A stretch of 64,000 bases of DNA, taken from positions 7,100 through 71,099 of the forward strand of contig DATBDZ010000403.1 of NCBI GenBank assembly GCA_036276235.1, read 5' to 3'. This DNA comes from Humisphaera sp. (lineage in GTDB: Bacteria; Planctomycetota; Phycisphaerae; Tepidisphaerales; Tepidisphaeraceae). Of the stretch, positions 1-64,000 are shown one piece after another (the first letter of the stretch is position 1; each line of letters opens with the position of its first letter). Under the pieces are notes generated by a model. The model saw nothing but the letters and a program-made list of their open reading frames with translations, ran no database searches and was not told where the DNA came from. The position numbers were made by a program, and so were the translations under genes.

Positions 1-9
1 CCCTCTCAC

Positions 10-444
10 GTGAAGACGCCAGCGCAATACATCGCCACACTTCCCGCCGATCGGGCGAAGACAATCGCGACGGTGCGGGCGCTCGTGAACAAGCACATTC
101 CCCGCGGCTACGAGGAGTGCATCGTCTGGGGAACGATCGGCTGGGTGATTCCTCTGTCGCGATATCCAGACACTTACAACAAGCAGCCGCTCTGCTACGT
201 CGCGGTCTCGTCGCAGAAGAACTACTGCTCGCTCTACCTGATGGGCGCGTACACATATGATGGGAGTGCGAGTCAGCTCAGGGAACTGGAGGCGGCATTC
301 AAGGCAGCGGGGAAGAAGCTGGACATGGGGAAGGCGTGCGTTCGTTTTCAGTCGCCCGACGATTTGCCGCTCGAAACGATCGGCAAGCTGATCTCGGCGA
401 TTTCGAGCGAGCAGTGGATCGAGATCTACAACAATCGCGCTTGA
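10..444 (+). CDS. DUF1801 (YdhG-like) domain protein
   Basis: 144-aa ORF. The pattern (YIATLP.., WGTIGW, KNYCSLYL, C-terminal helical part) matches my memory of the DUF1801 family. GTG start sits at the window edge, so the true start could lie upstream. Confidence 0.65.
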   Translation: MKTPAQYIATLPADRAKTIATVRALVNKHIPRGYEECIVWGTIGWVIPLSRYPDTYNKQPLCYVAVSSQKNYCSLYLMGAYTYDGSASQLRELEAAFKAAGKKLDMGKACVRFQSPDDLPLETIGKLISAISSEQWIEIYNNRA

Positions 445-624
445 TGACCAAAGCGGGGCAGGCGCGAAAGGCCAAGGAAGGCGCCCCGTCGGCGAGCAAG
501 GCGCGGGCGCGGCGCGCCGGGACAAAGCGTGAGCGGTAAGCTTTCGAAGCATGACTTGCTACACGACTCTTTTTTTGCACGGCAGGACAAAAGTGAGTTT
601 GTCCTATTCACCCTTGGAGATGTC

Positions 625-945
625 ATGACCACCACTACTATTCAGTCGATCAAGCGGGGCATTGTTTTTCTGATGGCAGAGTGGAGTGGTGGTGCACAGT
701 GGGCGCACCGACAGTTGGTCATGTTTCTGCAGCAGCGCGGGTTTCCCTTGGAGCAGTTGCACGTTTTGGACGTTGATCTCCATCCGGAACTTTACGGCGT
801 ACCGGAGTTGGCCGGCAAGATTCACGGTTGGGGAGAGGCGGCAGTCATCAGAGACGGCAGGATTATTCTTGTCACCGTTCTTGGCAAAGATCGAAGCCGG
901 ATTCACGAGCATTGTGACGAGTTGGTCAGAGCTTGTGACGCCTAA
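625..945 (+). CDS. thioredoxin-fold protein with degenerate active site
   Basis: ORF 529..945, with internal ATG 625 preferred. VFLMAEWSGGAQWA parallels the thioredoxin WCGPC stretch, but both Cys are replaced. Confidence 0.5.
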   Translation: MTTTTIQSIKRGIVFLMAEWSGGAQWAHRQLVMFLQQRGFPLEQLHVLDVDLHPELYGVPELAGKIHGWGEAAVIRDGRIILVTVLGKDRSRIHEHCDELVRACDA

Positions 946-1002
946 CCGGATAATGAAACGGAAAGAGGGACACTGCAACCAATTGGGAATGAGAGGTTGA
1001 CG

Positions 1003-2028
1003 ATGATGTCGATTCAACGTCTATTCAAAATTTCGCACCCCCTAATTTTCATCTGCGCAGTGATTGGCGGGATGCTGCTCGCAACCCGCGCCTTCGCGCA
1101 GGACCGCCCGGCCACGCAGGGTACGACTCAGCCGGCTGCGCGCGTGGGCGGTCGTGGCGGGCGTGGGCCGGTTTCGAGTTCGCCGCGCGATCGGCTGCCG
1201 TTTTCCAATTCTGATTTTGCGGCGTTGAAGCCTGACTTGCCGACGCTTTTTATTGCCGGAGACTCCACCGCCGCCACCGGCGATCCGGACCATCGCGGCT
1301 GGGGGGCGGTGATCGTCGATTACTTCGACACCAGCCGCATCAACCTGCTGAACTATGCGCAGGGCGGGGCATCGTTTCCATCGTTCTATGCGAGCCGCTG
1401 GCCGAAGATGGTGGCGGCAATGAAGCCGGGTGATTTTGTCGTGATCGAACTTGGCCACAACGGCGGCCACCTCGATGGAATCGGCGACGAAACGCGCGAA
1501 GGCCCGATGCGCACCGGCGCCGGCGGACCGACCGTGACCATTCACACGTATGGGTGGTATGTGCGCAAGTTCATCAACGACGGCAGGAGTAAAGGGGCCA
1601 CGCCGATCATCTCATCGACCAGTGTTCGAAATATCTGGACGAATCCCGACGCCACCTTCAACGAAGCTCGAATCGTCGATCAGAAGCCGAATTACAATCC
1701 TGCCGACGACCGCGTCGAGCGCGGCATGGGCCGAGTGCTCTCCAACGGCGAGCGCAGCATGCTCGTCTGGGCCAGACAGGTAGCGCAGGAGGAGAAAGTC
1801 CCATTCGTAGATCACAGCAACATCGCGGCAGATCTCTATGAGCGGCTCGGTCGCGCGGCAGTTCAAAAGTATCACACCGTCGATCGCACACATTTCAGCA
1901 CCGAAGGCGCCATCGCCCAGGCCCAGACGTTCATCGCCGGTCTCAAAGCGCTCCCCGACATGCCGCTCGTTGGATGTCTGAATGATAAGGGAAATGCGAT
2001 TGGGCCTTACAAGCCGGCGTCCAAATGA
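1003..2028 (+). CDS. secreted SGNH/GDSL esterase, rhamnogalacturonan-acetylesterase-like
   Basis: Signal-like N-terminus (IFICAVIGGMLLATRAFAQ). SGNH blocks FIAGDSTAA, GWG and ELGHNGG are present. ATG 1003 lies 6 nt after GAGAGG; TTG 997 is the ORF-track alternative. Confidence 0.8.
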   Translation: MMSIQRLFKISHPLIFICAVIGGMLLATRAFAQDRPATQGTTQPAARVGGRGGRGPVSSSPRDRLPFSNSDFAALKPDLPTLFIAGDSTAATGDPDHRGWGAVIVDYFDTSRINLLNYAQGGASFPSFYASRWPKMVAAMKPGDFVVIELGHNGGHLDGIGDETREGPMRTGAGGPTVTIHTYGWYVRKFINDGRSKGATPIISSTSVRNIWTNPDATFNEARIVDQKPNYNPADDRVERGMGRVLSNGERSMLVWARQVAQEEKVPFVDHSNIAADLYERLGRAAVQKYHTVDRTHFSTEGAIAQAQTFIAGLKALPDMPLVGCLNDKGNAIGPYKPASK

Positions 2029-2078
2029 TCGCCGGCGGCCACTGCTTACCGCGCAATTGATCCTGTGCCCTCTCAAAC

Positions 2079-2153
2079 AATTAAAGGTGACGCGAACCTT
2101 TAATTCAATTCCAGGCGAATTTCCATGTAAAGGTTCGCGTCACCTTTACTTAA
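2079..2153. repeat. palindromic intergenic element, copy 1 (arms AAAGGTGACGCGAACCTTTA / TAAAGGTTCGCGTCACCTTT)
   Basis: Perfect 20-bp inverted arms at 2083-2102 and 2128-2147. A second copy of the same element lies at 5023-5095. Confidence 0.85.
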
Positions 2154-2295
2154 TGCGTCGAGAGTCGAGAGATATGAACCGCCGATGCACGCGAACTCGA
2201 CCGAGGTCGCCCGTTGCGCGGCGGAGCGCCTCTGCCGCGCAACGGACAACGAACCGCAAACAACCGACAACAAACAGATCAGCCGCAGGCGATCA

Positions 2296-2877
2296 CTAGT
2301 AAGGTGATTTGGTTGTTGACGATGCCGTCGATTCCTTGGGGCTGTAGCTGAACTTCTGACCGCCCAGGGATGCTTCGTACATCAGGCCGCCGTTGACGCG
2401 GACGAAGGTGGCGACGCCGTTCTCAAACTTGGCCGTGGTGGCCGCACCCGCGGTGGCGGCGACCGCCGACGCGTTTCCGGAAAAGGCGAAGTCGCCGCTC
2501 TTGAATTTGTCGAGGGCCTCTTTGGTCTGGAATATCAGCAGCTCGCTATATCCCTGCCCGCCGGCCTGGAAGCCGATGGTCGCCTGCGACATGTCGGTCC
2601 AGCCGACCTGCGTTCCCTGTTCGTAGACCGCGCCCTTCCCGTAGGCGCCGCCGACGCCGACGGCTCCCTTCACGATGGAAGGCAGAATCGCGTAGCCATA
2701 CGATTTGTTGACCAGCTCCTGGAGTGTGTTGTCATCTTTATAGAACGCCTTCAAGGCGTCCGACGAAGCCGAGCGAAGCTCTTCCCGGTCGGAATGTGAA
2801 GTGGGCGCCGTCGAGCAACCGCCCAAGGCGATCAGGGCTAGAGCCGCCAACGAACAACGCAGTGCAAATGAGCGCAT
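2296..2877 (-). CDS. SYLF/Ysc84 (DUF500) family lipoprotein
   Basis: Lipobox LGGCS follows a hydrophobic leader. Blocks YGYAILPSIVKGAVGVGGAYGKGAV and FQAGGQ are typical of the SYLF domain. ATG at 2877 chosen over the ORF-track start 2937. Confidence 0.8.
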   Translation of the reverse strand: MRSFALRCSLAALALIALGGCSTAPTSHSDREELRSASSDALKAFYKDDNTLQELVNKSYGYAILPSIVKGAVGVGGAYGKGAVYEQGTQVGWTDMSQATIGFQAGGQGYSELLIFQTKEALDKFKSGDFAFSGNASAVAATAGAATTAKFENGVATFVRVNGGLMYEASLGGQKFSYSPKESTASSTTKSPY

Positions 2878-3225
2878 GGTCGATCTCCTCAGATCAGAGT
2901 GGATGAAGCGGCCGGACCTTCCGGCACCGCATATCATCTTCCTGCCCAGTCATCGCTATGGATATTGGACTTTAGTGCTATACGGCGTATCGCGGGCCGG
3001 CCTCCGAACCATGAGCACGCTGCAACCACGATTTTACCAAATCATTACCGCAAGCTTATGACTCGCCCTTCCCACCCCGCCTAAAACCTCCTCATGACAT
3101 GCGACGAACCGTTCCGGTCGCCGCATGTCAGTTCGGGCTGCGTGGCCATTGCCAGCAGAAAAGCCCGGGCAGATCGACGAAAGAAAACAAGGGCCGTCCA
3201 TCGTGATGGCCAGAGGAGATGTGTT

Positions 3226-4950
3226 ATGAGCTCCGTTGTATTTGAATCGCTTGAACGCCGCACCCATTTTTCCGTGACGGCGGTTTTCGCGCCGGTGACG
3301 GGGGTGCTGAATGTGACCGGCGATAACGCCTCTAATGCGATCGTCGTCAGCCGCGATGCGGCCGGCAGAATTCTGGTGAACGGTGGGACGGTCAATGTGA
3401 GCGGCGGCATCGCGACCGTCGCCAATACGCACAGCATTGCCGTGTCGGGGCTGGGCGGGAACGACGCCTTGACGCTTGACCAAACCCATGGAGCACTCCC
3501 CGCCGCGCAGCTGAATGGCGGCGCCGGGAATGACACGCTGACCGGCGGCGATGGAAATGATCTGCTGATCGGCGGCGACGGAAACGACCTGGTCATCGGC
3601 GGCCGCGGGAGCGACGTCGCCCAGATGGGAGCCGGCGACGATACCTTCGTCTGGAACCCGGGCGACGGCTCCGATGTCATCGACGGCCAGGGCGGCAACG
3701 ACACCATGCAATTCAATGGCGCAAGCGTGGCCGAGGGCGTTAGCCTTTCCGCAATTAGAACTCATCTGCATTTCACGCGAGACGTGGCGAACATCGCGAT
3801 GGACACCGTCGGCGTCGAAAATGTCAACTTCAAAGCGCTCGGTGGCGCTGATGTCATCCGAATCGGTGACTTGAGCGCTACGGATGTGAAGCATGTTAAC
3901 CTCGACCTGGCGTCGCCGGCGGGAAGCGGCACCGGCGACGGAGCAGTCGACTTCGTGAACGTCTTCGGCAGCAATGGCAATGTGAACGACCACATTCAGA
4001 TCGCCGGTGCTGGAAGCAGCTATAGCGTCACTGGTCTCTCTGAGACGGTCTCCGTGACCGGCTCGGAAGCAACCGACCAGTTAACGGTCACCCCATCAGA
4101 TGGAAATAGCATCGTGAACGCGCAGGGGCTCGCGGCCGTGACGACGCATCTGACCGTCGTCGGCGGCCATGGCAATGACACCATCACCGGCGGGCAGGGT
4201 AACGACATGCTCCTCGGCGGCGACGGCAACGACGTTATCATCGGCGGCCCAGGTCATGACACGGCGCTTCTGGGCACAGGCGATGACACGTTCATCTGGA
4301 ACCCCGGCGATGGTAGCGACATCATCGAAGGCCAGGCCGGCGACGACACGATGCTCTTCAATGGCGCCAATGTCGCCGAAAAAGTCGATATCGCCGCCAA
4401 TGGAACGCGCCTGCGATTCACGCGCGATGTGGCGAACATCGTCATGGACGCCGACGGCATTGAGAATGTGAATTTCCGCGCGCTCGGCGGCGCTGACGCG
4501 ATCACCGTGGAAGACCTCGCCGGCACCGCCGTAACCGCGGTGAACCTTGACCTCGGCAGCAACGGGGCCGGTGGCGGGGGCGCCGGTGATGGCAGCGCCG
4601 ACACCGTCATCGTCAATGGCACCGCCGGCAAGGATGTCATCTCGGCGTCCGGTACTTCGGGCGCGGCATCCCTCAAAGGGCTGGCGACGCTGGTGCGTAT
4701 CACCAACGCCGAGGCAGCCAATGACCGCCTGATTGTCCGGGGCAATGCGGGTGATGACGTGGTTGAGGCCTCCAACCTGGGTGCCCACACCATTCAGTTC
4801 AGTGCCGACGGCGGCGCTGGTAACGATGTGCTCATCGGCAGCGCCGGCAACGACACCCTCACCGGCGACGCCGGCGACGACCTGCTCATCGGCGGCCCCG
4901 GCAACGACCTGCTCGACGGCGGCACCGGTAACAATGTGCTGATCCAATAG
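3226..4950 (+). CDS. RTX-type calcium-binding repeat protein
   Basis: Runs of GGxGxD nonapeptides (GGAGNDTLTGGDGNDLLIGGDGNDLVIGG; GGHGNDTITGGQGNDMLLGGDGNDVIIGG; C-terminal GGAGNDVLIGSAGNDTLTGDAGDDLLIGGPGNDLLDGG). ATG 3226 follows GGAGAT. N-terminus reads MSSVVFESLERR. Confidence 0.85.
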   Translation: MSSVVFESLERRTHFSVTAVFAPVTGVLNVTGDNASNAIVVSRDAAGRILVNGGTVNVSGGIATVANTHSIAVSGLGGNDALTLDQTHGALPAAQLNGGAGNDTLTGGDGNDLLIGGDGNDLVIGGRGSDVAQMGAGDDTFVWNPGDGSDVIDGQGGNDTMQFNGASVAEGVSLSAIRTHLHFTRDVANIAMDTVGVENVNFKALGGADVIRIGDLSATDVKHVNLDLASPAGSGTGDGAVDFVNVFGSNGNVNDHIQIAGAGSSYSVTGLSETVSVTGSEATDQLTVTPSDGNSIVNAQGLAAVTTHLTVVGGHGNDTITGGQGNDMLLGGDGNDVIIGGPGHDTALLGTGDDTFIWNPGDGSDIIEGQAGDDTMLFNGANVAEKVDIAANGTRLRFTRDVANIVMDADGIENVNFRALGGADAITVEDLAGTAVTAVNLDLGSNGAGGGGAGDGSADTVIVNGTAGKDVISASGTSGAASLKGLATLVRITNAEAANDRLIVRGNAGDDVVEASNLGAHTIQFSADGGAGNDVLIGSAGNDTLTGDAGDDLLIGGPGNDLLDGGTGNNVLIQ

Positions 4951-4980
4951 CCGCAGCCCAAAAAAGGGGAAATTCCGCGA

Positions 4981-5020
4981 GCCGGGAAGGCGCAAGTGCC
5001 TTCCCGGCTCGATTCGTTTC
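4981..5020 (+). terminator. candidate intrinsic terminator after the RTX gene
   Basis: 11-bp GC-rich stem GCCGGGAAGGC (4981-4991) / GCCTTCCCGGC (4998-5008), 30 nt after the stop. The T tail is weak (TCGATTCGTTTCC). Confidence 0.5.
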
Positions 5021-5022
5021 CG

Positions 5023-5095
5023 AATTAAAGGTGACGCGAACCTTTAATTGAATTTTCGCGCGAATTCCGTGGAAAGGTTCGCGTCACCTTCAATT
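5023..5095. repeat. palindromic intergenic element, copy 2
   Basis: Left arm 5027-5046 is identical to copy 1. Right arm 5072-5090 is 18/20 complementary. The loop sequence resembles copy 1. Confidence 0.85.
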
Positions 5096-5107
5096 GTTCC
5101 CCTCGGA

Positions 5108-5210
5108 CTTGAAACCAGAAACCCGAAAACCGAAACCCATTTCCCCTTCCCCAACTTGAAACCTGAAACCAGAAACCCGAAACTCATGCCCAACCTGAAA
5201 CCCGAAACTC
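5108..5210 (+). repeat. GAAACCC-type heptamer arrays (three blocks) in the 5' leader of the 5230 gene
   Basis: Reads gaaacca gaaaccc gaaaacc gaaaccc ... gaaacct gaaacca gaaaccc gaaactc ... ctgaaaccc gaaactc directly in the sequence. Confidence 0.9.
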
Positions 5211-5229
5211 ATTCGATCTGGAGGCATCC

Positions 5230-6078
5230 TTGCGCGTTCGCATTACTTTGCTGGCGGCTCTCTTCACGTTTTGCGTCTCATCCGCCCGCGCCGAGATCCA
5301 TATCTACTGCGCGGATCACAACAACAAGAAGCTGATCAAGATCAAGGAGGATGGCACGCTCCTGTGGGAATTCCCCAACAACAATGGCCACGATGTGCAG
5401 TTGCTTAAGAATGGCAATCTGCTGATCGTGACCGGCGAAGTGCAGGAGGTGTCGCCGGACAAGAAGATCGTGTGGCACATCGGCCGCCCGACGATTCGCA
5501 GTGCCGAGGCGGCGCAGCGGCTGGACAACGGCAACACCGTCATCGCCGACAATGGGCAGCATGCGGTCATCGAAATCGACGACAAGAATCAGGAAGTGTG
5601 GCGATTTGATGTGCCGAACAACAACAAACGCCCGCAGCCAACCATGCGGCAAGTCCGTCGACTGCCCAATGGCAACACGCTCATCTGTGCCAGCACCGAA
5701 GATGAAGTGTGGGAAGTGAATCCGCAGAAGCAGATCGTCTGGCGATACAAGATTCCGTTCCCCTACCTGGCGACCCGCCTCGAAAACGGCAACACCCTCA
5801 TGAGCAGCGGCGACGGCTACGGCAGCCCGCGCGGGTACTACGTCATCGAAGTAGATCCGCAAGGCAAAACCGTCTGGAAGTTCGGCGGAGCCGATGCCCC
5901 GGACGATCAGAAGCTCAACTGGCCTTCAGGATTCGTGCGCTACAAAGACGGCAACACCTATGTCTCCGAAGCGCAAGGCGCGGATATCAAAGTGCTCTCG
6001 CCGGACAAGAAAGTGCTGCGCACGATCACAAGCCCGGCGATGAAGCATCCGTGTACGCTGGTGATTGTGGATGAGTAA
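5230..6078 (+). CDS. secreted beta-propeller-like repeat protein
   Basis: Signal peptide (ALFTFCVSSARA). Five to six blades of about 45 aa each carry an xNGN motif (LKNGNLLIV, LDNGNTVIA, LPNGNTLIC, LENGNTLMS, YKDGNTYVS). TTG start lies 5 nt after GGAGG. Confidence 0.75.
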   Translation: MRVRITLLAALFTFCVSSARAEIHIYCADHNNKKLIKIKEDGTLLWEFPNNNGHDVQLLKNGNLLIVTGEVQEVSPDKKIVWHIGRPTIRSAEAAQRLDNGNTVIADNGQHAVIEIDDKNQEVWRFDVPNNNKRPQPTMRQVRRLPNGNTLICASTEDEVWEVNPQKQIVWRYKIPFPYLATRLENGNTLMSSGDGYGSPRGYYVIEVDPQGKTVWKFGGADAPDDQKLNWPSGFVRYKDGNTYVSEAQGADIKVLSPDKKVLRTITSPAMKHPCTLVIVDE

Positions 6079-6371
6079 CGGTCAGTCGCGGTACTCCGAG
6101 TGGAGTCGTCCCCTTTTTCCGTTTCCAACGGCTGACCTCTGCCGACGACGACACGTTCGGAAGAGGCTCGAAAGCGATGTAACACTTTGTATAAAATGTA
6201 GCGCGCCGAGCCTGCTCGATTTGTCTAATCATTGCTTGACGACATTCTTAAGTCGTTCTGCGACAACTGCTTGCAAGACTTGGGCTGACTTATTTATGGT
6301 CCGATGAATTCCACCTCGTAACACATTAATTGTCAAGCTATATTTTGATAAATCGCCCGGGCCGTTGGGGC

Positions 6372-7121
6372 TTAATATGTACACGTCCCCGTTTCCGCTC
6401 CCGTCCCCGTTTCCGTTCCCCCTTTTTCGCTCTGTTGTTGATGCCGTCGTCGGGCCAGCCGAATCAGATGTCGCGTAGAGGTCAGTCGCCGTACTCCGAG
6501 AGGACCCGTGCCTTTGCTGCAGCCGGTCCGGTGAAGTAGCAGTCCCCCTTTCCCCCACTCATCCCCTTTTTCGCCACCATCTCCTTTCCGTCTTCTGTCC
6601 GGATTTTCAGTGCTGCTCGCATTTCCCATTTCACTCTTCTCAAGTTGGGAGATCTTCGCGATCTTTCCATCAGAATCATATCCAGCGGCGGCCGTCACCT
6701 CGAATCCGCGAAGCCTTGATAATGCACGGCGCGCCTCTTCACGATCCTGAGCCCTGACAATAAAACAGAAAACAAAAGGTATGGTTTCCTCATCACAAAA
6801 GGGCAAAACTAACGCGTAGAGTGAAGCATCGCCCTCCGGATAACGAAACGCCTCGGTCAGACCATTTGTGCGCCTTAACACGCATGGTCGAGCGAACGCC
6901 TTGAATCTTCTAACTGCCTCATCCACCACTGAAGCCTGTTCATTTTTCCCTGGCCGAACATGGGACAAGACTTGCAAATTGACGCCATCCGGATCGCCAT
7001 CGTTGCGTTGGACGTAAAATGCAATTGCTTCACTAGCTCCGGCGACATGGGACATGCGAACGAGAAAATGTCTGGCCATTGATGACAACAGCGGTGACTC
7101 AAAATCTTCCATTGCGTTCAA
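6372..7121 (-). CDS. hypothetical protein (C-terminal third encoded by low-complexity repeat DNA)
   Basis: 250-codon ORF. The first ~160 aa look protein-like. The tail (GDGGEKGDEWGKGG...GTETGTGAETGT) runs through hexamer and CCCCTTTTTC repeats, so the real 3' end is doubtful. Confidence 0.4.
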   Translation of the reverse strand: MNAMEDFESPLLSSMARHFLVRMSHVAGASEAIAFYVQRNDGDPDGVNLQVLSHVRPGKNEQASVVDEAVRRFKAFARPCVLRRTNGLTEAFRYPEGDASLYALVLPFCDEETIPFVFCFIVRAQDREEARRALSRLRGFEVTAAAGYDSDGKIAKISQLEKSEMGNASSTENPDRRRKGDGGEKGDEWGKGGLLLHRTGCSKGTGPLGVRRLTSTRHLIRLARRRHQQQSEKGGTETGTGAETGTCTY

Positions 7122-7150
7122 TCCTCAACTCGCCCCGCCCGTCCAGTTTT

Positions 7151-7711
7151 TTACTCCCGGGCCCTATCGGAAGCCAGCAGTTCAATCAGCCGCTCGCCCC
7201 ACACCGCCTGGTCGCGCCCCAGGGCTTTTCTGGATTCTGGGTCGCCGGCGTTGGGATCGAACCGCAAGGCTTGGAGCAGCCCGCGCGCCAGGAGGGACAG
7301 CCCAAGCAGCGCCATGACGACCGTGAGGCTGACACTGACGGTCCCCAGGGAGAACGCCAGCGGCACCAGCGAAAGACAGCTGATCACACCGCCGACAATC
7401 TGTAGGATGTTAATGGATCGCTCTTCCTTGAGTATCCGGACCATGTCGTCCTGGTAGCAGCCGCAGGTCGGGCAGGGAACCGGATGCACCACGTTTTGGC
7501 TTTTGCTCAGCAGGTTCTGCTGGGCCTTTTGGCGTGCGAGATCGGCGGATGCTTCTCCGCCGACAAAAAGGACATCGTGATTCTCGCCGCGGGCTTCCAG
7601 TTTCAGAACGACGGCGTACGGTTCATGGCAGTGGGCGCAGGTGAGCATTCTCAAGAATTCGCCCTGCACGGTGGCCACATGCTTCACACCAATTGGAACG
7701 TGAATGACCAT
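7151..7711 (-). CDS. zinc-ribbon membrane protein, unknown function
   Basis: CAHCH...CPTCGC Cys pairs followed by two hydrophobic spans. ATG 7711 chosen because the longer ORF-track start overlaps the upstream gene. Confidence 0.6.
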   Translation of the reverse strand: MVIHVPIGVKHVATVQGEFLRMLTCAHCHEPYAVVLKLEARGENHDVLFVGGEASADLARQKAQQNLLSKSQNVVHPVPCPTCGCYQDDMVRILKEERSINILQIVGGVISCLSLVPLAFSLGTVSVSLTVVMALLGLSLLARGLLQALRFDPNAGDPESRKALGRDQAVWGERLIELLASDRARE

Positions 7712-7763
7712 GGCATCTCCGATGTCGTGTCCCGTAACAGTGTTCGCCACGCGCCAGACGCAA

Positions 7764-8606
7764 TTACCCCCGTCCGCGCGGCCGTTGCGTCGCCGCCTTC
7801 TCCACAAGTCGCCGCAGTTCCTTTAGCGGCTCGGGGTTGTCATCCACCTGCAGGCGTAGCACGGTATCGTTGTGGAGCCAGACGCCGCCGTCTTTTTTTA
7901 CGATGATCATTGCGGCGCTCTGCATGCCTCGCTTGTCTCCGCCGGCCTTCTGGCCGGCTTCCAGGGCCGCCATCAGGCGGAACGACAGGTGGCCGGCGGC
8001 TCCGGTCGCGGGCGCCTTCTCGAAGGCCTCGACCATCTCATTCACGACGGCTTCGCCGGCGAGAATGTTTCCCTGTGCCGTGCAGAATTTCCCCTGCTTG
8101 CCCCCCGCCCACGCGGTGGCTTTGGTGCCGGTGAAGGTGGCGGTTTGGCCCCTGAGATTGATGACGGCAAACTGCCGTCCATCCTTTGACCAGTCGCGCG
8201 GCCGCGGGTCCGGATCCTTTTCCCAGATTTGTTTGATGATGTCCGTCGGCGCAAGGCCCTGCTTGAGCAGCGCAAGGGCTCGCGGCCCGTAGGAGACATC
8301 GACGATCGCCTGCGTCGCCGCCGCCCCTGCGTCGGCGTCGGCCCAGAGCACGCCATTGCCCACGGAGAAGACGCGCGACTGCACCGCGCCGCCGACTTCG
8401 CCGGTCGCCGGATCGAATCCCAGGATGGAAAAAGTCGCCACCGGCGGCCCCGGTGCATCTTGCGCCGCGATACGTATCTGTGGCGTTTGTCGCGTTTGTG
8501 CCATCTGACCTTCCCGCGGCGATGCCGCTGAGTGAATGGCCAGTATTCCCGCAAGCAACACAGGCACGGCAAGAATTGCCGCGATCCGCAAGTTGAAACG
8601 CAACAT
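7764..8606 (-). CDS. DUF1028 family (Ntn-hydrolase-like) secreted protein
   Basis: Signal anchor, then ATFSILGFDPATGEVGGAVQSR, the characteristic DUF1028 N-terminal block. ATG 8606. Confidence 0.8.
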   Translation of the reverse strand: MLRFNLRIAAILAVPVLLAGILAIHSAASPREGQMAQTRQTPQIRIAAQDAPGPPVATFSILGFDPATGEVGGAVQSRVFSVGNGVLWADADAGAAATQAIVDVSYGPRALALLKQGLAPTDIIKQIWEKDPDPRPRDWSKDGRQFAVINLRGQTATFTGTKATAWAGGKQGKFCTAQGNILAGEAVVNEMVEAFEKAPATGAAGHLSFRLMAALEAGQKAGGDKRGMQSAAMIIVKKDGGVWLHNDTVLRLQVDDNPEPLKELRRLVEKAATQRPRGRG

Positions 8607-8659
8607 AATGACCTCGCAAACGCTGGCCGTTTGCCCTGAATGCCCCGGAGGGATGCGCG

Positions 8660-9331
8660 CTATTTCTGTTCTCCCTTGATCGGCCGATACACCACGTTTT
8701 TGAACGAGGCATCGGTCGGCTTGTTGCCGTGGCAAAGCTGGAAGCCGATCGGCCCGGAAAGCCGGCCCTTTTCATCGACCACGTCGGCGGTCTTTACCCC
8801 ATTGAGCCACATCTGGATATGGTGGCCCTGCGCTCTGACGTAGTAATGGTTCCATTCATCCTTGTGGAGAATCTGGTCGGCTTTTTCCTTGGGGTATTTG
8901 ACGACGTAGCCGCGCCCGTGTTCCTCCCACAGGCAGCCCCAATAGTTGTCGGCCATGTCCACCTGGTAGCCCGGTACATCATCAAAGTTGGCGGGCGCGA
9001 TGCGGATGCAGATGCCGGAGTTGTATCCAACCAGTTTTACGTCGGCGTGCAATTCAAAGTCATCGTAGTTTTTTTCGGTGTAGGAGTAATGATGTTCCTT
9101 TCCGCCGGGTGTGTAACCGTGCAGGATTCCGCCCTCTTCGATTTTCCAGAACTCGGCCTGGTATTTCCAGCCTTCCAGATTCTTGCCATTAAAGACAGGG
9201 AGCCAGCCATCACCGGCAGGTTGCAGAACCACCGGGTCCGGCGTGGCAGGCGGGTCCGCCGCCAGCAGGGCGCATACGCTGATTCCCAGCAGGACAAGAA
9301 TGGCAAAAGATTTCTGGCTGCGAGCAGTCAT
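8660..9331 (-). CDS. DUF1080 (3-keto-disaccharide hydrolase-like) secreted protein
   Basis: Signal peptide, then WLPVFNGKNLEGWK...FELHADVKL...GFQLCHGNKPTDASFKNVVYRPI, the typical DUF1080 layout. ATG 9331 follows GGAGAT. Confidence 0.85.
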   Translation of the reverse strand: MTARSQKSFAILVLLGISVCALLAADPPATPDPVVLQPAGDGWLPVFNGKNLEGWKYQAEFWKIEEGGILHGYTPGGKEHHYSYTEKNYDDFELHADVKLVGYNSGICIRIAPANFDDVPGYQVDMADNYWGCLWEEHGRGYVVKYPKEKADQILHKDEWNHYYVRAQGHHIQMWLNGVKTADVVDEKGRLSGPIGFQLCHGNKPTDASFKNVVYRPIKGEQK

Positions 9332-9365
9332 GAAATGATCTCCTGTGGTGGTGAATGATAGCAAT

Positions 9366-9644
9366 TTATCTCGCATTCTTCGCCGCCAGCCGCAGACGCT
9401 GCTGCTCAGAGATGCGGATTGCATCCTCATCAAACTCACCAGTGACTTCCAGTTCTGCGTCGTTGCAGCACCACACGCCGGCCAGGTCATAGATGAAAAC
9501 GCCGTAGCCGTACCGGCCGTCATCGTTCCGTTGCTCGGTCTTGCCGGCGATACGACCCAATCGGCCGTTGATCTTGGCCTTCGCCGGGTCCGCAGTTCGA
9601 ACGCGAACCATGGCGTGGAACTGAATGGAGGGCATGTCTGCCAT
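9366..9644 (-). CDS. small hypothetical protein (pattern reminiscent of Imm31-type immunity proteins, tentative)
   Basis: 92-aa ORF. GRLGRIAGKTEQRNDDGRYGYGVFIYDLAGVWCCNDAELEVTGE resembles what I remember of that family. Not verified. Confidence 0.55.
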   Translation of the reverse strand: MADMPSIQFHAMVRVRTADPAKAKINGRLGRIAGKTEQRNDDGRYGYGVFIYDLAGVWCCNDAELEVTGEFDEDAIRISEQQRLRLAAKNAR

Positions 9645-9739
9645 GTGGATAACGGATCAGCATTCAACGGCTGCCCGGACGCCGAGCCGAGTTGAATCAC
9701 AAGGACCCATCCGTGCGGCCGGTCCTTTGCAGTGCGGGG

Positions 9740-10186
9740 TTATGCGCCGCCGTATGGCAGGTGACGCTCGATCCTCTGCCATAGATCGCAGAACACCTTC
9801 ATTTCTTCCGAGCCTTCGTAAGCCAGGAAGCCCGCACCGTAAACTTGCACGCGCTTCAATTCGCCGCGCAGTCGAAACGAAAGCGCGGTTGTTGACAGAT
9901 CGCTGACGCAACGCTCCGCATTGTCCGCCGAGTAGTTTGGAGCAAGCCGGCCAAAACCGCCAACCTCGGCAGCTGCTAGTAACTCCGCGACATCCGTCTC
10001 AGTAAGTTGCGCAGCAAAGGTGCGTTGCTCGCCACGAAACATGTTGTCGACGTTCGCTACTACGGCTGGTTGCGTCGCGGTCCCGTCCGGTTCCACCACG
10101 AACACCCAGGTGGATAGGTCGGTAGCGAAGCCGGGTGAAACCCGTTCGGCGACGATGACTGCGGTGGGCGACGGATCGAGGGGCAT
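9740..10186 (-). CDS. hypothetical protein
   Basis: 148-aa ORF, co-directional with its neighbours and with a plausible composition. No motif recognised. Confidence 0.55.
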   Translation of the reverse strand: MPLDPSPTAVIVAERVSPGFATDLSTWVFVVEPDGTATQPAVVANVDNMFRGEQRTFAAQLTETDVAELLAAAEVGGFGRLAPNYSADNAERCVSDLSTTALSFRLRGELKRVQVYGAGFLAYEGSEEMKVFCDLWQRIERHLPYGGA

Positions 10187-10205
10187 AATCTTTTAGTTTT
10201 GCTTG

Positions 10206-10376
10206 CTACACTCCGGCCCAGACAGCGAGCAAGAGTATGCCGCCGAGGACCGCGAAGGCTATCACCACCAGCGCAGCCCAAGCGCCGAACACTATCGCCA
10301 ATGCTTTAAGCTTGCCGCCTTTTCGCTCTTGCGGCTTCTCTGGCGTTGCGTAGTCCAGTGGCACCGGCGTCGGCAT
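10206..10376 (-). CDS. small membrane protein (56 aa, below the ORF-track cut-off)
   Basis: Hand translation: MPTPVPLDYATPEKPQERKGGKLKALAIVFGAWAALVVIAFAVLGGILLLAVWAGV*. One clear TM helix. It fills the gap between two co-directional genes. Confidence 0.4.
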   Translation of the reverse strand: MPTPVPLDYATPEKPQERKGGKLKALAIVFGAWAALVVIAFAVLGGILLLAVWAGV

Positions 10377-10392
10377 ACCCGAATATTACCCG

Positions 10393-11097
10393 CTATACTC
10401 CGGTCGGCACCGTCCCACATTCCGGGCAGCGGCCTGGCGTAGCTCGGAGGTCGTAGCCGCACGAGGAGCACAGAGACAGATTACGCCTGCGCGATTGGCG
10501 ACGATGTAGCCGCAGCCAGGTCATTGGCAGAGGCGCGAAAACCACCAGGAAAATCCAATATGGTATGCCGACGTTCACGACTCTGGTCTGCATCACGTCT
10601 GCTCGCGATCCCCAGAAGGGATGTGATCCGACGTACCAATCGGGGCGCAGGTTCGCAGGGAAGCCCTGCAACGGGCCGCTCGTACCTCGTGGTTGGATCT
10701 TCCATCGCCACTGTCCGGGTTGCTCTACCCAGTCCTTGTTGAACTTAGGGTTGTTCGTCTCCGCACCTTCGGACGACCAACGCAGAATGCCATCTTGTGA
10801 CCAAAGCTGCCAATTGAGCCAATACAGATTCTTGCCGTACGGCGAGAGCGACGTATGCTCAATGAACATTTCTTGCCGGAAGTTAGAGACCCACAGCACG
10901 CAGGTCACCACACAGAACAGCGCTGATATGGTCGCCAACCCGTTCCACACGATTTGCCGCAATCGTTTCACGCCGGGCATACTAACGCGCGTCAACCGGT
11001 TTCCATATTCCGGCGACCCCGGCCGGCGGACGGGGCGCAATCGTCGCAGTTTCAGCGACTGCTTCTTCGATTGAGGGCTTCCCGCAAGTGGGCTCAT
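10393..11097 (-). CDS. membrane protein with C-terminal zinc ribbon (CSSCGYDLRATPGRCPECG)
   Basis: ORF-track protein with TM spans and a CxxCGYDLR...CPECG tail. Alternative start at ATG 10980 (MPGVKRLRQIVW...). Confidence 0.65.
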   Translation of the reverse strand: MSPLAGSPQSKKQSLKLRRLRPVRRPGSPEYGNRLTRVSMPGVKRLRQIVWNGLATISALFCVVTCVLWVSNFRQEMFIEHTSLSPYGKNLYWLNWQLWSQDGILRWSSEGAETNNPKFNKDWVEQPGQWRWKIQPRGTSGPLQGFPANLRPDWYVGSHPFWGSRADVMQTRVVNVGIPYWIFLVVFAPLPMTWLRLHRRQSRRRNLSLCSSCGYDLRATPGRCPECGTVPTGV

Positions 11098-11608
11098 TCG
11101 ACGCGCACTGACCGATGCTGCAAGCAGCAGCGGCGTTCAAATGCGTCCACGTTTTCCTGAACGCCTACGCTGCTCGCAGCGTAGGTCAGTGCGCTGTCTT
11201 TTAGGCGCCGAAAACGGAGCGGGTGGACCGGCTGCTTCCGTCAACAAGTCGTCCGTTGCCAGTTGTCCGTCATACGGCGGAGCCGAGTCTTCGAGCGACC
11301 GGATGCCCGATTATAAAAAAAAATTTTTGCGCGACGGCGTTGCCCTGCGGTCGACCGCAACTCCTGGCCGCCGTGATAGTTAACTTAATCCTAACACGCT
11401 CCGGTTTTACCGGCGAAAAAATCTTTGGATTTTTATTTTCCAAAGCCTGGTTGGAGATTTTCCTCATCGACATAACTCTTTATTTTTCAGATACTTGTGC
11501 GGCACAAAATCAGAAAAGCGAGCGAAAATCTGTTACTCCTTGAGGCTGCGTCAGTTAGCTGAGCAAAAGGATGACGCCGTGTCTGTACTATAGAGGAGGT
11601 TGTTAATG

Positions 11609-11702
11609 ACGAGGGACGAAGGGGCAAAGGGGCGGAGGCACGAAGGCACGAAGGGTCGTCGTTCCGATCTTCGCATTCTTCGTGGCCCTTCGTGCCCTTG
11701 GT
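11609..11702. repeat. octamer array (GGSACGAA units) with partial inverted partner
   Basis: gagggacgaa ggggcaaa ggggcgga ggcacgaa ggcacgaa ggg ... ttcgtggcccttcgtgccc. Same unit as at 61636-61880. Confidence 0.85.
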
Positions 11703-11811
11703 GATCGCTTGCTGCTGGTCGCGGCAAGCTGCGCGCAACAGGGTGCCGATGTTGCGCGGATTGTTGAAGGATGTTGCGCTGGACCCCGTTGGCGATTCAG
11801 AAAGAGATGTC

Positions 11812-11884
11812 TCACGCAGAGGCGCGGAGGCGCAGAGAAGAATTCAAACTCTGCGCCTCTGCGCCTCTGCGCCTCTGCGTGAGG
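11812..11884. repeat. octamer array hairpin (CTCTGCGC units)
   Basis: ctcacgcagaggcgcggaggcgcagag / loop aagaattcaaa / ctctgcgcctctgcgcctctgcgcctctgcgtgag. Confidence 0.9.
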
Positions 11885-12205
11885 TCTCTTCTTCCGTGTC
11901 GGGAAACATGCAACAGGAGTGTATGAATCAAGATGATTCAAGATTTGATTCACTTTGTTTCGTCGGCGGTCCACGCCGCGGGAAACTGCGTTCGGCGTTC
12001 CACGTTGCGCTAGGAGAATCCGGGCCCTCGCCCGAGGCTCGTTCCCGGCGTGGCGGTTGGGATGCGGGTATCGAAGGGTTTCCCCAAACTCTGCGCTAGG
12101 CGACCGAGGGGCGGGGATTGCGAAGGTTTTCTTCTGGCTCCTGGCTTCTGGCTCCCGGCTTCTTTTCTTGTCCCATGCAACGTGCAACGGGTGTAATCGG
12201 TCGCG

Positions 12206-12272
12206 GTAGGGACGGCGGTTGCCCGCCGCCCCCCGCACGGATCCCGGCGTGCAGAATTACCGCACCGGGCTC
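12206..12272 (-). ncRNA. group II intron domain V + domain VI-like hairpins
   Basis: Domain V (12240-12272, minus) is GAGCCCGGUGCGGUAAUUCUGCACGCCGGGAUC, with an AGC triad at positions 2-4 and a 2-nt CG bulge on the 3' strand. Domain VI has a GCAA tetraloop helix with a single bulged U 7 nt from the ...CCCUAC end at 12206. Confidence 0.55.
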
Positions 12273-12363
12273 TTGCCTCGGATCAAACGCATGATGATTG
12301 CTCGTCACGCGCGGCCCGCTCCGGCTCTTGTTGCAGATCTTCAAGGCTGCCTCGCGGCAGCCT

Positions 12364-12519
12364 TTATTCGGCTCTGTGTCCGATCAACCTGCTTTGCCGT
12401 CGGGCACTCTCTTTGGCCAGGCCCCTTCCCTCCATCCTCTCCGCGGGCAGCGGCGCGCCGCCGTTGTTCGAGGACTTCGCAGGTACTACGAGCCTGTCCG
12501 ACTTCCCGCCGCCGTGCAT
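12364..12519 (-). pseudogene. remnant of intron-encoded protein (N-terminal leader only)
   Basis: Hand translation: MHGGGKSDRLVVPAKSSNNGGAPLPAERMEGRGLAKESARRQSRLIGHRAE*. No RT motifs follow it. Confidence 0.45.
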
Positions 12520-12958
12520 CGCCGTCGTGTCCTTGTGGGTTCACGGCGCGGACCTGTGCCTTAGCGCAGGTCGGTGGCGGGATCTCCCGGCTTCCGTCGG
12601 GGAAACAGAGGTTTCCCCTCGCGAGGTGCTTGCGTGCGTGCATGGGGTCTTCGACCCCGCGGGACCCGAATCGCTCTCGCGTGGCGAGCGACCGGTGTTG
12701 CCTTCGATCTCAGTTGAAAACCTCGGCATCCCGGAGGACACCATTTCGGGGCTCAATGGCCAGCCCGCACGTACCCCTGTCAACGCTTCGACTGCATCCT
12801 TGCGAATGCACCCGCATGACTCGGGGCCGGTGTGGCTCGCTACGCCTTCACCGTATGGAACTCTCATCCACAACACCTCGCCGGCTTTGGCCGGCGCGCC
12901 AACCGGATGGTGCAGAAAACGGTGCGAAAGGATGCATTGGGTCGAGGCCATGTCCGAT

Positions 12959-12990
12959 CCTGAAACTTGAAACCCGAAACCTGAAACCCC
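12959..12990 (+). repeat. GAAACCC-type heptamer array upstream of purB
   Basis: cctgaaactt gaaaccc gaaacct gaaaccc c. Same strand as purB, whose ATG is at 13055. Confidence 0.85.
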
Positions 12991-13054
12991 TTAGCAAGCT
13001 TCGCTTTGCCGATCGTCTTTCCCGCTTGGCCCCCCGCCTCTACAATCGCGCGGG

Positions 13055-14491
13055 ATGGCTCATGACATTTATGAATCTCCTTTGGTGACGCGAAACGCCA
13101 GCGCGCAGATGCTGCGGCTGTTTTCGCCTCTGCATAAGTTTGGGCTCTGGCGGCGGCTTTGGCTGGAGCTGGCGCGCTGCGAGAGGGAATTGGGGATCAC
13201 GGATAAATCGGGCGCGGCGCGGATCAGTGAGCAGGCGATCGCGCAGATGCAGGGGCATCTGGATGATATCGATTTTGCCAGAGCCGCCGATTGGGAGAAG
13301 CGGCTGCGGCATGATGTGATGGCGCATGTGCACACGTTCGAGGAAGCCGCCCCGGCGGCCAAGGGGATCATTCACCTGGGGGCGACCTCGCAATATGTAG
13401 TGGACAATGCGGATCTGATCATCATGCGCGATGCGATGAAGCTCGTCGCGCAGCGCCTGGCGGCGGCGATCGTGGCGCTGGGCGAGTTTGCGATGAAGTG
13501 GAAGGATTTGCCGACGCTGGGGTATACGCATTTTCAGCCGGCGCAGCTGACGACCGTCGGTAAGCGCGCGACGCTTTGGGCGCAGGATCTGGTGATCGAT
13601 CTGGAGGAGATCGAGCATCGAATCGCCACGCTGCGATTTCGCGGTGTGAAAGGGACGACCGGAACGCAGGCGTCGTTTCTGGGATTGTTTGAGGGAGATC
13701 ATGCGAAGGTCGAGCAGTTGGATCGGATGGTGACGGCGCGGTTTGGGTTTGCGGAATCGTTTGCCGTCACGGGGCAGACTTATCCGCGGAAGATCGATGC
13801 GCAGATTGTGGGGAGCCTGGCGGGGATAGCCGCCAGCGTGCATAAGTTTTGTAATGACATTCGGCTGCTGGCGGGGTTGAAGCAGATGGAGGAGCCGTTT
13901 GAGAAGGAGCAGGTGGGCTCGAGCGCGATGGCGTACAAGCGCAATCCGATGCGCTGCGAACGGGCGACGGGATTGGCCCGGTTTGCCATTAGTTTGGCCA
14001 GTTCACCCCTTCAGACGGCGGCCGAGCAATGGTTTGAGCGGACGCTGGATGATTCATCTAACAAGCGGCTGGCGATTCCGGAGCCATTTTTGGCAATTGA
14101 TGGATGCTTGCAGATTGTGATCGATGTGGCGCGCGGGTTGGAGGTTTATCCAAAGACGATTGAGGCGGCGGTGCGAAGCGAGCTGCCGTTCATGGCAACC
14201 GAGGAGATTCTGCTCGCCGGCGGCGATCGCCAGGAGCAGCATGAGCGGATTCGTCAGCATTCGCAGGAAGCGGCGCGGCAAGTAAAGATGCACGGGAAGT
14301 CCAACGATCTGCTGGATCGGCTTAAGGGGGATGCAGCTTTTGCAGGCGTTCGATTTGAAGAGGTGCTTGAGCCGAGCCGGTTTATTGGCCGGGCACCGCA
14401 GCAGGTGGAAGCATTTGTAAAGGGGGTGGTTGATCCGGTGGCCGATCGGTATCGTCAGGCAAGCAGACAAAGTATTGAATTGAAGGTTTAG
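13055..14491 (+). CDS. purB: adenylosuccinate lyase
   Basis: 478 aa. N-terminal YESPL..R....M..LFS block and the fumarate-lyase signature GSSAMAYKRNPMRCE. Confidence 0.95.
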   Translation: MAHDIYESPLVTRNASAQMLRLFSPLHKFGLWRRLWLELARCERELGITDKSGAARISEQAIAQMQGHLDDIDFARAADWEKRLRHDVMAHVHTFEEAAPAAKGIIHLGATSQYVVDNADLIIMRDAMKLVAQRLAAAIVALGEFAMKWKDLPTLGYTHFQPAQLTTVGKRATLWAQDLVIDLEEIEHRIATLRFRGVKGTTGTQASFLGLFEGDHAKVEQLDRMVTARFGFAESFAVTGQTYPRKIDAQIVGSLAGIAASVHKFCNDIRLLAGLKQMEEPFEKEQVGSSAMAYKRNPMRCERATGLARFAISLASSPLQTAAEQWFERTLDDSSNKRLAIPEPFLAIDGCLQIVIDVARGLEVYPKTIEAAVRSELPFMATEEILLAGGDRQEQHERIRQHSQEAARQVKMHGKSNDLLDRLKGDAAFAGVRFEEVLEPSRFIGRAPQQVEAFVKGVVDPVADRYRQASRQSIELKV

Positions 14492-14871
14492 CGGCCGATT
14501 CGGTTGAGTCCGCCCCACTTGATTCGGCTCCGAAGTTAACATGCCATTAGCGCAAAATCTGCCAAGAATCAAATTGTGCTGGCGAGGATTATCGGGTAGA
14601 CTCCCCACGGCCGTACAGTGCGCATCCCTTGTATCGATTGCGTATTGTTGCTGTGGGCGGCGTTGCAGGCGCTATAGAATGCAGATTCAGTGGTTGGAGG
14701 CCAGTTGAACTGCCGCCTTTGCCTGTTTTTTTTGTTGATGCGATGGGACGGCCAGAGTAGTTTTAGAAGTGGGCTAAGGGTGAAATCCTTGGCATTTCCA
14801 GCGGGCTGTGTGGCTGCGGGAAATCACTTCCGGCGAGAAAATGCGATGTATTGCCCCGGAGGGACTTTAAG

Positions 14872-16287
14872 ATGAGCGGAAAAATGCGCAAAAAGCGAGT
14901 TGGCCTGCTCGCGGGGGGATTGTGCCTAGGCATGATCCTGTCCAACGTGGGTCACTCGACTGTTAAAGCGGCGACGCCCCAGTTTTTTGACTGGAGTGTG
15001 CCGGCTGAATCGGGCGGGGCGAATTACACGCCGGCTCCTTTCCTTGATGACACTAACTTTGCGTCGGTCGATGCATTCCTCGCGGCACGCGCCGCCAATC
15101 CTGCGAATTTGCTCGCGGTGAAAGTGGTTTCGCCGCTGAAAAGCGCAGGCGCGAAGGCGATTTTCAACAAGTACAAAATCAATTACGTCTTCGCTGACTT
15201 TGAAAGCACGACCGCGCTGGCGAATACTCAGACTCTTGTCACGACTGTCAAAGCCTCTTCCAAATCGGGTGCGGCGTTCATCGGCGACTTCAGCATGGCG
15301 CCGTTGAGCAGCGACCCGACCCGCCCCAGCGGACTGGGCAGTACGACGCCCGTCGCCAGCGGTAAGCATTCGCTCTTTACGCCATCGCAATATCAGCAGG
15401 CGAAAGTGAACATGGCCAATCCCGCGCTGTACCCCGGCGCCCCGGATTTCCGCAATCTGGCTGACGGCAATGCGCCGACCGCCCCCAACATTCGGTCTTC
15501 GCTGTTTGTTCTGCCGATCCAGCGGCTTTCGCTCACGAAGCAGGCTCTTCCCTCGGGGCAGAAGTTGATTCCGTGGGTCAGCCGTTTCAATAACTGGGGC
15601 AACAGCGGCTTGGATACGGACCACAATGCGGCCGACGGTTATTCGTTCGTGCAGGCAGCCGCCAACCCCGCGAATGGCCAGCTTCTGTCGCGCGGCGACT
15701 TTGAAGCACAGATCCTTCACTACCGCATGCGCGGCGCCGATTCAGTCAGCCTGTTCAACTACAGCAATCCCCCTTCGAGCGTGGTCGGTTATACCAGTTC
15801 GACGGAACGTTCGGATGCGCTGACCGGCTGGAATCAAAGTGCGGCTGCCGCCGTGTTCAATCGCGGGCACTATGCGCTTGCCAACCAAGGCACCACGGCA
15901 ATCGTCAATCCGTTTGTTCAAGTGAGCAGCGAATCGGTGGGTGTGCTCTGGTCGGGCGTCTACGACACGACCGGCACGACTCGGCAATTGGTCGTGTTGA
16001 TCAGCAATTTGGGCACCAAGAACCAGGTGATCGACATTCCAAAAGTTGGCGGCATCCCAACGTTCGAGACGTCAATCCCGACCAACGGGCATGACGACTA
16101 CGCCATTAATGCCGGCGAGCATCGGATTGTGACGTTCAATCTGAAGGGCGGAAAGTGGATGGTTGCCAGCGACGTTGCCGCCTTCACGGACAACAACCGT
16201 AATGGTGTCGGCGTCCCCGAGCCGGCTTCGATCGGGCTTCTGGCGGTTGGCGGAGCGGGAATGCTCCTCCGTCGCCGTCGCCGATAA
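14872..16287 (+). CDS. PEP-CTERM-anchored secreted protein, unknown function
   Basis: Signal peptide. C-terminus VPEPASIGLLAVGGAGMLLRRRRR is a PEP-CTERM sorting signal. ATG 14872 lies 8 nt after GGAGGG; the ORF-track TTG at 14851 is less likely. Confidence 0.8.
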   Translation: MSGKMRKKRVGLLAGGLCLGMILSNVGHSTVKAATPQFFDWSVPAESGGANYTPAPFLDDTNFASVDAFLAARAANPANLLAVKVVSPLKSAGAKAIFNKYKINYVFADFESTTALANTQTLVTTVKASSKSGAAFIGDFSMAPLSSDPTRPSGLGSTTPVASGKHSLFTPSQYQQAKVNMANPALYPGAPDFRNLADGNAPTAPNIRSSLFVLPIQRLSLTKQALPSGQKLIPWVSRFNNWGNSGLDTDHNAADGYSFVQAAANPANGQLLSRGDFEAQILHYRMRGADSVSLFNYSNPPSSVVGYTSSTERSDALTGWNQSAAAAVFNRGHYALANQGTTAIVNPFVQVSSESVGVLWSGVYDTTGTTRQLVVLISNLGTKNQVIDIPKVGGIPTFETSIPTNGHDDYAINAGEHRIVTFNLKGGKWMVASDVAAFTDNNRNGVGVPEPASIGLLAVGGAGMLLRRRRR

Positions 16288-16315
16288 TATCAGTGACAAC
16301 AAATTAGAACTGAGA

Positions 16316-16349
16316 CAGGCCGCCCCCTCCGGGCGGCCTGTTCTTTTTC
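16316..16349 (+). terminator. intrinsic terminator
   Basis: CAGGCCGCCC / loop CCTCC / GGGCGGCCTG followed by TTCTTTTT, 29 nt after the stop at 16287. Confidence 0.75.
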
Positions 16350-16494
16350 TGCCGCGCGCGGCGGAGAATGAATCGCGCGATCCACGACATATCCGGGTGA
16401 AGCCCCCTATCCCGCAAGGCCGACATTACAGGTAGCGGACCCAGTGTCTTGACCAGATCTTCATGGCCGCTAAGGACCCTGGAGAGCGGGAATT

Positions 16495-19008
16495 ATGCCA
16501 CGTGACATTCCGGTGGGTAACGGTCAGATGCTCGTTACCTTTGATAACCGCTATCAAATTCGCGATCTGTATTTTCCGCACGTCGGCCAGGAGAACCACG
16601 CCGGCGCCGGGCCTTGCCGCTTTGGCGTGCATTGTGATGTGCCGGGAACCAATCGCCGCCAGCTCGCGTGGACCAGCGAAAACGGCTGGCACATCCGCCA
16701 GCGCTATCTGCGCGACACGCTCACGACCAGCGTGAGCCTCGAGCATCGCGATCTTTGCCTCTCTCTCTATTGCAACGACACAGTCGATTTCCACCGCAAT
16801 ATTCTGGTACGCAAGATCAAGGTGCGCAACACCGCCGGCCATGAGCGCGCGCTGCAGATCGTTCACCATCAGGACTTCAACATGTTCGGATCGAAGATCG
16901 GCGACACCGCCTACTTCGATCCGGAGCTGCGCTCGATCGTTCACTATCGCGGCAAGCGGTACATCATGGTCTGCTTCTGGGCCAACGGCGAGCAGCGCAT
17001 CGACGAATACGCCACCGGCACCAGCGGCTTTCACGGCGCGGAAGGCACGTGGCGCGACGCCGAGGACGGGCATCTGCAGGGCAATCCGATCGCGCAGGGA
17101 TCGGTCGATTCAACGATCTCGCATCATCTGACTGTCGGCGCTGAGAGCGAAAAGACGCTGTACATGGTCGTCGTCGCCGGCCACTCGCGGCAGGAATTGC
17201 TCGAGCTCCACAAATGGCTGCTGAAGATGGGCCCGCAGGGCGTGCTCGATCGCACCAGCAGCTACTGGCGGCTCTGGGTCGGCGGCACCAATATCAACTT
17301 CGGAAATCTTCCCGCGCGCGTCGTCGAGCTGTTTAAGCGATCGCTGTTGGTGCTTCGCACGCAGATCGATAATGGCGGCGCGATTGTTGCCGCCAATGAC
17401 TCGGACATCATGCAGTTTTCGCGCGACACGTATTCGTACGTCTGGCCGCGCGACGGCGCGCTGGTGGCCAACGCGCTGGACATGGCGGGCTTCTCCGACA
17501 TCGCCCGCTGCTTCTACAAATACTGCGCCGAAGTGCTGACCGAAGAAGGCTACTTCTATCACAAGTACAACCCGGACGGCTCCCCCGCCTCAAGCTGGCA
17601 TCCGTGGGTGCTCAAAGGGAACCGCGCGATGCCGATCCAGGAAGATGAGACGGCGCTGGTCGTCTGGGCCTTGTGGCGGCACTACTTCCGCTATCGCGAC
17701 ATTGAATTCATCCGCCCGCTATGGGTCGATATCGTGCAGAAGGCGGCGGATTTCATGGTCCGCTATCGCGACCCGCGCACCGGTTTGCCGCTGCCCAGCT
17801 ACGATCTGTGGGAAGAGCGCTGGGGCATTCACGCGTTCACTGTCGCGACGGTGTATGGCGGCCTCAAAGCCGCCCACAATTTTGCCGTCTGTTTCGGCGA
17901 TCGCGAGAAGGCGCGGGAATACGAGCGCGCCGCCGAAGAGGTGAAAGCCGGCGCGGCCAAGTATCTCTACAGCGAACGCCTCGGCCGCTTTGTGCGGCGG
18001 CTGGTTTCGCTCGATGTGCCCAAGCCGCCGGACAATGGCAGTTACGAAGAGAAGGATCCGCTCGTCACAGAGCCGCGCACTGAAGATCTGTTCGAGGTGG
18101 ATGAAACCGTCGATGCCTCGCTCTTCGGCATCTACAAATTCCATCTCTTCGAGGCCGAAGACCCGCGCGTCGTTTCAACCATGCGCGCGGTCGAGCAGAA
18201 GCTTTGGGTGAAGACGCGCGTTGGCGGCGTGGCGCGATATGAGAACGACTATTACCATCGCGTCAGCAACGACATCGCCGCCGTGCCGGGAAACCCGTGG
18301 TTTATCTGCACGCTTTGGCTGGCGGATTATTTCATCTCCAAAGCCAAAAGCGTCGCCGAGCTGAAGGCGGCGCTGCCGATCTTCGAGTGGACCGCCAATC
18401 ACGCGCTGGAAAGCGGCGTGCTCGCCGAGCAGGTGAATCCGTACACCAACGAGCCGCTCTCGGTCAGCCCGCTGACCTGGTCGCATGCGACTGTTGTCAG
18501 CACTGCCATCAAATACCTGGAACAATTAGAGCAGCTTCAGCTCTGTGGCGAATGCAAGCAGCCGGTCTATCGCCTTCGCCGGCGCGGCACAGTGGAGATG
18601 CAGAGCCAGGGATACTTCGGCCGCCTTGATGCCGGCTTCAGCACCGAAGACGCCCGCGACACCGCCAGCCCCGTCGGCCACTTTGTGAAAGAAGACCCGG
18701 CCGGCGGCCCCGCCACCCGCGTCACCCTCTCGATCGACACCCGCGACTGCATCGGCTGCGACGTCTGCGTCGCCCACTGCAACAAAGGCGTCCTCCGCAT
18801 GGTCAACGGCAAAGCCCACGTCGATCTCCGCAACGTCAACCAATGCGACCTGGACGGCGAATGCGTGGACGTCTGCCCGACAAATGTGATCGCACTACAT
18901 CGCCAATCGATCGACCCGCCGGCAGAACTAACGCCGGCAGAGTTGAATCGCCTCACCCAACCCGCCAGCGAAGAAGAACGCCACGGTCCGGAACGGCCAG
19001 CGGCTTAG
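16495..19008 (+). CDS. glycoside hydrolase family 15-like protein fused to a C-terminal [4Fe-4S] ferredoxin-like domain
   Basis: The N-terminal ~640 aa follow the GH15 glucoamylase/trehalase-type pattern (MPRDIPVGNGQMLVTFD.., YSYVWPRDGA, WEERWG, NPWFICTLW, LAEQV..). The C-terminus is CIGCDVCVAHC...QCDLDGECVDVCP. Confidence 0.85.
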   Translation: MPRDIPVGNGQMLVTFDNRYQIRDLYFPHVGQENHAGAGPCRFGVHCDVPGTNRRQLAWTSENGWHIRQRYLRDTLTTSVSLEHRDLCLSLYCNDTVDFHRNILVRKIKVRNTAGHERALQIVHHQDFNMFGSKIGDTAYFDPELRSIVHYRGKRYIMVCFWANGEQRIDEYATGTSGFHGAEGTWRDAEDGHLQGNPIAQGSVDSTISHHLTVGAESEKTLYMVVVAGHSRQELLELHKWLLKMGPQGVLDRTSSYWRLWVGGTNINFGNLPARVVELFKRSLLVLRTQIDNGGAIVAANDSDIMQFSRDTYSYVWPRDGALVANALDMAGFSDIARCFYKYCAEVLTEEGYFYHKYNPDGSPASSWHPWVLKGNRAMPIQEDETALVVWALWRHYFRYRDIEFIRPLWVDIVQKAADFMVRYRDPRTGLPLPSYDLWEERWGIHAFTVATVYGGLKAAHNFAVCFGDREKAREYERAAEEVKAGAAKYLYSERLGRFVRRLVSLDVPKPPDNGSYEEKDPLVTEPRTEDLFEVDETVDASLFGIYKFHLFEAEDPRVVSTMRAVEQKLWVKTRVGGVARYENDYYHRVSNDIAAVPGNPWFICTLWLADYFISKAKSVAELKAALPIFEWTANHALESGVLAEQVNPYTNEPLSVSPLTWSHATVVSTAIKYLEQLEQLQLCGECKQPVYRLRRRGTVEMQSQGYFGRLDAGFSTEDARDTASPVGHFVKEDPAGGPATRVTLSIDTRDCIGCDVCVAHCNKGVLRMVNGKAHVDLRNVNQCDLDGECVDVCPTNVIALHRQSIDPPAELTPAELNRLTQPASEEERHGPERPAA

Positions 19009-19080
19009 GTATCTTCACCAGCAGATTAAATCGTGATTGAGTATCAATGGCGGGTTCGAGGGGGAAGGCGAACCAGCAGG

Positions 19081-19515
19081 CTACAGGAAAAGGTCTGCTC
19101 GCACACCAAAGTATTCGGCCAGCTTCCGAATGTGCTGCTTGCTCAGTTCGCGGTGTCCATTGAGGATTTTAGGTCCGAGGGAACGTTCGCCGAGTTCGCG
19201 GCCGAGGTCTGAGGCGCTCATGCCGTGTTCCTGCATCAGGTGCTTGACGATTTCCAATGGACTCAATCCTTCACCGATTGTTTCAGTGTCGTCCTCATAT
19301 TTGGCCATAAGCACTGTAAGCGTTTCGAGGTACTCCTCCTGCCCCATCGTACGGCGGGGCAAGTTAGTCAGGGCATCGACCGTCTCCTGAGTGTTCCTGT
19401 ACGACACGTTATCGTGGATGGGGCGCGGAGGATGCACTTGAACCAGCGACTCAAAGTCAGGGGGCAGATTCGATGTTAAAATCCTGCTCTTTAGCGGCAT
19501 AGCTGCACCTTCCAT
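19081..19515 (-). CDS. HigA-like HTH (XRE-family) antitoxin/regulator
   Basis: C-terminal HTH LMQEHGMSASDLGRELGERSLGPKILNGHRELSKQHIRKLAEYFGV, with an N-terminal extension typical of the long HigA-type antitoxins. ATG 19515 follows AAGGAG. Confidence 0.7.
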   Translation of the reverse strand: MEGAAMPLKSRILTSNLPPDFESLVQVHPPRPIHDNVSYRNTQETVDALTNLPRRTMGQEEYLETLTVLMAKYEDDTETIGEGLSPLEIVKHLMQEHGMSASDLGRELGERSLGPKILNGHRELSKQHIRKLAEYFGVRADLFL

Positions 19516-19661
19516 TTCTCCTTGTTGTACTCTGCGTGCGTCATGACAAAAACATTTTCCCTGCTTTTTATGCGCTTACAGAATTGCGCGGCTGTACTAT
19601 ATAGGGGGACTAGTGGAAGTCATGGCGGCGGTAGTCGCCGCTTTGACGAAAGGAGATATCG

Positions 19662-19949
19662 ATGGCACGCATGAGAGACAGTTCACAACAGGGCGGCGAA
19701 AATCTTACTTCCAAGGCTGCTGAGGTCGGCGAAAATCTTCGCGATCTGGGAAGCCAGGTGCGCGATCAGGCTCGCGAGAAGTACGAAGAATTTTCCGGCC
19801 AGGCAAAAGAGTATTACGACAAGGGCCGCCAGGCTGCTTCGGAATGGGAAGAGAATCTTGAGTCATATGTGAAAGAGCAGCCGCTCAAGGCGCTGATGAT
19901 CGCGGCGGGCGTCGGCGTATTGCTCGGAATCCTCTGGAAGCGAAGCTAA
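19662..19949 (+). CDS. DUF883 (YqjD/ElaB-like) tail-anchored stress protein
   Basis: 95 aa. Charged coiled region plus the C-terminal anchor PLKALMIAAGVGVLLGILWKRS. AAGGAG lies 6 nt upstream of the start. Confidence 0.8.
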   Translation: MARMRDSSQQGGENLTSKAAEVGENLRDLGSQVRDQAREKYEEFSGQAKEYYDKGRQAASEWEENLESYVKEQPLKALMIAAGVGVLLGILWKRS

Positions 19950-19952
19950 GCC

Positions 19953-20465
19953 GTGGACACGCAACAGACGCAAACTTCGGCCGATAACGGTCGGCGCGCC
20001 CCTCCGTATGCAGGCACCGACGAGGCGCATGACTCGCCCGGCGAGGCAATGCACGCCGCGATGCACCATCTGGGCGAGGTCCGCGAATACGCCGCGCACT
20101 TTGTCGCCGCCAAGATCGACTCGATGAAGGCGAGCGTTCGGCGAGTTGGGTTGCTGATCGCGGTCGGCATTCTCGGACTCGTCGGCGCGGCGGCGTTTCT
20201 GGCGGCCGCTATCGTGCTCGCTTTGGTGGGGGTGGCTAATGCCATTGGTGCGGCGCTGGGCGGGCGAGTCTGGGCCGGCCAGCTCATCGTTGGCTTTGGC
20301 CTGGTGATCGGCGTCGGCATTGTCATGATGCTTGGCTTGCGGATGTTGAACAACTCGTGGCGTCGTCAGACGGAAAAGAAATATGAAGCCCGAATCCAAC
20401 AGCAGCGTCGGCAGTACGGCCACGACGCCCGGCAGCGCGCCGCCGCCCGCGGCCGCGCCGGCTAA
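19953..20465 (+). CDS. YqjE-like / holin-X-type membrane protein
   Basis: Two long hydrophobic spans following an amphipathic segment. It sits directly after the DUF883 gene, as in yqjD-yqjE. GTG start. Confidence 0.6.
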   Translation: MDTQQTQTSADNGRRAPPYAGTDEAHDSPGEAMHAAMHHLGEVREYAAHFVAAKIDSMKASVRRVGLLIAVGILGLVGAAAFLAAAIVLALVGVANAIGAALGGRVWAGQLIVGFGLVIGVGIVMMLGLRMLNNSWRRQTEKKYEARIQQQRRQYGHDARQRAAARGRAG

Positions 20466-20952
20466 GCCAGAGCATCCCTCTACCGAGGCTGAATACCTGC
20501 AACAGCAGGCGGCTTTGGCCAAGGCGGCGCTGGCCGGTACCATCGCCAGCCTCAAGTCTGACCTGGGCGAGACGGTAGATCTGCGCCTGTGGACGCGGCA
20601 ACATCCGTGGATCATGGCGATGACCGCCGCCGTCGCCGGCTTCGCGACTGCCGCCGCCGTGGTTCCGTCTAAAGATGAGCCTCACGAGAAGTTCCTGGAT
20701 TCACTGAAAGAGGCATTTCACAAGGCAACCAAGCACGCCACCAACGGCTCGGCCAAGGAGAAGGCTGAGAAAGCCGAAGAGCATCATCCCGGCTGGGGCG
20801 AATCGATCCTGAAAGAGTTGATCGGCGCGATTCGACCAATCCTCATCAGCGTGATTTCGGGGCTGGTGAAGCCGGCGGCACACCCGCCCGAGCCGCAGGA
20901 TTCGGCAAACCCAGCGGGCGCGGGCGGCTCGGTTCCTCCCGGCATGCCCTGA
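20383..20952 (+). CDS. YqjK-like membrane protein (tentative)
   Basis: Coiled segment, then WTRQHPWIMAMTAAVAGFATAAAVV. Overlaps the previous gene by 83 nt. Confidence 0.5.
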   Translation: MKPESNSSVGSTATTPGSAPPPAAAPAKPEHPSTEAEYLQQQAALAKAALAGTIASLKSDLGETVDLRLWTRQHPWIMAMTAAVAGFATAAAVVPSKDEPHEKFLDSLKEAFHKATKHATNGSAKEKAEKAEEHHPGWGESILKELIGAIRPILISVISGLVKPAAHPPEPQDSANPAGAGGSVPPGMP

Positions 20953-21154
20953 GCGCGCCATGGATTGCCCCCCTTCCCGCGCGGGTTTAGAAAATTGCTG
21001 TTGCGCCGGAATTTTTTCGTTGGCCTTTGACGTGCATGAGTGTAGTCTGTAGAGCGTCGGCCTTGGCGCGTGGTGCTTCGAGGCCGGCTGTAAGAATTGC
21101 CCGGCGCGGGTGCCTGCCCGCATCGCCGGTCACCTCGTCAGAAAGCAGCGTTTT

Positions 21155-21364
21155 ATGCGCTTCCGCTGGCGTCCGTTCGCACGGCTTGCCGTGCTGTCGG
21201 CCGGTCTTTTATTGACGGCCCCCCAAGCCCCCCTGTCTTCGCCAGCCACCCCGGCCGACGGAACAAATCTCGCCTCCGGCCGTCCTGAAGTCCGCCTGCG
21301 AAAACTGCATCTGGTTCGGCCGGATCTCATTCCTTATCCGATTGCTTACGAAGTTTATTGCTAG
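21155..21364 (+). CDS. small exported hypothetical protein
   Basis: MRFRWRPFARLAVLSAGLLLTAPQA is signal-like. 69 aa ending ..PYPIAYEVYC. Weak support. Confidence 0.35.
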   Translation: MRFRWRPFARLAVLSAGLLLTAPQAPLSSPATPADGTNLASGRPEVRLRKLHLVRPDLIPYPIAYEVYC

Positions 21365-21490
21365 TTGGCCGTGTAAAGGTGAACCTCGCGTTCGCCCATT
21401 CCGCTGCGCGGAATGAACGAAGACGAGCTTCGCCTTTAGATATTTCCTGCCTACTTCTACTGGCCCGCCGGGGGACTACTTCCAATAATT

Positions 21491-22057
21491 GTGTCGATGG
21501 GCCACTCGCATGGGGATTTCGCGCCACTGGAAACCCGCAAGCCACCCCTTGGCGCGCTGGCGTGGATCGCCACTTACAAACTCATGAAGGCATTGCTGGC
21601 CCTCGGCGCGGCATTGCTGTTTCTTCATCTGCTGCATCGCGATCTGGTGGACGTCACCGATAAGTGGATCAAATTTTTCGGTATCGACCGCCAGGGGCAT
21701 CTGGCGACACACATCGTCGAGCGGGTCGCCCGAATCAACACCCGTCACTTCCAGTTCCTGGTCGCAATTCTCTTTACATATATGTGCATCTACATCGTCG
21801 AAGGGGTCGGCCTGTTCATGCGCAAACGGTGGGCGGAATGGTTGACGGTCGCCCAGACCGCTCTGCTCATCCCATGGGAAGCATATGAGCTGGCGCGAAA
21901 AGTCGATTGGATGAGGGCGATCTTCCTGATCTTGAACATCGGCGTGGTGATCTATCTGATCTGGCGTCTTCGCCGGGACGAGCGCGTGGCTGCCGCGGCC
22001 ACCGCCAGAGCCGGCGCACAACCCCCCGCCCCGCCGGCGCGGCATGCGCCGAGGTAA
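21491..22057 (+). CDS. DUF2127 family membrane protein
   Basis: Four hydrophobic spans. The LAWIATYKLMKALLALGAALLF opening is typical of DUF2127 as I remember it. Confidence 0.7.
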   Translation: MSMGHSHGDFAPLETRKPPLGALAWIATYKLMKALLALGAALLFLHLLHRDLVDVTDKWIKFFGIDRQGHLATHIVERVARINTRHFQFLVAILFTYMCIYIVEGVGLFMRKRWAEWLTVAQTALLIPWEAYELARKVDWMRAIFLILNIGVVIYLIWRLRRDERVAAAATARAGAQPPAPPARHAPR

Positions 22058-22119
22058 CCGCAATTACGCTCCGCTTGGATCCGACTTACCGGGAAGATCG
22101 GTTAAGTCATCCAGCGGGC

Positions 22120-22347
22120 TCAGTCCATCTTGCCTGCGCCCACTGGCGCCAGACGCTTGACGTGCGCTGCTGAGAACCCTTTGGTTCCTTTCACCAGCTC
22201 GTATTCCACGCTTTCGCCGTCTTTGAGCGACCGAAAGCCATCGCCTTCGATGCTGCTGAAGTGGACGAACACGTCCTGGCCTTCAGGACCGACGATGAAC
22301 CCGAAGCCCTTCTTCGAATCAAACCACTTGACAGGACCATTAGACAT
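22120..22347 (-). CDS. cold-shock domain protein
   Basis: [33 protein letters not shown] carries the RNP1 and RNP2 motifs. ATG 22347 follows GGAGG. The longer ORF-track N-terminus is rejected. Confidence 0.9.
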
Positions 22348-22663
22348 GGCCAGCCTCCGAACAGAAATGAGCTGCAAACAACCCTTGCCGCATATGCCCC
22401 AACTCAAACCTGGCGCTGGGATGTGATCGGTCACGAACAGGCGCCACCTGAGTCTGGCGAAATGTATAGAAACAGCGAGCAAGAATCCAGATGAATTTTC
22501 GCGAATTTTGTGCGATTCCGGCCGTAGGAGAGATTGCCTAGATCAACATGTTGCTCGGTGCATCCCGCAGGTGATATGCATCAGAACCGAAGAAGTGGCC
22601 GTTCTTAGGAGCTGCGCAAAGATAACCAATCGAATTCCCGTGTGGTCCATGTGGGTGTTACGG

Positions 22664-22757
22664 GTGCCATGTCCCACACTTGCGTGGGCATGTCGTGCAA
22701 TCGCGAACGGCTCCATGCCGCTGGCAGACATGCCCACGCAAGAGTGGGACATGGCAC
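22664..22757. repeat. 31-bp inverted repeat (30/31 complementary)
   Basis: GTGCCATGTCCCACACTTGCGTGGGCATGTC (22664-22694) pairs with GACATGCCCACGCAAGAGTGGGACATGGCAC (22727-22757). Confidence 0.9.
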
Positions 22758-22782
22758 CCAAATGAACAGATGAATTTGGATA

Positions 22783-22824
22783 GGTCAAAAATCAGCCCCT
22801 GTAATCCTTTGAATTACAGGGGCT
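22783..22824 (-). terminator. intrinsic terminator closing the 39.3-22.9 kb minus-strand gene array
   Basis: 12-bp stem AGCCCCTGTAAT / ATTACAGGGGCT, followed on the minus strand by GATTTTTGACC. It lies 41 nt after the stop at 22865. Confidence 0.75.
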
Positions 22825-22864
22825 TAAAAAGCAGGTCCGTGAGCAATTTGAACTTCTAATTCCG

Positions 22865-23770
22865 TTACTTTAGCGCAAACGACGCAGTGACGCTGACCTG
22901 CAATTCCAGCGGACCGGCCTGGTTGGAAACTGCCTCACCCGTTGGTGTCGGTCCGGGCGCGGCTTCGCCGGTCATCTGGCGCATCATCAGGCGCGCGTAA
23001 GCGTTGCTTTCATCCTCGCCGGGCGAGGGTGAGCTTATGACGCTGGAGACATGTATCAGCGCGCCAAGCTCGCCGCCGGTGGCTTTGGCGAGATTGGCGG
23101 CGTCGGATTTTGCCTTCTTGAACGCCTCGGCGATCGCGCTGACCTGATCCGCATCCGGCACTTTGCAGACGTACTGAAACGTCGGCTCGCCGGGCGCGCC
23201 GCCCGGCGCGCCGGAGGCGGCTTGCATCGCCTGCGCTTCTTCCAACGCCTCTTGCTCTTCAGGACTAAGCTGCTTGGTTTCCTTTTTCGTCAGGCCGGTG
23301 GCTTTGACCTTCTCCTGAAGACCATAGCCGAGCACGAGCAATTCATCCGGCGATCCCGCCTTGAGCGGCCACTCGGCTTTCAGCGTTGACGAGACGGTAA
23401 CAGTCTTGGGCTTCTCGGGCGGCTTGCCCCCTCGGTTGCGCATGGACACCATCCGCTGCATGTACTGCTGCTGCGGATTTTCGCCGGTGCCGACTTGCGT
23501 CGGGCCAAAATCGATCGACTTATCCGCCGCGCCAAGTCCTTCCAAACTTTTGGCAGCGGCGGCTTTGGCCTCCTTCAGCTTGCTGGTTGCGTCGGCAATG
23601 TCCTTTCCTTCAGCGGTGATGACCATCTGCATCCGCAGCAGTTCCGGCTGGCGCGTAATCACCGCGCGGCCGGTGCCGGTGACGGCGCCTTCGGGGGCTG
23701 CCTGCAGGCCGCAAGATATCAGCATGAGTAAACCAACTGCCGCCATCCAGTTTTGTGTTCGCATCATCAC
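22865..23770 (-). CDS. SIMPL (DUF541)-like lipoprotein
   Basis: Lipobox LISCG. Opens AVTGTGRAVITRQPELLRMQMVITAEGKD..A and ends LELQVSVTASFALK, which matches the SIMPL domain layout. Confidence 0.6.
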   Translation of the reverse strand: MMMRTQNWMAAVGLLMLISCGLQAAPEGAVTGTGRAVITRQPELLRMQMVITAEGKDIADATSKLKEAKAAAAKSLEGLGAADKSIDFGPTQVGTGENPQQQYMQRMVSMRNRGGKPPEKPKTVTVSSTLKAEWPLKAGSPDELLVLGYGLQEKVKATGLTKKETKQLSPEEQEALEEAQAMQAASGAPGGAPGEPTFQYVCKVPDADQVSAIAEAFKKAKSDAANLAKATGGELGALIHVSSVISSPSPGEDESNAYARLMMRQMTGEAAPGPTPTGEAVSNQAGPLELQVSVTASFALK

Positions 23771-23809
23771 AAGCTCCCTTTGTTAAAAGCGCGCGGTTGT
23801 CGCCGCCTT

Positions 23810-26800
23810 CTATTGCAACCGTTCCATTCCGACCTCGTCGCGGATCTTCTTTCTGAGTTTGAGGATTTGCGTTCCATGCATGCCGCGAATCGTCCAGTAG
23901 AATTCGCGCATGTAAAAATCTTCCTTGTTGAACGAGGAATAAATCTGCTCGAGCAGCGGCGTTTGATTGTCATCATCCAGCGCGCTGATTCCGCGCGTGA
24001 GCAGGCGCGTGGGGCCGTCCCAATTGCGGTCGTGCGATGCCTGGTGAAACTCCACCAGAGGCGCGAGCCCTTCATGCTTGCCGAGCAGGCACAACAGATA
24101 GCCGGCGAGCGCCGCCTCCTCGCGATCAGTGCTGCCGAGCAAGGGCATCAGCGGTTCTGCAACAAGCCCCGGCGGCGGTTCAAACTTCACCGGCTGATTT
24201 GACTGCACGAAGGATTCCTGATCGACGACCGCATTGAAAAGGTAAATGCCTTCCTGCAATTCCTGGGTCGCCCGAGGTCCCTCAGCCAGATAGCGCAACG
24301 CCAATAGACGCGCATGCGGATTGGCGGCGGAGAGCGCGGCAATCGCGGCCCGCTGCGCATCGGCTTTAGGCCCGGCCGCGAGTATGACTTGAAACGCCAC
24401 CGCACGGAAATCGGCGTTGGCCTGCTGATCTTCGTAGATTCCCTTTGCCTGTTCGGCGGCATCCGGAGCCGAGACGCCCAGAAGCAGCGCCAGCGCCACG
24501 ACGCGCTGCTGGCCGGAGCCGCTTGCGATCTTCGCCTTGGTCGCCTCGATCACTTTCTTTGCATCATCCGGCGCGAGCGAATTACGAGTTACATACCGCT
24601 GGCCAAAATAGATTTGGTTCAACGCGCTGTAGATGGAGCCGGCCAACGACTTGGAATTGTGCTGTGCCAGCAGATCCCACAGCGGCTCGGCGGCGCGCGG
24701 GTCGCTCAAAGCCGACATCCCCTCGGCCAATTCATCAAGTGTGCGATCATCGTTGGCGAGCGACGCGATCGTTTTGAACAGCGCGAGGCGCTTTTCCCAT
24801 GGGAGCCAGGGAAGAAGCCGCGTGGCCGATTGCCGCGACGCGAGAACGGATTTGGCGGCTTCGGTCACGATGGGCAACGCGTCGTCCTCACTGCCCAGCG
24901 CCGCCAGCGGCATCGCCGCCGCCAGACGCTGGGCCGGGTCATCCGACTTGAGCATTGCCTGCAGATTGGGAATGGTCTGCGCCAGCCAGGATGGCCGCTG
25001 CGTTCCGGATCGGAATTTCTCGAGCCATTCGTTGGGATCGACCTTCACCCGCCCGCCGCCGAAACCGAAGAATGACGGCTTTTCGATGTACCCATCTTCG
25101 GGGCGAAGTTGTTCGATGGCGTGGAAGATCCCTTCAGCCCCGGCCACGCGCACCTCGGCGACCTTGTCGTTCAAGGCGGCGACAATTTCCTTGTCGCAAT
25201 TCTTGGGCGCCATATTCGCGACGCCGCGCACCGCTGTCGCGCGAACCGCCGGATCAGCATGCGTACAGAACGCGCGAAGCACCTCCGCCGAGGCCGGATC
25301 GCTATGACGCGGGTCAGTCAGTTGCTTGACGACTTGCAACGCCAATTCCGGGTGGCGTTTGGCGGCGTCGGCAAGAAGCTGCGCAGACTCAGCGCCACCC
25401 AGCGACTTCATTGCCGCCATCGCGCGGCCGGCGACGAAGCCATCCGAATCGTCGAGGAGCTTGGCGATCGCAGCACCGACCTCCTCCGGCGAAACCTTCG
25501 ACTTCTTTCCTTCGCGGTCCTCATAGATCGTCGCCAGCGCGTCGATTGCTTCCGCGCGGACGCGCCAGCTTTCATGGCTCAGCAGGCCGAGCAAAGTGGT
25601 GACGGCTTTATCTCCCTTGGCGGCGCGAAAGACGCGCACGGCATGTACGACCAGATCGGGATCCTTTTCGGTCGCGACGTACTTGATGACCGCATCCGTT
25701 GTCGGCGGCGCTGGCGATTCAGCGAGCTGCTTGAGGACCGCGGCGCGAACATTGGCCACCGGATCGCTCAACAGCCCAACCAGCGCGCCCGTTCCATCGA
25801 CGCCGCCGACGGCCTGCAATCCGCGCAGGCTGATTTCGCGAATGAGCGGATCGGAATCGCTAAACATTTCCAGCAGCAGGCGGCCATCGCCGGCTGTAGC
25901 GCGGTGTGCCAATTCTTCGGCGGCATCGCGCCGAATCTGGGCATCCACCGACGCCAGCCGCTCCAATCCGCCCGACCATTGCAGCGCCAATGCATCGCTG
26001 CAAACCAAGCGGTAGCGAAGCGCAGTCAGGCGCTGGCGATCGCGATCTGAGGATGTCTGCTTCAGTCGTTGATAAATTTCGGGCAACAGCGCGGGTCCAA
26101 GGCGCGCTAATCGATCGCGAATGACGTTTGCCTCGGCAGGGCTCGTCGCGCGCAAAAGCGAGGCCAGATCTTCCTGCGCGGCGCTCAGCTCCGATTGACT
26201 TGGCGCGGAAGTCTGCGTGGTCGGTCTTTTGGCCGAGGCGGCCCACTTGCGAATCGCATCGAGGCGAGATGCTGTCACGCTGGCCGGATCCCAGGGGTCA
26301 ATTTGATTGACCGGGGCGCCCCACTGCGAAAGCAGATCGATCGTCGCCAGTCGCGTTCGCAGGTTGCCGTTGGCAAAGGCATCGGCGACCGCCGCCGCGG
26401 CCAGATCGGGCCATGGGGCCAGGCGCTTGGCCGCCACTTCGCCGGAGGCGGCGTCAGCGCCGCTCAGCTTGGCGATCAGTCGGGCAACCGCGGCGGCGTC
26501 GGGCGCATCCGTTGCCGCCAAGTCAGGGTCGATGATGCCCGCCTGCGGCGCGCTTTGTGCGAGCCAGCGCAGGAATTCGTCCGCGGAAAAATACCCTTCA
26601 TGCGACGACACGGATTTGCCATTGGCGGTCAGCGAGCGAAGCGTCGGAATCGGCCCCGTGAACGGCTGCGCGCCCGGCTCGGGATTGTCCACATCCAGAT
26701 GAACCAGCGTCCATGCGGAAAGCTTCTCGCGCACTTGCGCGCGATCCAGTTCCTTTTGCAGCTCACGGCACGGCACGCACCAATCGGCCCCGTAAATCAC

Positions 26801-26959
26801 GAGCATCGGCCGCTGGCGCTTGGCAGCGTCCTTATATCCTTCGTCCAGCGTCGCCAGCCACGTCACTGATGCGGGCGCGGTCGTCGGCGCCGCCGGCTGA
26901 GTTTGCGCAAGTGCCGGCGCTGTGCAAAGAACAAGCGCAAGCAACATCAGAAACTTCAT
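23810..26959 (-). CDS. secreted thioredoxin-domain / HEAT-repeat protein
   Basis: Signal peptide (MKFLMLLALVLCTAPALAQ). Thioredoxin motif LVIYGADWCVPCRELQ. About 900 aa of HEAT/armadillo-like helical repeats follow (..DP.VR..A...L..). Confidence 0.8.
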   Translation of the reverse strand: MKFLMLLALVLCTAPALAQTQPAAPTTAPASVTWLATLDEGYKDAAKRQRPMLVIYGADWCVPCRELQKELDRAQVREKLSAWTLVHLDVDNPEPGAQPFTGPIPTLRSLTANGKSVSSHEGYFSADEFLRWLAQSAPQAGIIDPDLAATDAPDAAAVARLIAKLSGADAASGEVAAKRLAPWPDLAAAAVADAFANGNLRTRLATIDLLSQWGAPVNQIDPWDPASVTASRLDAIRKWAASAKRPTTQTSAPSQSELSAAQEDLASLLRATSPAEANVIRDRLARLGPALLPEIYQRLKQTSSDRDRQRLTALRYRLVCSDALALQWSGGLERLASVDAQIRRDAAEELAHRATAGDGRLLLEMFSDSDPLIREISLRGLQAVGGVDGTGALVGLLSDPVANVRAAVLKQLAESPAPPTTDAVIKYVATEKDPDLVVHAVRVFRAAKGDKAVTTLLGLLSHESWRVRAEAIDALATIYEDREGKKSKVSPEEVGAAIAKLLDDSDGFVAGRAMAAMKSLGGAESAQLLADAAKRHPELALQVVKQLTDPRHSDPASAEVLRAFCTHADPAVRATAVRGVANMAPKNCDKEIVAALNDKVAEVRVAGAEGIFHAIEQLRPEDGYIEKPSFFGFGGGRVKVDPNEWLEKFRSGTQRPSWLAQTIPNLQAMLKSDDPAQRLAAAMPLAALGSEDDALPIVTEAAKSVLASRQSATRLLPWLPWEKRLALFKTIASLANDDRTLDELAEGMSALSDPRAAEPLWDLLAQHNSKSLAGSIYSALNQIYFGQRYVTRNSLAPDDAKKVIEATKAKIASGSGQQRVVALALLLGVSAPDAAEQAKGIYEDQQANADFRAVAFQVILAAGPKADAQRAAIAALSAANPHARLLALRYLAEGPRATQELQEGIYLFNAVVDQESFVQSNQPVKFEPPPGLVAEPLMPLLGSTDREEAALAGYLLCLLGKHEGLAPLVEFHQASHDRNWDGPTRLLTRGISALDDDNQTPLLEQIYSSFNKEDFYMREFYWTIRGMHGTQILKLRKKIRDEVGMERLQ

Positions 26960-26988
26960 TTGACAGATTGCCATAGGGCGACATCTGC

Positions 26989-28359
26989 TCATGACTGCTC
27001 CTGTTGCTTGGTACTACCCACACGGGAGTCATTCACGCGTCCGTGCCGGATCTTTTCCCACTGCGCCGCGTAATCAAACGTCGGGCTGTTCTCCGCATCG
27101 TGGCATCGAACACACTGATTCTCGGCGGCGAAGGTGGTTCGCATCTTCGGATCGCGAGCGTGCGCCTGCGATGGGCCGTGACAACTTTCGCAGCCCACGT
27201 GTACGAGGCTCGGCGTTCGCCGCAACGAATCGAAGCCGCCGGGCATTCCGTAGCCGGTCGTGTGACATTGCAGGCAGTATGGATCCACCTGAAATCCGCG
27301 CGGCTTAAGCTCATCCCATGCGTGCGCGTGCTTTGATTGATTCCACGACCGCTCTTCGTCGCGATGACATGCCGCACAGGATTCGCTGCCCGCCACGCGA
27401 TAGTCGGCAGGCGCATTTGGAAGCAGCGGCCCGACCAGGCCGCTTTGCTCGGCGGAAAAATCCTTCTCGCCGATCGTTTGCAGATATTGCCGCAGATTCG
27501 CCAACTGAGTTGGATCGTCCGCCAGTGAAGGATCCATCTCGGCGACTTTTCCTTTCCAGCGCTGCGACGAATCCTTGGGAGGGACGTCGAGCTGAATCAG
27601 AAACTTTCCCTTGTTGGTGGCCGCGGCAACCAGAACCGGGCCAGCCTCTTTTGGCGAGATCGCCTGCCCGGTATGCCCGCCGATGATGGCGTCTGCCTCG
27701 GGAACATCGATCGCCAGTTGCGCAAGCTCGCGCTCGGATACGTATGCCAGCACGACCGCTGAATTGTAAGTTCCCTTCATTGCCGCCAGCGTCGAAATGA
27801 TCGCCGGGCGCGGCTCATCTATATGAACCTCGCTCGTCGCAAAACTTTGCGACAGCACGCCGATCAAAGCGACACGTCGGCCTTGTACATTCACCATCCG
27901 CGCGGCCGGAGCGATCAGATGGCCGTCACTGTCCTTCGCATTGGCGGAAACGAGAGGTGTCTTAAGGCGTGTCGCCAGATCGCGCAGGTAGGCCGGCCCG
28001 AGCCGCGCTTCCGGCCCACCGATGTTGTGTGCCGCCAGTCCCATTTCCTGCTCACCCAAAATGACCGCTTCGAATTTGGCCCGTTGATACGGCGAATCGC
28101 CGGCCGGCGCGCCGCCGACGTCGGCATAAATCACATTGCTGTTTTCAGAACGTAGTTGTCGCAGAAAAGTTCCGCGCCGCAGGAGGCCGCCCGATTGATT
28201 GGCGGTACAGCCGCACGGCGTAATCCAGCCCGCCGTGTCACCGGAGATGACGAGGATCGGCGCTGCCGCTGACGACGCCGCGACGTGACGATGTGCGCCC
28301 CACCAGAGCGCCCAAGCGCCTGCACCGAGAATCAGGATGATCAGAGCCACAGTTTTCAC
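26989..28359 (-). CDS. membrane-anchored protein: degenerate metallophosphoesterase-like domain + tetrahaem cytochrome c domain
   Basis: N-terminal TM helix. Four CxxCH motifs (CAACH, CLQCH, CESCH, CVRCH) in the last ~120 aa. The N-domain has SGDTAGWITPCGC and IIGGHTGQ where calcineurin-like enzymes have GDxHG and GGHSH. GTG start. Confidence 0.8.
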   Translation of the reverse strand: MKTVALIILILGAGAWALWWGAHRHVAASSAAAPILVISGDTAGWITPCGCTANQSGGLLRRGTFLRQLRSENSNVIYADVGGAPAGDSPYQRAKFEAVILGEQEMGLAAHNIGGPEARLGPAYLRDLATRLKTPLVSANAKDSDGHLIAPAARMVNVQGRRVALIGVLSQSFATSEVHIDEPRPAIISTLAAMKGTYNSAVVLAYVSERELAQLAIDVPEADAIIGGHTGQAISPKEAGPVLVAAATNKGKFLIQLDVPPKDSSQRWKGKVAEMDPSLADDPTQLANLRQYLQTIGEKDFSAEQSGLVGPLLPNAPADYRVAGSESCAACHRDEERSWNQSKHAHAWDELKPRGFQVDPYCLQCHTTGYGMPGGFDSLRRTPSLVHVGCESCHGPSQAHARDPKMRTTFAAENQCVRCHDAENSPTFDYAAQWEKIRHGRVNDSRVGSTKQQEQS

Positions 28360-28459
28360 CCTGGCCCCCGCGCCCGCATCCGCCAGCTAATCACCATCGT
28401 CGTATTGTTTAACTCGCGAGGCTCGTTAAGCGGAGGGGTCACCAGCGCCCCGCACATCC

Positions 28460-28712
28460 TCGAAGCACGAGAACGGCGGGCAGTGCCCGCCCTACGGGCG
28501 AATGCGGCGCGTAGGGCGGGCACTGCCCGCCGCAGTTTCAGAGCACGTACTCGCAAGCTCGGGCCACTTCGCGCGAACGGGCAATCGCAAGCCCATGCCA
28601 CCCAAAATGACTCATGACCACAGAATTGGGTGGCATGGGCTCGCGACAGCGTGCCCGTGGCGTCTTTCATGCTTCGAGCGTGCGCCTTCCGCACGTGACC
28701 ACTCAGCATGAC
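28460..28712. repeat. composite hairpin-repeat cluster (copy 1)
   Basis: 22-bp hairpin GGCGGGCAGTGCCCGCCCTACG / CGTAGGGCGGGCACTGCCCGCC (28475-28531). GTACTCGCAAGCTCGGGCCACTTCGCGCGAACGGGC module. 15-bp hairpin at 28591-28640. CTCAGCATGAC end at 28702-28712. Confidence 0.9.
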
Positions 28713-28770
28713 AGGTTCCGACACGAGGAAAATTGAAGTGATGTCGACCAATTGGGTTACCAAACTTGCG

Positions 28771-29559
28771 CTAGTACAACAGCGCGTAAGCCAGAATATT
28801 CACATTGATCTGCGCACAGTTGGTGATCTCATTTCCGCCGCAGCAGCAGCAGCCGGTGGTGTGGGCGGTGTCGTTGAGGCCATCGACGGAGTAGATCACG
28901 CCGACGCGGCCCTGGATCGAAACCGCCTCCAGCGGGCGCGGCGTGCTGTGCAGACCCTTCAACTCCGTCACATCGTAAACCGTGTGAAAAATCGGATGGT
29001 CCATCGTCAGGCTCGCCAGCGGATGATCTGGAAAGACCTTGGCCATCTCCGCGCGGAATGAGCGGTCCCAATCGGGCGAGGAGCAGCCGGAAGAGGCAAG
29101 CAGCAGCCCGCCATGCTCGACATATTTGCGAAGATTCTGCCGCTCGGCGTCGGGCAGATCGAAGGAGCCTTCCCCGGTCATGATGACCAGCGGAAACTCA
29201 AACAACTCCGGCGAGGAAAGCTTCACCGCGTGAAATCGGCGGCTGGTGGAGATGGACGAATTCTTTTCCGTGTCGATCAGGAAATGATCGGAAAAACAGG
29301 TGCTGCTTTTGGTGCCGGCGTAAACGAGATTGGCCACCTGAACCACGCTCTCGGATTCCCCGCCCGGCTGGCGTGGTTCAGGGACATCGGTCTTGGCGGC
29401 CGTCGCGCCGCGCGCGCCATTATCAGCGCTGGCGGCATTCTTCGCCGGCTCCTGGGCCTCGACGATGCTCAAGCCAACGAGCAGCGCCACCGCGGCGACG
29501 AACGCCAGCCGCAATCGGATTGATCGATCAGGATTCTGGTTGCGTGTTTGTGACATCAT
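28771..29559 (-). CDS. DUF4159 domain protein
   Basis: Signal anchor. FPLVIMTGEGSF, GGLLLASSGCSS and the C-terminal GCCCCGGNEITNCAQINVNILAYALLY are typical of DUF4159. Confidence 0.85.
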   Translation of the reverse strand: MMSQTRNQNPDRSIRLRLAFVAAVALLVGLSIVEAQEPAKNAASADNGARGATAAKTDVPEPRQPGGESESVVQVANLVYAGTKSSTCFSDHFLIDTEKNSSISTSRRFHAVKLSSPELFEFPLVIMTGEGSFDLPDAERQNLRKYVEHGGLLLASSGCSSPDWDRSFRAEMAKVFPDHPLASLTMDHPIFHTVYDVTELKGLHSTPRPLEAVSIQGRVGVIYSVDGLNDTAHTTGCCCCGGNEITNCAQINVNILAYALLY

Positions 29560-29609
29560 GAGAACTCCGAGTGACTTACTGAAAACCGGGAACGCTGTTT
29601 CGAGCGACC

Positions 29610-29795
29610 GTCATGCTGAGGGGCCATGTGCCTGCGGCACACCCGCGAAGCATGAAAACGGCGGGCAGTGCCCGCCCTACGATTGAACGCGGCGCGTAGG
29701 GCGGGCACTGCTCGCCGCATCTTCAGAGACGGTACTCACAAGCTCGGGCCATTTCGCGCGAATGGGCCAGATGCTTCGGAGTACCTCAGCATGAC
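29610..29795. repeat. composite hairpin-repeat cluster (copy 2, same orientation as copy 1)
   Basis: GTCATGCTGAGG (29610-29621). The same GCGGGCAGTGCCCGCCCTACG hairpin and GTACTCACAAGCTCGGGCCATTTCGCGCGAATGGGC module (29645-29767). CCAGATGCTTCGGAGTACCTCAGCATGAC (29767-29795). Confidence 0.9.
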
Positions 29796-29828
29796 GGCTA
29801 TCGATCATCCTGCGCTCCTCAGGTCGGC

Positions 29829-32669
29829 TCACTGCTGCGGCTTCTGATCCAACTCATCGGCGACGCGCTGAAAATATTCGCCGACGCGGCGTTGATAGCG
29901 CGGCGGAACGGCCGCATCGCTTTGCCCGCTGGCGCGGATGCGGGCCGGATCGCCGTTAGCCGAATCGAGCGGATCTTTGGCCGGACCATTGGCTTCGGAA
30001 CCGACGCCGCGCATCGCGCTGCCGCCGCGCGCGCCAGCCTGGCGGCCCTGTACGGGAATCTGCCCGTATAACCCGACGTTTCTCAGCGAACTTCGCCGCG
30101 CGCTATAGCCGCCGGACCCGCCCTGGCCGGAGCCGGGTTCTGCGCCTAAACCCGCCGCATCGAGCAGTTCCTGCACGGTGTTGCCCAAACCCGACGCCAG
30201 CTTGGGCTGAAACGCCAGCCCTTCGCCGGCCTTCTCTCCGACGCTCTGGCACTGGGCGATGAAGCTCTGGAGGGTTTCCGCGGCCGAGCGCGCCGCGATG
30301 TGCGCTCGCGTGCCGGAGAACTCGGCCAATCCTGATTCGGCGGCGGCCATCTGGTCGCCCGCCGCGCTCTTGCGCACGGCCGCGGCAAAAGTCTTGGCAG
30401 TTTGCCGCAGGTCATCCAGCTTCGTATCCGCCGGAAGCTCGGCGGTGTGATTCTCGATATCGTCCAGCAGTTGCCGCAGGTCTTCGCGCAAGCGCCGCTG
30501 CTCCCCTTCCAGATCGCGCATGCGCGACTTGAGATGCGGATCATCCTCCCCATCGTGATCGGTCAGCGCGTCCATCCGCTGGGCCAGATCATTCTGGCGC
30601 TGCCACAGGTCGATGAAGCGTGCCTCGTCTTCGATGAGGGGATAGATCTTTCCCAGATGTTCCAGCGGATCGGTCGCCTCCTCCTTGAACTCCTTGCGCT
30701 GCGTCCCGAGTTTTTTGCGCGCCTCTTCCAGGCCATCCTTAGCGGCGCCGGCGGTCAGCCCCGGCCGGTTGGCCAGATCGCTCATGGCGCCGGCGGCATC
30801 GCTCATGGCCGCGGCGGTTTTGTTCAATTCTTCCTTGAGGGCGCGATCCAGATCGAACGGCAGATCTTCCGTCTTCAGCTTGGTCAGCGCATCCGCATCA
30901 GCCGCGAACTGCGCGGCGGCATTTTCAAGTTGCTGGCGCATCTCTTTGGAGATTTCGGAATTCGCATCCGCCTTCTCCAATGCTTTCTTGAGCTGATCGA
31001 TCTTCTCATTTGCCGCCTCCATGCGGCGAGACGCCTGCTCATATTTGGAAAGCAGCGTCTCCAGCCCCTCGCGCGCCAGAAGCATTTGCTGCATCTGCTC
31101 TTTGGAGACGATGTGAATCGTGACGATCGGGCTTTCCGATCCTTTTGACCCGGCCGGATCATTGTCCTCGACCCGCGCAAAGAGCTTCACCACATCGCCG
31201 GGGCTCAGCGCGTAAGCGGAAAGCGGGAGCGAAACCGATGCCGGCACACGCGTGTGCTCGGGCAGCGGCACCGGCACGACGGTCGAGCGCACGCGGGATT
31301 CATTGAGGCCGCGGAAAAGTTCCAGCCGCGAAACGCCGTAGTCATCTTCCGCCTGAATCTGCACGTCGAGCGCAACTTCCGGCGTGGCAAAAGACTCTGG
31401 CTGCGGCTGCATGATTCGCACAAACGGCCGCTCGTCGCGAAGAAGCTGGATCGACGCCGTGAACGAATCGGACGAAGCCTGCCCATCGACATCGGCAACT
31501 TTCAGATTCAGCCGGCCCGATTGCCGTACGACAAACGCCGCCGTGACACTGGTCGCGCCGCGATCGACCGACTTCATGGCAAAGGAACTGCGCTGCACAG
31601 GCTGAGTCGAGGGCAATGGTGCGGGTGAACTCTCTTCCGATGCGACGCCTTGAGGCGCATCGGTCTCAATCATTCCAGATCCGAGCGGCCGGTTGCTCTG
31701 CGCCCACAACTGAACGGTGCTGCCCGGCAGCGCCGAGATGCCGCCCGCGGGAATGGGGCCTTCGATCGGCGGACGATGCGTATAGGCCGGCGGCGTCAGA
31801 CGAAAGCGGACCGATTCGATCCGCGGCGTGGTGATGACGCTGATTTCAAATTTGCGTGACCGCGCTGCGCCGGAGCGAACGAAATATTTAGAGGGTGCCG
31901 TCACGTTGGCGACGGTCGCGTGCCATTTGCCATGATCTTCCGGAAACATCGGCAGCGATTCCTGGCCGCCGCCGTCGGGCGCGATCAGGACGATCTCGGC
32001 GCTTTCCACGGGAACATCGCCGGTCGTGGCGCGGATATCGAGCACTCCGCCGTAAAGGACCTTCGCATCGCCGGGCGTGACGGTGAACTCAATCGGCGAA
32101 TACGGGGGATGATCGCCGTACGGGTCGGCAAAGCGATCCCATTCGGTGGCAACCAGGCGCGGCGCGCTGACCGAAAGCAGGAGGACAGCCGCGGCGATCG
32201 CGCCCAACGCGATCAAAGATCGATAGAGCGGCCGCAGCGGCGCCGCGGCAGGAGGACCGATAGTTCGCGCGATGCTGGCGGCACGTTCGACGGCAAGGCG
32301 CGCCATGCCGGCGGTCACCCCGCCGCCCGCGCCGGCTGCCAGCACGCCGGGCATCAAATCGATTCCTGAAAGAATCTGCCCCTGCGCATCGGCAAGCCGA
32401 TCAAGCCGGCGCGCCAGCGCGCCGGTCGCGCTTTGTTGCCAGGTCCGCAATGCCACGCGCCCGACGATCAGCAATCCAAATCCAGCGGCGACTGCCGTCG
32501 CGGCCAGGCGCACTCCCGGTGCTAAATCAACTGCAAGATCGATCCACATCAACCCGATGAGCAGGAGCGCGGCGGCGATCAGCCCCCACCCCGCCGACGC
32601 GCCCAGGCCGATGGCCAGCAATCGCCGCCGAATCTCATGCAGCCGATGATGCAGGGATCGATCGTTCAT
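29829..32669 (-). CDS. large membrane-anchored coiled-coil protein, DUF4175-like (tentative)
   Basis: N-terminal TM pair, beta-rich middle, and a long charged coiled-coil region. C-terminus PPRYQRRVGEYFQRVADEL. ATG 32669 chosen because the longer ORF overlaps the upstream gene's stop at 32680. Confidence 0.7.
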   Translation of the reverse strand: MNDRSLHHRLHEIRRRLLAIGLGASAGWGLIAAALLLIGLMWIDLAVDLAPGVRLAATAVAAGFGLLIVGRVALRTWQQSATGALARRLDRLADAQGQILSGIDLMPGVLAAGAGGGVTAGMARLAVERAASIARTIGPPAAAPLRPLYRSLIALGAIAAAVLLLSVSAPRLVATEWDRFADPYGDHPPYSPIEFTVTPGDAKVLYGGVLDIRATTGDVPVESAEIVLIAPDGGGQESLPMFPEDHGKWHATVANVTAPSKYFVRSGAARSRKFEISVITTPRIESVRFRLTPPAYTHRPPIEGPIPAGGISALPGSTVQLWAQSNRPLGSGMIETDAPQGVASEESSPAPLPSTQPVQRSSFAMKSVDRGATSVTAAFVVRQSGRLNLKVADVDGQASSDSFTASIQLLRDERPFVRIMQPQPESFATPEVALDVQIQAEDDYGVSRLELFRGLNESRVRSTVVPVPLPEHTRVPASVSLPLSAYALSPGDVVKLFARVEDNDPAGSKGSESPIVTIHIVSKEQMQQMLLAREGLETLLSKYEQASRRMEAANEKIDQLKKALEKADANSEISKEMRQQLENAAAQFAADADALTKLKTEDLPFDLDRALKEELNKTAAAMSDAAGAMSDLANRPGLTAGAAKDGLEEARKKLGTQRKEFKEEATDPLEHLGKIYPLIEDEARFIDLWQRQNDLAQRMDALTDHDGEDDPHLKSRMRDLEGEQRRLREDLRQLLDDIENHTAELPADTKLDDLRQTAKTFAAAVRKSAAGDQMAAAESGLAEFSGTRAHIAARSAAETLQSFIAQCQSVGEKAGEGLAFQPKLASGLGNTVQELLDAAGLGAEPGSGQGGSGGYSARRSSLRNVGLYGQIPVQGRQAGARGGSAMRGVGSEANGPAKDPLDSANGDPARIRASGQSDAAVPPRYQRRVGEYFQRVADELDQKPQQ

Positions 32670-32679
32670 AGACTCACCA

Positions 32680-34989
32680 TTAAACCAATCCGCCCGACCG
32701 ACGCAGCCACCAGGACGCCGTCCATGCGCAGAGCACAATCGCCAGCACCCACCACCGATCCCACACGCTGGAGCGCTCAAAGCGCGGCGGATGGGCCCGC
32801 GCCAGATGCTCGGAGAATCGCGATGATAATTCGCGGACCGGATCTCCGCCCAGCGCCGCGCCGCCGGTGTCGTCGGCGATGCGCTGCATGAGATCGGGCC
32901 GCGCTTTTACGTCCAGCTCTTCCTCGCCGAAGCGGCGGACGTCAAAGACGGTTCGGCTGAAGGGATCTTCCGGGCCGGCCCCTGCCACCCGAACGCGATA
33001 GCGGCCTTCGGGCAGCTTGCCGAAATTGGCCCGAAAAACGCCCGGCTCGTCGGCCACCGCAACCGGCGCGAAGGATGCTTCAGGTCCGCCCGATTCGGAT
33101 GTGAGCATCACCGCCGGCGGCGCGCCTTTGAGCGATTCTTCGCGCACCAGCATATTCACGGCGGCCGGTTCTTCAGTGCTGAAGCTCATCTTCTGGGCCC
33201 GCAAGCTCAGGCGCTGGCCGGGCATCAAGCCGGTGCCGGAGACGAGCCAGCGCAGCATGCTGTGCCACAGCGCATCGTAGACTTCCTCCTGCTTTTGAAA
33301 CTCTGGAGGAAGAAATGCCCATCGCCACATGCCCGCGCCTTCGATGACGACGACGCGGCCCGCGCCGTAGGTTTGATAAACAACCGCCGGCGCGGCTTCA
33401 CCTGAACCCGCCGACAGCGAGCTAGCCAGCACGACCGCCAGCGGCTTGGAACGCTGTGGCTGCGCGGCGTGCGCCAGAGTCGGCATGCGCGCCAGCGTAT
33501 CCTGATCGGGCGCGCCGGTTTCCAGATCGGTCAGCCAGTGAAGATCGTGTCCCTGGCTGGTCATCTGCACGCGAAATCGCGATTCGGGGGACGATGTCCA
33601 TTTGACCGGCAGCAGGCGGGCCAATCGTTCGCTGTTTTGCGAGGTCGGAGAGCCGCGATAGCAAACCAGCGAGCCACCGCTTTTGGCGATCCAGTTTTGC
33701 AGATTCGCGATCGCGGCCTCGGTGAGAAATGGCTCGGCGTCGCGCCCGAGCACGATAATCTGGTAATGGCTCAATGCATCGGCGCTGGCCAGCGCAAGCG
33801 AAGGATCGGTGACAACTTTCCATTTCTCCGTGCGCAAGCTCGCCGGGGCGGCGGCTGGTGCAACGCTTTGCGTGACGTTTTGGGTTGTGCTCTGCGTGGC
33901 CGGCCCCTGCTCACCGCGGCTGATCGTCCGCCACATGATGCGGCCATCGGTCACCCGCACCGCGCTATCCAATTCCACCGCCGGCACTTCCGTCAGCGTG
34001 CGAAGCAAGAATTTGGAATCCCAATACGGCTTACCTTCGATCTGCAGGATGCGAATCGGTTCATCGAGCACGCGCAGCAGATATGAAGCCGCGTTGTTGG
34101 CGGAGGTCAGCTCGCCGGGAAGCGGCGAGACGCGCAGCTCATACGGATAAACGCCGATCTTGTCGCGGCTGACCCAGAAATGAACCTCCGCCGGCAGATC
34201 GCCCACGATATCCGCCTGCTGACGCGCGACTTCCTTTCCATCCTCAAGCAGCACGACATCCGGATGCGCGCCAACGAGGCCGACGTGCGAGACGCGCGCC
34301 GTCACCAGCACCTTCTGCCCGACAAACGCGATATCCTGGACCGAGCGCATCTCGATTCCCAGATCAAATCCACCAGCATCGCCGCCGTAGGTTTTCGTGT
34401 AGATCGGGGAGCCCATCGCCCGCGCCAGCCGCGCGGCGTCGAGCACGTTGCTGATCGTGCCGGCGTTGTGCGCGCCGTCGCTGAGCAGCGCAACCGCCTG
34501 CCCTTGCGGGCGCTCTTCATCGAGACACGCCGCGATGGCCGCGGAAATATCCGTCAGATGGCCGGTCGGTTGCGCGGTGGAGAGATTGGCGATATCCGAA
34601 GCCGCGACGCTGCCGGTGAAGGTGCGAATCCGCAGATCAAAGCGGTCGGAGAGCTGGCCATAGAGTTTGCCGGCGGCGCTGGCCGCGGCTTGATATCGCG
34701 TCTGCCCGCCCGCATCAGGCGTATTCATGCTGCCGCTGGAATCGACCAAAAGCGTGAGCAGCGACTTGCCCGCCGGCGGTGGAAGCTGCCGCACGCGCGT
34801 CGGATTCAGCAGCAGGAGCAACACGAGCGCCACCGCCAGCGACATCAGCGCCATGATCACCGCCCAACGAGGGCGAGTGACCACCGCCGGCCGCCGCCGC
34901 GAATACCACGCCAGCAGCAGCACGGCGGCAAGGAGCAATCCCAGCCACAGCGAGGAAGGGATCAGAGATTCAACGCTCCAGCGATTCAT
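32680..34989 (-). CDS. membrane vWA-domain protein with C-terminal amidotransferase-like region (Bat-cluster type)
   Basis: TM helices, then the MIDAS-like LLTLLVDSSGSMN, a later VVIEGAGMWRW block and a C-terminal TM. ATG 34989. Confidence 0.8.
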   Translation of the reverse strand: MNRWSVESLIPSSLWLGLLLAAVLLLAWYSRRRPAVVTRPRWAVIMALMSLAVALVLLLLLNPTRVRQLPPPAGKSLLTLLVDSSGSMNTPDAGGQTRYQAAASAAGKLYGQLSDRFDLRIRTFTGSVAASDIANLSTAQPTGHLTDISAAIAACLDEERPQGQAVALLSDGAHNAGTISNVLDAARLARAMGSPIYTKTYGGDAGGFDLGIEMRSVQDIAFVGQKVLVTARVSHVGLVGAHPDVVLLEDGKEVARQQADIVGDLPAEVHFWVSRDKIGVYPYELRVSPLPGELTSANNAASYLLRVLDEPIRILQIEGKPYWDSKFLLRTLTEVPAVELDSAVRVTDGRIMWRTISRGEQGPATQSTTQNVTQSVAPAAAPASLRTEKWKVVTDPSLALASADALSHYQIIVLGRDAEPFLTEAAIANLQNWIAKSGGSLVCYRGSPTSQNSERLARLLPVKWTSSPESRFRVQMTSQGHDLHWLTDLETGAPDQDTLARMPTLAHAAQPQRSKPLAVVLASSLSAGSGEAAPAVVYQTYGAGRVVVIEGAGMWRWAFLPPEFQKQEEVYDALWHSMLRWLVSGTGLMPGQRLSLRAQKMSFSTEEPAAVNMLVREESLKGAPPAVMLTSESGGPEASFAPVAVADEPGVFRANFGKLPEGRYRVRVAGAGPEDPFSRTVFDVRRFGEEELDVKARPDLMQRIADDTGGAALGGDPVRELSSRFSEHLARAHPPRFERSSVWDRWWVLAIVLCAWTASWWLRRSGGLV

Positions 34990-34997
34990 GTCGGAAT

Positions 34998-35031
34998 GGG
35001 TTTCGGGTTTCGAGTTTCGGGTTTCAGGTTC
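34998..35031 (-). repeat. GAAACCC-type heptamer array immediately upstream of the 34989 start
   Basis: Minus strand reads gaacct gaaaccc gaaactc gaaaccc gaaaccc attccgac ATG. Confidence 0.9.
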
Positions 35032-35079
35032 TGCCGCCCATGAGTCGGCGTCAGCGATCGAATTCCAAATTGAAGAACC

Positions 35080-35154
35080 GTCATGCTGAGGTACTCCGAA
35101 GCATCTGGCTGGCTTGCGAGAATGTGCCAGAGCTTGCGAGTACCTCAGGATGAC
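35080..35154. repeat. GTCATGCTGAGGTACTCCGAAGCATCTGG...CCTCAGGATGAC palindromic element
   Basis: Same terminal arms as 57547-57622 and as the half-sites at 29610, 29767, 28700 and 38240. Confidence 0.9.
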
Positions 35155-35213
35155 AACGCTTGACATTCATAACTGGACCACGCCTGTTCTTGCGTTTGTG
35201 ATTCGAATCCGGA

Positions 35214-37316
35214 TCACGTTCGCAGAGTTCCCAGCACGAGTAATTCCACCAAAAGGCATCCGGCGCACGCGACCAGGATCCATGCCCAGGCGTCATTACG
35301 GCGTTCGGTTTGTTCTGATTCGGCTTGCACTGCTACCGTTCGGCCGCCGGCCAATCTTCCTTTGAACAGCGTGAGATCGATCGTCGCCAGATTGCTCGCC
35401 TGCGCGGGGGCGGCGGTTGCCAGCGCGAAGACGGTGCGTGCGTCGCGCTTGATGGCGTAAACGCCGGGCGGGCCGGCGGCGTCCCATCGCCAGACGACGA
35501 AGTTGGCGTCATCCATGATCTGCCCATTGGAGCGGCCGGGCGCGTTGGGGCCGGTAATCGCCAGCCCGTCGGCGGCGCCGGCCTCGGATGGAAGATACGC
35601 CGCCAGCGGCTCTCCGCTGGGCGAGGCTTCTCCGCCGCGCCGGCCCATCAGGCGATCAACCAGTTCCGCAACAAGCGGCACGAAAACCGGCGAGCCCGCA
35701 AGATTCGATTGATTCAGATCGGCGTTGAGCACGGCGAGCGTTCCAGCGCCGATGGATGAAACAACCAGGCACGCCGAGCGATCGGAGTAGCTGGCCAGCA
35801 CATCGTCGGCGAGCCCTTGTTGAACCGCTCGCGAGGACAGTCCGCCGCCAAATCGCAGCGGCCCCAGCGCCGCCGGTAGCGATTCGCCGAACGCCGCAAA
35901 CGGCGATTCGTTGCGGCGATACTCTGTCAGAAACAGATCACGTCGCCATGCCGCGGGCGGCGGCGGAAGAAACTCGACGGGCATCTTCAGATCAGCCCCC
36001 GCCGCCTGCGACAAAAGCCGCAGGTTGGTCGCATCGACCGGCTCGGCGGCGACGTAAAGAATCGGCCGCCCGCGCCGAGCCAGCGAAACCATCAGCCCTG
36101 CCGCCTGTTGCGAAATCTTGCCGGGATGATCGACGACGATCAGGTCCGCCCCGCCCAGCGCATCACGATCCAGATCGGCCGGCTGAATGCGCGCGACGCG
36201 TTCATGCTCCCCCGCCGCCTCATCGGCGCGAAGCGATCGATACGGCGCCAGGGCAAGCTGCAGGAAATGGCTGGAGGTCGGCTGCGGCGCAGCGGGCTCG
36301 CGGGTGATCAGTGCGTAGGTCGGCCGCGGACGAACCTCGAGGACGAACGATCGAACATTGTCGGCTTCCAGCGCATCATCGACGCCAACCAGGCGCGCCT
36401 CACCGGCCTGCCAGCCGGTTTCGGCGGGTGTCATGGTCGCAACCAATGTAGTCGTCGCGCCCGGAGCACACGTGCCCGTCAGCGAAGTTGCGGCGCGGCC
36501 TACGTTCACGTCGATTTTGATCTCGCGCGGCCCTGATGAATAATTCGCGACGTCGATCTCCAGTCTCGCCTCGCGCCCCACTTCCGCGCGGCCTTGCGAA
36601 GTCACCTTTAAGATAGCGACATTCGGCGGCGCATCGATCGGCGCGACCGATTCAATCTGGATTTTCGTGTCCTTCGGCAACGGCGAAAAATCCGCTGCTG
36701 CCCAGTTGGAGCGCTGGAAGTTGCTGATGATGACCAGCTCGCGCTGCCGATCAGGCGGGCTTGCGGCAAGAAGCTCGGCGGCCTGGTTGATCGCGGCCAT
36801 CACATCGAGGCGCTGAGGAAGCGGTCGCGCGGCAGCCAACTCATCACGAAGCGCCGCGAAGTTTCCGGTCAGGCGTTCCGACGCCGCGTGCGGCTTTGCC
36901 GCGGCAAGAATCAAATCGGCACGGGCGCTCTCGGCGAAGGTGAGATACTTCGCCGCCGCGGCGCGGGCGCGATCGAACGAGCTGACGCCGCGCGATGTGG
37001 CGGCCATTCCCAGGCTTTGATCCACCAGGACGACGCGATTGGTATCGGCGGCAGATTCTTCCTTCACCAGCGGCCGCGGCCCCAGCAGCGGACGGCAAAA
37101 AGCCGCCACCAGCGCCAGCACCGCGATCGCGCGCAACAGCAAAATGAGATAATCGCGCAGTCGATACCGCGCGCGGCGTTGCCTGACGGCTTCGCGCACG
37201 AAGCGAATCGTTGAGAGCGGGACGCCAACCGGCCGCGGGCGCGTCAGCCAATGGATCAGCAGCGGCAGCGCCACCGCCAATCCCGCAAACAGCGCCCATG
37301 GGTGAAGAAGCGTCAT
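35214..37316 (-). CDS. BatA-N (aerotolerance regulator N-terminal) domain membrane protein
   Basis: MTLLHPWALFAGLAVALPLLIHWLTRPRP is the canonical BatA N-terminal double anchor. C-terminal TM helix present. Confidence 0.85.
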   Translation of the reverse strand: MTLLHPWALFAGLAVALPLLIHWLTRPRPVGVPLSTIRFVREAVRQRRARYRLRDYLILLLRAIAVLALVAAFCRPLLGPRPLVKEESAADTNRVVLVDQSLGMAATSRGVSSFDRARAAAAKYLTFAESARADLILAAAKPHAASERLTGNFAALRDELAAARPLPQRLDVMAAINQAAELLAASPPDRQRELVIISNFQRSNWAAADFSPLPKDTKIQIESVAPIDAPPNVAILKVTSQGRAEVGREARLEIDVANYSSGPREIKIDVNVGRAATSLTGTCAPGATTTLVATMTPAETGWQAGEARLVGVDDALEADNVRSFVLEVRPRPTYALITREPAAPQPTSSHFLQLALAPYRSLRADEAAGEHERVARIQPADLDRDALGGADLIVVDHPGKISQQAAGLMVSLARRGRPILYVAAEPVDATNLRLLSQAAGADLKMPVEFLPPPPAAWRRDLFLTEYRRNESPFAAFGESLPAALGPLRFGGGLSSRAVQQGLADDVLASYSDRSACLVVSSIGAGTLAVLNADLNQSNLAGSPVFVPLVAELVDRLMGRRGGEASPSGEPLAAYLPSEAGAADGLAITGPNAPGRSNGQIMDDANFVVWRWDAAGPPGVYAIKRDARTVFALATAAPAQASNLATIDLTLFKGRLAGGRTVAVQAESEQTERRNDAWAWILVACAGCLLVELLVLGTLRT

Positions 37317-37326
37317 TGGTTCATCG

Positions 37327-38241
37327 CTATCCGGCGCGTTCCACGAGGAACCCGCTCAGCGTGTTCAAGTAGGGAACGGCAGTTGAAACGCGGCGATAAT
37401 CACATCCTGCCGCCAGCGCCAGATCGCGCACGGTCGCGCAGTGTGCCGCGAACCGCTGCTCATAGATCGCGCGAAAATCGCCGGGAGAGCAGTCAATCGT
37501 GCCGTCGTTCTCCAGGCCTTCGAAACGATACGCCACTCCATCCGGCAGGCGCTCTTCTTCGGGGTGAATCAGATGAAGCGCGACGACTTCCCACCGGCGA
37601 TGACGAAAGAGCCGCAACGAAGCAAAGACGGCCGGCAGATCATCAACCAGAAAATCGCTCAGAACCATCAGCACGCCGCGCCCGGAGGTGCGGATGAACA
37701 GATCGCGTAAACCTTCCGCCAGCCGCGACACCGGCCGCGTGCGCAGCTTCTCGACCATATCCTGCAACCGCGTCACATGGCTCGACGCGCTGCCCGGCGG
37801 CAACACATCCTGCAAACCATCGGCGATGACCGCCAGGCCAACCTGGTCCTGCTGCGCGCTGATGACATGCGAGAAAGCCGTCAGCAGGTATTGTGCGTAT
37901 TCCAGCTTCGATCCGCGCTTGGCGCGTCCGGCAAAATCCATGGAGCCGCTGGCGTCGGCGACCATCGTGCAGGAGAGATTGGTTTCATCTTCAAAGAGCC
38001 GGACAAACCCGCGCCCGGTGCGGGCGAGCACCTTCCAATCCAGCCGGCGCAAATCTTCGCCGGCGGAGTATTCGCGGAAATCGACGAACTCTCCCGCCCC
38101 GCCCTTTTGCCGCGAGCGATGCCGGCCGCTATAGGCGCCTTCGATCTGGTGCCGCGTGGCAAATCGCATATGCGCCAGCGCGCCCAGCGACCGCAGATCA
38201 AGAAAGCGGCTTCGCGATGTTGTTTGCGCGGGCAAGGTCAC
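37327..38241 (-). CDS. DUF58 domain protein
   Basis: GRHRSRQKGGAGEFVDFREYSAGEDLRRLDWKVLARTGR is the DUF58 core. GTG start. 10-nt gap to the next gene. Confidence 0.9.
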   Translation of the reverse strand: MTLPAQTTSRSRFLDLRSLGALAHMRFATRHQIEGAYSGRHRSRQKGGAGEFVDFREYSAGEDLRRLDWKVLARTGRGFVRLFEDETNLSCTMVADASGSMDFAGRAKRGSKLEYAQYLLTAFSHVISAQQDQVGLAVIADGLQDVLPPGSASSHVTRLQDMVEKLRTRPVSRLAEGLRDLFIRTSGRGVLMVLSDFLVDDLPAVFASLRLFRHRRWEVVALHLIHPEEERLPDGVAYRFEGLENDGTIDCSPGDFRAIYEQRFAAHCATVRDLALAAGCDYRRVSTAVPYLNTLSGFLVERAG

Positions 38242-38292
38242 ACCTCAGCATGACGACGTTCGAAGGACATTGGGTGCCCAACAATCGGTCCT

Positions 38293-39315
38293 TCACCGCG
38301 GCACTTCCGCCAGCAGCTTGCTGATCACTTGTTCGGAGGTAATCGCATCGCCGACGGCGCGGTGATTGAGCAGAATTCGATGCCGCAGGATCGGCAGGGC
38401 CAGGGCGGCAACGTCGTCGATGGTCGGCGCGGTGCGGCCATCGATCAGTGCCCTGGCCTTGGCGGCGCGCACGAGGTTTTGCGACCCGCGCGGGCCGGCG
38501 CCCCACGCGACGTAATCCTTGACGAACTGCCCCGCGCGCGAATCCGAAGGACGGCTCGATCCGCACAGCCGCACCGCGTATGCCGCCACGCTTTGCGGAA
38601 TCGGCGCGGCCCATACGAGATTTCGCAGCGCGATGAACGCCTCGCGATCCATCGTCGCCTCGGCTAGCCGCGGCGCGGCGCCGCTGGTCTTCATCACGAT
38701 TTCCTCTTCCTGCTGCGGCGTCGGATAGTCGATGTGAATCTCCATCATGAATCGGTCAAGCTGCGCTTCGGGAAGCGGATACGTTCCTTCCTGCTCAATC
38801 GGATTCTGCGTCGCGACCACGAGGAACGGATCCTCCAATTCATGCGTCTGCCCGCCGACGGTGACATGCTGCTCGGCCATCGACTCCAGCAACGCCGATT
38901 GCGTCTTGGGCGCGGCTCGGTTGATTTCATCCGCCAGCAGCAGGTTGGCGAAAACCGGCCCGGGTCGAAACGCCATCCGCGGCGCGCCGGTTTGCTCGTC
39001 GCGCCCGAGCAGCTCGTAGCCGGTGATGTCGGATGGCATCAGATCAGGCGTGAACTGCACGCGGGCAAACTTCCAGCGAAACGCCGCCGCCAGCGCCTTG
39101 ACCATGAGCGTTTTGGCCAGACCGGGAACGCCTAATAGCAGCGCATGCGATCCGGTGAGCGCGCAGGTCAGCAGCAGATCGATGGTCTGATCCTGCCCGA
39201 CAACAACCTCATGGAGGCTCCGCCGGATGCTTTTGACCTGCGACGCAAATTGGACCATGCGGTCTTTGGCCTCAGCAGATGAGGCATCAACCACGGAATG
39301 CGTTTGCGTTGTCAT
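38293..39315 (-). CDS. MoxR-family AAA+ ATPase
   Basis: Walker A GVPGLAKT, Walker B LLADEINRA, and ...VVATQNPIEQEGTYPLPEAQLDRF, typical of MoxR. Confidence 0.95.
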   Translation of the reverse strand: MTTQTHSVVDASSAEAKDRMVQFASQVKSIRRSLHEVVVGQDQTIDLLLTCALTGSHALLLGVPGLAKTLMVKALAAAFRWKFARVQFTPDLMPSDITGYELLGRDEQTGAPRMAFRPGPVFANLLLADEINRAAPKTQSALLESMAEQHVTVGGQTHELEDPFLVVATQNPIEQEGTYPLPEAQLDRFMMEIHIDYPTPQQEEEIVMKTSGAAPRLAEATMDREAFIALRNLVWAAPIPQSVAAYAVRLCGSSRPSDSRAGQFVKDYVAWGAGPRGSQNLVRAAKARALIDGRTAPTIDDVAALALPILRHRILLNHRAVGDAITSEQVISKLLAEVPR

Positions 39316-39948
39316 CGTTGGATCAACCTCACCTTTGGGCCGCGGTGGCCGACCGTTCCCCTCCGATTGGAATCAAATTGTGCAGCGCCGCTTCTTTTGA
39401 GGCAAACAATTAACTTTCATTTTTCTTCCAGTAAATCCGTGTGTCAGCCCCCGGCCACGCGGAACAAGCCTTCAAAGAAAAGAGTGCGCGACGATCGCCG
39501 TAGTTGCGAACGGCGGGAACGCCATCCGGCAACCCTTTGTGCGGTAGGCCTTCAAGAGATGAAAAGCTCACGAAACGATTGCTTTTCCCTCGTTCTATCG
39601 TCGCAGCGTAATTTCGCAAATGATTCAATTTCATCGCGTCTTTTCGCAAGTTGAGGCGGTGTTCGCACAGCTGCGCCGGTAACAAGCCGGCAGCGAGTCA
39701 CGACTGCCAACGACTGCGGATTCATCAAATCAAGTCTTGCGATCAAGGCAGCCCCAAGCAATCCGCGAAGGCAGGGAAGATCAGGGCGACCGGCGTGAGC
39801 GACACCAGCGGATTGTCTCTGACCCGGGGCACCGCATTCGCCACATCATGCCGCGATGTTCTGCATCAAGATTGGGCTCGCGCGACGGCGGCGCGGCGGC
39901 GCGAATCGAGCTCGCGCGAGACCGTAGAGTCTTGGTATGGGCTCACAA

Positions 39949-40194
39949 TTACTTCTCCTTTGTTAAGAGCTGGAGAATCAGACGAACCATGACGTCGCGG
40001 GTGTAGTCCCGCGTCACCGCCGGGTCGAGAGCATCGGGAACCGCGATGACTATGATCTTGGCGTCAGCGATCAAGTCTGGTGCGATATGCGACAAGTGGC
40101 GGTAGGCGGCACGAGCTTCCAGCGCCAGAACAATGGTGTACTTGACGCCGGTTGACCGGTGACGCGCGACGATCGCCCGCGCTCGCGCGAGCAC
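39949..40194 (-). CDS. hypothetical small ORF or gene fragment
   Basis: 81 codons with a GTG-only start in an otherwise ORF-poor, AT-richer gap. The composition looks coding, but no motif was recognised. Confidence 0.25.
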   Translation of the reverse strand: MLARARAIVARHRSTGVKYTIVLALEARAAYRHLSHIAPDLIADAKIIVIAVPDALDPAVTRDYTRDVMVRLILQLLTKEK

Positions 40195-40536
40195 GCGCTG
40201 ACGCTTATTTCAGGCAAATTGCATGAGGTCTGACCGAATTGGAGTCACGGTAGTGCTCATTCGTCCATCGGCGGCGTCCGCAGCTGGGTGCGGAGCGTTG
40301 CAAGAATGAAGGTCCAAGGGCTGGTGAAGGACCGCCGGAGGTGAACGTGCTGCTGACCATGGCCGGCGGTGGTGTGCCGAGCGTCACGATTGGGGAAGGT
40401 TGTCAAATGTGCATTTGAAAGCTTTAATGACCACAGCCCTTGGTTTTGTGATGGTTTCCAGAGATTCTCTGACGGCCATACGCGAGATCAGACGTATTGG
40501 CATTTACCCCGTCCATGATAGTTCACCTGCGCATCA

Positions 40537-43500
40537 TCACCCGACTGTCATGGTCCCATTTCCGGTGACGTTCAAATTATCGACAATCAGCAGCGAGCCA
40601 AACGTATCCAGCGGCGTCCCCTTCATGTCTGTTCCGCCATTGCCGGTGACGGACAGGCCCGCTGACGCGGCGTAGACTGCGCCGGTGACGGAGAGATTGC
40701 CGTTGCCGGTGACGCTGATGGTTGCGGTGGCGCTGCGCGATTGGAAGAGCGTGATGCCCTGATAGATGCCGCTGGAGATCGGGGACAACTGCACGCGGCC
40801 GTTGCCAGTGAAGGAGATGCCGTCGGCGGCGCTGGCGGCGTCGTTGTAGATCATGACGCCTTTGCCCAGGTCGGTGAGCATGGCCTGGCCGCTGACCGTG
40901 AAGCCGCCGCCTTTGATGTAGTAGATGCCGGGACTGAGCGTGACGTGGGCCTGGCCGCTGATGTTGATGCCGCCGATGTAGAGGCCGGGGCTGAGAACGA
41001 TCGTCGTGTTGCCGCTGATTTGCAGCGTCTTTGTGCTGCGGACGATCAGGCCGGAGGTGCTGGGCGCCGGCAGATCCGCCAGTGGATCGAGAGCTGGTGC
41101 GTGTTTGCTGATGGGGCCGGAGATGGTGCCGTGGCCGCTGGTCGACGTGCCGCCGGTTACGTCAAACTCTGAAGCGCCGATCGATGCGTTTCCGGAAACA
41201 ACTACCGCCGCTGCGTCGGATGAATTGACGGAGACGGCGCCGCTGGTTTGGAGCTTTGCGTTGCCGCTGGCGGTCAGCGCACCTCGTTTGGAATTGGAAA
41301 GCAGGATGATCCCGCTGCCGGTGGCGGCGGCGGTGACGTTGATCGTGCGCGAGGTGTCGGAAGAGCCGCCGTCCTTGTCGGTGGCCGTGAGCTTTATAGT
41401 GTAGACGCCCGCATCATCGGGCGTGAAGGAGAACGCAGCGCCGCTGCCGGTGGCGAAGTTGGTGGTGAGGCTGCCTTTGGTTTTGGTCACCAGCCACGCG
41501 AAGGTGAAGCCGGCGGTGGTGTCTGCGGAAGAGGGATCGGTCGCCGCGCCAGTGAGCGAGATCAGCATGCCGATGGTGGAGGATGAAGGAGCGCCGTTGA
41601 TGGTTGGCGTTGGCGCAATGTTGGCGATGGTTGCTGCCTGTGCGGTGGGTGATGCGGTGCCTTGGCCGGCGTTGTCCTTGATAGAGATCGAGATTGTGAA
41701 CGATCCGTTGTCGGCGTAGGTGTTGTTGCCGCTGACGCTGAAGACGCCGCCAGCCAGCGTGACCGTGCCAGGTGATGTATGGCCATCGCCCCAGTTGATG
41801 GTGGCGCTGAAGTCGCCCGCAGTGGCAATCGGATTGTTGCTGATGAAGCTGGCGACGATGACACCGGAAAGCGCAGTGCCTTCCGATCCGCTGATGCTCT
41901 TGCCGACGGCAGTCAGCGTCGTCGCCTGCACACTCAGCGTGCCGGGCGTGATGGAGACGTTGTAGTTGGCCAGCTTGCTGCCGGGGTCGAGCAGGCTGAC
42001 GTTGATGGCATACGGCCCGACCGGGGACGTGACTCCTGCCGTCGTGGAATAGACGGCGGTGATGTTGTCGCCATTCTGGATGCCCGTGATCGTGCCGGTG
42101 AACGGCGGATTGTTCTGGCCATAGACGCGCGACTTTCCATCAGCGGTCACCGAGAGCGAACCCTTGGCGATGCTGAGAGTCGCACTATTGCTGGAAGGCA
42201 GATTGTTTTGATCTCCGGCGAAGGAGACATCAATCTTGGCCGAGCCAGCGCCGAGCGTACCGATGGAGATATTTGAAATCGTCGCGACGCCATTGGAGTC
42301 GGTGTTGATTGAGCCGACGGTGACGCCGTTGAGCTTGAAGAGCAGCGAGCGGCCGGAAAGCGGCGTGCCGCCGGCGGTGAGTGTCGCCGAGAGCGTGGTT
42401 GTGCCGCCGTAGGTTGCGGAAGCCGCAGTAGCGGCGATCGAGGTCTGAGCCGGCTTTATAGTTGCAGTGACGCTAGCGCCGGCGGTGCCCTTGCCGCCGT
42501 CGTCGTCGGTGACGCTCACGAGAATGCTGAACGTGCCGGCGGAGCTGTAGGTGTGATTGAGCGAGAACGTCTTGTCTGCCGCCAGCGTCAGCGGAAGATT
42601 GCCGGTGCCGTCGCCGTAGTTGACGACGGCGGTCCAGGTGTCGGCGCCGGGATCGGTGAAGGATCCGCCGATGGTGAAGGGCGTTCCGACGGTGATTGGC
42701 GGCACGGTTCCAAGCGTAACGTTCGGCGGAACGTTGAGCACCGTCGCCTGTGCGGTCTGCGATGCCGATCCCTGGCCGGCGTTGTCGTGGATCGTGATGG
42801 CCATGCTGTAGTTTCCGTTGTCGGCGTAGGTGTTGCTGCCGACGACCTGGAACGTTCCGGCCGCCAACACCACGTTGCCAAAGGAAGTGTGTCCATCGCC
42901 CCAATCAATGCTGGCGGAGAAGTCAGCCGTGGTGGCGATGGGGTTGTCGCTGGTGAATGTCGCGACCACCGTACCGACCAGGGGCGTGCCTTCGGAGGTC
43001 GTGAAGAAGGACCCGGAGCCAGCGAGCGTTGTCTTGAGGACCGTCAGCGTGCCAGGGGTGATCGAGACGTTGTAGTTGCCCAGCCGGCCGCTGGGATCGA
43101 GCAGCGAAGCACCAATCGGATACGGCCCCACCGGCGAGATATTGGTGGCGATGGTGGAATAGACGGCACTGATATTGTCGCCGCCAACAACACCGGCAAG
43201 CGTGCCGGTGAGTTGCGGATTGTTCTGTCCATAGACGCGCGATTTGCCGTCAACAACGACCGAGAGCGGCGCTTTGGCGATCGTGAGCGTGGCCGTTCCA
43301 TTTGTGCTGGCGTACTGGGCGTCGCCGGCGAACAGAGCCGTGATCCCCACCTGTCCGGCGTTCAACCCAACCAACGATACAGCGGGCAGCGTCGCCACGC
43401 CGCTGGCGTTAGTCGCCGCGGTGCCGACCGCCGCGCCATTGAGTTGGAAGGTCACCAACTTGCCCGCGATCCCAGTACCGGCTGCACTGAGCGTGGCGGA

Positions 43501-46500
43501 GAGTGTTGTCTGCCCGCCATACGTTCCCGAAGCCGAGGCGGCGGCCAATGATGTCGGGGTGATGACATTCTTCACGGTGACGTGCGTTGTCGCCGACCCC
43601 GAAAGGCCGGAGCTATCGAGCACCGTCACCACCACGCCAAATGTGCCGGCGGCGTTGTAGACGTGATCCAGATCGAAGGTCTTGTCGTCGTTGAGATCGA
43701 GCGGCTGCGCGCCCGAGCCGTCGCCGTAATCGACCGTAGCAGTCCACGTCTCGTCGTCGGGGTCGATGAACGAGCCACTGGAAGCATAATGATCGCCCTC
43801 GTTGATGGTGGCATCAGGGCCGGCGCTTACCGTCGGGGCAACACCGGGGGCGGCGACAATGACAATGGTCTGGAAGTCGCGCGCGACGCCGAAATCCTTG
43901 TCGTACACGTGCAGGAAAACGTCATATGTGCCGGGCACGGTAGGTGTAAAGGAGAAGTCCGGCGTCGAAGCAAAGAAATCAGCCTCGTCGTCTTCCTGGA
44001 ATGCTTCCCATGAGTATTGGAATCCCGCCGCGGTATCGACCGGCGAAATGTCGGAAGCCGGCGCGGTAAGATTGATCGGAACGCCAACCTGCCCCTGCGC
44101 GGGCAAGCCAATGATATGTGCCACGGGTGGCACGTTCGAAACGTTGATCTGTACGGTGCTCGACCCGATACCGCCGTCGCTATCGGTGACCGTGAAAGTC
44201 GCCATGTAGGTGCCGTTGTCGTTGGGCACGAAACTGAAATTCGCGCCGCTGCCGTCGGCGATCACCTGCCCGTTGGTACTGGTGACGTGCCAGTTGAGCG
44301 TGTAAGTATCCTGCGTGCCGGGATCGGTAAACGTGCCCTTCAAATTCACCGGATCCACCTCAAAAACCTGCTGCAGGCTCGGCTCGGCATCGACCGTCGG
44401 CGCGACGTTCAGTACCGCAAGCGTTGTGGGAGAGGAGATAACCACGTGACCCTGCCCATCATCCACGCGCACTTTGACGGCAAATGAGCTGGGGCCATTT
44501 ACAATTCCAAACGCCGCGAGCTGTGCCCAGGTAAAGGTCGGCTTGGGGCCAGTGGCGTCACCGAAGACGCCGTCGCCGTTGATGTCCCACGAGATGGTGA
44601 TCGGGTCGCTGTCCGGGTCGTCGGAGAGCGAGCCGTCGAGCGCGAGAGTATCGCCTTCATTGATGGTGTAGGGCCCGCCGGCATTGGCCGTCGGCGGACG
44701 ATTGGGCGCGATGACGCCGCTGGTCATAGCCAGTGCCTGCGAGAACTCGGATGTATTGTTCAGCAGATCGGTCGCGGTGGCGGTAATGAATTGGCCAACC
44801 GGAACCGCCGTGTTGAAGGTGAATGTGAACGAGGCATTGCCAGAAGCATCAGTGGAGACGAAGTGAGCGCCCAGCGGCGTCTGCCCTTGGCCAAACCCGG
44901 TTGGATCGGCCGCCGCATTGGCGAAGAATTGAAGCAGGAACGCGGCGCCCGGCGCGCTGTTGAGGGTTCCGGTAATAGTCGTTTTCACGCCGTCCGTGGC
45001 GGCGGTCGCCAGCACGGGATAGTTTTGCAGATTATTGTCGCCGCTGTCGGCGTCACCCGCATCGTTGGGGGTGACGCCGTTGCCGTTCAGATCAATTCCA
45101 AGACTGGCGTTGGCGAATATCCGGTTGGAGAGAATGCCAATATTCTGGCCCGCCAGAATGTTGACACCAGCATGACCATTGAAGGCGATGACATTTCCCG
45201 CGCCAGGATCGGTGCCGCCAATCATTCCCCCGATCACGCTAAATCCGTTCGTTCCCAAGCCGAAGTCAGCGGCAACGCTGACGCCGTCGAAGCCATTACC
45301 CAGTGGGCTTACTCCGTCGGCTTTGGTCCCGATGAAGTTGCCCTCAATGACGTCGCCGGAGACAACGCCCGAGCTCCCCGCGACGGTGATGCCGGAACGA
45401 TTGTTGCCCGAAATGAGATTTCCAGCGCCGGGTGCGGTGCCGCCGATCAGCGTATTGCTGGCCGCGTCAAAAATCCCGTCATTGAGGTTCCCCATATCGA
45501 CGGTGCCCGTGATGTCAGTGCCGATGAAATTGCCCTGCACTACGACGCCCGCGCCGCTAATTTGGATGCCGAAGCTATTGTTGGCGATGATGTTTCGTGC
45601 CGCGGCGATGGTCCCGCCGATGGTCACGCCGCTCCCGGCGATGATTCCGGTGCCGCCCGGGTTGGCCATCGCCTTGGTGCCGGTGATGTCGGTGCCAATG
45701 AAATTGCCCTGCACGAGAGTGCCGGCACCACCGACGTTCAGCGCGTCCCCGAGATTGCCGGAAATGACGTTGCCGGCGCCAGGCGCCGTGCCGCCAATCG
45801 TATTGTTGTTGCCGCCGACGGCGATCGCAAAGCTGCCAAATGCGGTGCCGCGCCCATTGGCCAGGGCCTTGGTTCCCGTGACGTCAGTGCCGATCAGGTT
45901 TCCCTGAATGATGTTGTTGTCGCCATGGATGTTCAGACCGCTGGTCAAGTTGCCGGAAATGATGTTACGGTCATTCGGCTTGGCGCCGCCGATGAGGTTG
46001 TTGTTGCCACTGACCGTGGGAGCCTGAAGATTTTTGAGAATCTGCGTGCCGGTGACATCCGTGCCAAAGAAGTTTCCCTGAATGACGTTGTTGTTGCCGC
46101 CGACGGCCAAGGGTACTCCACCCCATTGAGACGTATCAGATGTATTGTCGAAGAAGCTGTAAAAGCTATTGATGGCAAAACCCTTGATGGTGCTATCGTT
46201 GGCCCTCAGCAGAAGGCCTACCAGATGCACATCGCCCGGCGAGCCGGAAAGATCGCGGTGTTCCATTTTGGTGCCGACGATCTGAATCAGGGGCGTGCCG
46301 GCGTAGCCGGGCTGGGTGGTGGCGTCGATGGTAATGGAATCAATGATGGCGGGAAGCGGGACGAGCGGCGCGATGGTCTGCACGCCGCTGCCGATGGCAA
46401 AGCGGATGGTGTCCGGCCCCGGATGATTGTTGGCCGCGAAAATTGCTTCTCTCAGGCTCGTATGCGTCGCGTCGGCGATGCCGTCGTCCACGTCGTCGGT

Positions 46501-49500
46501 CGTGTTCACGGTGTAGACGTTGCCCAGCACATCGCCCACGGCGAGCCGCACTGAGAACTCAGACGTGTTGTTACCGGGATCCGTGGCGGTCGCGGCGATC
46601 AACTGGCGATTGGCAACCGCGACACTAAACGCGACCGTGAACTCGACATAGCCGTTGCCGTCCGTTGTAACATTTGCGGAGCCAATCAACGTCTTGCCCT
46701 GGCCATAGCCGGAGGCAGTGGTTGTCGGATTGCTGAAGAACTGCAGCAGGTAGTTTCGATTCGGGCGGCTATTGAGATGCCCGGAAATGGTGATCTGTCC
46801 CCCGCTGCTCATCGCGGACGTAAGGACAGGGTAGTTCTGCGGATCGGAAAAGGTAGTATCCGTGAGGCCGCTGTCATTGAGGTCAGCGGCAGTGCCGGCG
46901 CCGACATTGATTCCAACAACTTTGTTGCCATAGATGCTGTTGGAGAGGATGGCGTTGCCGTTGTCCGGCACCCAGTTTTCGACGCCGTCGTTTCCGTTGA
47001 ATGCGATGACATTTGCGGCGCCAGGATCAAGCCCGCCGACCGTTGTGTTCACCGCGCCGTTGGCTGGAATGAGCACGCCGTCCTGCAGGTTGCCCAAGGC
47101 GGTTGTGCCGTCAGCGGCGACACCAATGTAGTCTCCTCTCACAGCAACGAAGAATCCGAGGTCCACGTCAACACCATCGAGCGTGTTGCCGGAGATGACG
47201 TTGCGCGTCGCGGCAGTGGTGCCACCGATCACGCCGTTGCCATCGTCAACCAGAACACCCCAGCGATTGCCCAGCGCGGTCATCCCCGTCACGTCAGTAC
47301 CGATGTAGTTGCCCTCGACGTGGAAAGCGAACGGGCGGATGTTGTTGGGACGGAAGATTTCGATGCCAGCGTCTCCCCAGCGATTGATCACCATGCCGCG
47401 GATCGTGACGCTTGATGACGTGACATATAGTCCGCTGCCGAAGGTGGACTGTCCGCTCAATTCGATGATCGGGTTGCCCGTGAAGCCCGGCTGCGTGGTG
47501 CCGTCGATCGTGACCGCATCACTGATGAACGGCAGCGGCGACAGCGGCGTGATGGTATGCACTCCGCCGCCGCCGATGTTGAAATCGATCAGGTCCTGAC
47601 CGAAGTGATTGTTGGCGTTAAGGATTGCCTGGCGCAGTGAACCGGGCCCGCTGTCCAGCGTGTTCGTGACGAAGAAGTGGCCGGCGTTGTCGTTGTCAAT
47701 AATGTTGAGCGTCGCGGTGCTGGTGTCCTGGCTCAGCAAAGCGCCGCCGGTGGTCTGGCTCAAAGTGAGATGGATGGTCTCCGTGTGCTCGGCGATGGAG
47801 TCATCGAAGATGGGAATGGTGAAGGTCTTGACGTATTCGCCGTCGGCGAAGTTGAGCGTCCCTGAGGCGGCAAGATAATCCGAACCTGCGGTGGCGGTGC
47901 CGTCGCTGGTCGAATAGTTCACGCTCACGGCTCCGTTCGTGCCGGCGCCGCGAATTACGGTAATTTCGGCTTCGCGATCGCCTTCAGAGACATTGGCGGA
48001 AGTTTGCTGGAATTCCAGAAGGCCCGGCCCGGGGCCTTGCGCATTTAGCGCTTCCCACTGGCCGATATTCAACTCGCCATCGATATCAGGCGATTCCGGC
48101 GCGCCATCGGCGGCCTGAGGGTTCTCGCCAAAGTAATATTGGATGTGTGACCAGTCATTGAAGCCGTTGAACTTTTCGCCGGTAATGCCGTCGCCGTTGA
48201 TGTCCAGACCGGTGGTGATCGTGTCGTTGTTCGCTGTGCCGTCGTGATCGGCGTCGCTTTGACTCCAGTCCACGGGTCCGGTTTCCAGGACGAAGTTGCC
48301 TTTTGGCCCAACCGGCTCCCACCGGCCTGCGATGCCGCCGATGCCGTTGCTCTCTACAAGATTGTTCTCGTCCAATGGGTTGATAACGGTGTCGGAATAG
48401 CTCGGGGACCATACTTCAAAGTCGCCAAAGTGCTTATTGCCGTTGAGGTCAAATTCAGTGAAAGGTTCACCCGGATCTTTGACGCCGTTGTGGTTGATGT
48501 CATTGAAATCCTGAATGCCGTTGCCGTTGGTATCCTCCTTCATCCAGTCTTGTGGCGTCGTCCAGTTATAATTCATGACGCTGTTGTAATTGGGCTTGGT
48601 GTTCAAATCGTCGCCGCCACCGTGCCGCAGACCCAGCGTGTGCCCGAGTTCATGCATGAAGGTGCCGGCCTGCTGCTGGGTGGTGCCGGCCCAGCCATAG
48701 TTGAGGGTGACGATCAAATCGTTGCCGCCAACTTCGGCAATCCCTGAAGTGGTGACGTCAGTACCCCCCACGCCGTTGGTTGGTCCGCCCACCGGGCGAT
48801 TAACCGCAAAACCAAGTGCAAATAGCGCATACCGATACGTCAGACGTTTGGCGTCCATGGCAGCGGAGTTAGACCGCTGCTCGTCACTGTCGCCAAAACC
48901 CCCTATTCCATGTACGCCGGTTTGCTTGATGTCCCGGAACCAGACGAATGGGTCCTGGTCCGCCGGATCGCCATAGTCGAGACGGCCGTTGCCGTTCACA
49001 TCTTCACCCGGATCGAGTTTTCCGTTGGCGTTTCGATCTTCGCCCAGCGCATCCACGCCGTTGCCATTGCGGTCCCCGAACCACGTCTGGTCAGGGATAA
49101 CCTCGTTCAGCGCGGCGTGCAGGGTGATGCCCGTGCTCCCATCGGGGTTGGCGACCGGCGCGGCGGCAAAGGAATCAATAACAATCTGCAGGGCACCTGG
49201 GTTGGGCACGACACTCTGCATCGCGTCCACCTCAACGTAAATATCTTTGCGCATCGGATTGGCGCCGGGAAGAGTGAGATCAACCGTGCCATCTTCGTCT
49301 ATGTCGATGCCGCGCGTCTCCCAAGCGTCGGCAAGGCCGTCGGCGTCGCTGTCGATCATCGAGAACTCGGATGTGTTCCCGGTCGGATCAGTGGCCGTCG
49401 CGGAAATGAATTTTTCGTCAGGATGGAAGATTTCGCCGACGGTCACGTTGCCGTTTGAATCCGTCGTGACGGTATCAGAGGTCACGAAAGTTCGGCCGTC

Positions 49501-52500
49501 CCCGAAGCCCGAGGGGCTCGGCTCGGAGTTGGAGAAGAAGTCCAGCTTAAAGACGGTGTTCGGTGTGCTGTTGAGCGTGAATGTAATCACCGTGTTCGAG
49601 CCGCTGGCGGCGACGCCGGTGACGACTGGTGCATCCTGCACGGGATCATTCGGATGGGTGCTGTCCTGGAAGTCATTGATGGTGAAAGTGTCCGGGCTGG
49701 CCAGATTCACCAGATCGATTCCGCGGCCGGCGTTCTCGAAGATGGAGTTGGCGCGGATCGAATTGGACGCGCCGGCAGTCACCTCAACGCCGTACCCCTT
49801 TACGGCAAGTGACGCGCCGTTGAACACGATGGTATTGGGCTGCAGCTTTAAGACGCCGCCGATCACATTATGATTCGCGCCATTGAACGCCTCGACGCCA
49901 TATCTTTGGTTTCCCTCCTTGATGGTGGCGGCAGGATCTGTGCCGATGAAATTCTGATAGAGCTGATTATTAGCCGCCGTGGCTCCCGTGATGGCAACGC
50001 CATCACCTTCGTTGCCGGAAATGACGTTTCCCTGGCCAGCGACGGCGGCGCCAATGAAGTTGCCGGGGGCACCGTCGAGCCGCACTCCGTCCCCTTGATT
50101 GCCAAGGGCCTTAGCGCCGGTGCTGTCCGTGCCGATGTAATTTCCCTGTATTAAGTTGGCCGTGGCGTCTTTCCCATTGATGTACAGCCCGACGCCGTCG
50201 TTGCCGGAGATCAGGTTGCGCTTATCGGCGCCGCCGCCGACGACGTTGTTCGGCGCATTATTGATGAAGATGCCGGCTGATGAATTGGGCGCGGGCGCCG
50301 CGCCGGTCACGTCAGCGCCGATGTAGTTGGATTCGATGAAGTTGTCCGTCGCACCGGTGCCCGTGATGACAACACCGGCGCTGCCATTGCCGGAGATCAC
50401 GTTGCGTGCGCTGGCAGCGCCGCCAATGGTGTTGCCGGCAGCGCTCTCGATGAGAACACCATCCTGCACGTTGGGGACTGGTACCAGTCCCGTGATGTCC
50501 ATGCCGATGAAGTTGCCCAGGACATTGTTGCTGCTTGCCGTGCCAGAAGCTGCGCCGCTGATCACAACGCCCGATCCTGTGTTGCCGGAGATGACGTTTC
50601 CCGCCGGCCCCGACGCCGAGGGTGTGCCGGCGGCGCCGATGGTGTTCCCGGAGGAATCGAAGAGCGCCACACCATGACGCCCGTTCGGCAGCGCTTTAGC
50701 GCCCGTCGAATCCGTGCCGACGAAATTGCCCAACACGGTGGTGGTCGTCGTGCTCGATGTGATCTGTATGCCGTCGTTGCCGTTGCCGGAAATAACATTA
50801 CCCGCGCCCGGCGTGCTGCCGCCGACGACGGTGCCGACGGGTCCGTTCGGAGTAATCAGCGCGGTGAGGAACAGACCATTGCGCACGTTGGCCAGCGCGT
50901 GAAGACCGGTGATGTCAGTGCCGATGTAGTTGCCGGCGATCACATTTCCGGTGGATGTTTTGTCGCCGATTACAATGCCATCCGACGCGTTCCCGGAGAT
51001 GATATTTCGCGCCGCGGCCGTGGTTCCGCCGATCACGTTGAGCGACGATCCAAAAATATCGATGCCGTCCAGTCCATTGGGCCGCGCCAGCAAGCCGGTG
51101 ATATCCGTGCCGATTAGATTTCCCAGCACCTGGTTTCCTGTCGCCGACCCTCCGATGACAATGCCGCTTTTTGTGTTTCCCGAAATTGTGTTTCGCGCTT
51201 GGAGCGACGTGCCGCCGATGATGTTGTTGACTGAACTGTTGATCTCGACGCCGTACACAGTGTTCGGCAGCGCCGTGAGGCCGGTGACATCCAGGCCGAT
51301 GGAATTGCCGAGCACCTGGTTGGCGACGGCCCCGCTGCCCAATGCGCCAGCGCCAAGGAAAACTCCATCCTCCTTGTTGCCGGAGATGACGTTGCGCGAA
51401 CCGGGGTCTGTTCCGCCGACCGAGTTTCCGGTCGAATCGAAGATAGCCACGCCGTCGCGCCCATTAGGCAGCGGAGAAAGTCCGTCGGCGGTCGTGCCAA
51501 CGAAATTGCCCAGGATTGCGGTGCCGGTGGCGCTATTGATGATCTGTATGCCGTCGCGATTGTTGGCGGAGATGATGTTACCCGCGTGGTCGGCGGCACC
51601 GCCGATGATGGTATTGGTTGCCCCATCGATCAGAACGCCGTCGATGCCGAACCGCGGATCCGCGCTAGTGCCGGCGGTTCCATTTGCCAGCGGCGTGACG
51701 CCGTCGGCTGCAACGCCGATGTCGTTTCCCTCGACGATGTTTTTGTCGCCGCCTTTGATCCAAACGCCGGCCTGCCCGTTGCCGGAGATCACGTTGCGCA
51801 ACGCCGGTGTGGTACTTCCAACGACATTGCCCGAAGCAAAGCCGTCGCCGGGCGTCGGCGAGGGCGGTGCGCCTAATGCAACGCCATTGAGCTTATTGCC
51901 CAGCGGCAGCATGCCGGTGATGTCCGTCCCGATGAGATTCCCGACGATGGTCGTGCCTGTGGAATATTGATCCGCAACAAACACGCCGCTCTGGGCGTTG
52001 CCGGAAATCAAGTTGCCTTGGATCAGATCGTGCGGCGAATAGATTAAATGGACTCCGCTGATGTGGTTTGGCATCGCCACCGTCCCGGTCGGGTCGGTGC
52101 CTATGAAGTTTTTCAGGATGCTGTTTCCGCCGACGGCGCCGGGTCCGGTTGGCTCGGCGAAGACGATGCCATCGAACGCGAAGCTGTGGATGTCCAGCCC
52201 CGCGATCACGTTGCCGCCCACTTTGATCTCCAGCCCGTTGCAGTTGCCCGCCTGGCTTCCATCCAGCTCAATCAACGGCTTGCCCGCGTAACCGGGCTGC
52301 GTGGTGGCATCGATGGAAACCGGATCGGTAATTTGCGGAAGGAAAAACGTCGGCGCGATCTTCTGGACGCCGCCTCCGGGAATATTGAACGTAATGGCGT
52401 CAAACCCAGAATTGCTGTTGGCCTGCTGAATGGCGTCGCGCAGCGAGCCACTTCCGCTGTTGTTCACATTCGTCACGACGTACGAATTGAGCAGCGTGCG

Positions 52501-52701
52501 ATCTTCCAAGGCCTCGATCGCATAGCGAACGGCGGACTTCAGCGCGCGCGACGACGACTGACGACGCAAAGATGTACTACGCTTCAACGTGGCTCCCGCT
52601 CCAGAGATAGGCCGATCGTCTGCCGGCGACGGCGCGCCCCACAGCGCGCAAAATAAACTTTGCCGGCTCCCTTCGCTTGATAAGCGATCAATCAGCCGCA
52701 A
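40537..52701 (-). CDS. giant (about 4000 aa) multidomain surface/secreted protein: 3 beta-helix modules, metzincin-like protease, Calx-beta, PKD/Ig/MBG-like arrays
   Basis: One uninterrupted 12.2-kb ORF.
- Module heads are GSGSLRDAIQQAN, GPGSLRQAILNAN and HTSLREAIFAAN; module ends are ATATDP.GNTSEFS.
- Dozens of GN.IGTD.TG beta-helix-type repeats.
- HELGHTLGLRHGG at about 48616-48654.
- DxDxDG calcium-binding runs.
- Calx-beta-like segment at about 47700-48000.
- PKD-like and YGQNNP (MBG-like) domains.
- No ATG start: TTG 52701 or TTG 52587 are the candidates. Confidence 0.9.
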   Translation of the reverse strand: MRLIDRLSSEGSRQSLFCALWGAPSPADDRPISGAGATLKRSTSLRRQSSSRALKSAVRYAIEALEDRTLLNSYVVTNVNNSGSGSLRDAIQQANSNSGFDAITFNIPGGGVQKIAPTFFLPQITDPVSIDATTQPGYAGKPLIELDGSQAGNCNGLEIKVGGNVIAGLDIHSFAFDGIVFAEPTGPGAVGGNSILKNFIGTDPTGTVAMPNHISGVHLIYSPHDLIQGNLISGNAQSGVFVADQYSTGTTIVGNLIGTDITGMLPLGNKLNGVALGAPPSPTPGDGFASGNVVGSTTPALRNVISGNGQAGVWIKGGDKNIVEGNDIGVAADGVTPLANGTAGTSADPRFGIDGVLIDGATNTIIGGAADHAGNIISANNRDGIQIINSATGTAILGNFVGTTADGLSPLPNGRDGVAIFDSTGNSVGGTDPGSRNVISGNKEDGVFLGAGALGSGAVANQVLGNSIGLDVTGLTALPNTVYGVEINSSVNNIIGGTSLQARNTISGNTKSGIVIGGSATGNQVLGNLIGTDITGLLARPNGLDGIDIFGSSLNVIGGTTAAARNIISGNASDGIVIGDKTSTGNVIAGNYIGTDITGLHALANVRNGLFLTALITPNGPVGTVVGGSTPGAGNVISGNGNDGIQITSSTTTTTVLGNFVGTDSTGAKALPNGRHGVALFDSSGNTIGAAGTPSASGPAGNVISGNTGSGVVISGAASGTASSNNVLGNFIGMDITGLVPVPNVQDGVLIESAAGNTIGGAASARNVISGNGSAGVVITGTGATDNFIESNYIGADVTGAAPAPNSSAGIFINNAPNNVVGGGADKRNLISGNDGVGLYINGKDATANLIQGNYIGTDSTGAKALGNQGDGVRLDGAPGNFIGAAVAGQGNVISGNEGDGVAITGATAANNQLYQNFIGTDPAATIKEGNQRYGVEAFNGANHNVIGGVLKLQPNTIVFNGASLAVKGYGVEVTAGASNSIRANSIFENAGRGIDLVNLASPDTFTINDFQDSTHPNDPVQDAPVVTGVAASGSNTVITFTLNSTPNTVFKLDFFSNSEPSPSGFGDGRTFVTSDTVTTDSNGNVTVGEIFHPDEKFISATATDPTGNTSEFSMIDSDADGLADAWETRGIDIDEDGTVDLTLPGANPMRKDIYVEVDAMQSVVPNPGALQIVIDSFAAAPVANPDGSTGITLHAALNEVIPDQTWFGDRNGNGVDALGEDRNANGKLDPGEDVNGNGRLDYGDPADQDPFVWFRDIKQTGVHGIGGFGDSDEQRSNSAAMDAKRLTYRYALFALGFAVNRPVGGPTNGVGGTDVTTSGIAEVGGNDLIVTLNYGWAGTTQQQAGTFMHELGHTLGLRHGGGDDLNTKPNYNSVMNYNWTTPQDWMKEDTNGNGIQDFNDINHNGVKDPGEPFTEFDLNGNKHFGDFEVWSPSYSDTVINPLDENNLVESNGIGGIAGRWEPVGPKGNFVLETGPVDWSQSDADHDGTANNDTITTGLDINGDGITGEKFNGFNDWSHIQYYFGENPQAADGAPESPDIDGELNIGQWEALNAQGPGPGLLEFQQTSANVSEGDREAEITVIRGAGTNGAVSVNYSTSDGTATAGSDYLAASGTLNFADGEYVKTFTIPIFDDSIAEHTETIHLTLSQTTGGALLSQDTSTATLNIIDNDNAGHFFVTNTLDSGPGSLRQAILNANNHFGQDLIDFNIGGGGVHTITPLSPLPFISDAVTIDGTTQPGFTGNPIIELSGQSTFGSGLYVTSSSVTIRGMVINRWGDAGIEIFRPNNIRPFAFHVEGNYIGTDVTGMTALGNRWGVLVDDGNGVIGGTTAATRNVISGNTLDGVDVDLGFFVAVRGDYIGVAADGTTALGNLQDGVLIPANGAVNTTVGGLDPGAANVIAFNGNDGVENWVPDNGNAILSNSIYGNKVVGINVGAGTAADLNDSGLTDTTFSDPQNYPVLTSAMSSGGQITISGHLNSRPNRNYLLQFFSNPTTTASGYGQGKTLIGSANVTTDGNGYVEFTVAFSVAVANRQLIAATATDPGNNTSEFSVRLAVGDVLGNVYTVNTTDDVDDGIADATHTSLREAIFAANNHPGPDTIRFAIGSGVQTIAPLVPLPAIIDSITIDATTQPGYAGTPLIQIVGTKMEHRDLSGSPGDVHLVGLLLRANDSTIKGFAINSFYSFFDNTSDTSQWGGVPLAVGGNNNVIQGNFFGTDVTGTQILKNLQAPTVSGNNNLIGGAKPNDRNIISGNLTSGLNIHGDNNIIQGNLIGTDVTGTKALANGRGTAFGSFAIAVGGNNNTIGGTAPGAGNVISGNLGDALNVGGAGTLVQGNFIGTDITGTKAMANPGGTGIIAGSGVTIGGTIAAARNIIANNSFGIQISGAGVVVQGNFIGTDITGTVDMGNLNDGIFDAASNTLIGGTAPGAGNLISGNNRSGITVAGSSGVVSGDVIEGNFIGTKADGVSPLGNGFDGVSVAADFGLGTNGFSVIGGMIGGTDPGAGNVIAFNGHAGVNILAGQNIGILSNRIFANASLGIDLNGNGVTPNDAGDADSGDNNLQNYPVLATAATDGVKTTITGTLNSAPGAAFLLQFFANAAADPTGFGQGQTPLGAHFVSTDASGNASFTFTFNTAVPVGQFITATATDLLNNTSEFSQALAMTSGVIAPNRPPTANAGGPYTINEGDTLALDGSLSDDPDSDPITISWDINGDGVFGDATGPKPTFTWAQLAAFGIVNGPSSFAVKVRVDDGQGHVVISSPTTLAVLNVAPTVDAEPSLQQVFEVDPVNLKGTFTDPGTQDTYTLNWHVTSTNGQVIADGSGANFSFVPNDNGTYMATFTVTDSDGGIGSSTVQINVSNVPPVAHIIGLPAQGQVGVPINLTAPASDISPVDTAAGFQYSWEAFQEDDEADFFASTPDFSFTPTVPGTYDVFLHVYDKDFGVARDFQTIVIVAAPGVAPTVSAGPDATINEGDHYASSGSFIDPDDETWTATVDYGDGSGAQPLDLNDDKTFDLDHVYNAAGTFGVVVTVLDSSGLSGSATTHVTVKNVITPTSLAAASASGTYGGQTTLSATLSAAGTGIAGKLVTFQLNGAAVGTAATNASGVATLPAVSLVGLNAGQVGITALFAGDAQYASTNGTATLTIAKAPLSVVVDGKSRVYGQNNPQLTGTLAGVVGGDNISAVYSTIATNISPVGPYPIGASLLDPSGRLGNYNVSITPGTLTVLKTTLAGSGSFFTTSEGTPLVGTVVATFTSDNPIATTADFSASIDWGDGHTSFGNVVLAAGTFQVVGSNTYADNGNYSMAITIHDNAGQGSASQTAQATVLNVPPNVTLGTVPPITVGTPFTIGGSFTDPGADTWTAVVNYGDGTGNLPLTLAADKTFSLNHTYSSAGTFSILVSVTDDDGGKGTAGASVTATIKPAQTSIAATAASATYGGTTTLSATLTAGGTPLSGRSLLFKLNGVTVGSINTDSNGVATISNISIGTLGAGSAKIDVSFAGDQNNLPSSNSATLSIAKGSLSVTADGKSRVYGQNNPPFTGTITGIQNGDNITAVYSTTAGVTSPVGPYAINVSLLDPGSKLANYNVSITPGTLSVQATTLTAVGKSISGSEGTALSGVIVASFISNNPIATAGDFSATINWGDGHTSPGTVTLAGGVFSVSGNNTYADNGSFTISISIKDNAGQGTASPTAQAATIANIAPTPTINGAPSSSTIGMLISLTGAATDPSSADTTAGFTFAWLVTKTKGSLTTNFATGSGAAFSFTPDDAGVYTIKLTATDKDGGSSDTSRTINVTAAATGSGIILLSNSKRGALTASGNAKLQTSGAVSVNSSDAAAVVVSGNASIGASEFDVTGGTSTSGHGTISGPISKHAPALDPLADLPAPSTSGLIVRSTKTLQISGNTTIVLSPGLYIGGINISGQAHVTLSPGIYYIKGGGFTVSGQAMLTDLGKGVMIYNDAASAADGISFTGNGRVQLSPISSGIYQGITLFQSRSATATISVTGNGNLSVTGAVYAASAGLSVTGNGGTDMKGTPLDTFGSLLIVDNLNVTGNGTMTVG

Positions 52702-52947
52702 ACGAGTTGAAAAGACCGGCGGAAAGTATTGGAAATGGATCCGAGGAACTTAAAGCTCCCCAAACAGCATTCGCTCGCCCTCGCGCCGGCCTGATGAGCG
52801 TTATCCTAAGATCACGTGCGCAGGATTCAACAAGAAAATCCAGCCTGCTACGCGTCCTTTTGACGCTGCTCATGAGCCCGGTGATTGGGCCAGGCCGTCC
52901 TTCTATATTTCCCGTCCCGCGTGTCAAAATGGGTTGGTTTGCCAATT

Positions 52948-53794
52948 TTAACGGTCACCAAATTGCTTTCCGATTACACTTTGCCCGTCGGAAAGGGAAA
53001 TCGAGAAGACGCCGCTTTTTGGAGCGGTTCGCGTGAAGCCACTCTTAGGCACTTCCCGCAAGTGATAAGAACCGGCGGGGACCACGAAATTGAACTTGCC
53101 GTCAGGGCCGGTCGTGTAGCTTGCCTCGCCCGCGTTAAGCTTCCCGTTGTTGTTTGTATCGAGATAGACTACCCACCCAGAAAGCCCAAGCTCGCCCCCA
53201 TCTTGCGTACCGCTGGCATTTGTGTCTTTGAAAACAACACCGCTGATCAAAGCCCGTGTCGTATCGGCAAATATCTTGCCGGTCGTGCTTTGACCAGCCG
53301 AAAGTGTGACGTCGAGGTAGCCCTGCGTCGGGCTGGTCGCTCGCGAGCCTGCTGGTAGTATCTGGCGGATGCAATAGGTCCCGGCGGTCAGCGTTTTGAA
53401 TGTGAACGTGCCGTCGGATGCCGTGAGAGTCGACGGCTCGCCAGTGTCGAGCGTGCCACAAGTGATCGCCGTCCGCCAACGTTGTCGTATTCCCATTGAA
53501 CGCGAAGCCATGTCCCGCGCCCGCCGTTCCCGCCCCCTCGTCCGTACCATCTACGAAGAACTCGACGTGATCCAAGTTCGAGTCGGTCGCGGTTGCGACG
53601 AGAACGAGCGGACCCTGCGCGAAGCTGTTGTTCGCCGGCGAAGTGGCGGTGATTACCGGGGCGGCGGTATCCACAGTGAACGTAAACGACGGAACGTTGA
53701 CGGTGACATTCCCCGCATTGTCGGTGGCGCGTGCCTGTTCCGTGTAAGAACCGTCTCCCAAGCCGCTAAGGCTGTAATTCCAGGAGTCAAACAA
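52948..53794 (-). pseudogene. 5'-truncated and frame-disrupted Ig-like / SdrD-B(Cna-B)-like surface protein gene
   Basis: Two overlapping ORFs (53135..53794 and 52948..53550) carry consecutive parts of one protein: an Ig-like YSLSGLGDGSYTEQARATDNAGN..FTVDTAAPV part, then Cna-B-like ISGVVFKDTNASGTQDGGELGLSGWVVYLDTNNNGK. The frame switches near 53440-53480. There is no start or signal peptide. Confidence 0.5.
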
Positions 53795-53826
53795 AACACC
53801 CCTTGTAAGTGTTGACTTACAAGGGG
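53788..53826 (-). terminator. intrinsic terminator of tRNA-Ile
   Basis: 11-bp stem CCCCTTGTAAG / CTTACAAGGGG (53799-53826), followed on the minus strand by TGTTTTGTTTG. Confidence 0.7.
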
Positions 53827-53833
53827 TTAATGA

Positions 53834-53907
53834 TGGGCCCGAGAAGAGTCGAACTTCTGACCTCGTCCTTATCAGGGACGCGCTCTAACCAACTGAGCTA
53901 CGAGCCC
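53834..53907 (-). tRNA. tRNA-Ile (anticodon GAU)
   Basis: Hand-folded cloverleaf: GGGCTCG TA GCTC AGTTGGTTA GAGC G CGTCC CTGATAA GGACG AGGTC AGAAG TTCGACT CTTCT CGGGCCC A. CCA is not encoded. Confidence 0.9.
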
Positions 53908-54110
53908 GGGTTTTTCTCCGCTTCCGTGCCGTCCTATCGGTCGGAAACGGCGTCGGATTGTATGGCGGACGCAGCGCCTGTCAATCACGATGCGATGCCG
54001 TTGAGACATTAGGTGATGTCTGTGAACAGCCTCGCCGCCGAGCCCCTCGCCTACGGACGGTGATTGAATCACCGAAGCGCTCTGCGGCTTTGCGCTTTCA
54101 GATGATTCGA

Positions 54111-54953
54111 TCATTTCGGCGCTGCACCTTGCGGCTCTCCCACCGTCACCCTGCCGATGTAGGCGACGGCTTTGCCGTCTTTATCCATGGAGCCGGCGTC
54201 TACCGTCATCACGATGAATGACTTGCGCGGCTGGACGGGGCCTTTGTGCGACAAGGTCGCTGAGTGAATGATTGGGGATTTGGCGTCGCCGTTTTGCAGG
54301 GCGCTTTCCAGCATCGAGGAGACCTCGATGCTCAGGTCCAGGTCCAAGCCGGCGGTGTCGGCTTTTCCCGCCAATGAGAATATCGCGCCCGTGTGGAGGT
54401 AGGCGATTGTGTTCATGACCTGTCCGCGCGCGGTCATGTTCGAGCCGGTGACGTAGGGGACTTGCGCGCCGATGGAAACTGTGTCGCCGGACAGACGGAT
54501 GGATTGATCGGCGCGGTACATCGGCTTGGCGGTCCCCAGCGCACCGAGCGCCTTTTCGAAGGCGTCCGCGCTGTCGGCGGCGTTGGCCAGGGCGGCGACA
54601 TCCAGCCGTCCGATTTGCTCGGCGGGAATGCGCACGTCGTAGAGGGTTGCGCTGAAGGTGCAGGTGGGACCTTCGCCGAGAACAGGAGTGCGGGAGATTG
54701 TTGAGGATCCAAAGCCGCCCCGTCCGCCGCCGCCAGCCATAACACCGCCGCCCGCCATAACACCACCGCCTCCAAAGCCGGACGCGGCACGGGTGGCCGG
54801 AGCATCGGTGCGTGGTCCGCGGCGGCCGGCGCCGCTGGGCGGTTCCTGCTGCTGCGCCTCAAGCAGGGTCGCGGGGGCGAGCGCCATCAGTAGAAACAGA
54901 ATTGTCGCAATCTTGCTCAGGCTGGTCGCGGACGTTTTCTTTCGCGCGTTCAT
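54111..54953 (-). CDS. secreted paralogue of the BlaR1-like sensor domain (secretin-like beta domain, tentative)
   Basis: Signal peptide and a Gly-rich linker. The next ~200 aa are collinear with the C-terminal domain of the upstream M56 protein (GEGPTC.F.ATLYDVR.P...IG.L ... KDGKAVAYI.RVTVG). Confidence 0.75.
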   Translation of the reverse strand: MNARKKTSATSLSKIATILFLLMALAPATLLEAQQQEPPSGAGRRGPRTDAPATRAASGFGGGGVMAGGGVMAGGGGRGGFGSSTISRTPVLGEGPTCTFSATLYDVRIPAEQIGRLDVAALANAADSADAFEKALGALGTAKPMYRADQSIRLSGDTVSIGAQVPYVTGSNMTARGQVMNTIAYLHTGAIFSLAGKADTAGLDLDLSIEVSSMLESALQNGDAKSPIIHSATLSHKGPVQPRKSFIVMTVDAGSMDKDGKAVAYIGRVTVGEPQGAAPK

Positions 54954-54987
54954 GATGGGTCCCTTCGTGGAAGTGATGGGTGTCTGA

Positions 54988-56985
54988 TTACCTGGATTGC
55001 AAATCCCCTACTGTGACTCTTGCGATGTAGGCGACGGCCTTGCCGTCCTTATCGAGCGAGCCGGCGTCCACAGTGATAACGACGAACGATTTACCTGGTT
55101 GCACCGGGCCTTTGTGCAGGAGGCTGCACGTGTGAATGATCGGCATCAGATTGTCCGCTGTGCCGACGATCGACACAGTGCTCTCAGACTGGGATGAGAG
55201 CTGAATGCTCAGATCCAGTTCGATGATGTCCGGCGAGGCGGCCTTGCCGGCCAGCAAGAAGGTAGCGCCGGTGGAGATGTAGTTGATCGTGTTGATGTTC
55301 TGTCCGTCAGCGCGGATCGACGTGTTGCTGACATAGGGGCTGTTGGAGCCGATGTTGATTCTGTCGCCGGACAGCCGGACCGATTGATTGGCGCGGTATA
55401 TCGGCTTGGGCACGCCCAGCGCCGCCAGCGCCTTCTCGAAGGACTCGGCCGATTGGGCCACGTTATCCATCGCTCCCGCGCTGAGCTTCCCAATCCGATC
55501 GATCGGCATGCGCACGTCGTAGAGGGTGGCATCAAAATGACACGTTGGTCCCTCACCCGTTACCGGCGCCGTCGGGCCGCCGAAGCCGCGGCCCGATCGG
55601 CCGCCCGCAAAGCCGCCGAAGCCGGACGGTTCCGGTTGAGGGGCTGGGCGCGTCGTCGGCGGCGCTGCGGGCGTGCCGCCGGAGCCGGCCGCGCCGCTGT
55701 TAGCTGGCGGCTCCTGCCCGGCGGGAATCTGTGGGACCTGCGCCTTGAGGATGGCTCCTGGCACGATTGCCCCCAGCAATAGAACGACCATCAGGGCGCG
55801 ATATCGTGCGCTGGTTCCGCGACGGCTTACGCTAACGTCAAGTATCGCGCGCATGCGTTCTTCCAGGGTGGATGGGCGCGCCATCGCCATTGCTGTGCCG
55901 GACAATGTGAATGCGGGAAACGATGGGACCGAGATGCTCTCCAGAAGATGGCGGGCGTATGCTCGCGCATCGGTGCCGCTGTTGAGCACCAGGTCATCGC
56001 AGGCCCGCTCGCGCTCGACCTGCATTCGCCGATCGGCGATCCATACGAGCGGATTAAACCAATAAAGCGCGCAGGCAATCTGCGACAGCAATTGGCTGAG
56101 GCAATCCCCGCGCTTGAGGTGGCCCAGCTCGTGCAGGAGCACGTCGCGCCGTTGTGCCGTCGGCCATTGGTCGGCCTCTTGCGGGAGTAGCAATCGAGCA
56201 TGCAACAAACCCCACGTCATTGGCATCGAGCGCGCGGGGCTTTGCAGGAGCTCGACCGGGCGGCGGAGATTCAGCTCGCGGCAAAGGCGCTGAAGCAGAT
56301 CGAACATCTCGCCGTCGGTGATGACGATGCAGCGCCGCCGCAACAGCCACAAACTCATGTTGCCAAGCAACAGGCGAACGATCAGCAGCAGAGTTCCAAA
56401 GGCCCAACAGAGCAAAAGCCCGGGCGTCCATGGAAATGGCGGGCGATGCGTAATTCCTACAAGCTTTTGCTGAGGCGCAGGCGCAGGGGCCTGCCGCAAT
56501 GGCGCGGCATCTGCCGGCAAGACAGTCGACGGAGCTGGGGACGGATCAGTCGCCGGCGACTCGATATTGACGTTGGCGGTCGCCTCGTGATTGCGCGCCG
56601 ATGTAGCCGCTGGAGATTGCGGCGACTGCACCTGTGGCAGCGCCGGCGCAGGTTGGGCTGGAAGAGATATGGCTTGCTCCGTGGAGTGCGCCACCTGAAC
56701 ATGAACGACACTTGTCTCAGTAGGCACGCCACGCATGTGCGGCAGGACGTGCCAACCCGGCAGCATCGCCGACAGCACGGGCAGGAGAAGCGCACCAACG
56801 GCCCCCGCCAGCCACACGCCATGCCGCGTGGCGGCCGACGCGCGGCGCATCGTCAGTGCTACAATCGTGGCCAAAGCGATCACAACCGCGCTGCCAACGG
56901 CGGCGCGGAGCAAATGCGGCGACAGGCGATCCAACACGGCCGCGCATTCCTGAACGGCCGGCAGCGCCAGATGGGGCAACGCCAT
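54988..56985 (-). CDS. BlaR1/MecR1-type M56 peptidase signal transducer with non-canonical C-terminal sensor domain
   Basis: TM helices. HExxH in VLLHELGHLKRGDCLSQLL (M56 signature). Pro/Gly-rich linker. The ~200-aa C-domain is shared with the 54111 gene. ATG lies 1 nt after the BlaI stop. Confidence 0.85.
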   Translation of the reverse strand: MALPHLALPAVQECAAVLDRLSPHLLRAAVGSAVVIALATIVALTMRRASAATRHGVWLAGAVGALLLPVLSAMLPGWHVLPHMRGVPTETSVVHVQVAHSTEQAISLPAQPAPALPQVQSPQSPAATSARNHEATANVNIESPATDPSPAPSTVLPADAAPLRQAPAPAPQQKLVGITHRPPFPWTPGLLLCWAFGTLLLIVRLLLGNMSLWLLRRRCIVITDGEMFDLLQRLCRELNLRRPVELLQSPARSMPMTWGLLHARLLLPQEADQWPTAQRRDVLLHELGHLKRGDCLSQLLSQIACALYWFNPLVWIADRRMQVERERACDDLVLNSGTDARAYARHLLESISVPSFPAFTLSGTAMAMARPSTLEERMRAILDVSVSRRGTSARYRALMVVLLLGAIVPGAILKAQVPQIPAGQEPPANSGAAGSGGTPAAPPTTRPAPQPEPSGFGGFAGGRSGRGFGGPTAPVTGEGPTCHFDATLYDVRMPIDRIGKLSAGAMDNVAQSAESFEKALAALGVPKPIYRANQSVRLSGDRINIGSNSPYVSNTSIRADGQNINTINYISTGATFLLAGKAASPDIIELDLSIQLSSQSESTVSIVGTADNLMPIIHTCSLLHKGPVQPGKSFVVITVDAGSLDKDGKAVAYIARVTVGDLQSR

Positions 56986-56986
56986 A

Positions 56987-57370
56987 TCAGTCTCCTTGCT
57001 TGATCGCTTTGTCGATCAGATCGGAAAGACGACGCAATTCTTCCGGGGCGGCGGTACGCCGCGGGTCGCTCAGATGGGCGGCGACGGCGTGCTCGAGCGA
57101 GCCGCCGAAGAACACATCCAACACGCGGCCCAGCGCCGACTTTCCCGCCTGCCCACGCGCCTGTGTCGGGCGATAGATAAACTCGCGCCCCAGCTTGTGA
57201 TGCTTCAGATGTCCTTTGCTTTCCAGGATGCGGAGCAAGGTCCGCAGTGCGCCGCGCATGGGCGGATCTGGAATTCCGTCCATGATCTGCGAGACGCTCG
57301 CCTCGCCGCGGGCGTAGACCGCATCCATGATCTGCCGCTCGCGCTTGCTCAATTGCCGGGGGTCCGCCAT
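56987..57370 (-). CDS. BlaI/MecI/CopY-family transcriptional repressor
   Basis: 127 aa. LSKRERQIMDAVYARGEASVSQIMDGI....RGALRTLLRILESKGHL..HKLGREFIYRP is the winged-helix penicillinase-repressor pattern. Confidence 0.9.
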   Translation of the reverse strand: MADPRQLSKRERQIMDAVYARGEASVSQIMDGIPDPPMRGALRTLLRILESKGHLKHHKLGREFIYRPTQARGQAGKSALGRVLDVFFGGSLEHAVAAHLSDPRRTAAPEELRRLSDLIDKAIKQGD

Positions 57371-57396
57371 CGAGGTTCTCCATCAGCTTTCCTACT

Positions 57397-57416
57397 AAGG
57401 ATAATAATTTATCCTT
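57397..57416. promoter_or_regulatory. candidate BlaI operator (perfect 8-4-8 palindrome AAGGATAA TAAT TTATCCTT)
   Basis: Lies 27-46 nt upstream of the blaI-like ATG, in an AT-rich patch of the promoter region. Confidence 0.45.
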
Positions 57417-57546
57417 TGGAAAGTTGCAGTCAATTGAAAAAATCTTTGCGGCGATGTAAGCGGCCGTGCGCCCTTACACCGCCGGCGAACGATCCGTCAG
57501 GGGAGCGCGCCAGTTTGTATGGCCAACGCGACCAGGTCCGAACATT

Positions 57547-57622
57547 GTCATGCTGAGGTACTCCGAAGCATCTGGCTGGATCGCGCAGTTGGGCAAGATG
57601 CTTCGGAGTACCTCAGCATGAC
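57547..57622. repeat. GTCATGCTGAGGTACTCCGAAGCATCTGG...CAAGATGCTTCGGAGTACCTCAGCATGAC palindromic element
   Basis: Arms of about 25 nt are almost perfectly complementary. Same family as 35080-35154. Confidence 0.9.
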
Positions 57623-57767
57623 GGTTCCGACCAAGGTGTGCGCGCTGCAAACCCAAGTGCACCCATGGATCGTGCACGGACCCACCCGTGAATCAGAATC
57701 CTTCCACGTTCGCATCACCGAGGCATTTGGGTTATCAAAGGCGGCTGTCCTGGCGGAGTTGAATTCA

Positions 57768-59111
57768 ATGAAAGATATCTCCGATCCCCAGCCCGTCGAG
57801 TACGCCTCCCGTGCCCCGTCGGCATCTGGCTTTAAGCTGCCCGGCCTGCGCTGGTGGATGATCTCGTTGATCATGCTCGGGTCGATCTTGAATTATCTGA
57901 CTCGCAATACGCTGTCGGTGGCGCAGGTCAGACTTCAGGACACGCTGCATATCACCGAACGGCAATACTCGTGGATCACCAGCTCATTCCAGGGGGCGAT
58001 CATGCTCCAGCCGATCTGCGGGTATGTGCTGGACACCGTTGGGCTGCGGATCGGCGTCGCAATTTTTGTCGTGGCGTGGTCGGTCATCAACATGGCGCAC
58101 GGGCTGGCCGGCTCGTGGCGCGGGCTGGCGTTTCTGCGCGGCTTAATGGGCTTCGCCGAAGGGTCGGCCAACCCATCGGGAGTGAAAGCCACCGCCGAGT
58201 GGTTCCCCGCGCGCGAGCGCGGACTCGCCGGCGGCATCTACAATATCGGCGCATCATTTGGATCGATGCTCGCGCCGCCTTTGGTGGCGGCGGCGATCTA
58301 TTATTTCAATTGGCAGACCGCATTTGTCGTCACCGGAGCAATGGGGCTGGTGTGGGTGATACTGTGGCTGGCGCTTTACCGGTCGCCATCACAACACCCT
58401 TTGCTGTCGGAAAAGGAGCGGGAATATATTGCCGCCGGTCAGGAGGCGTCGCTGAGCGCTGCGACGAAGCCGTCGGTTGTGCAGATCATCACGCAACGGA
58501 ATTTCTGGGGCATTGCGATCCCGCGATTTTTGGCCGACCCGATGTGGGGAACGCTTTCGTTCTGGCTGCCGCTCTATTTGAACAAGGTGCGGGGCTGGGA
58601 CCTCAAACACATCGCGTTGTTCGCCTGGCTCCCCTTCCTGGGGATGGACCTCGGGTGCATCTTCGGCGGTCTGCTCAGCGCCTGGCTGCAGAAGCACACA
58701 AACATGTCGGTGATCAACGCACGCCGCGCCTCGTTCACTGTCGGGGCATGCCTGATGACAAGCGTGGCATTCGCCGGCCGCGCGCAGAGCCCTTACCTGG
58801 CAATTATCCTTTTCAGTGTCGCCGGCTTTGCCCACCAGACATTGTCAGTCACGGTGATCACGATGGCATCCGACCTTTTTCGGCGCAGCGAAGTGGCGAC
58901 GGTCGCCGGCATGGCCGGAACAATGGGCAACGCCGGCCTGCTGATATTCACGCTGATGCTCGGATGGCTCGTGGCAAGAATCGGATACTCGCCGTTTTTT
59001 GTGTGCCTGAGCGTATTGGACATCGCCGGGGCAATCGTGTTGTGGACGCTGGTGCGAGAACGCCGTGAGGACGCGGAGCGCGGATTTCCGGTGGTGGAAG
59101 TGGCATCTTAA
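57768..59111 (+). CDS. MFS transporter, hexuronate (ExuT)-like
   Basis: RWWMISLIMLGSILNYLTRNTLSVAQVRLQDTLHITERQYSWI.. closely follows the ExuT N-terminal pattern, with 12 hydrophobic spans. ATG 57768 chosen because the ORF-track start 57519 lies inside the repeat. Confidence 0.85.
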   Translation: MKDISDPQPVEYASRAPSASGFKLPGLRWWMISLIMLGSILNYLTRNTLSVAQVRLQDTLHITERQYSWITSSFQGAIMLQPICGYVLDTVGLRIGVAIFVVAWSVINMAHGLAGSWRGLAFLRGLMGFAEGSANPSGVKATAEWFPARERGLAGGIYNIGASFGSMLAPPLVAAAIYYFNWQTAFVVTGAMGLVWVILWLALYRSPSQHPLLSEKEREYIAAGQEASLSAATKPSVVQIITQRNFWGIAIPRFLADPMWGTLSFWLPLYLNKVRGWDLKHIALFAWLPFLGMDLGCIFGGLLSAWLQKHTNMSVINARRASFTVGACLMTSVAFAGRAQSPYLAIILFSVAGFAHQTLSVTVITMASDLFRRSEVATVAGMAGTMGNAGLLIFTLMLGWLVARIGYSPFFVCLSVLDIAGAIVLWTLVRERREDAERGFPVVEVAS

Positions 59112-59325
59112 ATCCAAATGGCCTTGCGATTGGTGTAGCTCTGCCAAGGCCGGGAAGTTTTTCGTTGCACGGGTTTCCAACCCATGGGTCCTGGTACTCC
59201 AGGACATTGGTCGGTACTCCAACCAAATCAGCACGGTGCGAAGCGAGAGCAAAGTTGGCACGGTAGGATGCCGCGGCGTACCGCGGCCACGGGTTGAAAA
59301 CCCGTGCCACGGGAGAAGTCCCTGC

Positions 59326-60957
59326 ATGAACATCACCAACCCCATCCTCCGCGGCTTCAATCCCGATCCGTCGATCCTGCGCGTCGGCGATGATTACTAC
59401 ATCGCCACCTCCACTTTCGAGTGGTATCCGGGCGTGCAAATTCACCGCTCGCGCGATCTGGTGAATTGGCGGCTTCTTACGCGGCCGCTGCGGCGGGCGA
59501 GCCAGCTCGACATGCGCGGCGACCCCGATTCCTGCGGCATCTGGGCGCCGTGTCTCACCTACGCCGACGGGCTGTTCTATCTGATTTACACCGATGTGAA
59601 GCGTTATGGCCGCGCTTCGGTCGGCGGTATGTCCAGCGCATCATTGCGCGACTTCCATAATTACCTCGTGACAGCCGAGCGGATTGATGGCGACTGGTCC
59701 GAGCCGATCTATCTCAACAGCAGCGGGTTTGATCCGTCGCTCTTTCATGATGACGATGGCCGCAAATATCTGCTGAACATGCTGTGGGATCATCGGCCGA
59801 ACCAGAATCGATTCGCCGGCATTGTGATTCAGGAATATTCGCATCGCGAGCAACAACTGATCGGCGAGCGACGGATGATTTTCAAAGGCACGCCGATCGG
59901 CTTCACCGAAGGCCCGCACCTCTACAAGCGCGGCGGATACTATCATCTGCTCGTCGCCGAGGGCGGCACGTTTTGGGGACATGCCGTCACGATGGCGCGC
60001 TCGCGAAACATCGACGGGCCGTATGAGCTGCATCCCGATACATATGTCCTGACGGCGCGCAATCGACCCGACAGCCCGCTGCAGCGCGCGGGTCATGGCT
60101 CGCTTGTGGAGACGCAAGACGGGCAGACGTACATCGCCTATCTATGTGGCAGGCCCCTTCCCAATCGCGGACGTTGCACGCTGGGCCGCGAGACTGCGAT
60201 TCAGAAAATGGTCTGGTCGCCCGATGGTTGGCTGCGCACCACTGATGGCCAGGGCGCGCCTCAAGTGAGCGTTGAGGCGCCGAATCTGCCGACTCACCCG
60301 TTCCCGGCGTCGCCGGTACGCGAGGATTTTGATTCCACGGAACTGCCGATCGATTTTCAATGGCTTCGCACGCCCTCCCCGCAGCACCTTTGGAGTCTGA
60401 CCGAACGTCCCGGCTTCCTGCGCCTATTCGGTCGCGAAACATTGGGGAGCCAGTTCGAGCAGGCACTGGTCGCTCGCCGCCAACAGGACTTTTGTTTCAC
60501 CGCCTCGACTCGCATGGAATTCCAGCCGCGGCATTTCCAGCAGGCGGCTGGGCTCATTCTGTATTACCACGCGACCAAGTTTCACTATCTGTTCCTGACG
60601 GAGGACGACACGATCGGCCGTCACCTGCGCGTCATGTCGTGTGTGACGGATGTTGGCGACAGCTTCAGCGCTGCGATCCCGCTGCCGCCGGGGACGAGTG
60701 ATATCGAGCTTCGCATGGATGTGGATTTCGAGCGGCTGATTTTTTCATACCGATTGCCCGGCGCCGCCTGGCAATCGCTGCCGCAGGTCTTCGATGCGAG
60801 CATCGTGTCCGATGAGGCCGGGCCGCCCACGCTGCCGAATTTTACCGGCGCGTTTCTTGGGATGTGCTGCCAGGACCTCAGTGGAACGCGCCGGCCGGCT
60901 GACTTTGATTACTTCGAATATTCGGAACGAGCCTATCAAGTCCTGCCGGGCAAGTAA
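59326..60957 (+). CDS. glycoside hydrolase family 43 beta-xylosidase/arabinofuranosidase-like
   Basis: MNITNPILRGFNPDPSILRVGDDYYIATSTFEWYPGVQIHRSRDLVNW is the GH43 XynB-type N-terminus. C-terminal beta-sandwich domain. ATG 59326 follows GGGAGAAG. Confidence 0.9.
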   Translation: MNITNPILRGFNPDPSILRVGDDYYIATSTFEWYPGVQIHRSRDLVNWRLLTRPLRRASQLDMRGDPDSCGIWAPCLTYADGLFYLIYTDVKRYGRASVGGMSSASLRDFHNYLVTAERIDGDWSEPIYLNSSGFDPSLFHDDDGRKYLLNMLWDHRPNQNRFAGIVIQEYSHREQQLIGERRMIFKGTPIGFTEGPHLYKRGGYYHLLVAEGGTFWGHAVTMARSRNIDGPYELHPDTYVLTARNRPDSPLQRAGHGSLVETQDGQTYIAYLCGRPLPNRGRCTLGRETAIQKMVWSPDGWLRTTDGQGAPQVSVEAPNLPTHPFPASPVREDFDSTELPIDFQWLRTPSPQHLWSLTERPGFLRLFGRETLGSQFEQALVARRQQDFCFTASTRMEFQPRHFQQAAGLILYYHATKFHYLFLTEDDTIGRHLRVMSCVTDVGDSFSAAIPLPPGTSDIELRMDVDFERLIFSYRLPGAAWQSLPQVFDASIVSDEAGPPTLPNFTGAFLGMCCQDLSGTRRPADFDYFEYSERAYQVLPGK

Positions 60958-61000
60958 TCGCCGGTGAGGGCGCACGATCTCTTCGGCGAACTCGCTTTTA

Positions 61001-61108
61001 TCCCCTCCTCCGGTACTCCGGGGGAGGGTTAGGGTGGGGGCAATTCGTGCGACAGGTACTCGTTCTACACCTCCCTCCCCAACCCTCCCCCGGAGTACCG
61101 GGGGAGAG
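61001..61108. repeat. inverted repeat CCCCTCCTCCGGTACTCCGGGGGAGGGTTAGGGTGGGGG / CCTCCCTCCCCAACCCTCCCCCGGAGTACCGGGGGAGAG
   Basis: Read directly. Each arm itself contains a CCGGTACTCCGG-type mini-palindrome. Confidence 0.85.
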
Positions 61109-61224
61109 AGAAATGCAGTTGGCGGCACCGTCACACCCGATTGGCGCTTGGCTGGGATTTCTCACATTGCCCGCCGCATCCTGCGCGCTCTATACTGCAA
61201 GTCCGCCAACGAGCGGGGTAATTT

Positions 61225-61671
61225 GTGACCACGGCTCCTCAAAAAACTACGCAAACTTTCAACGACGCGACAATTCGAAGCATCCTGATTGTGGACGACA
61301 ACGTCGCCACCGCCGGCGCGCTGGCCAAGATTCTCGGGTCGGCGAATTTCGCCACGCACGTCTATTTTCGCGGCAACGACGCCATTGCCTGCGCCCAGAA
61401 CACGCCCTTTGACGGTGCCGTGATCGACATTCATCTGCCGGATATCAATGGGCTGGTTCTCTCCAAAAAGTTGCGCGAGTTTTGGGGCCCGGCCAAGCCG
61501 ATCATCATTTTGAGCGGCGATAGCTCGATGGAGGTCATCAACAGTCTCCCGCACGTCGGTGCCACGCATTTTTTCAGCAAGCCGGTGAGCGCGAATCGGC
61601 TGCTGGAGCATTTGCGGAGGGAGATGGGGTTGGGGGAAGGCACGAAGGCACAAAGGCACGAAGGCACGTAG
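61225..61671 (+). CDS. stand-alone response-regulator receiver domain protein
   Basis: ILIVDDNVATAG.., GAVIDIHLPDINGL, IIILSGDSS and FFSKPVS are the receiver-domain acidic pocket, phospho-Asp, T/S and K positions. GTG start. The last ~15 codons lie in the octamer repeat. Confidence 0.8.
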   Translation: MTTAPQKTTQTFNDATIRSILIVDDNVATAGALAKILGSANFATHVYFRGNDAIACAQNTPFDGAVIDIHLPDINGLVLSKKLREFWGPAKPIIILSGDSSMEVINSLPHVGATHFFSKPVSANRLLEHLRREMGLGEGTKAQRHEGT

Positions 61672-61880
61672 GGATGGAGGGACGAAGGGACAGAGGGACA
61701 GAGGGACGAAGGGAGGTAGGGGCGAAGATACATGGGGAGGGCCCCCGCTTTGGAGAGGTGGACCTGCGGTCCGACCGCTACGCACAACGCGAGCTACATC
61801 TCTGTCATTCAGTCCCTTCCGTCGCTATCTCCGTCCGTGCCTATGTCCCTACGTCCCTTCGTCCCTCTGTCCCTTCCCCA
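61636..61880. repeat. large imperfect inverted pair of octamer arrays (GGSACGAA/GGGACAGA units)
   Basis: Left arm 61636-61724 holds about eleven consecutive 8-mers: ggcacgaa ggcacaaa ggcacgaa ggcacgta gggatgga gggacgaa gggacaga gggacaga gggacgaa... Right arm 61811-61880 is its approximate reverse complement. Confidence 0.85.
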
Positions 61881-61922
61881 AAGAATTGACGCCCGCCCTC
61901 AACCGGCTTAAAGTTTCCACTG

Positions 61923-64000
61923 ATGCGTTCCTTCCTTGTGGGGCTTGCTTTCCTCTTGCTTGCTTCAGCGGGCGCGGTCGCTCAGGTGATCGGCTTTGTC
62001 GAAAGCGTCGGCTACAACGGCTCCTTCCGCCCCGACTCCTGGACGCCGATGCTCGTGAACCTTCGCTCGCAGGTCAGCGAGCCGATGAGCTATCAGCTTC
62101 AGGTGTGGCAGGATGACCTGGATCGCGATCGCGTCGTCTATACCAAAGACATCACGCTCAGCCCCAGCGCGCAGGATAAATTCCAACTCTATTTCATTCC
62201 TCGACCCTCGGATAACAGCCTGCCGGTCGGCAACACCGCCGAGTTTCAGCGAGCGGTGCAGGTTCGGATTTGCCTCCCGCCCAAGCTCGGGCAGCGGCCG
62301 GAAGATGCGCGGGTGGTCGTCGATCGTCTGCCAGCACTGATTTCGGTCGATAACATGGACCCGGGCGAGTACGCCGGCGGCATGAGCCGATCGAGCAACA
62401 AGGGAAAGCGGTCGGTGATTTATGTCGCCGACAGCAACGAGAAATTTACCAAGTCGTCGGTAGCGCTGGGCGACACGCAGGAAACCATTTACAACCCCGT
62501 TCCCGCCAGCGAGCTCGGCGAGAACGTGATCTATTACGGCGGCGTCGATGCCGTGCTTTGGCTCGGCGCAAATGCCGATGACCTGGACAAAGGTGGCGCG
62601 CATCGCCTTGAAGCGCTCGAGCAATTCGTCCGTCAGGGCGGGCATCTGGTGGTGTGCCAGCCAACAGAGCGCGGCAAGATCGCCGCCCTGGCGCGCCTGC
62701 TTCCAATCGAGCTGAAAGATGCTTCAGACAACTGGCTGATCACGATGCGAGATCGGCCAACGCTCAACGATAAGCTGGATGTTCTGCCGCGCATGGGTGC
62801 GAAGCGATGGGATGAATCACCGGCCGACCTGTGGGGCGTGGCAAAGGGCCCGTTCAGCATCGCCATTCCCAAGCAGCTCAAATCTGATGCGGTCGCGGAT
62901 CGTGTTTGGCCACAATATTGGGATGACAAGAAAACGGAATCGACGCCGTTCATCGTCCGCCATCCGTATGGCCTTGGCGCGGTGACATGGGTGGCTCAGG
63001 ACCTTGGCAATCCGAATTTCCAAAACTTCCGGCGATGGCCTTACATCTGGGAGCGGGTGTTCGGATGGAATGATGATGACTATGTCGATGGGGATTTTCC
63101 CCTTTCGTCGAGCCCACGAGTCAACCGGTCGCGCGGGGGGTCGGGGTTTCAGGTCCCGAGTTCGACCACTCGCACGCCCGCCGATGACTACACAACGCCA
63201 ATGGGCTCCGGCGCGGTCGATTTAGGCGCCTCACTTGTGAAGGGCATGGATTTCCAGGCCAAAGGCGCGGCTTACGTTTTCGTGGCGATCCTGTTCTTCA
63301 TCGGCTATTGGATTGCCGCCGGGCCGGGGACTTATCTGTTTCTTTCCAATAAGGGCAAGCGCGAATTGAACTGGTTTGTCTTTGGACTCTGGGCATTCGT
63401 CGCGACAGCGCTCACGCTCGGTGTCGTGCGCGTGCTTCTGCGCGGCAGCCCCGAAATTCGACATCAGACTTTCGTCCGGATGGCGCCGGGCGAGGCGGCG
63501 GTCGTCCATAGCCGCATCGGACTTTACATCCCGCGCGATGGGTATCAGACGATCGAGCTGAAGGACACCGCCAAGGACGCGGTCAGCTATATCACGCCGT
63601 TCAACGTTCACCCGGCCTACTGGACCAACACCGACTACCCGGCGGCACAGGATTACTCGGTGCCGATCCACGATGATCCGCAGCCGGTGCGCATCGAAGT
63701 CCCCTACCGCAGCACGCTGAAGAAGCTTCAGGCGCAGTGGATCGGAGACATTCAAGGCAGCGTCGCCGGGCGGCCGGAGATCGTATCTACGAGTGAAGGC
63801 TACATCGGCCAAAGAGTTACAAATCAGACCGGGGTTGATCTGAAGAACGTCTACTTCGTCTTCAATCACCTTTCCAGCGTTGATGGAGATGTCTCATCGC
63901 GGGATTGGGTGCTGAGAGTCCCCGAATGGAAGAAGGATGAAACGCTCGATCTCTATAATGAGTTCAACAATTTCGCGAGCGACATCATCCTGACAACCAA
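61923..64000 (+). CDS. large exported/membrane hypothetical protein, 3'-partial (runs off the window)
   Basis: Absent from the ORF track because it has no stop inside the window. Hand translation from ATG 61923 gives MRSFLVGLAFLLLASAGAVAQ... and 692 codons without a stop. Hydrophobic spans lie at about 63260-63430. Confidence 0.75.
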   Translation, partial: MRSFLVGLAFLLLASAGAVAQVIGFVESVGYNGSFRPDSWTPMLVNLRSQVSEPMSYQLQVWQDDLDRDRVVYTKDITLSPSAQDKFQLYFIPRPSDNSLPVGNTAEFQRAVQVRICLPPKLGQRPEDARVVVDRLPALISVDNMDPGEYAGGMSRSSNKGKRSVIYVADSNEKFTKSSVALGDTQETIYNPVPASELGENVIYYGGVDAVLWLGANADDLDKGGAHRLEALEQFVRQGGHLVVCQPTERGKIAALARLLPIELKDASDNWLITMRDRPTLNDKLDVLPRMGAKRWDESPADLWGVAKGPFSIAIPKQLKSDAVADRVWPQYWDDKKTESTPFIVRHPYGLGAVTWVAQDLGNPNFQNFRRWPYIWERVFGWNDDDYVDGDFPLSSSPRVNRSRGGSGFQVPSSTTRTPADDYTTPMGSGAVDLGASLVKGMDFQAKGAAYVFVAILFFIGYWIAAGPGTYLFLSNKGKRELNWFVFGLWAFVATALTLGVVRVLLRGSPEIRHQTFVRMAPGEAAVVHSRIGLYIPRDGYQTIELKDTAKDAVSYITPFNVHPAYWTNTDYPAAQDYSVPIHDDPQPVRIEVPYRSTLKKLQAQWIGDIQGSVAGRPEIVSTSEGYIGQRVTNQTGVDLKNVYFVFNHLSSVDGDVSSRDWVLRVPEWKKDETLDLYNEFNNFASDIILTT

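Follow-up and report, generated by a model that had tools for sequence, protein, structure and literature searches.

An intergenic group II intron lacking its reverse transcriptase gene in a Humisphaera contig, probably mobilised in trans by a relative

What occupies the roughly 2-kb, ORF-poor spacer that separates a purB-like gene on the plus strand (13055-14491) from minus-strand ORFs ending near 11097, and is it still able to move? The spacer belongs to a 64,000-nucleotide stretch of a Humisphaera sp. contig, referred to here as the window, and a sequence-only reading had proposed that it holds a degenerate group II intron without the RT/maturase body. Judged from comparison with relatives and covariance models, the minus-strand segment 12899..12200 (700 nt, 5′ GCGCG ... 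CCUACCGCGAC 3′) is indeed a group II intron without an RT/maturase gene, its extent being given by the alignment of its relatives, the end of the RF00029 match and the EBS1-IBS1 pairing. We further consider it likely, at a probability of about 0.8, that the element derives from a bacterial group II intron by loss of the ORF and, being non-autonomous, is mobilised in trans by the RT of a relative. Dependent "hitch-hiker" retroelements of this type are known, so the intron is a further example rather than a new phenomenon. Its presence explains the 700-nt 'non-coding' stretch as well as three spurious minus-strand ORFs (12541..12951, 12341..12643 and 12364..12519), in which the three intron-like reading-frame strings picked out earlier are all found.

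Covariance models support both ends of the element to different degrees. In an Rfam scan of the whole window, RF02005 (group-II-D1D4-6) matched the domain I core at 12645..12864 (minus strand) over its full length (model positions 1-225), at 188.3 bits (E = 3.4e-55), well above the gathering score of 49. The same model gives 184-193 bits for RT-encoding relatives, so the D1 score of the window copy equals that of intact ones. The single other Rfam match in the 64 kb is a tRNA at 53907-53834. The second half of the covariance check that had been proposed gave a sub-threshold result: RF00029 (D5/D6) aligned with 12274-12200 across all 77 model positions at 31.3 bits (E = 6.7e-5, with only the 141 nt of 12170-12310 searched), below the gathering score of 40 bits, and no D5/D6 match was returned by the whole-window scan at gathering score or by a search of 11800-13300 at E<=10. 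Given that an intact RT-encoding relative, L002 (copies are identified by such locus labels), likewise stays below the RF00029 gathering score (35.4 vs 40), this shortfall is a property of the lineage and not of the window copy.

Homology fills in the remainder of the element. The 91 nt at the 3′ end are 74% identical to D5-D6 of an RT-encoding intron (E = 3e-13), and profiles of the family, which include the window copy among their seeds, match at 12898-12370 for the 5′ part (E = 3.5e-151) and at 12283-12200 for the 3′ part (E = 2.3e-23). Domain order is canonical and not circularly permuted, with D1 (12864-12645) preceding D5-D6 (12272-12200) on the same strand, and the intron is colinear with full-length relatives on either side of D4. 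All six RNA domains are present in this order and lie near the family consensus. A chance resemblance, or an assembly artefact fusing the 5′ and 3′ fragments of an intron, might be suspected from the low RF00029 score and from its being missed in the whole-window scans. Set against this are the E-value of the D1 match and the identical 5′-D4 remnant-3′ architecture in dozens of independent contigs and MAGs, which make such an origin very unlikely, to the point that we give it almost no weight.

The former position of the RT gene can be read from full-length relatives. A search with the 51-residue frame of the window intron returned five short homologues, and their contigs yielded L002, in which D1 (26-261; RF02005, 193 bits) is followed by a leader (365-517), a 466-codon ORF (560-1960) and D5-D6 (1964-2038). 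The ORF is a group II RT/maturase according to TIGR04416 (337.5 bits, cutoff 300) and RVT_1. Two closer full-length relatives, L087 and L115, carry the leader fused to the RT frame. The possibility that the 51-residue frame is an independent gene was rejected, since in relatives its homologues are short gene calls that precede the RT ORF or are fused to it. Instead, the 51 codons (MHGGGKSDRLVVPAKSSNNGG..., 12364..12519, minus strand) correspond to the start of the continuous IEP frame in L087 and L115 and are thus a remnant of the IEP leader. Their stop codon at 12366-12364 is situated 91 nt from the domain V hairpin, in agreement with the distance of about 90 nt given in the sequence-only reading, and with the frame ending at 12364 domain IV contains no RT/maturase ORF of the kind required for autonomous mobility.

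Alignment with L002 also delimits the deletion. Window positions 12887-12369 align with L002 1-543, including the end of D1, D2-D3 and the 5′ side of D4 (12369..12644), which are colinear with RT-encoding relatives, and the last 92 nt (about 12291-12200) align with L002 1947-2038. Similarity to an intact group II intron, the absence of which had been named in advance as grounds for abandoning the assignment, was therefore found. Between the two aligned blocks, a D4 remnant of about 77 nt (12292..12368) replaces L002 544-1946, so that some 1.3-1.4 kb of domain IV, corresponding to the whole RT body, is missing. When compared to L087 and L115, the deletion reaches from approximately ...LDRVRQAA, at the start of RT-0, to approximately ...HPYPxQRL near the C-terminus, and the equivalents of the first ~70 and the last ~10 codons of the IEP survive. 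The remnant holds a hairpin, AAGGCUGCC-GCGA-GGCAGCCUU (12364-12343), and the deletion junction is located near 12310-12300. Using the L087 IEP frame as a query, tblastn recovered only residues 1-72 in the window and no other RT, and neither an RT gene nor a second intron copy was detected in the 64 kb by Rfam or tblastn.

Two apparent anomalies of the element, a U at the branch position and the lack of a clean 5′ end, can be traced to misplaced boundaries in the sequence-only reading and are thus errors of registration. The true 5′ end is G12899, which aligns with the GUGCG of relatives: L001 and L003 begin with GUGCGCCGG... after unrelated flanks, and the window counterpart is GCGCGCCGG, with 12899 as its first base. 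GUGUUG at 12876, previously the best candidate, lies 23 nt inside the intron and within sequence conserved in all relatives. The terminus reads GCGCG (12895..12899) instead of the family consensus GUGCG and therefore deviates from GUGYG, while G1 and G3-C4-G5 are kept. Among 51 copies with a defined 5′ end, C at position 2 is private to the window copy; U is found in most copies, A in several RT-encoding copies and G in the full-length L100, and the sister copy L096 has GUGCG as do most relatives. At the opposite end, the RF00029 alignment stops at C12200 (...CCCUACCGCGAC) and similarity to copies at other sites (L002, L004, L096) fades at this base or a few bases beyond, which moves the 3′ end from the earlier 12206 to C12200. 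In the corrected register the branch nucleotide is a bulged A12207, positioned 7 nt ahead of the final C12200 (...GAC), and U12212 forms a second small bulge or a wobble in D6. Small tandem and inverted repeats surround the intron. The repeats at 12959-12988, 12131-12163 and 11793-11901 were considered as parts of the element and rejected, given that other copies cease to be similar beyond the two ends of the intron.

Placement of the 5′ end at G12899 rests on the relatives' alignment and also on target-site pairing. The 5′ flank (12900..12913, minus strand) contains IBS1, CGGUUG (12905-12900), and IBS2, GCACCAU (12913-12907). EBS1, CAACUG in the loop of a D1 hairpin (12711..12716), forms 6 bp with IBS1 (12716-12711 with 12905-12900) and thereby abuts the splice site beside G12899; the EBS2 candidate AUGGUGU (12738..12744) forms 7 bp with IBS2 (12744-12738 with 12913-12907) at an offset of 7. 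Covariation between the EBS1 loop and the 5′ exon is seen across the 51 copies: the longest match averages 6.0, whereas 200 exon shuffles average 4.15 ± 0.16 and never exceed 4.65. Most of the pairings abut the splice site. For EBS2 the family-wide signal also exceeds controls, though less strongly (mean longest match 4.55 vs 3.99 ± 0.12 in exon shuffles). Pairing of EBS1 and EBS2 with the 5′ flank, together with the covariation of EBS1, argues for insertion by RNA-guided targeting. The predicted target site of the window intron would read GCACCAUCCGGUUG/C.

These pairings also bear on the class of the intron. Class C (IIC) introns are marked by the absence of EBS2 and by insertion just 3′ of a terminator-like hairpin; here a 7-bp EBS2-IBS2 pairing is present, and the minus-strand 5′ flank contains no terminator-like site. 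The lineage is characterized by IIB-like RNA with EBS1 and EBS2 and by an IEP without a recognisable endonuclease domain. In Pfam, the IEP of the relatives matches RVT_1 alone, and its PDB matches (LtrA, GsI-IIC, T.el4h and others, all ~1e-40) do not discriminate among D, E, F and g-groups. The main text of Toro and Martinez-Abarca (2013) offered no usable diagnostic of IEP/RNA class.

Domain V is the 33-nt hairpin GAGCCCGGUGCGGUAAUUCUGCACGCCGGGAUC at 12272-12240 (minus strand), and its described features are borne out by the RF00029 alignment: AGC at positions 2-4 (12271-12269), a 2-nt CA bulge on the 3′ strand (12251-12250), and in addition a UAAUU loop. Domain VI extends over 12200..12236 and comprises a helix (12236-12203) capped by a GCAA loop (12222-12219), as had been noted, together with the bulged A12207 and the terminal GAC at C12200. 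We scored this D5/D6 structure on 50 distinct 75-nt family sequences. Standard pairs occupied 95.9% of cells, compared to 84.6% in shuffles and 42-51% with partners slid, and 13 pairs were changed on both sides, compared to 9.4 in shuffles and at most 5 when slid; none of 500 shuffles attained the observed values on any measure. Such changes affect 4 of the 13 pairs counted in D5 and 9 of the 14 counted in D6, where 99.4% of cells are paired.

The triad G facing an A (G12270 opposite A12242) is present as described, yet it is no oddity or sign of decay: none of the 50 family D5 sequences compared has a standard pair at 5-33, with G·A in 49 of them and A·G in one. The D5 loop of the family is UAAUU or UAGUU and not GNRA. 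The window D5 thereby differs from RF00029, which has G·U at the triad and a GNRA loop, and the G·A triad and the non-GNRA pentaloop are lineage traits common to RT-encoding copies. These traits account for the sub-threshold RF00029 scores of both the window intron and L002.

With its boundaries corrected, the ribozyme is not degenerate, and this term applies to the lost ORF alone. At positions conserved in at least 95% of RT-encoding copies, the window intron departs at 3/158 in the 5′ part and at 0/45 in D5-D6, the latter conservation being partly by construction as the comparison loci were gathered by exact D5 or D6 patterns. Two of the three 5′ departures are an adjacent CG/GC swap, which may be an effect of the alignment. 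Full-length copies themselves show 0-3 departures (rarely more) in the 5′ part and 0-2 in D5-D6, and the window intron thus falls within the range of RT-encoding copies, which, along with a D1 score equal to that of intact copies, points to a ribozyme that has not decayed. Its private features are the C at intron position 2 and a 23-nt hairpin insertion, GGGGAAAC-CUCU-GUUUCCCC (12597..12619, minus strand), which among aligned ORF-less copies is otherwise found only in L096, at a different site.

An ORF-less intron of this kind might still be inert, that is, an intergenic fossil that no longer splices or moves and simply has not had time to decay. The U2-to-C change is unique to the window copy, no IEP is encoded within the window, and an inactive copy in an intergenic location would come without cost to the host. 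Other ORF-less copies are visibly decaying: the branch A is changed to G in L022 and L066, and L022 and L147 depart at 17 and 15 conserved positions, respectively. The few departures of the window copy argue against an inert relic, as do its perfect EBS/IBS pairings, the variability of position 2 (U, A, G) in RT-encoding family members and the existence of a 94%-identical sister copy at another site. On balance, we consider an inert relic unlikely, while leaving it appreciable weight.

Mobility of the ORF-less form is indicated by copies that share the deletion at different sites in soil metagenomes. L096 matches the window copy with 93.8% identity along its entire length, shares both the D4 remnant and the 23-nt hairpin, and lies in unrelated flanks; the differences between the two copies are concentrated in the EBS1 and EBS2 loops, with each copy matching its own 5′ flank. 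L004 is 80% identical by BLAST (83% mean column identity in MAFFT) and colinear through the D4 remnant, and L107 (82.6% identical) aligns with the window copy from end to end, both again being embedded in unrelated flanks. Given that D4-deleted copies occur at these different sites, the ORF-less form itself has moved.

The same comparison bears on the possibility that the intron arrived at this locus in full length and shed its RT gene only afterwards, the ORF-less form never having moved. Loss of the ORF does recur in the family, as exemplified by L160, which is 99.6% identical to the full-length L115 save for a clean 1240-nt deletion. Since L096 and L004 carry the D4 remnant of the window copy between different flanks and with different EBS loops, and since L107 aligns throughout, the deletion predates the insertions, and loss in situ is very improbable. 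We regard it as highly improbable that the host has domesticated the element as a ribozyme or regulatory RNA, e.g. to control the adjacent minus-strand genes or purB. Its good conservation despite the absence of an ORF and its location in a 2-kb non-coding spacer between divergent genes would fit such a role; near-identical copies in unrelated contexts with retargeted EBS loops are instead the behaviour of a mobile element, and conserved synteny with the intron was not found.

Mobilisation in trans, the reading we prefer, would involve several steps. The element would be transcribed within a minus-strand RNA, and the RT/maturase of a full-length relative in the same cell would bind it in trans and aid its folding and splicing; the existence of such an IEP in the genome of the window copy is assumed here. 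Splicing would follow the branching pathway, with A12207 attacking the 5′ splice site. The resulting RNP could then reverse-splice into DNA sites matching EBS1 and EBS2 and be copied into DNA, and by this route the window copy may have reached the intergenic spacer 5′ of, and divergent from, the purB-like gene. Scanning 11000-13200 for promoters and terminators gave nothing informative.

The closest known parallel is provided by the ORF-less TeI3 introns of Thermosynechococcus elongatus. A D4b deletion has left these with remnants of both the N- and the C-terminal end of the ORF, their EBS/IBS pairings are good, and in mobility assays some 'driver' IEPs of related introns were able to mobilise them (Mohr, Ghanem and Lambowitz, 2010; PMC2882425). 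TeI3 and the window family are alike in having lost the RT ORF through an internal deletion in domain IV that leaves ORF remnants on both sides and the ribozyme intact, as the window intron itself does, and in combining good EBS/IBS pairing to their flanks with diverged target specificities. In both, several copies share break-points at different and mostly non-genic sites, and nested or adjacent copies occur, as twintrons in TeI3 and as 5′ fragments and head-to-tail pairs in the window family. There are also differences. TeI4 IEPs possess an En domain and their RNA is chloroplast-like IIB, whereas the IEP of the window family has no recognisable En and its RNA matches RF02005. A single deletion underlies all ORF-less copies in T. 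elongatus, in contrast to the independent, recurrent loss seen in L160 versus L115. Finally, trans-mobilisation has been demonstrated by experiment for TeI3, and for the window intron we infer it.

Remnant introns offer a second comparison. Fragmented or remnant group II introns of bacteria, such as an RmInt1-related remnant in Sinorhizobium (PMC4181065), resemble the window element as RT-less intron sequence in intergenic DNA, but they lack part of the ribozyme, whereas the window element keeps both ends and all ribozyme domains. ORF-less introns in general have been described as rare in bacteria and as usually found alongside related IEP-encoding introns, in a review that summarises the work of Simon et al. 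(2008) and of Dai and Zimmerly (2003) on bacterial and archaeal ORF-less introns (Zimmerly and Semper, 2015; PMC4424553). Genome-wide counts of ORF-less introns have been made by Miura et al. using RF00029 at >24 bits (PMC8919778).

How common, then, is the ORF-less form among relatives of the window intron? The family set assembled from two collection scans numbers 166 loci, drawn from numerous phyla as well as soil and peat metagenomes; the metagenome scan with a D6 pattern returned 104 loci, while a 39-nt D3 pattern returned none. Classed by the distance from the 5′ profile match to the D5-D6 match, 53 copies are full-length, 31 are ORF-less (the window copy included), 2 have larger internal deletions, 3 show odd spacing and 81 comprise a 3′ end only, with an insufficient upstream match or none. 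ORF-less copies thus make up 31 of the 84 copies with both ends resolved, a share that is inflated because short elements fit short contigs more easily, and which differs from the rarity reported for bacteria (PMC4424553). Related full-length copies are found in other soil metagenome contigs, e.g. L087.

From the sequences, ORF loss is recurrent in the family and involves nearly the same break-points. The break-points of L160 are almost identical to those of other lineages, and ORF-less copies of different sublineages are nearest to different full-length copies. More tentatively, and at somewhat less than even odds, the window copy could belong to a large population of such non-autonomous introns in bacteria of soils and sediments, generated by recurrent D4 deletion, retargeted, under-counted and missed by surveys. 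In such a population, domain IV may be deleted repeatedly in almost the same way, sparing the start of the ORF to ...LDRVRQAA and the hairpin, with the retained segment and hairpin possibly serving as a docking site for the RT. Its elements may retarget through changes in EBS1 and EBS2, and some may home onto the 3′ end of sibling copies. Surveys based on ORFs may have missed them, and so may D5-based surveys at the Rfam gathering score, given that a D5 with a G·A triad and a non-GNRA loop scores below it.

While the single window copy adds an example and leaves the overall picture unchanged, the pattern at the family level, namely frequent and recurrent ORF loss combined with a sub-threshold D5 variant, is the more interesting lead. 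Numerous ORF-less introns with independent ORF losses and retargeting fit a proposal in which such behaviour leads towards a splicing machinery that is shared and acts in trans (PMC2882425). Among the loci collected, 5′ fragments and head-to-tail pairs were observed at L004, L081, L073 and L159.

The ORF-less copy in L160 (266-1010), one locus of the family of related group II introns collected from metagenomes and MAGs, is the product of an independent and very recent ORF loss. When it was compared with the full-length, RT-encoding relative L115 (1284-3270), the 5' part was 99.6% identical, and a clean deletion of 1240 nt extended from ...LDRVRQAACRD to YPDVRLRVI... in the intron-encoded protein. 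These break-points are almost the same as those of the window lineage, and the 5' break-point carries a covarying hairpin, which reads CGACAG..CUUGUCG in L115 and CGGCAGG..CCUGCCG in L087, another full-length relative.

In two other ORF-less copies, L022 (3047-3730) and L066 (426-1100), the branch-point A is replaced by G (CCUGCCGC). L022, in which 17 of 158 conserved 5' positions are also changed, is thus a family member in decay. In L132 (607-712), the first ~76 nt are fused to the last 30 nt to give a 105-nt mini-derivative with 97-100% identity to the window copy. The sequence 200 nt downstream of this mini-derivative is 72% identical to window positions 11295-11518, an AT-rich, non-coding-looking segment whose minus strand contains a TTTTTATAAT motif.

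Within a single Hydrogenedentota MAG, JAWODE01, at least eight copies of domains D5-D6 were found (L008, L012, L027, L046, L051, L054, L062, and L064), three of which were resolved as ORF-less. The 3' flank CGTCCTCCGTTGCCGGAG is common to most of these copies, and contig ends are where many of them are located, which suggests a high-copy repeat.

Several copies are placed directly against other members of the family. The metagenome contigs L073 (1-1000) and L159 (1-1020) each contain a head-to-tail pair of ORF-less copies. In L073, the EBS1 loop of the second copy (GUCGCG), the element pairing with the 5' exon next to the splice site, is the complement of CGCGAC, the 6 nt with which introns of this family end; the second copy is therefore placed precisely at the 3' junction of its neighbour. 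In L004 (94-139), an ORF-less relative with the deletion of the window copy, and in L081 (3164-3317), a complete copy is directly preceded by a 5' fragment from a different member of the family, oriented the same way; both arrangements are nested or twintron-like.

Introns matching the window D1-D3 with 60-90% identity were also found on 4374 records of the plasmid collection searched (for example, NZ_CP068711.1, 32528-33031), 3710 of them from Klebsiella. The best match comes from Burkholderia thailandensis, on a plasmid where an ltrA is annotated immediately downstream.

The spacer around the window intron contains a heptamer tandem repeat (CCTGAAA x4.3, 12959-12988), also found on the opposite strand in the 3' flank of L087, together with a 14-mer repeat (x2.4, 12131-12163) and two inverted repeats, one with 45-nt arms made of CGCAGAGG octamers (11793-11901) and one with 37-nt arms (11103-11194). 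Further features of the window are two 478-aa ORFs on the plus strand, the first of which (13055-14491) we take from its sequence to be adenylosuccinate lyase (purB) and the second of which (14851-16287) ends in a PEP-CTERM-like tail, and a minus-strand tRNA (53834-53907, 71 bits).

Follow-up and report, generated by a model that had tools for sequence, protein, structure and literature searches.

The minus strand of the window, which is the whole stretch of 64,000 nucleotides analysed, carries one cassette in which open reading frame calls identify a BlaI-like repressor, an M56/BlaR1-like protease and a secreted 280-aa protein, the free paralogue. The tight packing of the three genes in the original prediction was confirmed at the coordinates listed below and at both junctions: the repressor stop (TGA, 56987-56989) is followed after one base by the M56 start (ATG at 56985), and 34 nt were counted between the M56 stop and the ATG of the free gene. 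The features of the cassette are as follows.

54061..54113, minus strand: hairpin starting from the stop codon of the free gene, possible operon terminator without a T-run (RNA fold)
54111-54953, minus strand: open reading frame of the free secreted paralogue, 280 aa
54114..54686, minus strand: secretin-homology domain of the free paralogue, residues 90-280 (AlphaFold2, Foldseek)
54687..54854, minus strand: Gly-rich linker of the free paralogue, residues 34-89 (composition)
54855..54953, minus strand: signal peptide or signal anchor of the free paralogue, residues 1-33, ending ...LLEA before QQQ (hydropathy)
54988-56985, minus strand: open reading frame of the M56/BlaR1-like protease, 665 aa
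54991..55566, minus strand: secretin-homology sensor domain fused to M56, residues 474-665, predicted to be periplasmic
55567..55734, minus strand: Gly/Pro-rich tether, M56 residues 418-473, probably disordered (composition)
55735..56985, minus strand: M56 transducer, residues 1-417 (PF05569, hydropathy)
56987..57370, minus strand: BlaI/MecI/CopY-type winged-helix repressor, 127 aa; the open reading frame spans the same coordinates (PF03965 match)
57397..57416, no strand assigned: predicted palindromic operator AAGGATAA-ATTA-TTATCCTT, overlapping the -10 region
57428..57433, minus strand: -35-like hexamer TTGACT of the operon promoter (promoter scan)

The M56 start is coupled to the blaI stop through TGAtATG (translational coupling), with an AAGGAG site 7 nt ahead of the M56 ATG, and the free gene has its own ribosome-binding site. 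Neither a promoter-like site nor a consensus terminator was called in the 34-nt gap by the promoter/terminator scan, and the hairpin at 54061..54113 (-26 kcal/mol, z = -2.0 by RNA fold), likewise not called by the consensus terminator scan, is weak evidence for a terminator. Neighbourhood comparison revealed no further conserved gene around the BlaI-M56-domain loci, neither a cleavage site in the repressor nor a regulon outside the operon was identified, and apart from the free paralogue the operon encodes only regulatory proteins.

The repressor matches PF03965 (Penicillinase_R) over model positions 1-114 of 115 (E 1e-23, 84.3 bits, cut-off 22.6), its nearest solved structure is the penicillinase repressor of B. 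licheniformis (1p6r, E 6e-4), and its dN/dS against the orthologue at locus L002 is 0.05. The original prediction had pointed to a palindrome at 57397-57416, and a palindrome with the 16-bp core GGATAA-N4-TTATCC (57399-57414) is indeed present there, in a single copy within the window, where it overlaps the -10 region of the TTGACT promoter-like site. At least 15 BlaI-M56 loci carry the same core, each in a single copy directly upstream of blaI, and no further copy occurs in the 357 kb of retrieved DNA. In seven aligned upstream regions the only conserved blocks are the palindrome, the -35 box, in which TTGAC is invariant and at the same position, and the GGAG ribosome-binding site of the repressor gene. 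The palindrome is the predicted operator through which the repressor would act on its own operon.

The 665-aa protein matches PF05569 (Peptidase_M56; E 6.6e-35, 121.2 bits, cut-off 31) and possesses the zinc-ligand motifs HELGH (residues 285-289) and ExxxD (here ERACD), and the cryo-EM chains 8exs/8exp of S. aureus BlaR1 match its residues 192-389 (E 2.4e-7). Transmembrane helices were predicted from hydropathy at residues 28-46, 57-75, 189-207 and 397-415; loop 47-56 is K/R-rich and loop 209-395 contains 25 K+R, following the positive-inside pattern, while the 106-aa Pro/Ala-rich loop 76-186 is predicted to be periplasmic. The predicted topology is therefore one of four transmembrane helices with the protease loop in the cytoplasm and the C-terminal domain outside. 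As anticipated, no penicillin-binding domain was found, Pfam giving neither a transpeptidase nor a beta-lactamase match. The NCBIfam model blaR1_generic scored 104.6 bits (cut-off 400), its alignment being confined to model positions 106-325 of 585, and with the exception models for MecR1 and BlaR1 the scores were 28 and 21.7 against a cut-off of 1200; the protein is a member of the M56 family and not a BlaR1/MecR1 equivalog. Its tether holds 14 G, 12 P and 9 A among 56 residues and displays no sequence conservation among relatives.

The free paralogue begins with a basic n-region followed by a hydrophobic stretch at residues 15-33 (Kyte-Doolittle 2.05) that may be cleaved off, and a similar N-terminal segment occurs in 75 of the 89 free family members starting with Met. 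Its linker contains 18 G in 55 residues and evolves with a dN/dS of 0.40, compared with 0.19 in the domain, and the protein ends in ...GAAPK, lacking a C-terminal aromatic residue.

Secretin homology of the shared domain

The collinearity of the M56 C-terminus with the downstream protein, on which the original prediction was built, extends over residues 474-663 and 90-275, respectively, with 60% identity, 76% positives and an E of 8e-70, a similarity that by alignment is far above the chance level. The fused domain also matches the domain HMM of the family (E 1.9e-87). Both copies are under purifying selection, with dN/dS of 0.12-0.20 for the free domain and 0.35 for the fused one. The free domain was modelled by AlphaFold2 with a pLDDT of 89 and a pTM of 0.82 as eight long strands and three short helices (26-31, 34-40 and 44-54), which in the model sit between the first two strands.

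The shared domain has no match in Pfam or NCBIfam and its significant structural matches are all secretins, so that no well-known BlaR1-associated sensor family, the assignment that would have explained it otherwise, was found. The likeness to the secretin C-domain, originally noticed by eye, was upheld by profiles, by Foldseek and by the Pfam Secretin matches of relatives. The family profile reached PulD/GspD secretin domains at E 1e-4 with 28 sequences and at 1.5e-7 with 100; against the PDB it retrieved PulD (1.5e-7), GspD (1.7e-7), ExeD (6e-4) and pIV (6e-3), with an alignment covering the pattern ..G..VP.VT...G...N.V.Y..vG... All seven Foldseek matches at E <= 1e-3 are secretins (InvG, pIV, GspD, PulD and PilQ; probability 1.00, E 6e-5 to 9e-4), and their TM-scores of 0.32-0.42 and rmsd of 14-20 A suggest that the local architecture is common to the domain and the secretins while the geometry of the protomer differs. 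Neither protein of the window matches Pfam Secretin (PF00263) at E <= 1, but three relatives exceed its gathering score of 27.5 (P0027, 51.5 bits; P0039, 38.6 bits; P0075, 30.5 bits) and 30 of 100 family members match it at E < 0.01, with a coverage that never extends beyond model positions 2-119 of 169, leaving the C-terminal third unmatched. The gate-1 hairpin, a feature taken together with the hinge glycines from PMC8563730, is retained, a spacing of 27 residues separates the hinge-equivalent glycines in the window domain as it does in the aligned stretch of PulD, and P81, G92 and G104 are near-invariant in the family. None of the N0/N1-N3 domains was detected, the domain being preceded only by a transmembrane or signal segment and a Gly-rich linker, and Secretin_N was matched by one of 100 family members. 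Because of the profile hits, the significant Foldseek matches confined to secretins and the relatives above the Pfam Secretin threshold, the likeness is read, on profile and model comparison, as real homology.

Distribution of the domain and of the pairing

The domain family comprises at least 715 clusters, mostly metagenomic, and includes close relatives from Tepidisphaeraceae; judged by the closest relatives, the cassette belongs to a Tepidisphaeraceae-like planctomycete. Small secreted proteins make up most of the family, free single-domain proteins being the commonest form (109 of 172) and some of them being lipoproteins. The domain is also fused to M56 proteases, to an ECF sigma factor (P0033; ECF sigma-TM-linker-domain) and to a Ser/Thr kinase (P0041), and in these last two its placement is by sequence that of the sensor. 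Tandem chains of two to three copies occur after M56 (P0027, L011) and also in free proteins.

The expectation that the free paralogue would be kept next to M56 genes in relatives held, though not universally: it was observed at L002-L005, L012 and L034, where two free copies follow the M56 gene, and probably at L023, whereas nine informative loci (L007, L009, L010, L021, L028, L030, L032, L036 and L001) carry the fusion without a free copy within 3-6 kb, and the switch therefore works without an adjacent partner. Conversely, free copies at L013/14 and L038-40 have neither a nearby M56/BlaI nor the operator. The fused-plus-free pairing recurs in 4-7 lineages; in lineages diverged to 69-81% identity the two genes are on the same strand and 22-106 nt apart. 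In two separate clades of a neighbour-joining tree (no support values) the free copies branch as sisters of the M56 proteins with which they are paired, and the pairing probably arose more than once.

Proposed mechanism and alternatives

The reading that we favour, and to which about even confidence is given, is that of a self-contained, autoregulated proteolytic derepression switch of the BlaI/BlaR1 type whose tethered secretin-like sensor pairs with a co-expressed free paralogue. A BlaI-like dimer would bind GGATAA-N4-TTATCC over the -10 region and keep the three-gene operon off. The M56 protein would act as a four-TM zinc protease with a cytoplasmic active site and a periplasmic C-terminus, on which a flexible Gly/Pro tether of ~55 residues would bear a compact homologue (~190 aa) of the secretin channel domain in place of the penicillin-binding domain. 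A shift in the binding or assembly state of the sensor domain, in response to an input that is most likely something in the cell envelope, would activate the protease, and the repressor would be cleaved and the operon induced. The free paralogue, presumably exported by its Sec signal and carrying the same kind of tether, would pack laterally against the tethered sensor, in the way that adjoining secretin protomers or the tandem copies of relatives do, and would serve as co-sensor and feedback element by setting the amount of unpartnered sensor. A concatenate of the M56 domain and the free protein gave a pTM of 0.83 over 442 residues despite a disordered linker of 48 residues, which points to a confidently fixed inter-domain packing, the value having been obtained with the two parts joined by a linker and with an alignment built from natural tandem proteins. 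Indirect support for partner binding may also be drawn from the tandem copies of relatives (Rosetta-stone), the recurring adjacent free copies, the sister pairs in the tree and the dN/dS of 0.12-0.20 in the free domain. The tandem copies and the pTM of the concatenate are also the sole, indirect hints that the domain self-associates.

In one alternative, which we regard as unlikely, the tethered domain and the induced free paralogue bind the same periplasmic ligand, one that either does harm or carries information (for instance a peptide, a fragment of the envelope or a bacteriocin or phage protein), and the free copy neutralises it as a decoy or sink and turns the signal off. A free paralogue that is the only non-regulatory product, is 60% identical to the sensor with most invariant positions included, may be overproduced from its own ribosome-binding site and exists in two copies at L034 would suit such a role; however, neither a ligand nor a pocket for one is indicated (START/PYL-type ligand-binding folds appear only at Foldseek probability < 0.5 and TM ~0.24), the proposed decoy is absent from most BlaI-M56-domain loci, and the higher dN/dS of the fused domain (0.35 against 0.12-0.20) is unexpected if both copies track one ligand. 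An assembly monitor, in which the free protein forms a secretin-like ring or array within the periplasm or at the outer membrane, the M56-tethered copy joins or caps it and reports its state, and the operon holds the supply of free protein constant as an envelope-homeostasis loop, seems similarly improbable. It would accord with the homology to that portion of secretins from which the inter-subunit sheets and the gate-1 hairpin are built (PMC8563730), with the predominance of free single-domain forms, some of them lipoproteins, with the tandem chains, and with a tether of ~55 residues that could span the periplasm, but the protein lacks the ring-building N0-N3 domains and any counterpart to the C-terminal third of the Pfam Secretin model, three short helices seem, by reading of the model, to lie where the secretin beta-lip would be, the ...GAAPK end has no aromatic residue, and one copy by itself already gives a confident monomeric AlphaFold model (pTM 0.82).

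The free gene could also have no functional link to the switch, as a by-product of tandem duplication of the M56 3' end that is now switch-independent or idle. Duplication of a gene 3' end is mechanistically easy, and it is common to find loci with the fusion alone as well as free copies on their own; this account is nevertheless judged very improbable, as the frame is intact, purifying selection on the free domain is stronger than on the fused copy, the spacing and strand of the pair are kept across diverged lineages, the adjacency apparently arose more than once, and no promoter-like site or consensus terminator was called between the two genes. Beyond the favoured sensor-paralogue switch, a wider extension is quite unlikely, though slightly less so: the secretin channel domain, which has so far been known only as a constituent of outer-membrane pores, may in miniaturised form be a general extracytoplasmic signalling module in Planctomycetota that works by homotypic assembly, in which free secreted or lipidated copies would oligomerise in the envelope and M56-, ECF sigma- or Ser/Thr kinase-tethered copies would join them and report the assembly state, the present cassette then being a self-monitoring structure that makes its own subunit on demand.

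Comparison with known systems

Within the literature searched, an M56 sensor of the secretin-like type appears not to have been described before. Pairs of M56 and BlaI proteins abound outside Firmicutes, the signal being known for hardly any of them, and a defined, structurally confident sensor domain is now assigned to one large group of them. The same domain on two other kinds of transmembrane signalling protein gives a handle on signalling in Planctomycetota, about which little is understood, and the known roles of the secretin fold are extended past pore formation. With its small operon, its conserved operator of 16 bp and its soluble domains of ~190 aa the system is open to direct testing, and if the tethered and free copies associate, it would represent a signalling design that pairs a sensor with a secreted paralogue of itself.

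As in BlaI/BlaR1 and MecI/MecR1 of Staphylococcus aureus and Bacillus licheniformis, a PF03965 repressor adjoins an M56 four-TM zinc protease with HExxH/ExxxD in a cytoplasmic loop and an extracytoplasmic C-terminal sensor, and a palindromic operator lies over the promoter of an autoregulated operon, the latter being predicted here. Unlike BlaR1/MecR1, the sensor is neither penicillin-binding nor class-D-beta-lactamase-like, the M56 protein has a long disordered tether and the 106-aa Pro/Ala-rich periplasmic loop, and the cassette contains neither a beta-lactamase nor a PBP2a target gene. The operator sequence also appears to differ from the staphylococcal bla/mec operators.

With the secretins (GspD/PulD, PilQ, InvG, f1 pIV; PF00263) the domain shares the VG-x-x-VP-x-x-T gate-1 hairpin followed by ...L.L.I..EVS.. 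strands, as well as eight long beta-strands. It differs in its length of ~190 aa versus 400-700, in having no N0-N3 and no S domain, in the unmatched C-terminal third of the Pfam model (no C-terminal secretin motif), in the three short helices between strands 1 and 2, in a TM-score of only ~0.4 to real secretin protomers, and in its placement, either on a tether from a protein of the inner membrane or behind the Gly-rich linker of a secreted one.

M56 proteins paired with BlaI-like repressors that respond to an unknown signal other than beta-lactams are described as M. tuberculosis Rv1846c/Rv1845c, M. abscessus BlaIR and P. aeruginosa PvmSR (bioRxiv 10.64898/2026.08.03.742534); these atypical BlaR homologues are without an extracytoplasmic sensor, whereas the present cassette has a large, different sensor and a co-encoded paralogue. 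M56-TonB_C fusions of uncharacterised function occur in Bacteroides/Xanthomonas, such as B. thetaiotaomicron TonB1 and TonB10 (PMC10350073). The borrowed domain is there the TonB C-terminal domain and no free paralogue is described, but the plan is alike, since in both an M56 protease is joined to a segment that spans the periplasm and to a C-terminal domain recruited from a machine of the envelope.

Gene arrangement, repressor and putative operator

The switch had been described as three tightly packed minus-strand genes, and the ORF listing and direct reading of the sequence agree on three co-directional genes, listed here with neighbouring features of the window.

Operon genes and neighbouring features
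56987-57370, minus strand: 127-aa repressor
54988-56985, minus strand: 665-aa M56 protein
54111-54953, minus strand: 280-aa free protein
53834-53907, minus strand: tRNA-Ile(GAT), within 53798-53984
40537-52701, minus strand: giant ORF of 4054 aa with right-handed beta-helix repeats and PKD, Calx-beta, MBG and Ig-like domains
35214-39315, minus strand: Bat (aerotolerance)-like cluster, with MoxR-type AAA ATPase, DUF58 protein and BatA/VWA protein consecutively

The ATG of the M56 gene lies one base past the TGA of the repressor gene (TGAtATG), with AAGGAG 7 nt upstream of the ATG, and the free gene, encoding a secreted paralogue of the C-terminal sensor domain of the M56 protein, begins after a gap of 34 nt and has a ribosome-binding site of its own (GAAGGGA). 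The promoter and terminator scan called no promoter-like site and no consensus terminator in this 34-nt gap, and two consensus terminator-like matches within coding sequences equal the shuffle expectation. A hairpin without T-run starts at the last stop codon of the operon (z = -2.0), followed by the tRNA-Ile(GAT) gene, which has its own promoter-like site (11/12 sigma-70-like, 53984-53957) and, directly downstream, a terminator hairpin with a 13-bp stem (53827-53798). Between this tRNA and the giant gene, two overlapping minus-strand ORFs in different frames (52948-53794) encode Ig-like domains (Big_7, Big_13, SdrD_B, CarboxypepD_reg-like) and probably represent a single adhesin-like gene that a frameshift or sequencing error has interrupted. 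The 4054-aa ORF also contains a metalloprotease motif of reprolysin type (HELGHTLGLRH) and appears to encode a giant protein that is either secreted or displayed at the surface.

The 127-aa protein is a full-length penicillinase-repressor-type winged helix (PF03965, E 1e-23), with 1p6r as its closest solved structure. The 665-aa protein matches PF05569 Peptidase_M56 (E 6.6e-35), its residues 192-389 match chains 8exs/8exp of S. aureus BlaR1, solved by cryo-EM (E 2.4e-7), and it carries the HELGH (285-289) and ERACD motifs. Four hydrophobic helices were observed by hydropathy (28-46, 57-75, 189-207 and 397-415), and, from the charge distribution, the predicted topology is that of BlaR1, with a cytoplasmic protease loop and an external C-terminus. 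The NCBIfam BlaR1/MecR1 models align to the protease half only, with scores far under their cut-offs; judged from its sequence, the protein is no BlaR1/MecR1 equivalog. No penicillin-binding domain was detected in the 665-aa protein, and a beta-lactam/PBP sensor was rejected on this absence and on the low BlaR1 scores; a TonB_C identity for the sensor domain was rejected for lack of any match. Residues 77-185 (window 56430-56756) form a ~106-residue Pro/Ala-rich low-complexity insertion in the predicted periplasmic TM2-TM3 loop, which has no aligned counterpart in S. aureus BlaR1, the latter aligning only from M56 residue 192.

The palindrome noticed in the original prediction is AAGGATAA-ATTA-TTATCCTT at 57397-57416; the promoter scan called a promoter-like site here (TTGACT-N16/18), and its -10 region overlaps the palindrome. 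When the upstream regions of seven related loci are aligned, conservation is confined to three blocks: the TTGAC box, the palindrome of 16 bp and the ribosome-binding site GGAG. With up to 1 mismatch allowed, each of 15 or more separate BlaI-M56 loci has exactly one copy of the motif, in every case directly 5' of blaI, with no further copy at this threshold in 357 kb of related DNA and no second one in the 64-kb window, where the sole other match (46846, inside the giant gene) has 2 mismatches and is at chance level. It was also absent from the scanned regions 5' of stand-alone free copies. The conserved palindrome is a clear phylogenetic footprint of a putative autoregulatory operator. Control of the divergent MFS/GH43 genes by this operator was rejected, as that neighbourhood is conserved at no other locus, and an all-against-all ORF comparison of the flanks of 16 loci exposed no conserved neighbour gene besides the module itself.

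The shared domain and its relation to secretins

Between residues 474-663 of the M56 protein and their counterpart in the free protein (90-275), identity is 60% (E 8e-70). Neither the free protein nor the domain by itself matched any Pfam or NCBIfam model at E <= 1. The 28-sequence family profile matched the PulD secretin domain (6hcg, E 1e-4) and E. coli GspD (5wq7, 7e-4), and the 100-sequence profile matched the same two at 1.5e-7 and 1.7e-7, respectively, adding ExeD (6e-4), f1 pIV (6e-3) and RcpA (0.2). The relatives P0027, P0039 and P0075 pass the Pfam Secretin threshold, and 30 of 100 family members match that model at E < 0.01. Structure prediction, which had been suggested as a check, returned a confident AlphaFold2 model of the free domain (pLDDT 89, pTM 0.82), with eight long strands, the first two separated by three short helices, and all seven of its Foldseek matches at E <= 1e-3 were secretins (InvG, pIV, GspD, PulD, PilQ). 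A model with two domains again retrieved secretins only, FadL/porin matches at probability about 0.2 being disregarded. The stretch aligned with secretins is their most conserved part, the gate-1 hairpin and the subsequent inner-barrel strands (gate definition as in PMC8563730). The two hinge-equivalent glycines have a spacing of 27 residues both in the window domain and in the PulD stretch aligned to it, and P81, G92 and G104 hardly vary across the family.

The secretin resemblance, initially seen by eye, therefore holds as real homology in profiles, fold and relatives, but several features that define a true secretin are missing from the domain, which has no N0-N3 domains, no S domain and no C-terminal third of the Pfam Secretin model, and, judged by position, presumably no beta-lip. 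The Foldseek TM-scores to secretins are about 0.4, and the protomer geometry is therefore unlike that of a pore subunit. Two other kinships were rejected: one with the ligand-binding START/Bet v 1 fold (Foldseek probability < 0.5, TM about 0.24), the other with CRISPR Csa5-2, whose match across some 70 residues (E 0.004-0.01) found no support in the fold search and was taken as spurious. The GEGPTC cysteine at the domain start (window domains 54114-54686 and 54991-55566) is single and invariant in the 28 closest sequences and lost in more distant members; it might serve in an intermolecular disulphide.

Family architectures and conservation of the pairing

Searched exhaustively with HMMER, 1.84 billion cluster representatives yielded 715 proteins at E <= 1e-3, 344 of them at E <= 1e-10. 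Different architectures were observed among 172 family sequences: 109 small (<= 330 aa) single-domain proteins, most of which start with a hydrophobic, signal-like segment that ends in ...A-Q and leads into a Gly/Pro-rich linker; 29 M56 fusions, of which five carry 2-3 copies in tandem; and about 25 tandem 2-3-copy proteins without M56. An ECF sigma factor is joined to the domain via a single TM helix in P0033, and a Ser/Thr kinase via a multi-TM block in P0041, while further partners include SecDF P1-head domains, an HlyD adaptor and EF-hands (among P0031/P0039/P0078, P0143 and P0106). The fusions to M56, sigma factor and kinase point to a predicted extracytoplasmic module of transmembrane signal transducers of at least two classes, probably three. 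A LAGC lipobox is carried by P0082 and by the stand-alone copy of locus L038 (4755-5546), and some family members are therefore lipoproteins. A conserved ...L-x-A-Q ends the hydrophobic segment before the Gly-rich linker both in free proteins (signal peptide; 54855-54953 in the window) and in M56 fusions (TM4; 55741-55797), so that the M56 sensor domain might possibly itself be freed by signal peptidase.

Close relatives in named genomes belong to Tepidisphaeraceae and other Phycisphaerae MAGs. The same operator-BlaI-M56-domain module was found in L006 (CAWFLB010000001.1, 'uncultured beta proteobacterium') and L009 (JBLNDH010000534.1, 'Bacillota bacterium'), MAGs that are probably mislabelled or mis-binned, and the M56 gene of L001/L006 is split across three frames, probably by long-read indel errors.

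HMM scans of 52 related loci bear out the expectation of a free copy beside M56 genes in relatives. BlaI-M56-domain followed by a same-strand free copy was observed in the window, L002-L005, L012 and L034, and probably L023, with an M56-to-free gap of 22 nt in L002-L005 and 106 nt in L012, and with two successive free copies, each with a signal peptide, in L034 (5676-7405); L037 and L041 have two adjacent copies, the upstream one truncated by the contig end. However, the fusion stands alone in nine loci having 3-6 kb of downstream sequence. Extra copies occur within the same chain in L011 and P0027, and free copies without M56, BlaI or operator nearby in L013/14 and L038-40. An NJ tree without support values groups the free copies from the window, L002 and L012 in a single clade, with their own M56 partners as its sister group, indicating one duplication and then retention, and a like sister pattern in a different clade suggests an independent origin of the L023 pairing. 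The dN/dS values were 0.12-0.20 for the free domain, 0.35 for the fused domain and 0.05 for the repressor (dS about 1, near saturation), and the free gene was accordingly rejected as a pseudogene.

Proposed mechanism and comparison with known systems

By analogy with BlaI/BlaR1, the repressor would sit on the palindrome, an extracytoplasmic event at the sensor would switch on the cytoplasmic zinc protease, and the activated protease would inactivate the repressor and induce the operon, a layer that we consider highly probable. The relevant state of the sensor may be its association with the co-expressed free paralogue, to which we give an even chance; it is proposed because secretin-type domains are built for edge-to-edge pairing and because relatives fuse 2-3 copies per chain where the operon has separate genes. 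An artificial construct of the M56 domain, the free protein's own linker and the free domain, aligned with natural tandem proteins, was predicted at pTM 0.83 over 442 residues despite 48 disordered ones, a value that by arithmetic would require a confident placement of the two domains relative to each other. Against association, most related switches have no adjacent free partner. Rival readings take the free protein as a decoy or sink, take the system as an assembly monitor, or see no functional link.

The sensor with its free paralogue had been put forward as an undescribed arrangement, and the literature search found no account of it. Nor did that search turn up an M56 protein whose sensor is of secretin type, a mini-secretin domain in soluble, small or tethered form, or a planctomycete BlaR1 of such architecture. 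Atypical BlaIR systems without a sensor domain are those of Mtb, M. abscessus and P. aeruginosa PvmSR (bioRxiv 10.64898/2026.08.03.742534), and M56-TonB_C fusions are already known (PMC10350073). The module would work like BlaI/BlaR1, with which it has M56 and PF03965 membership in common, but it is no beta-lactam sensor; its domain provides an orphan class of switches with a testable sensor and represents the secretin fold in an unexpected second use.
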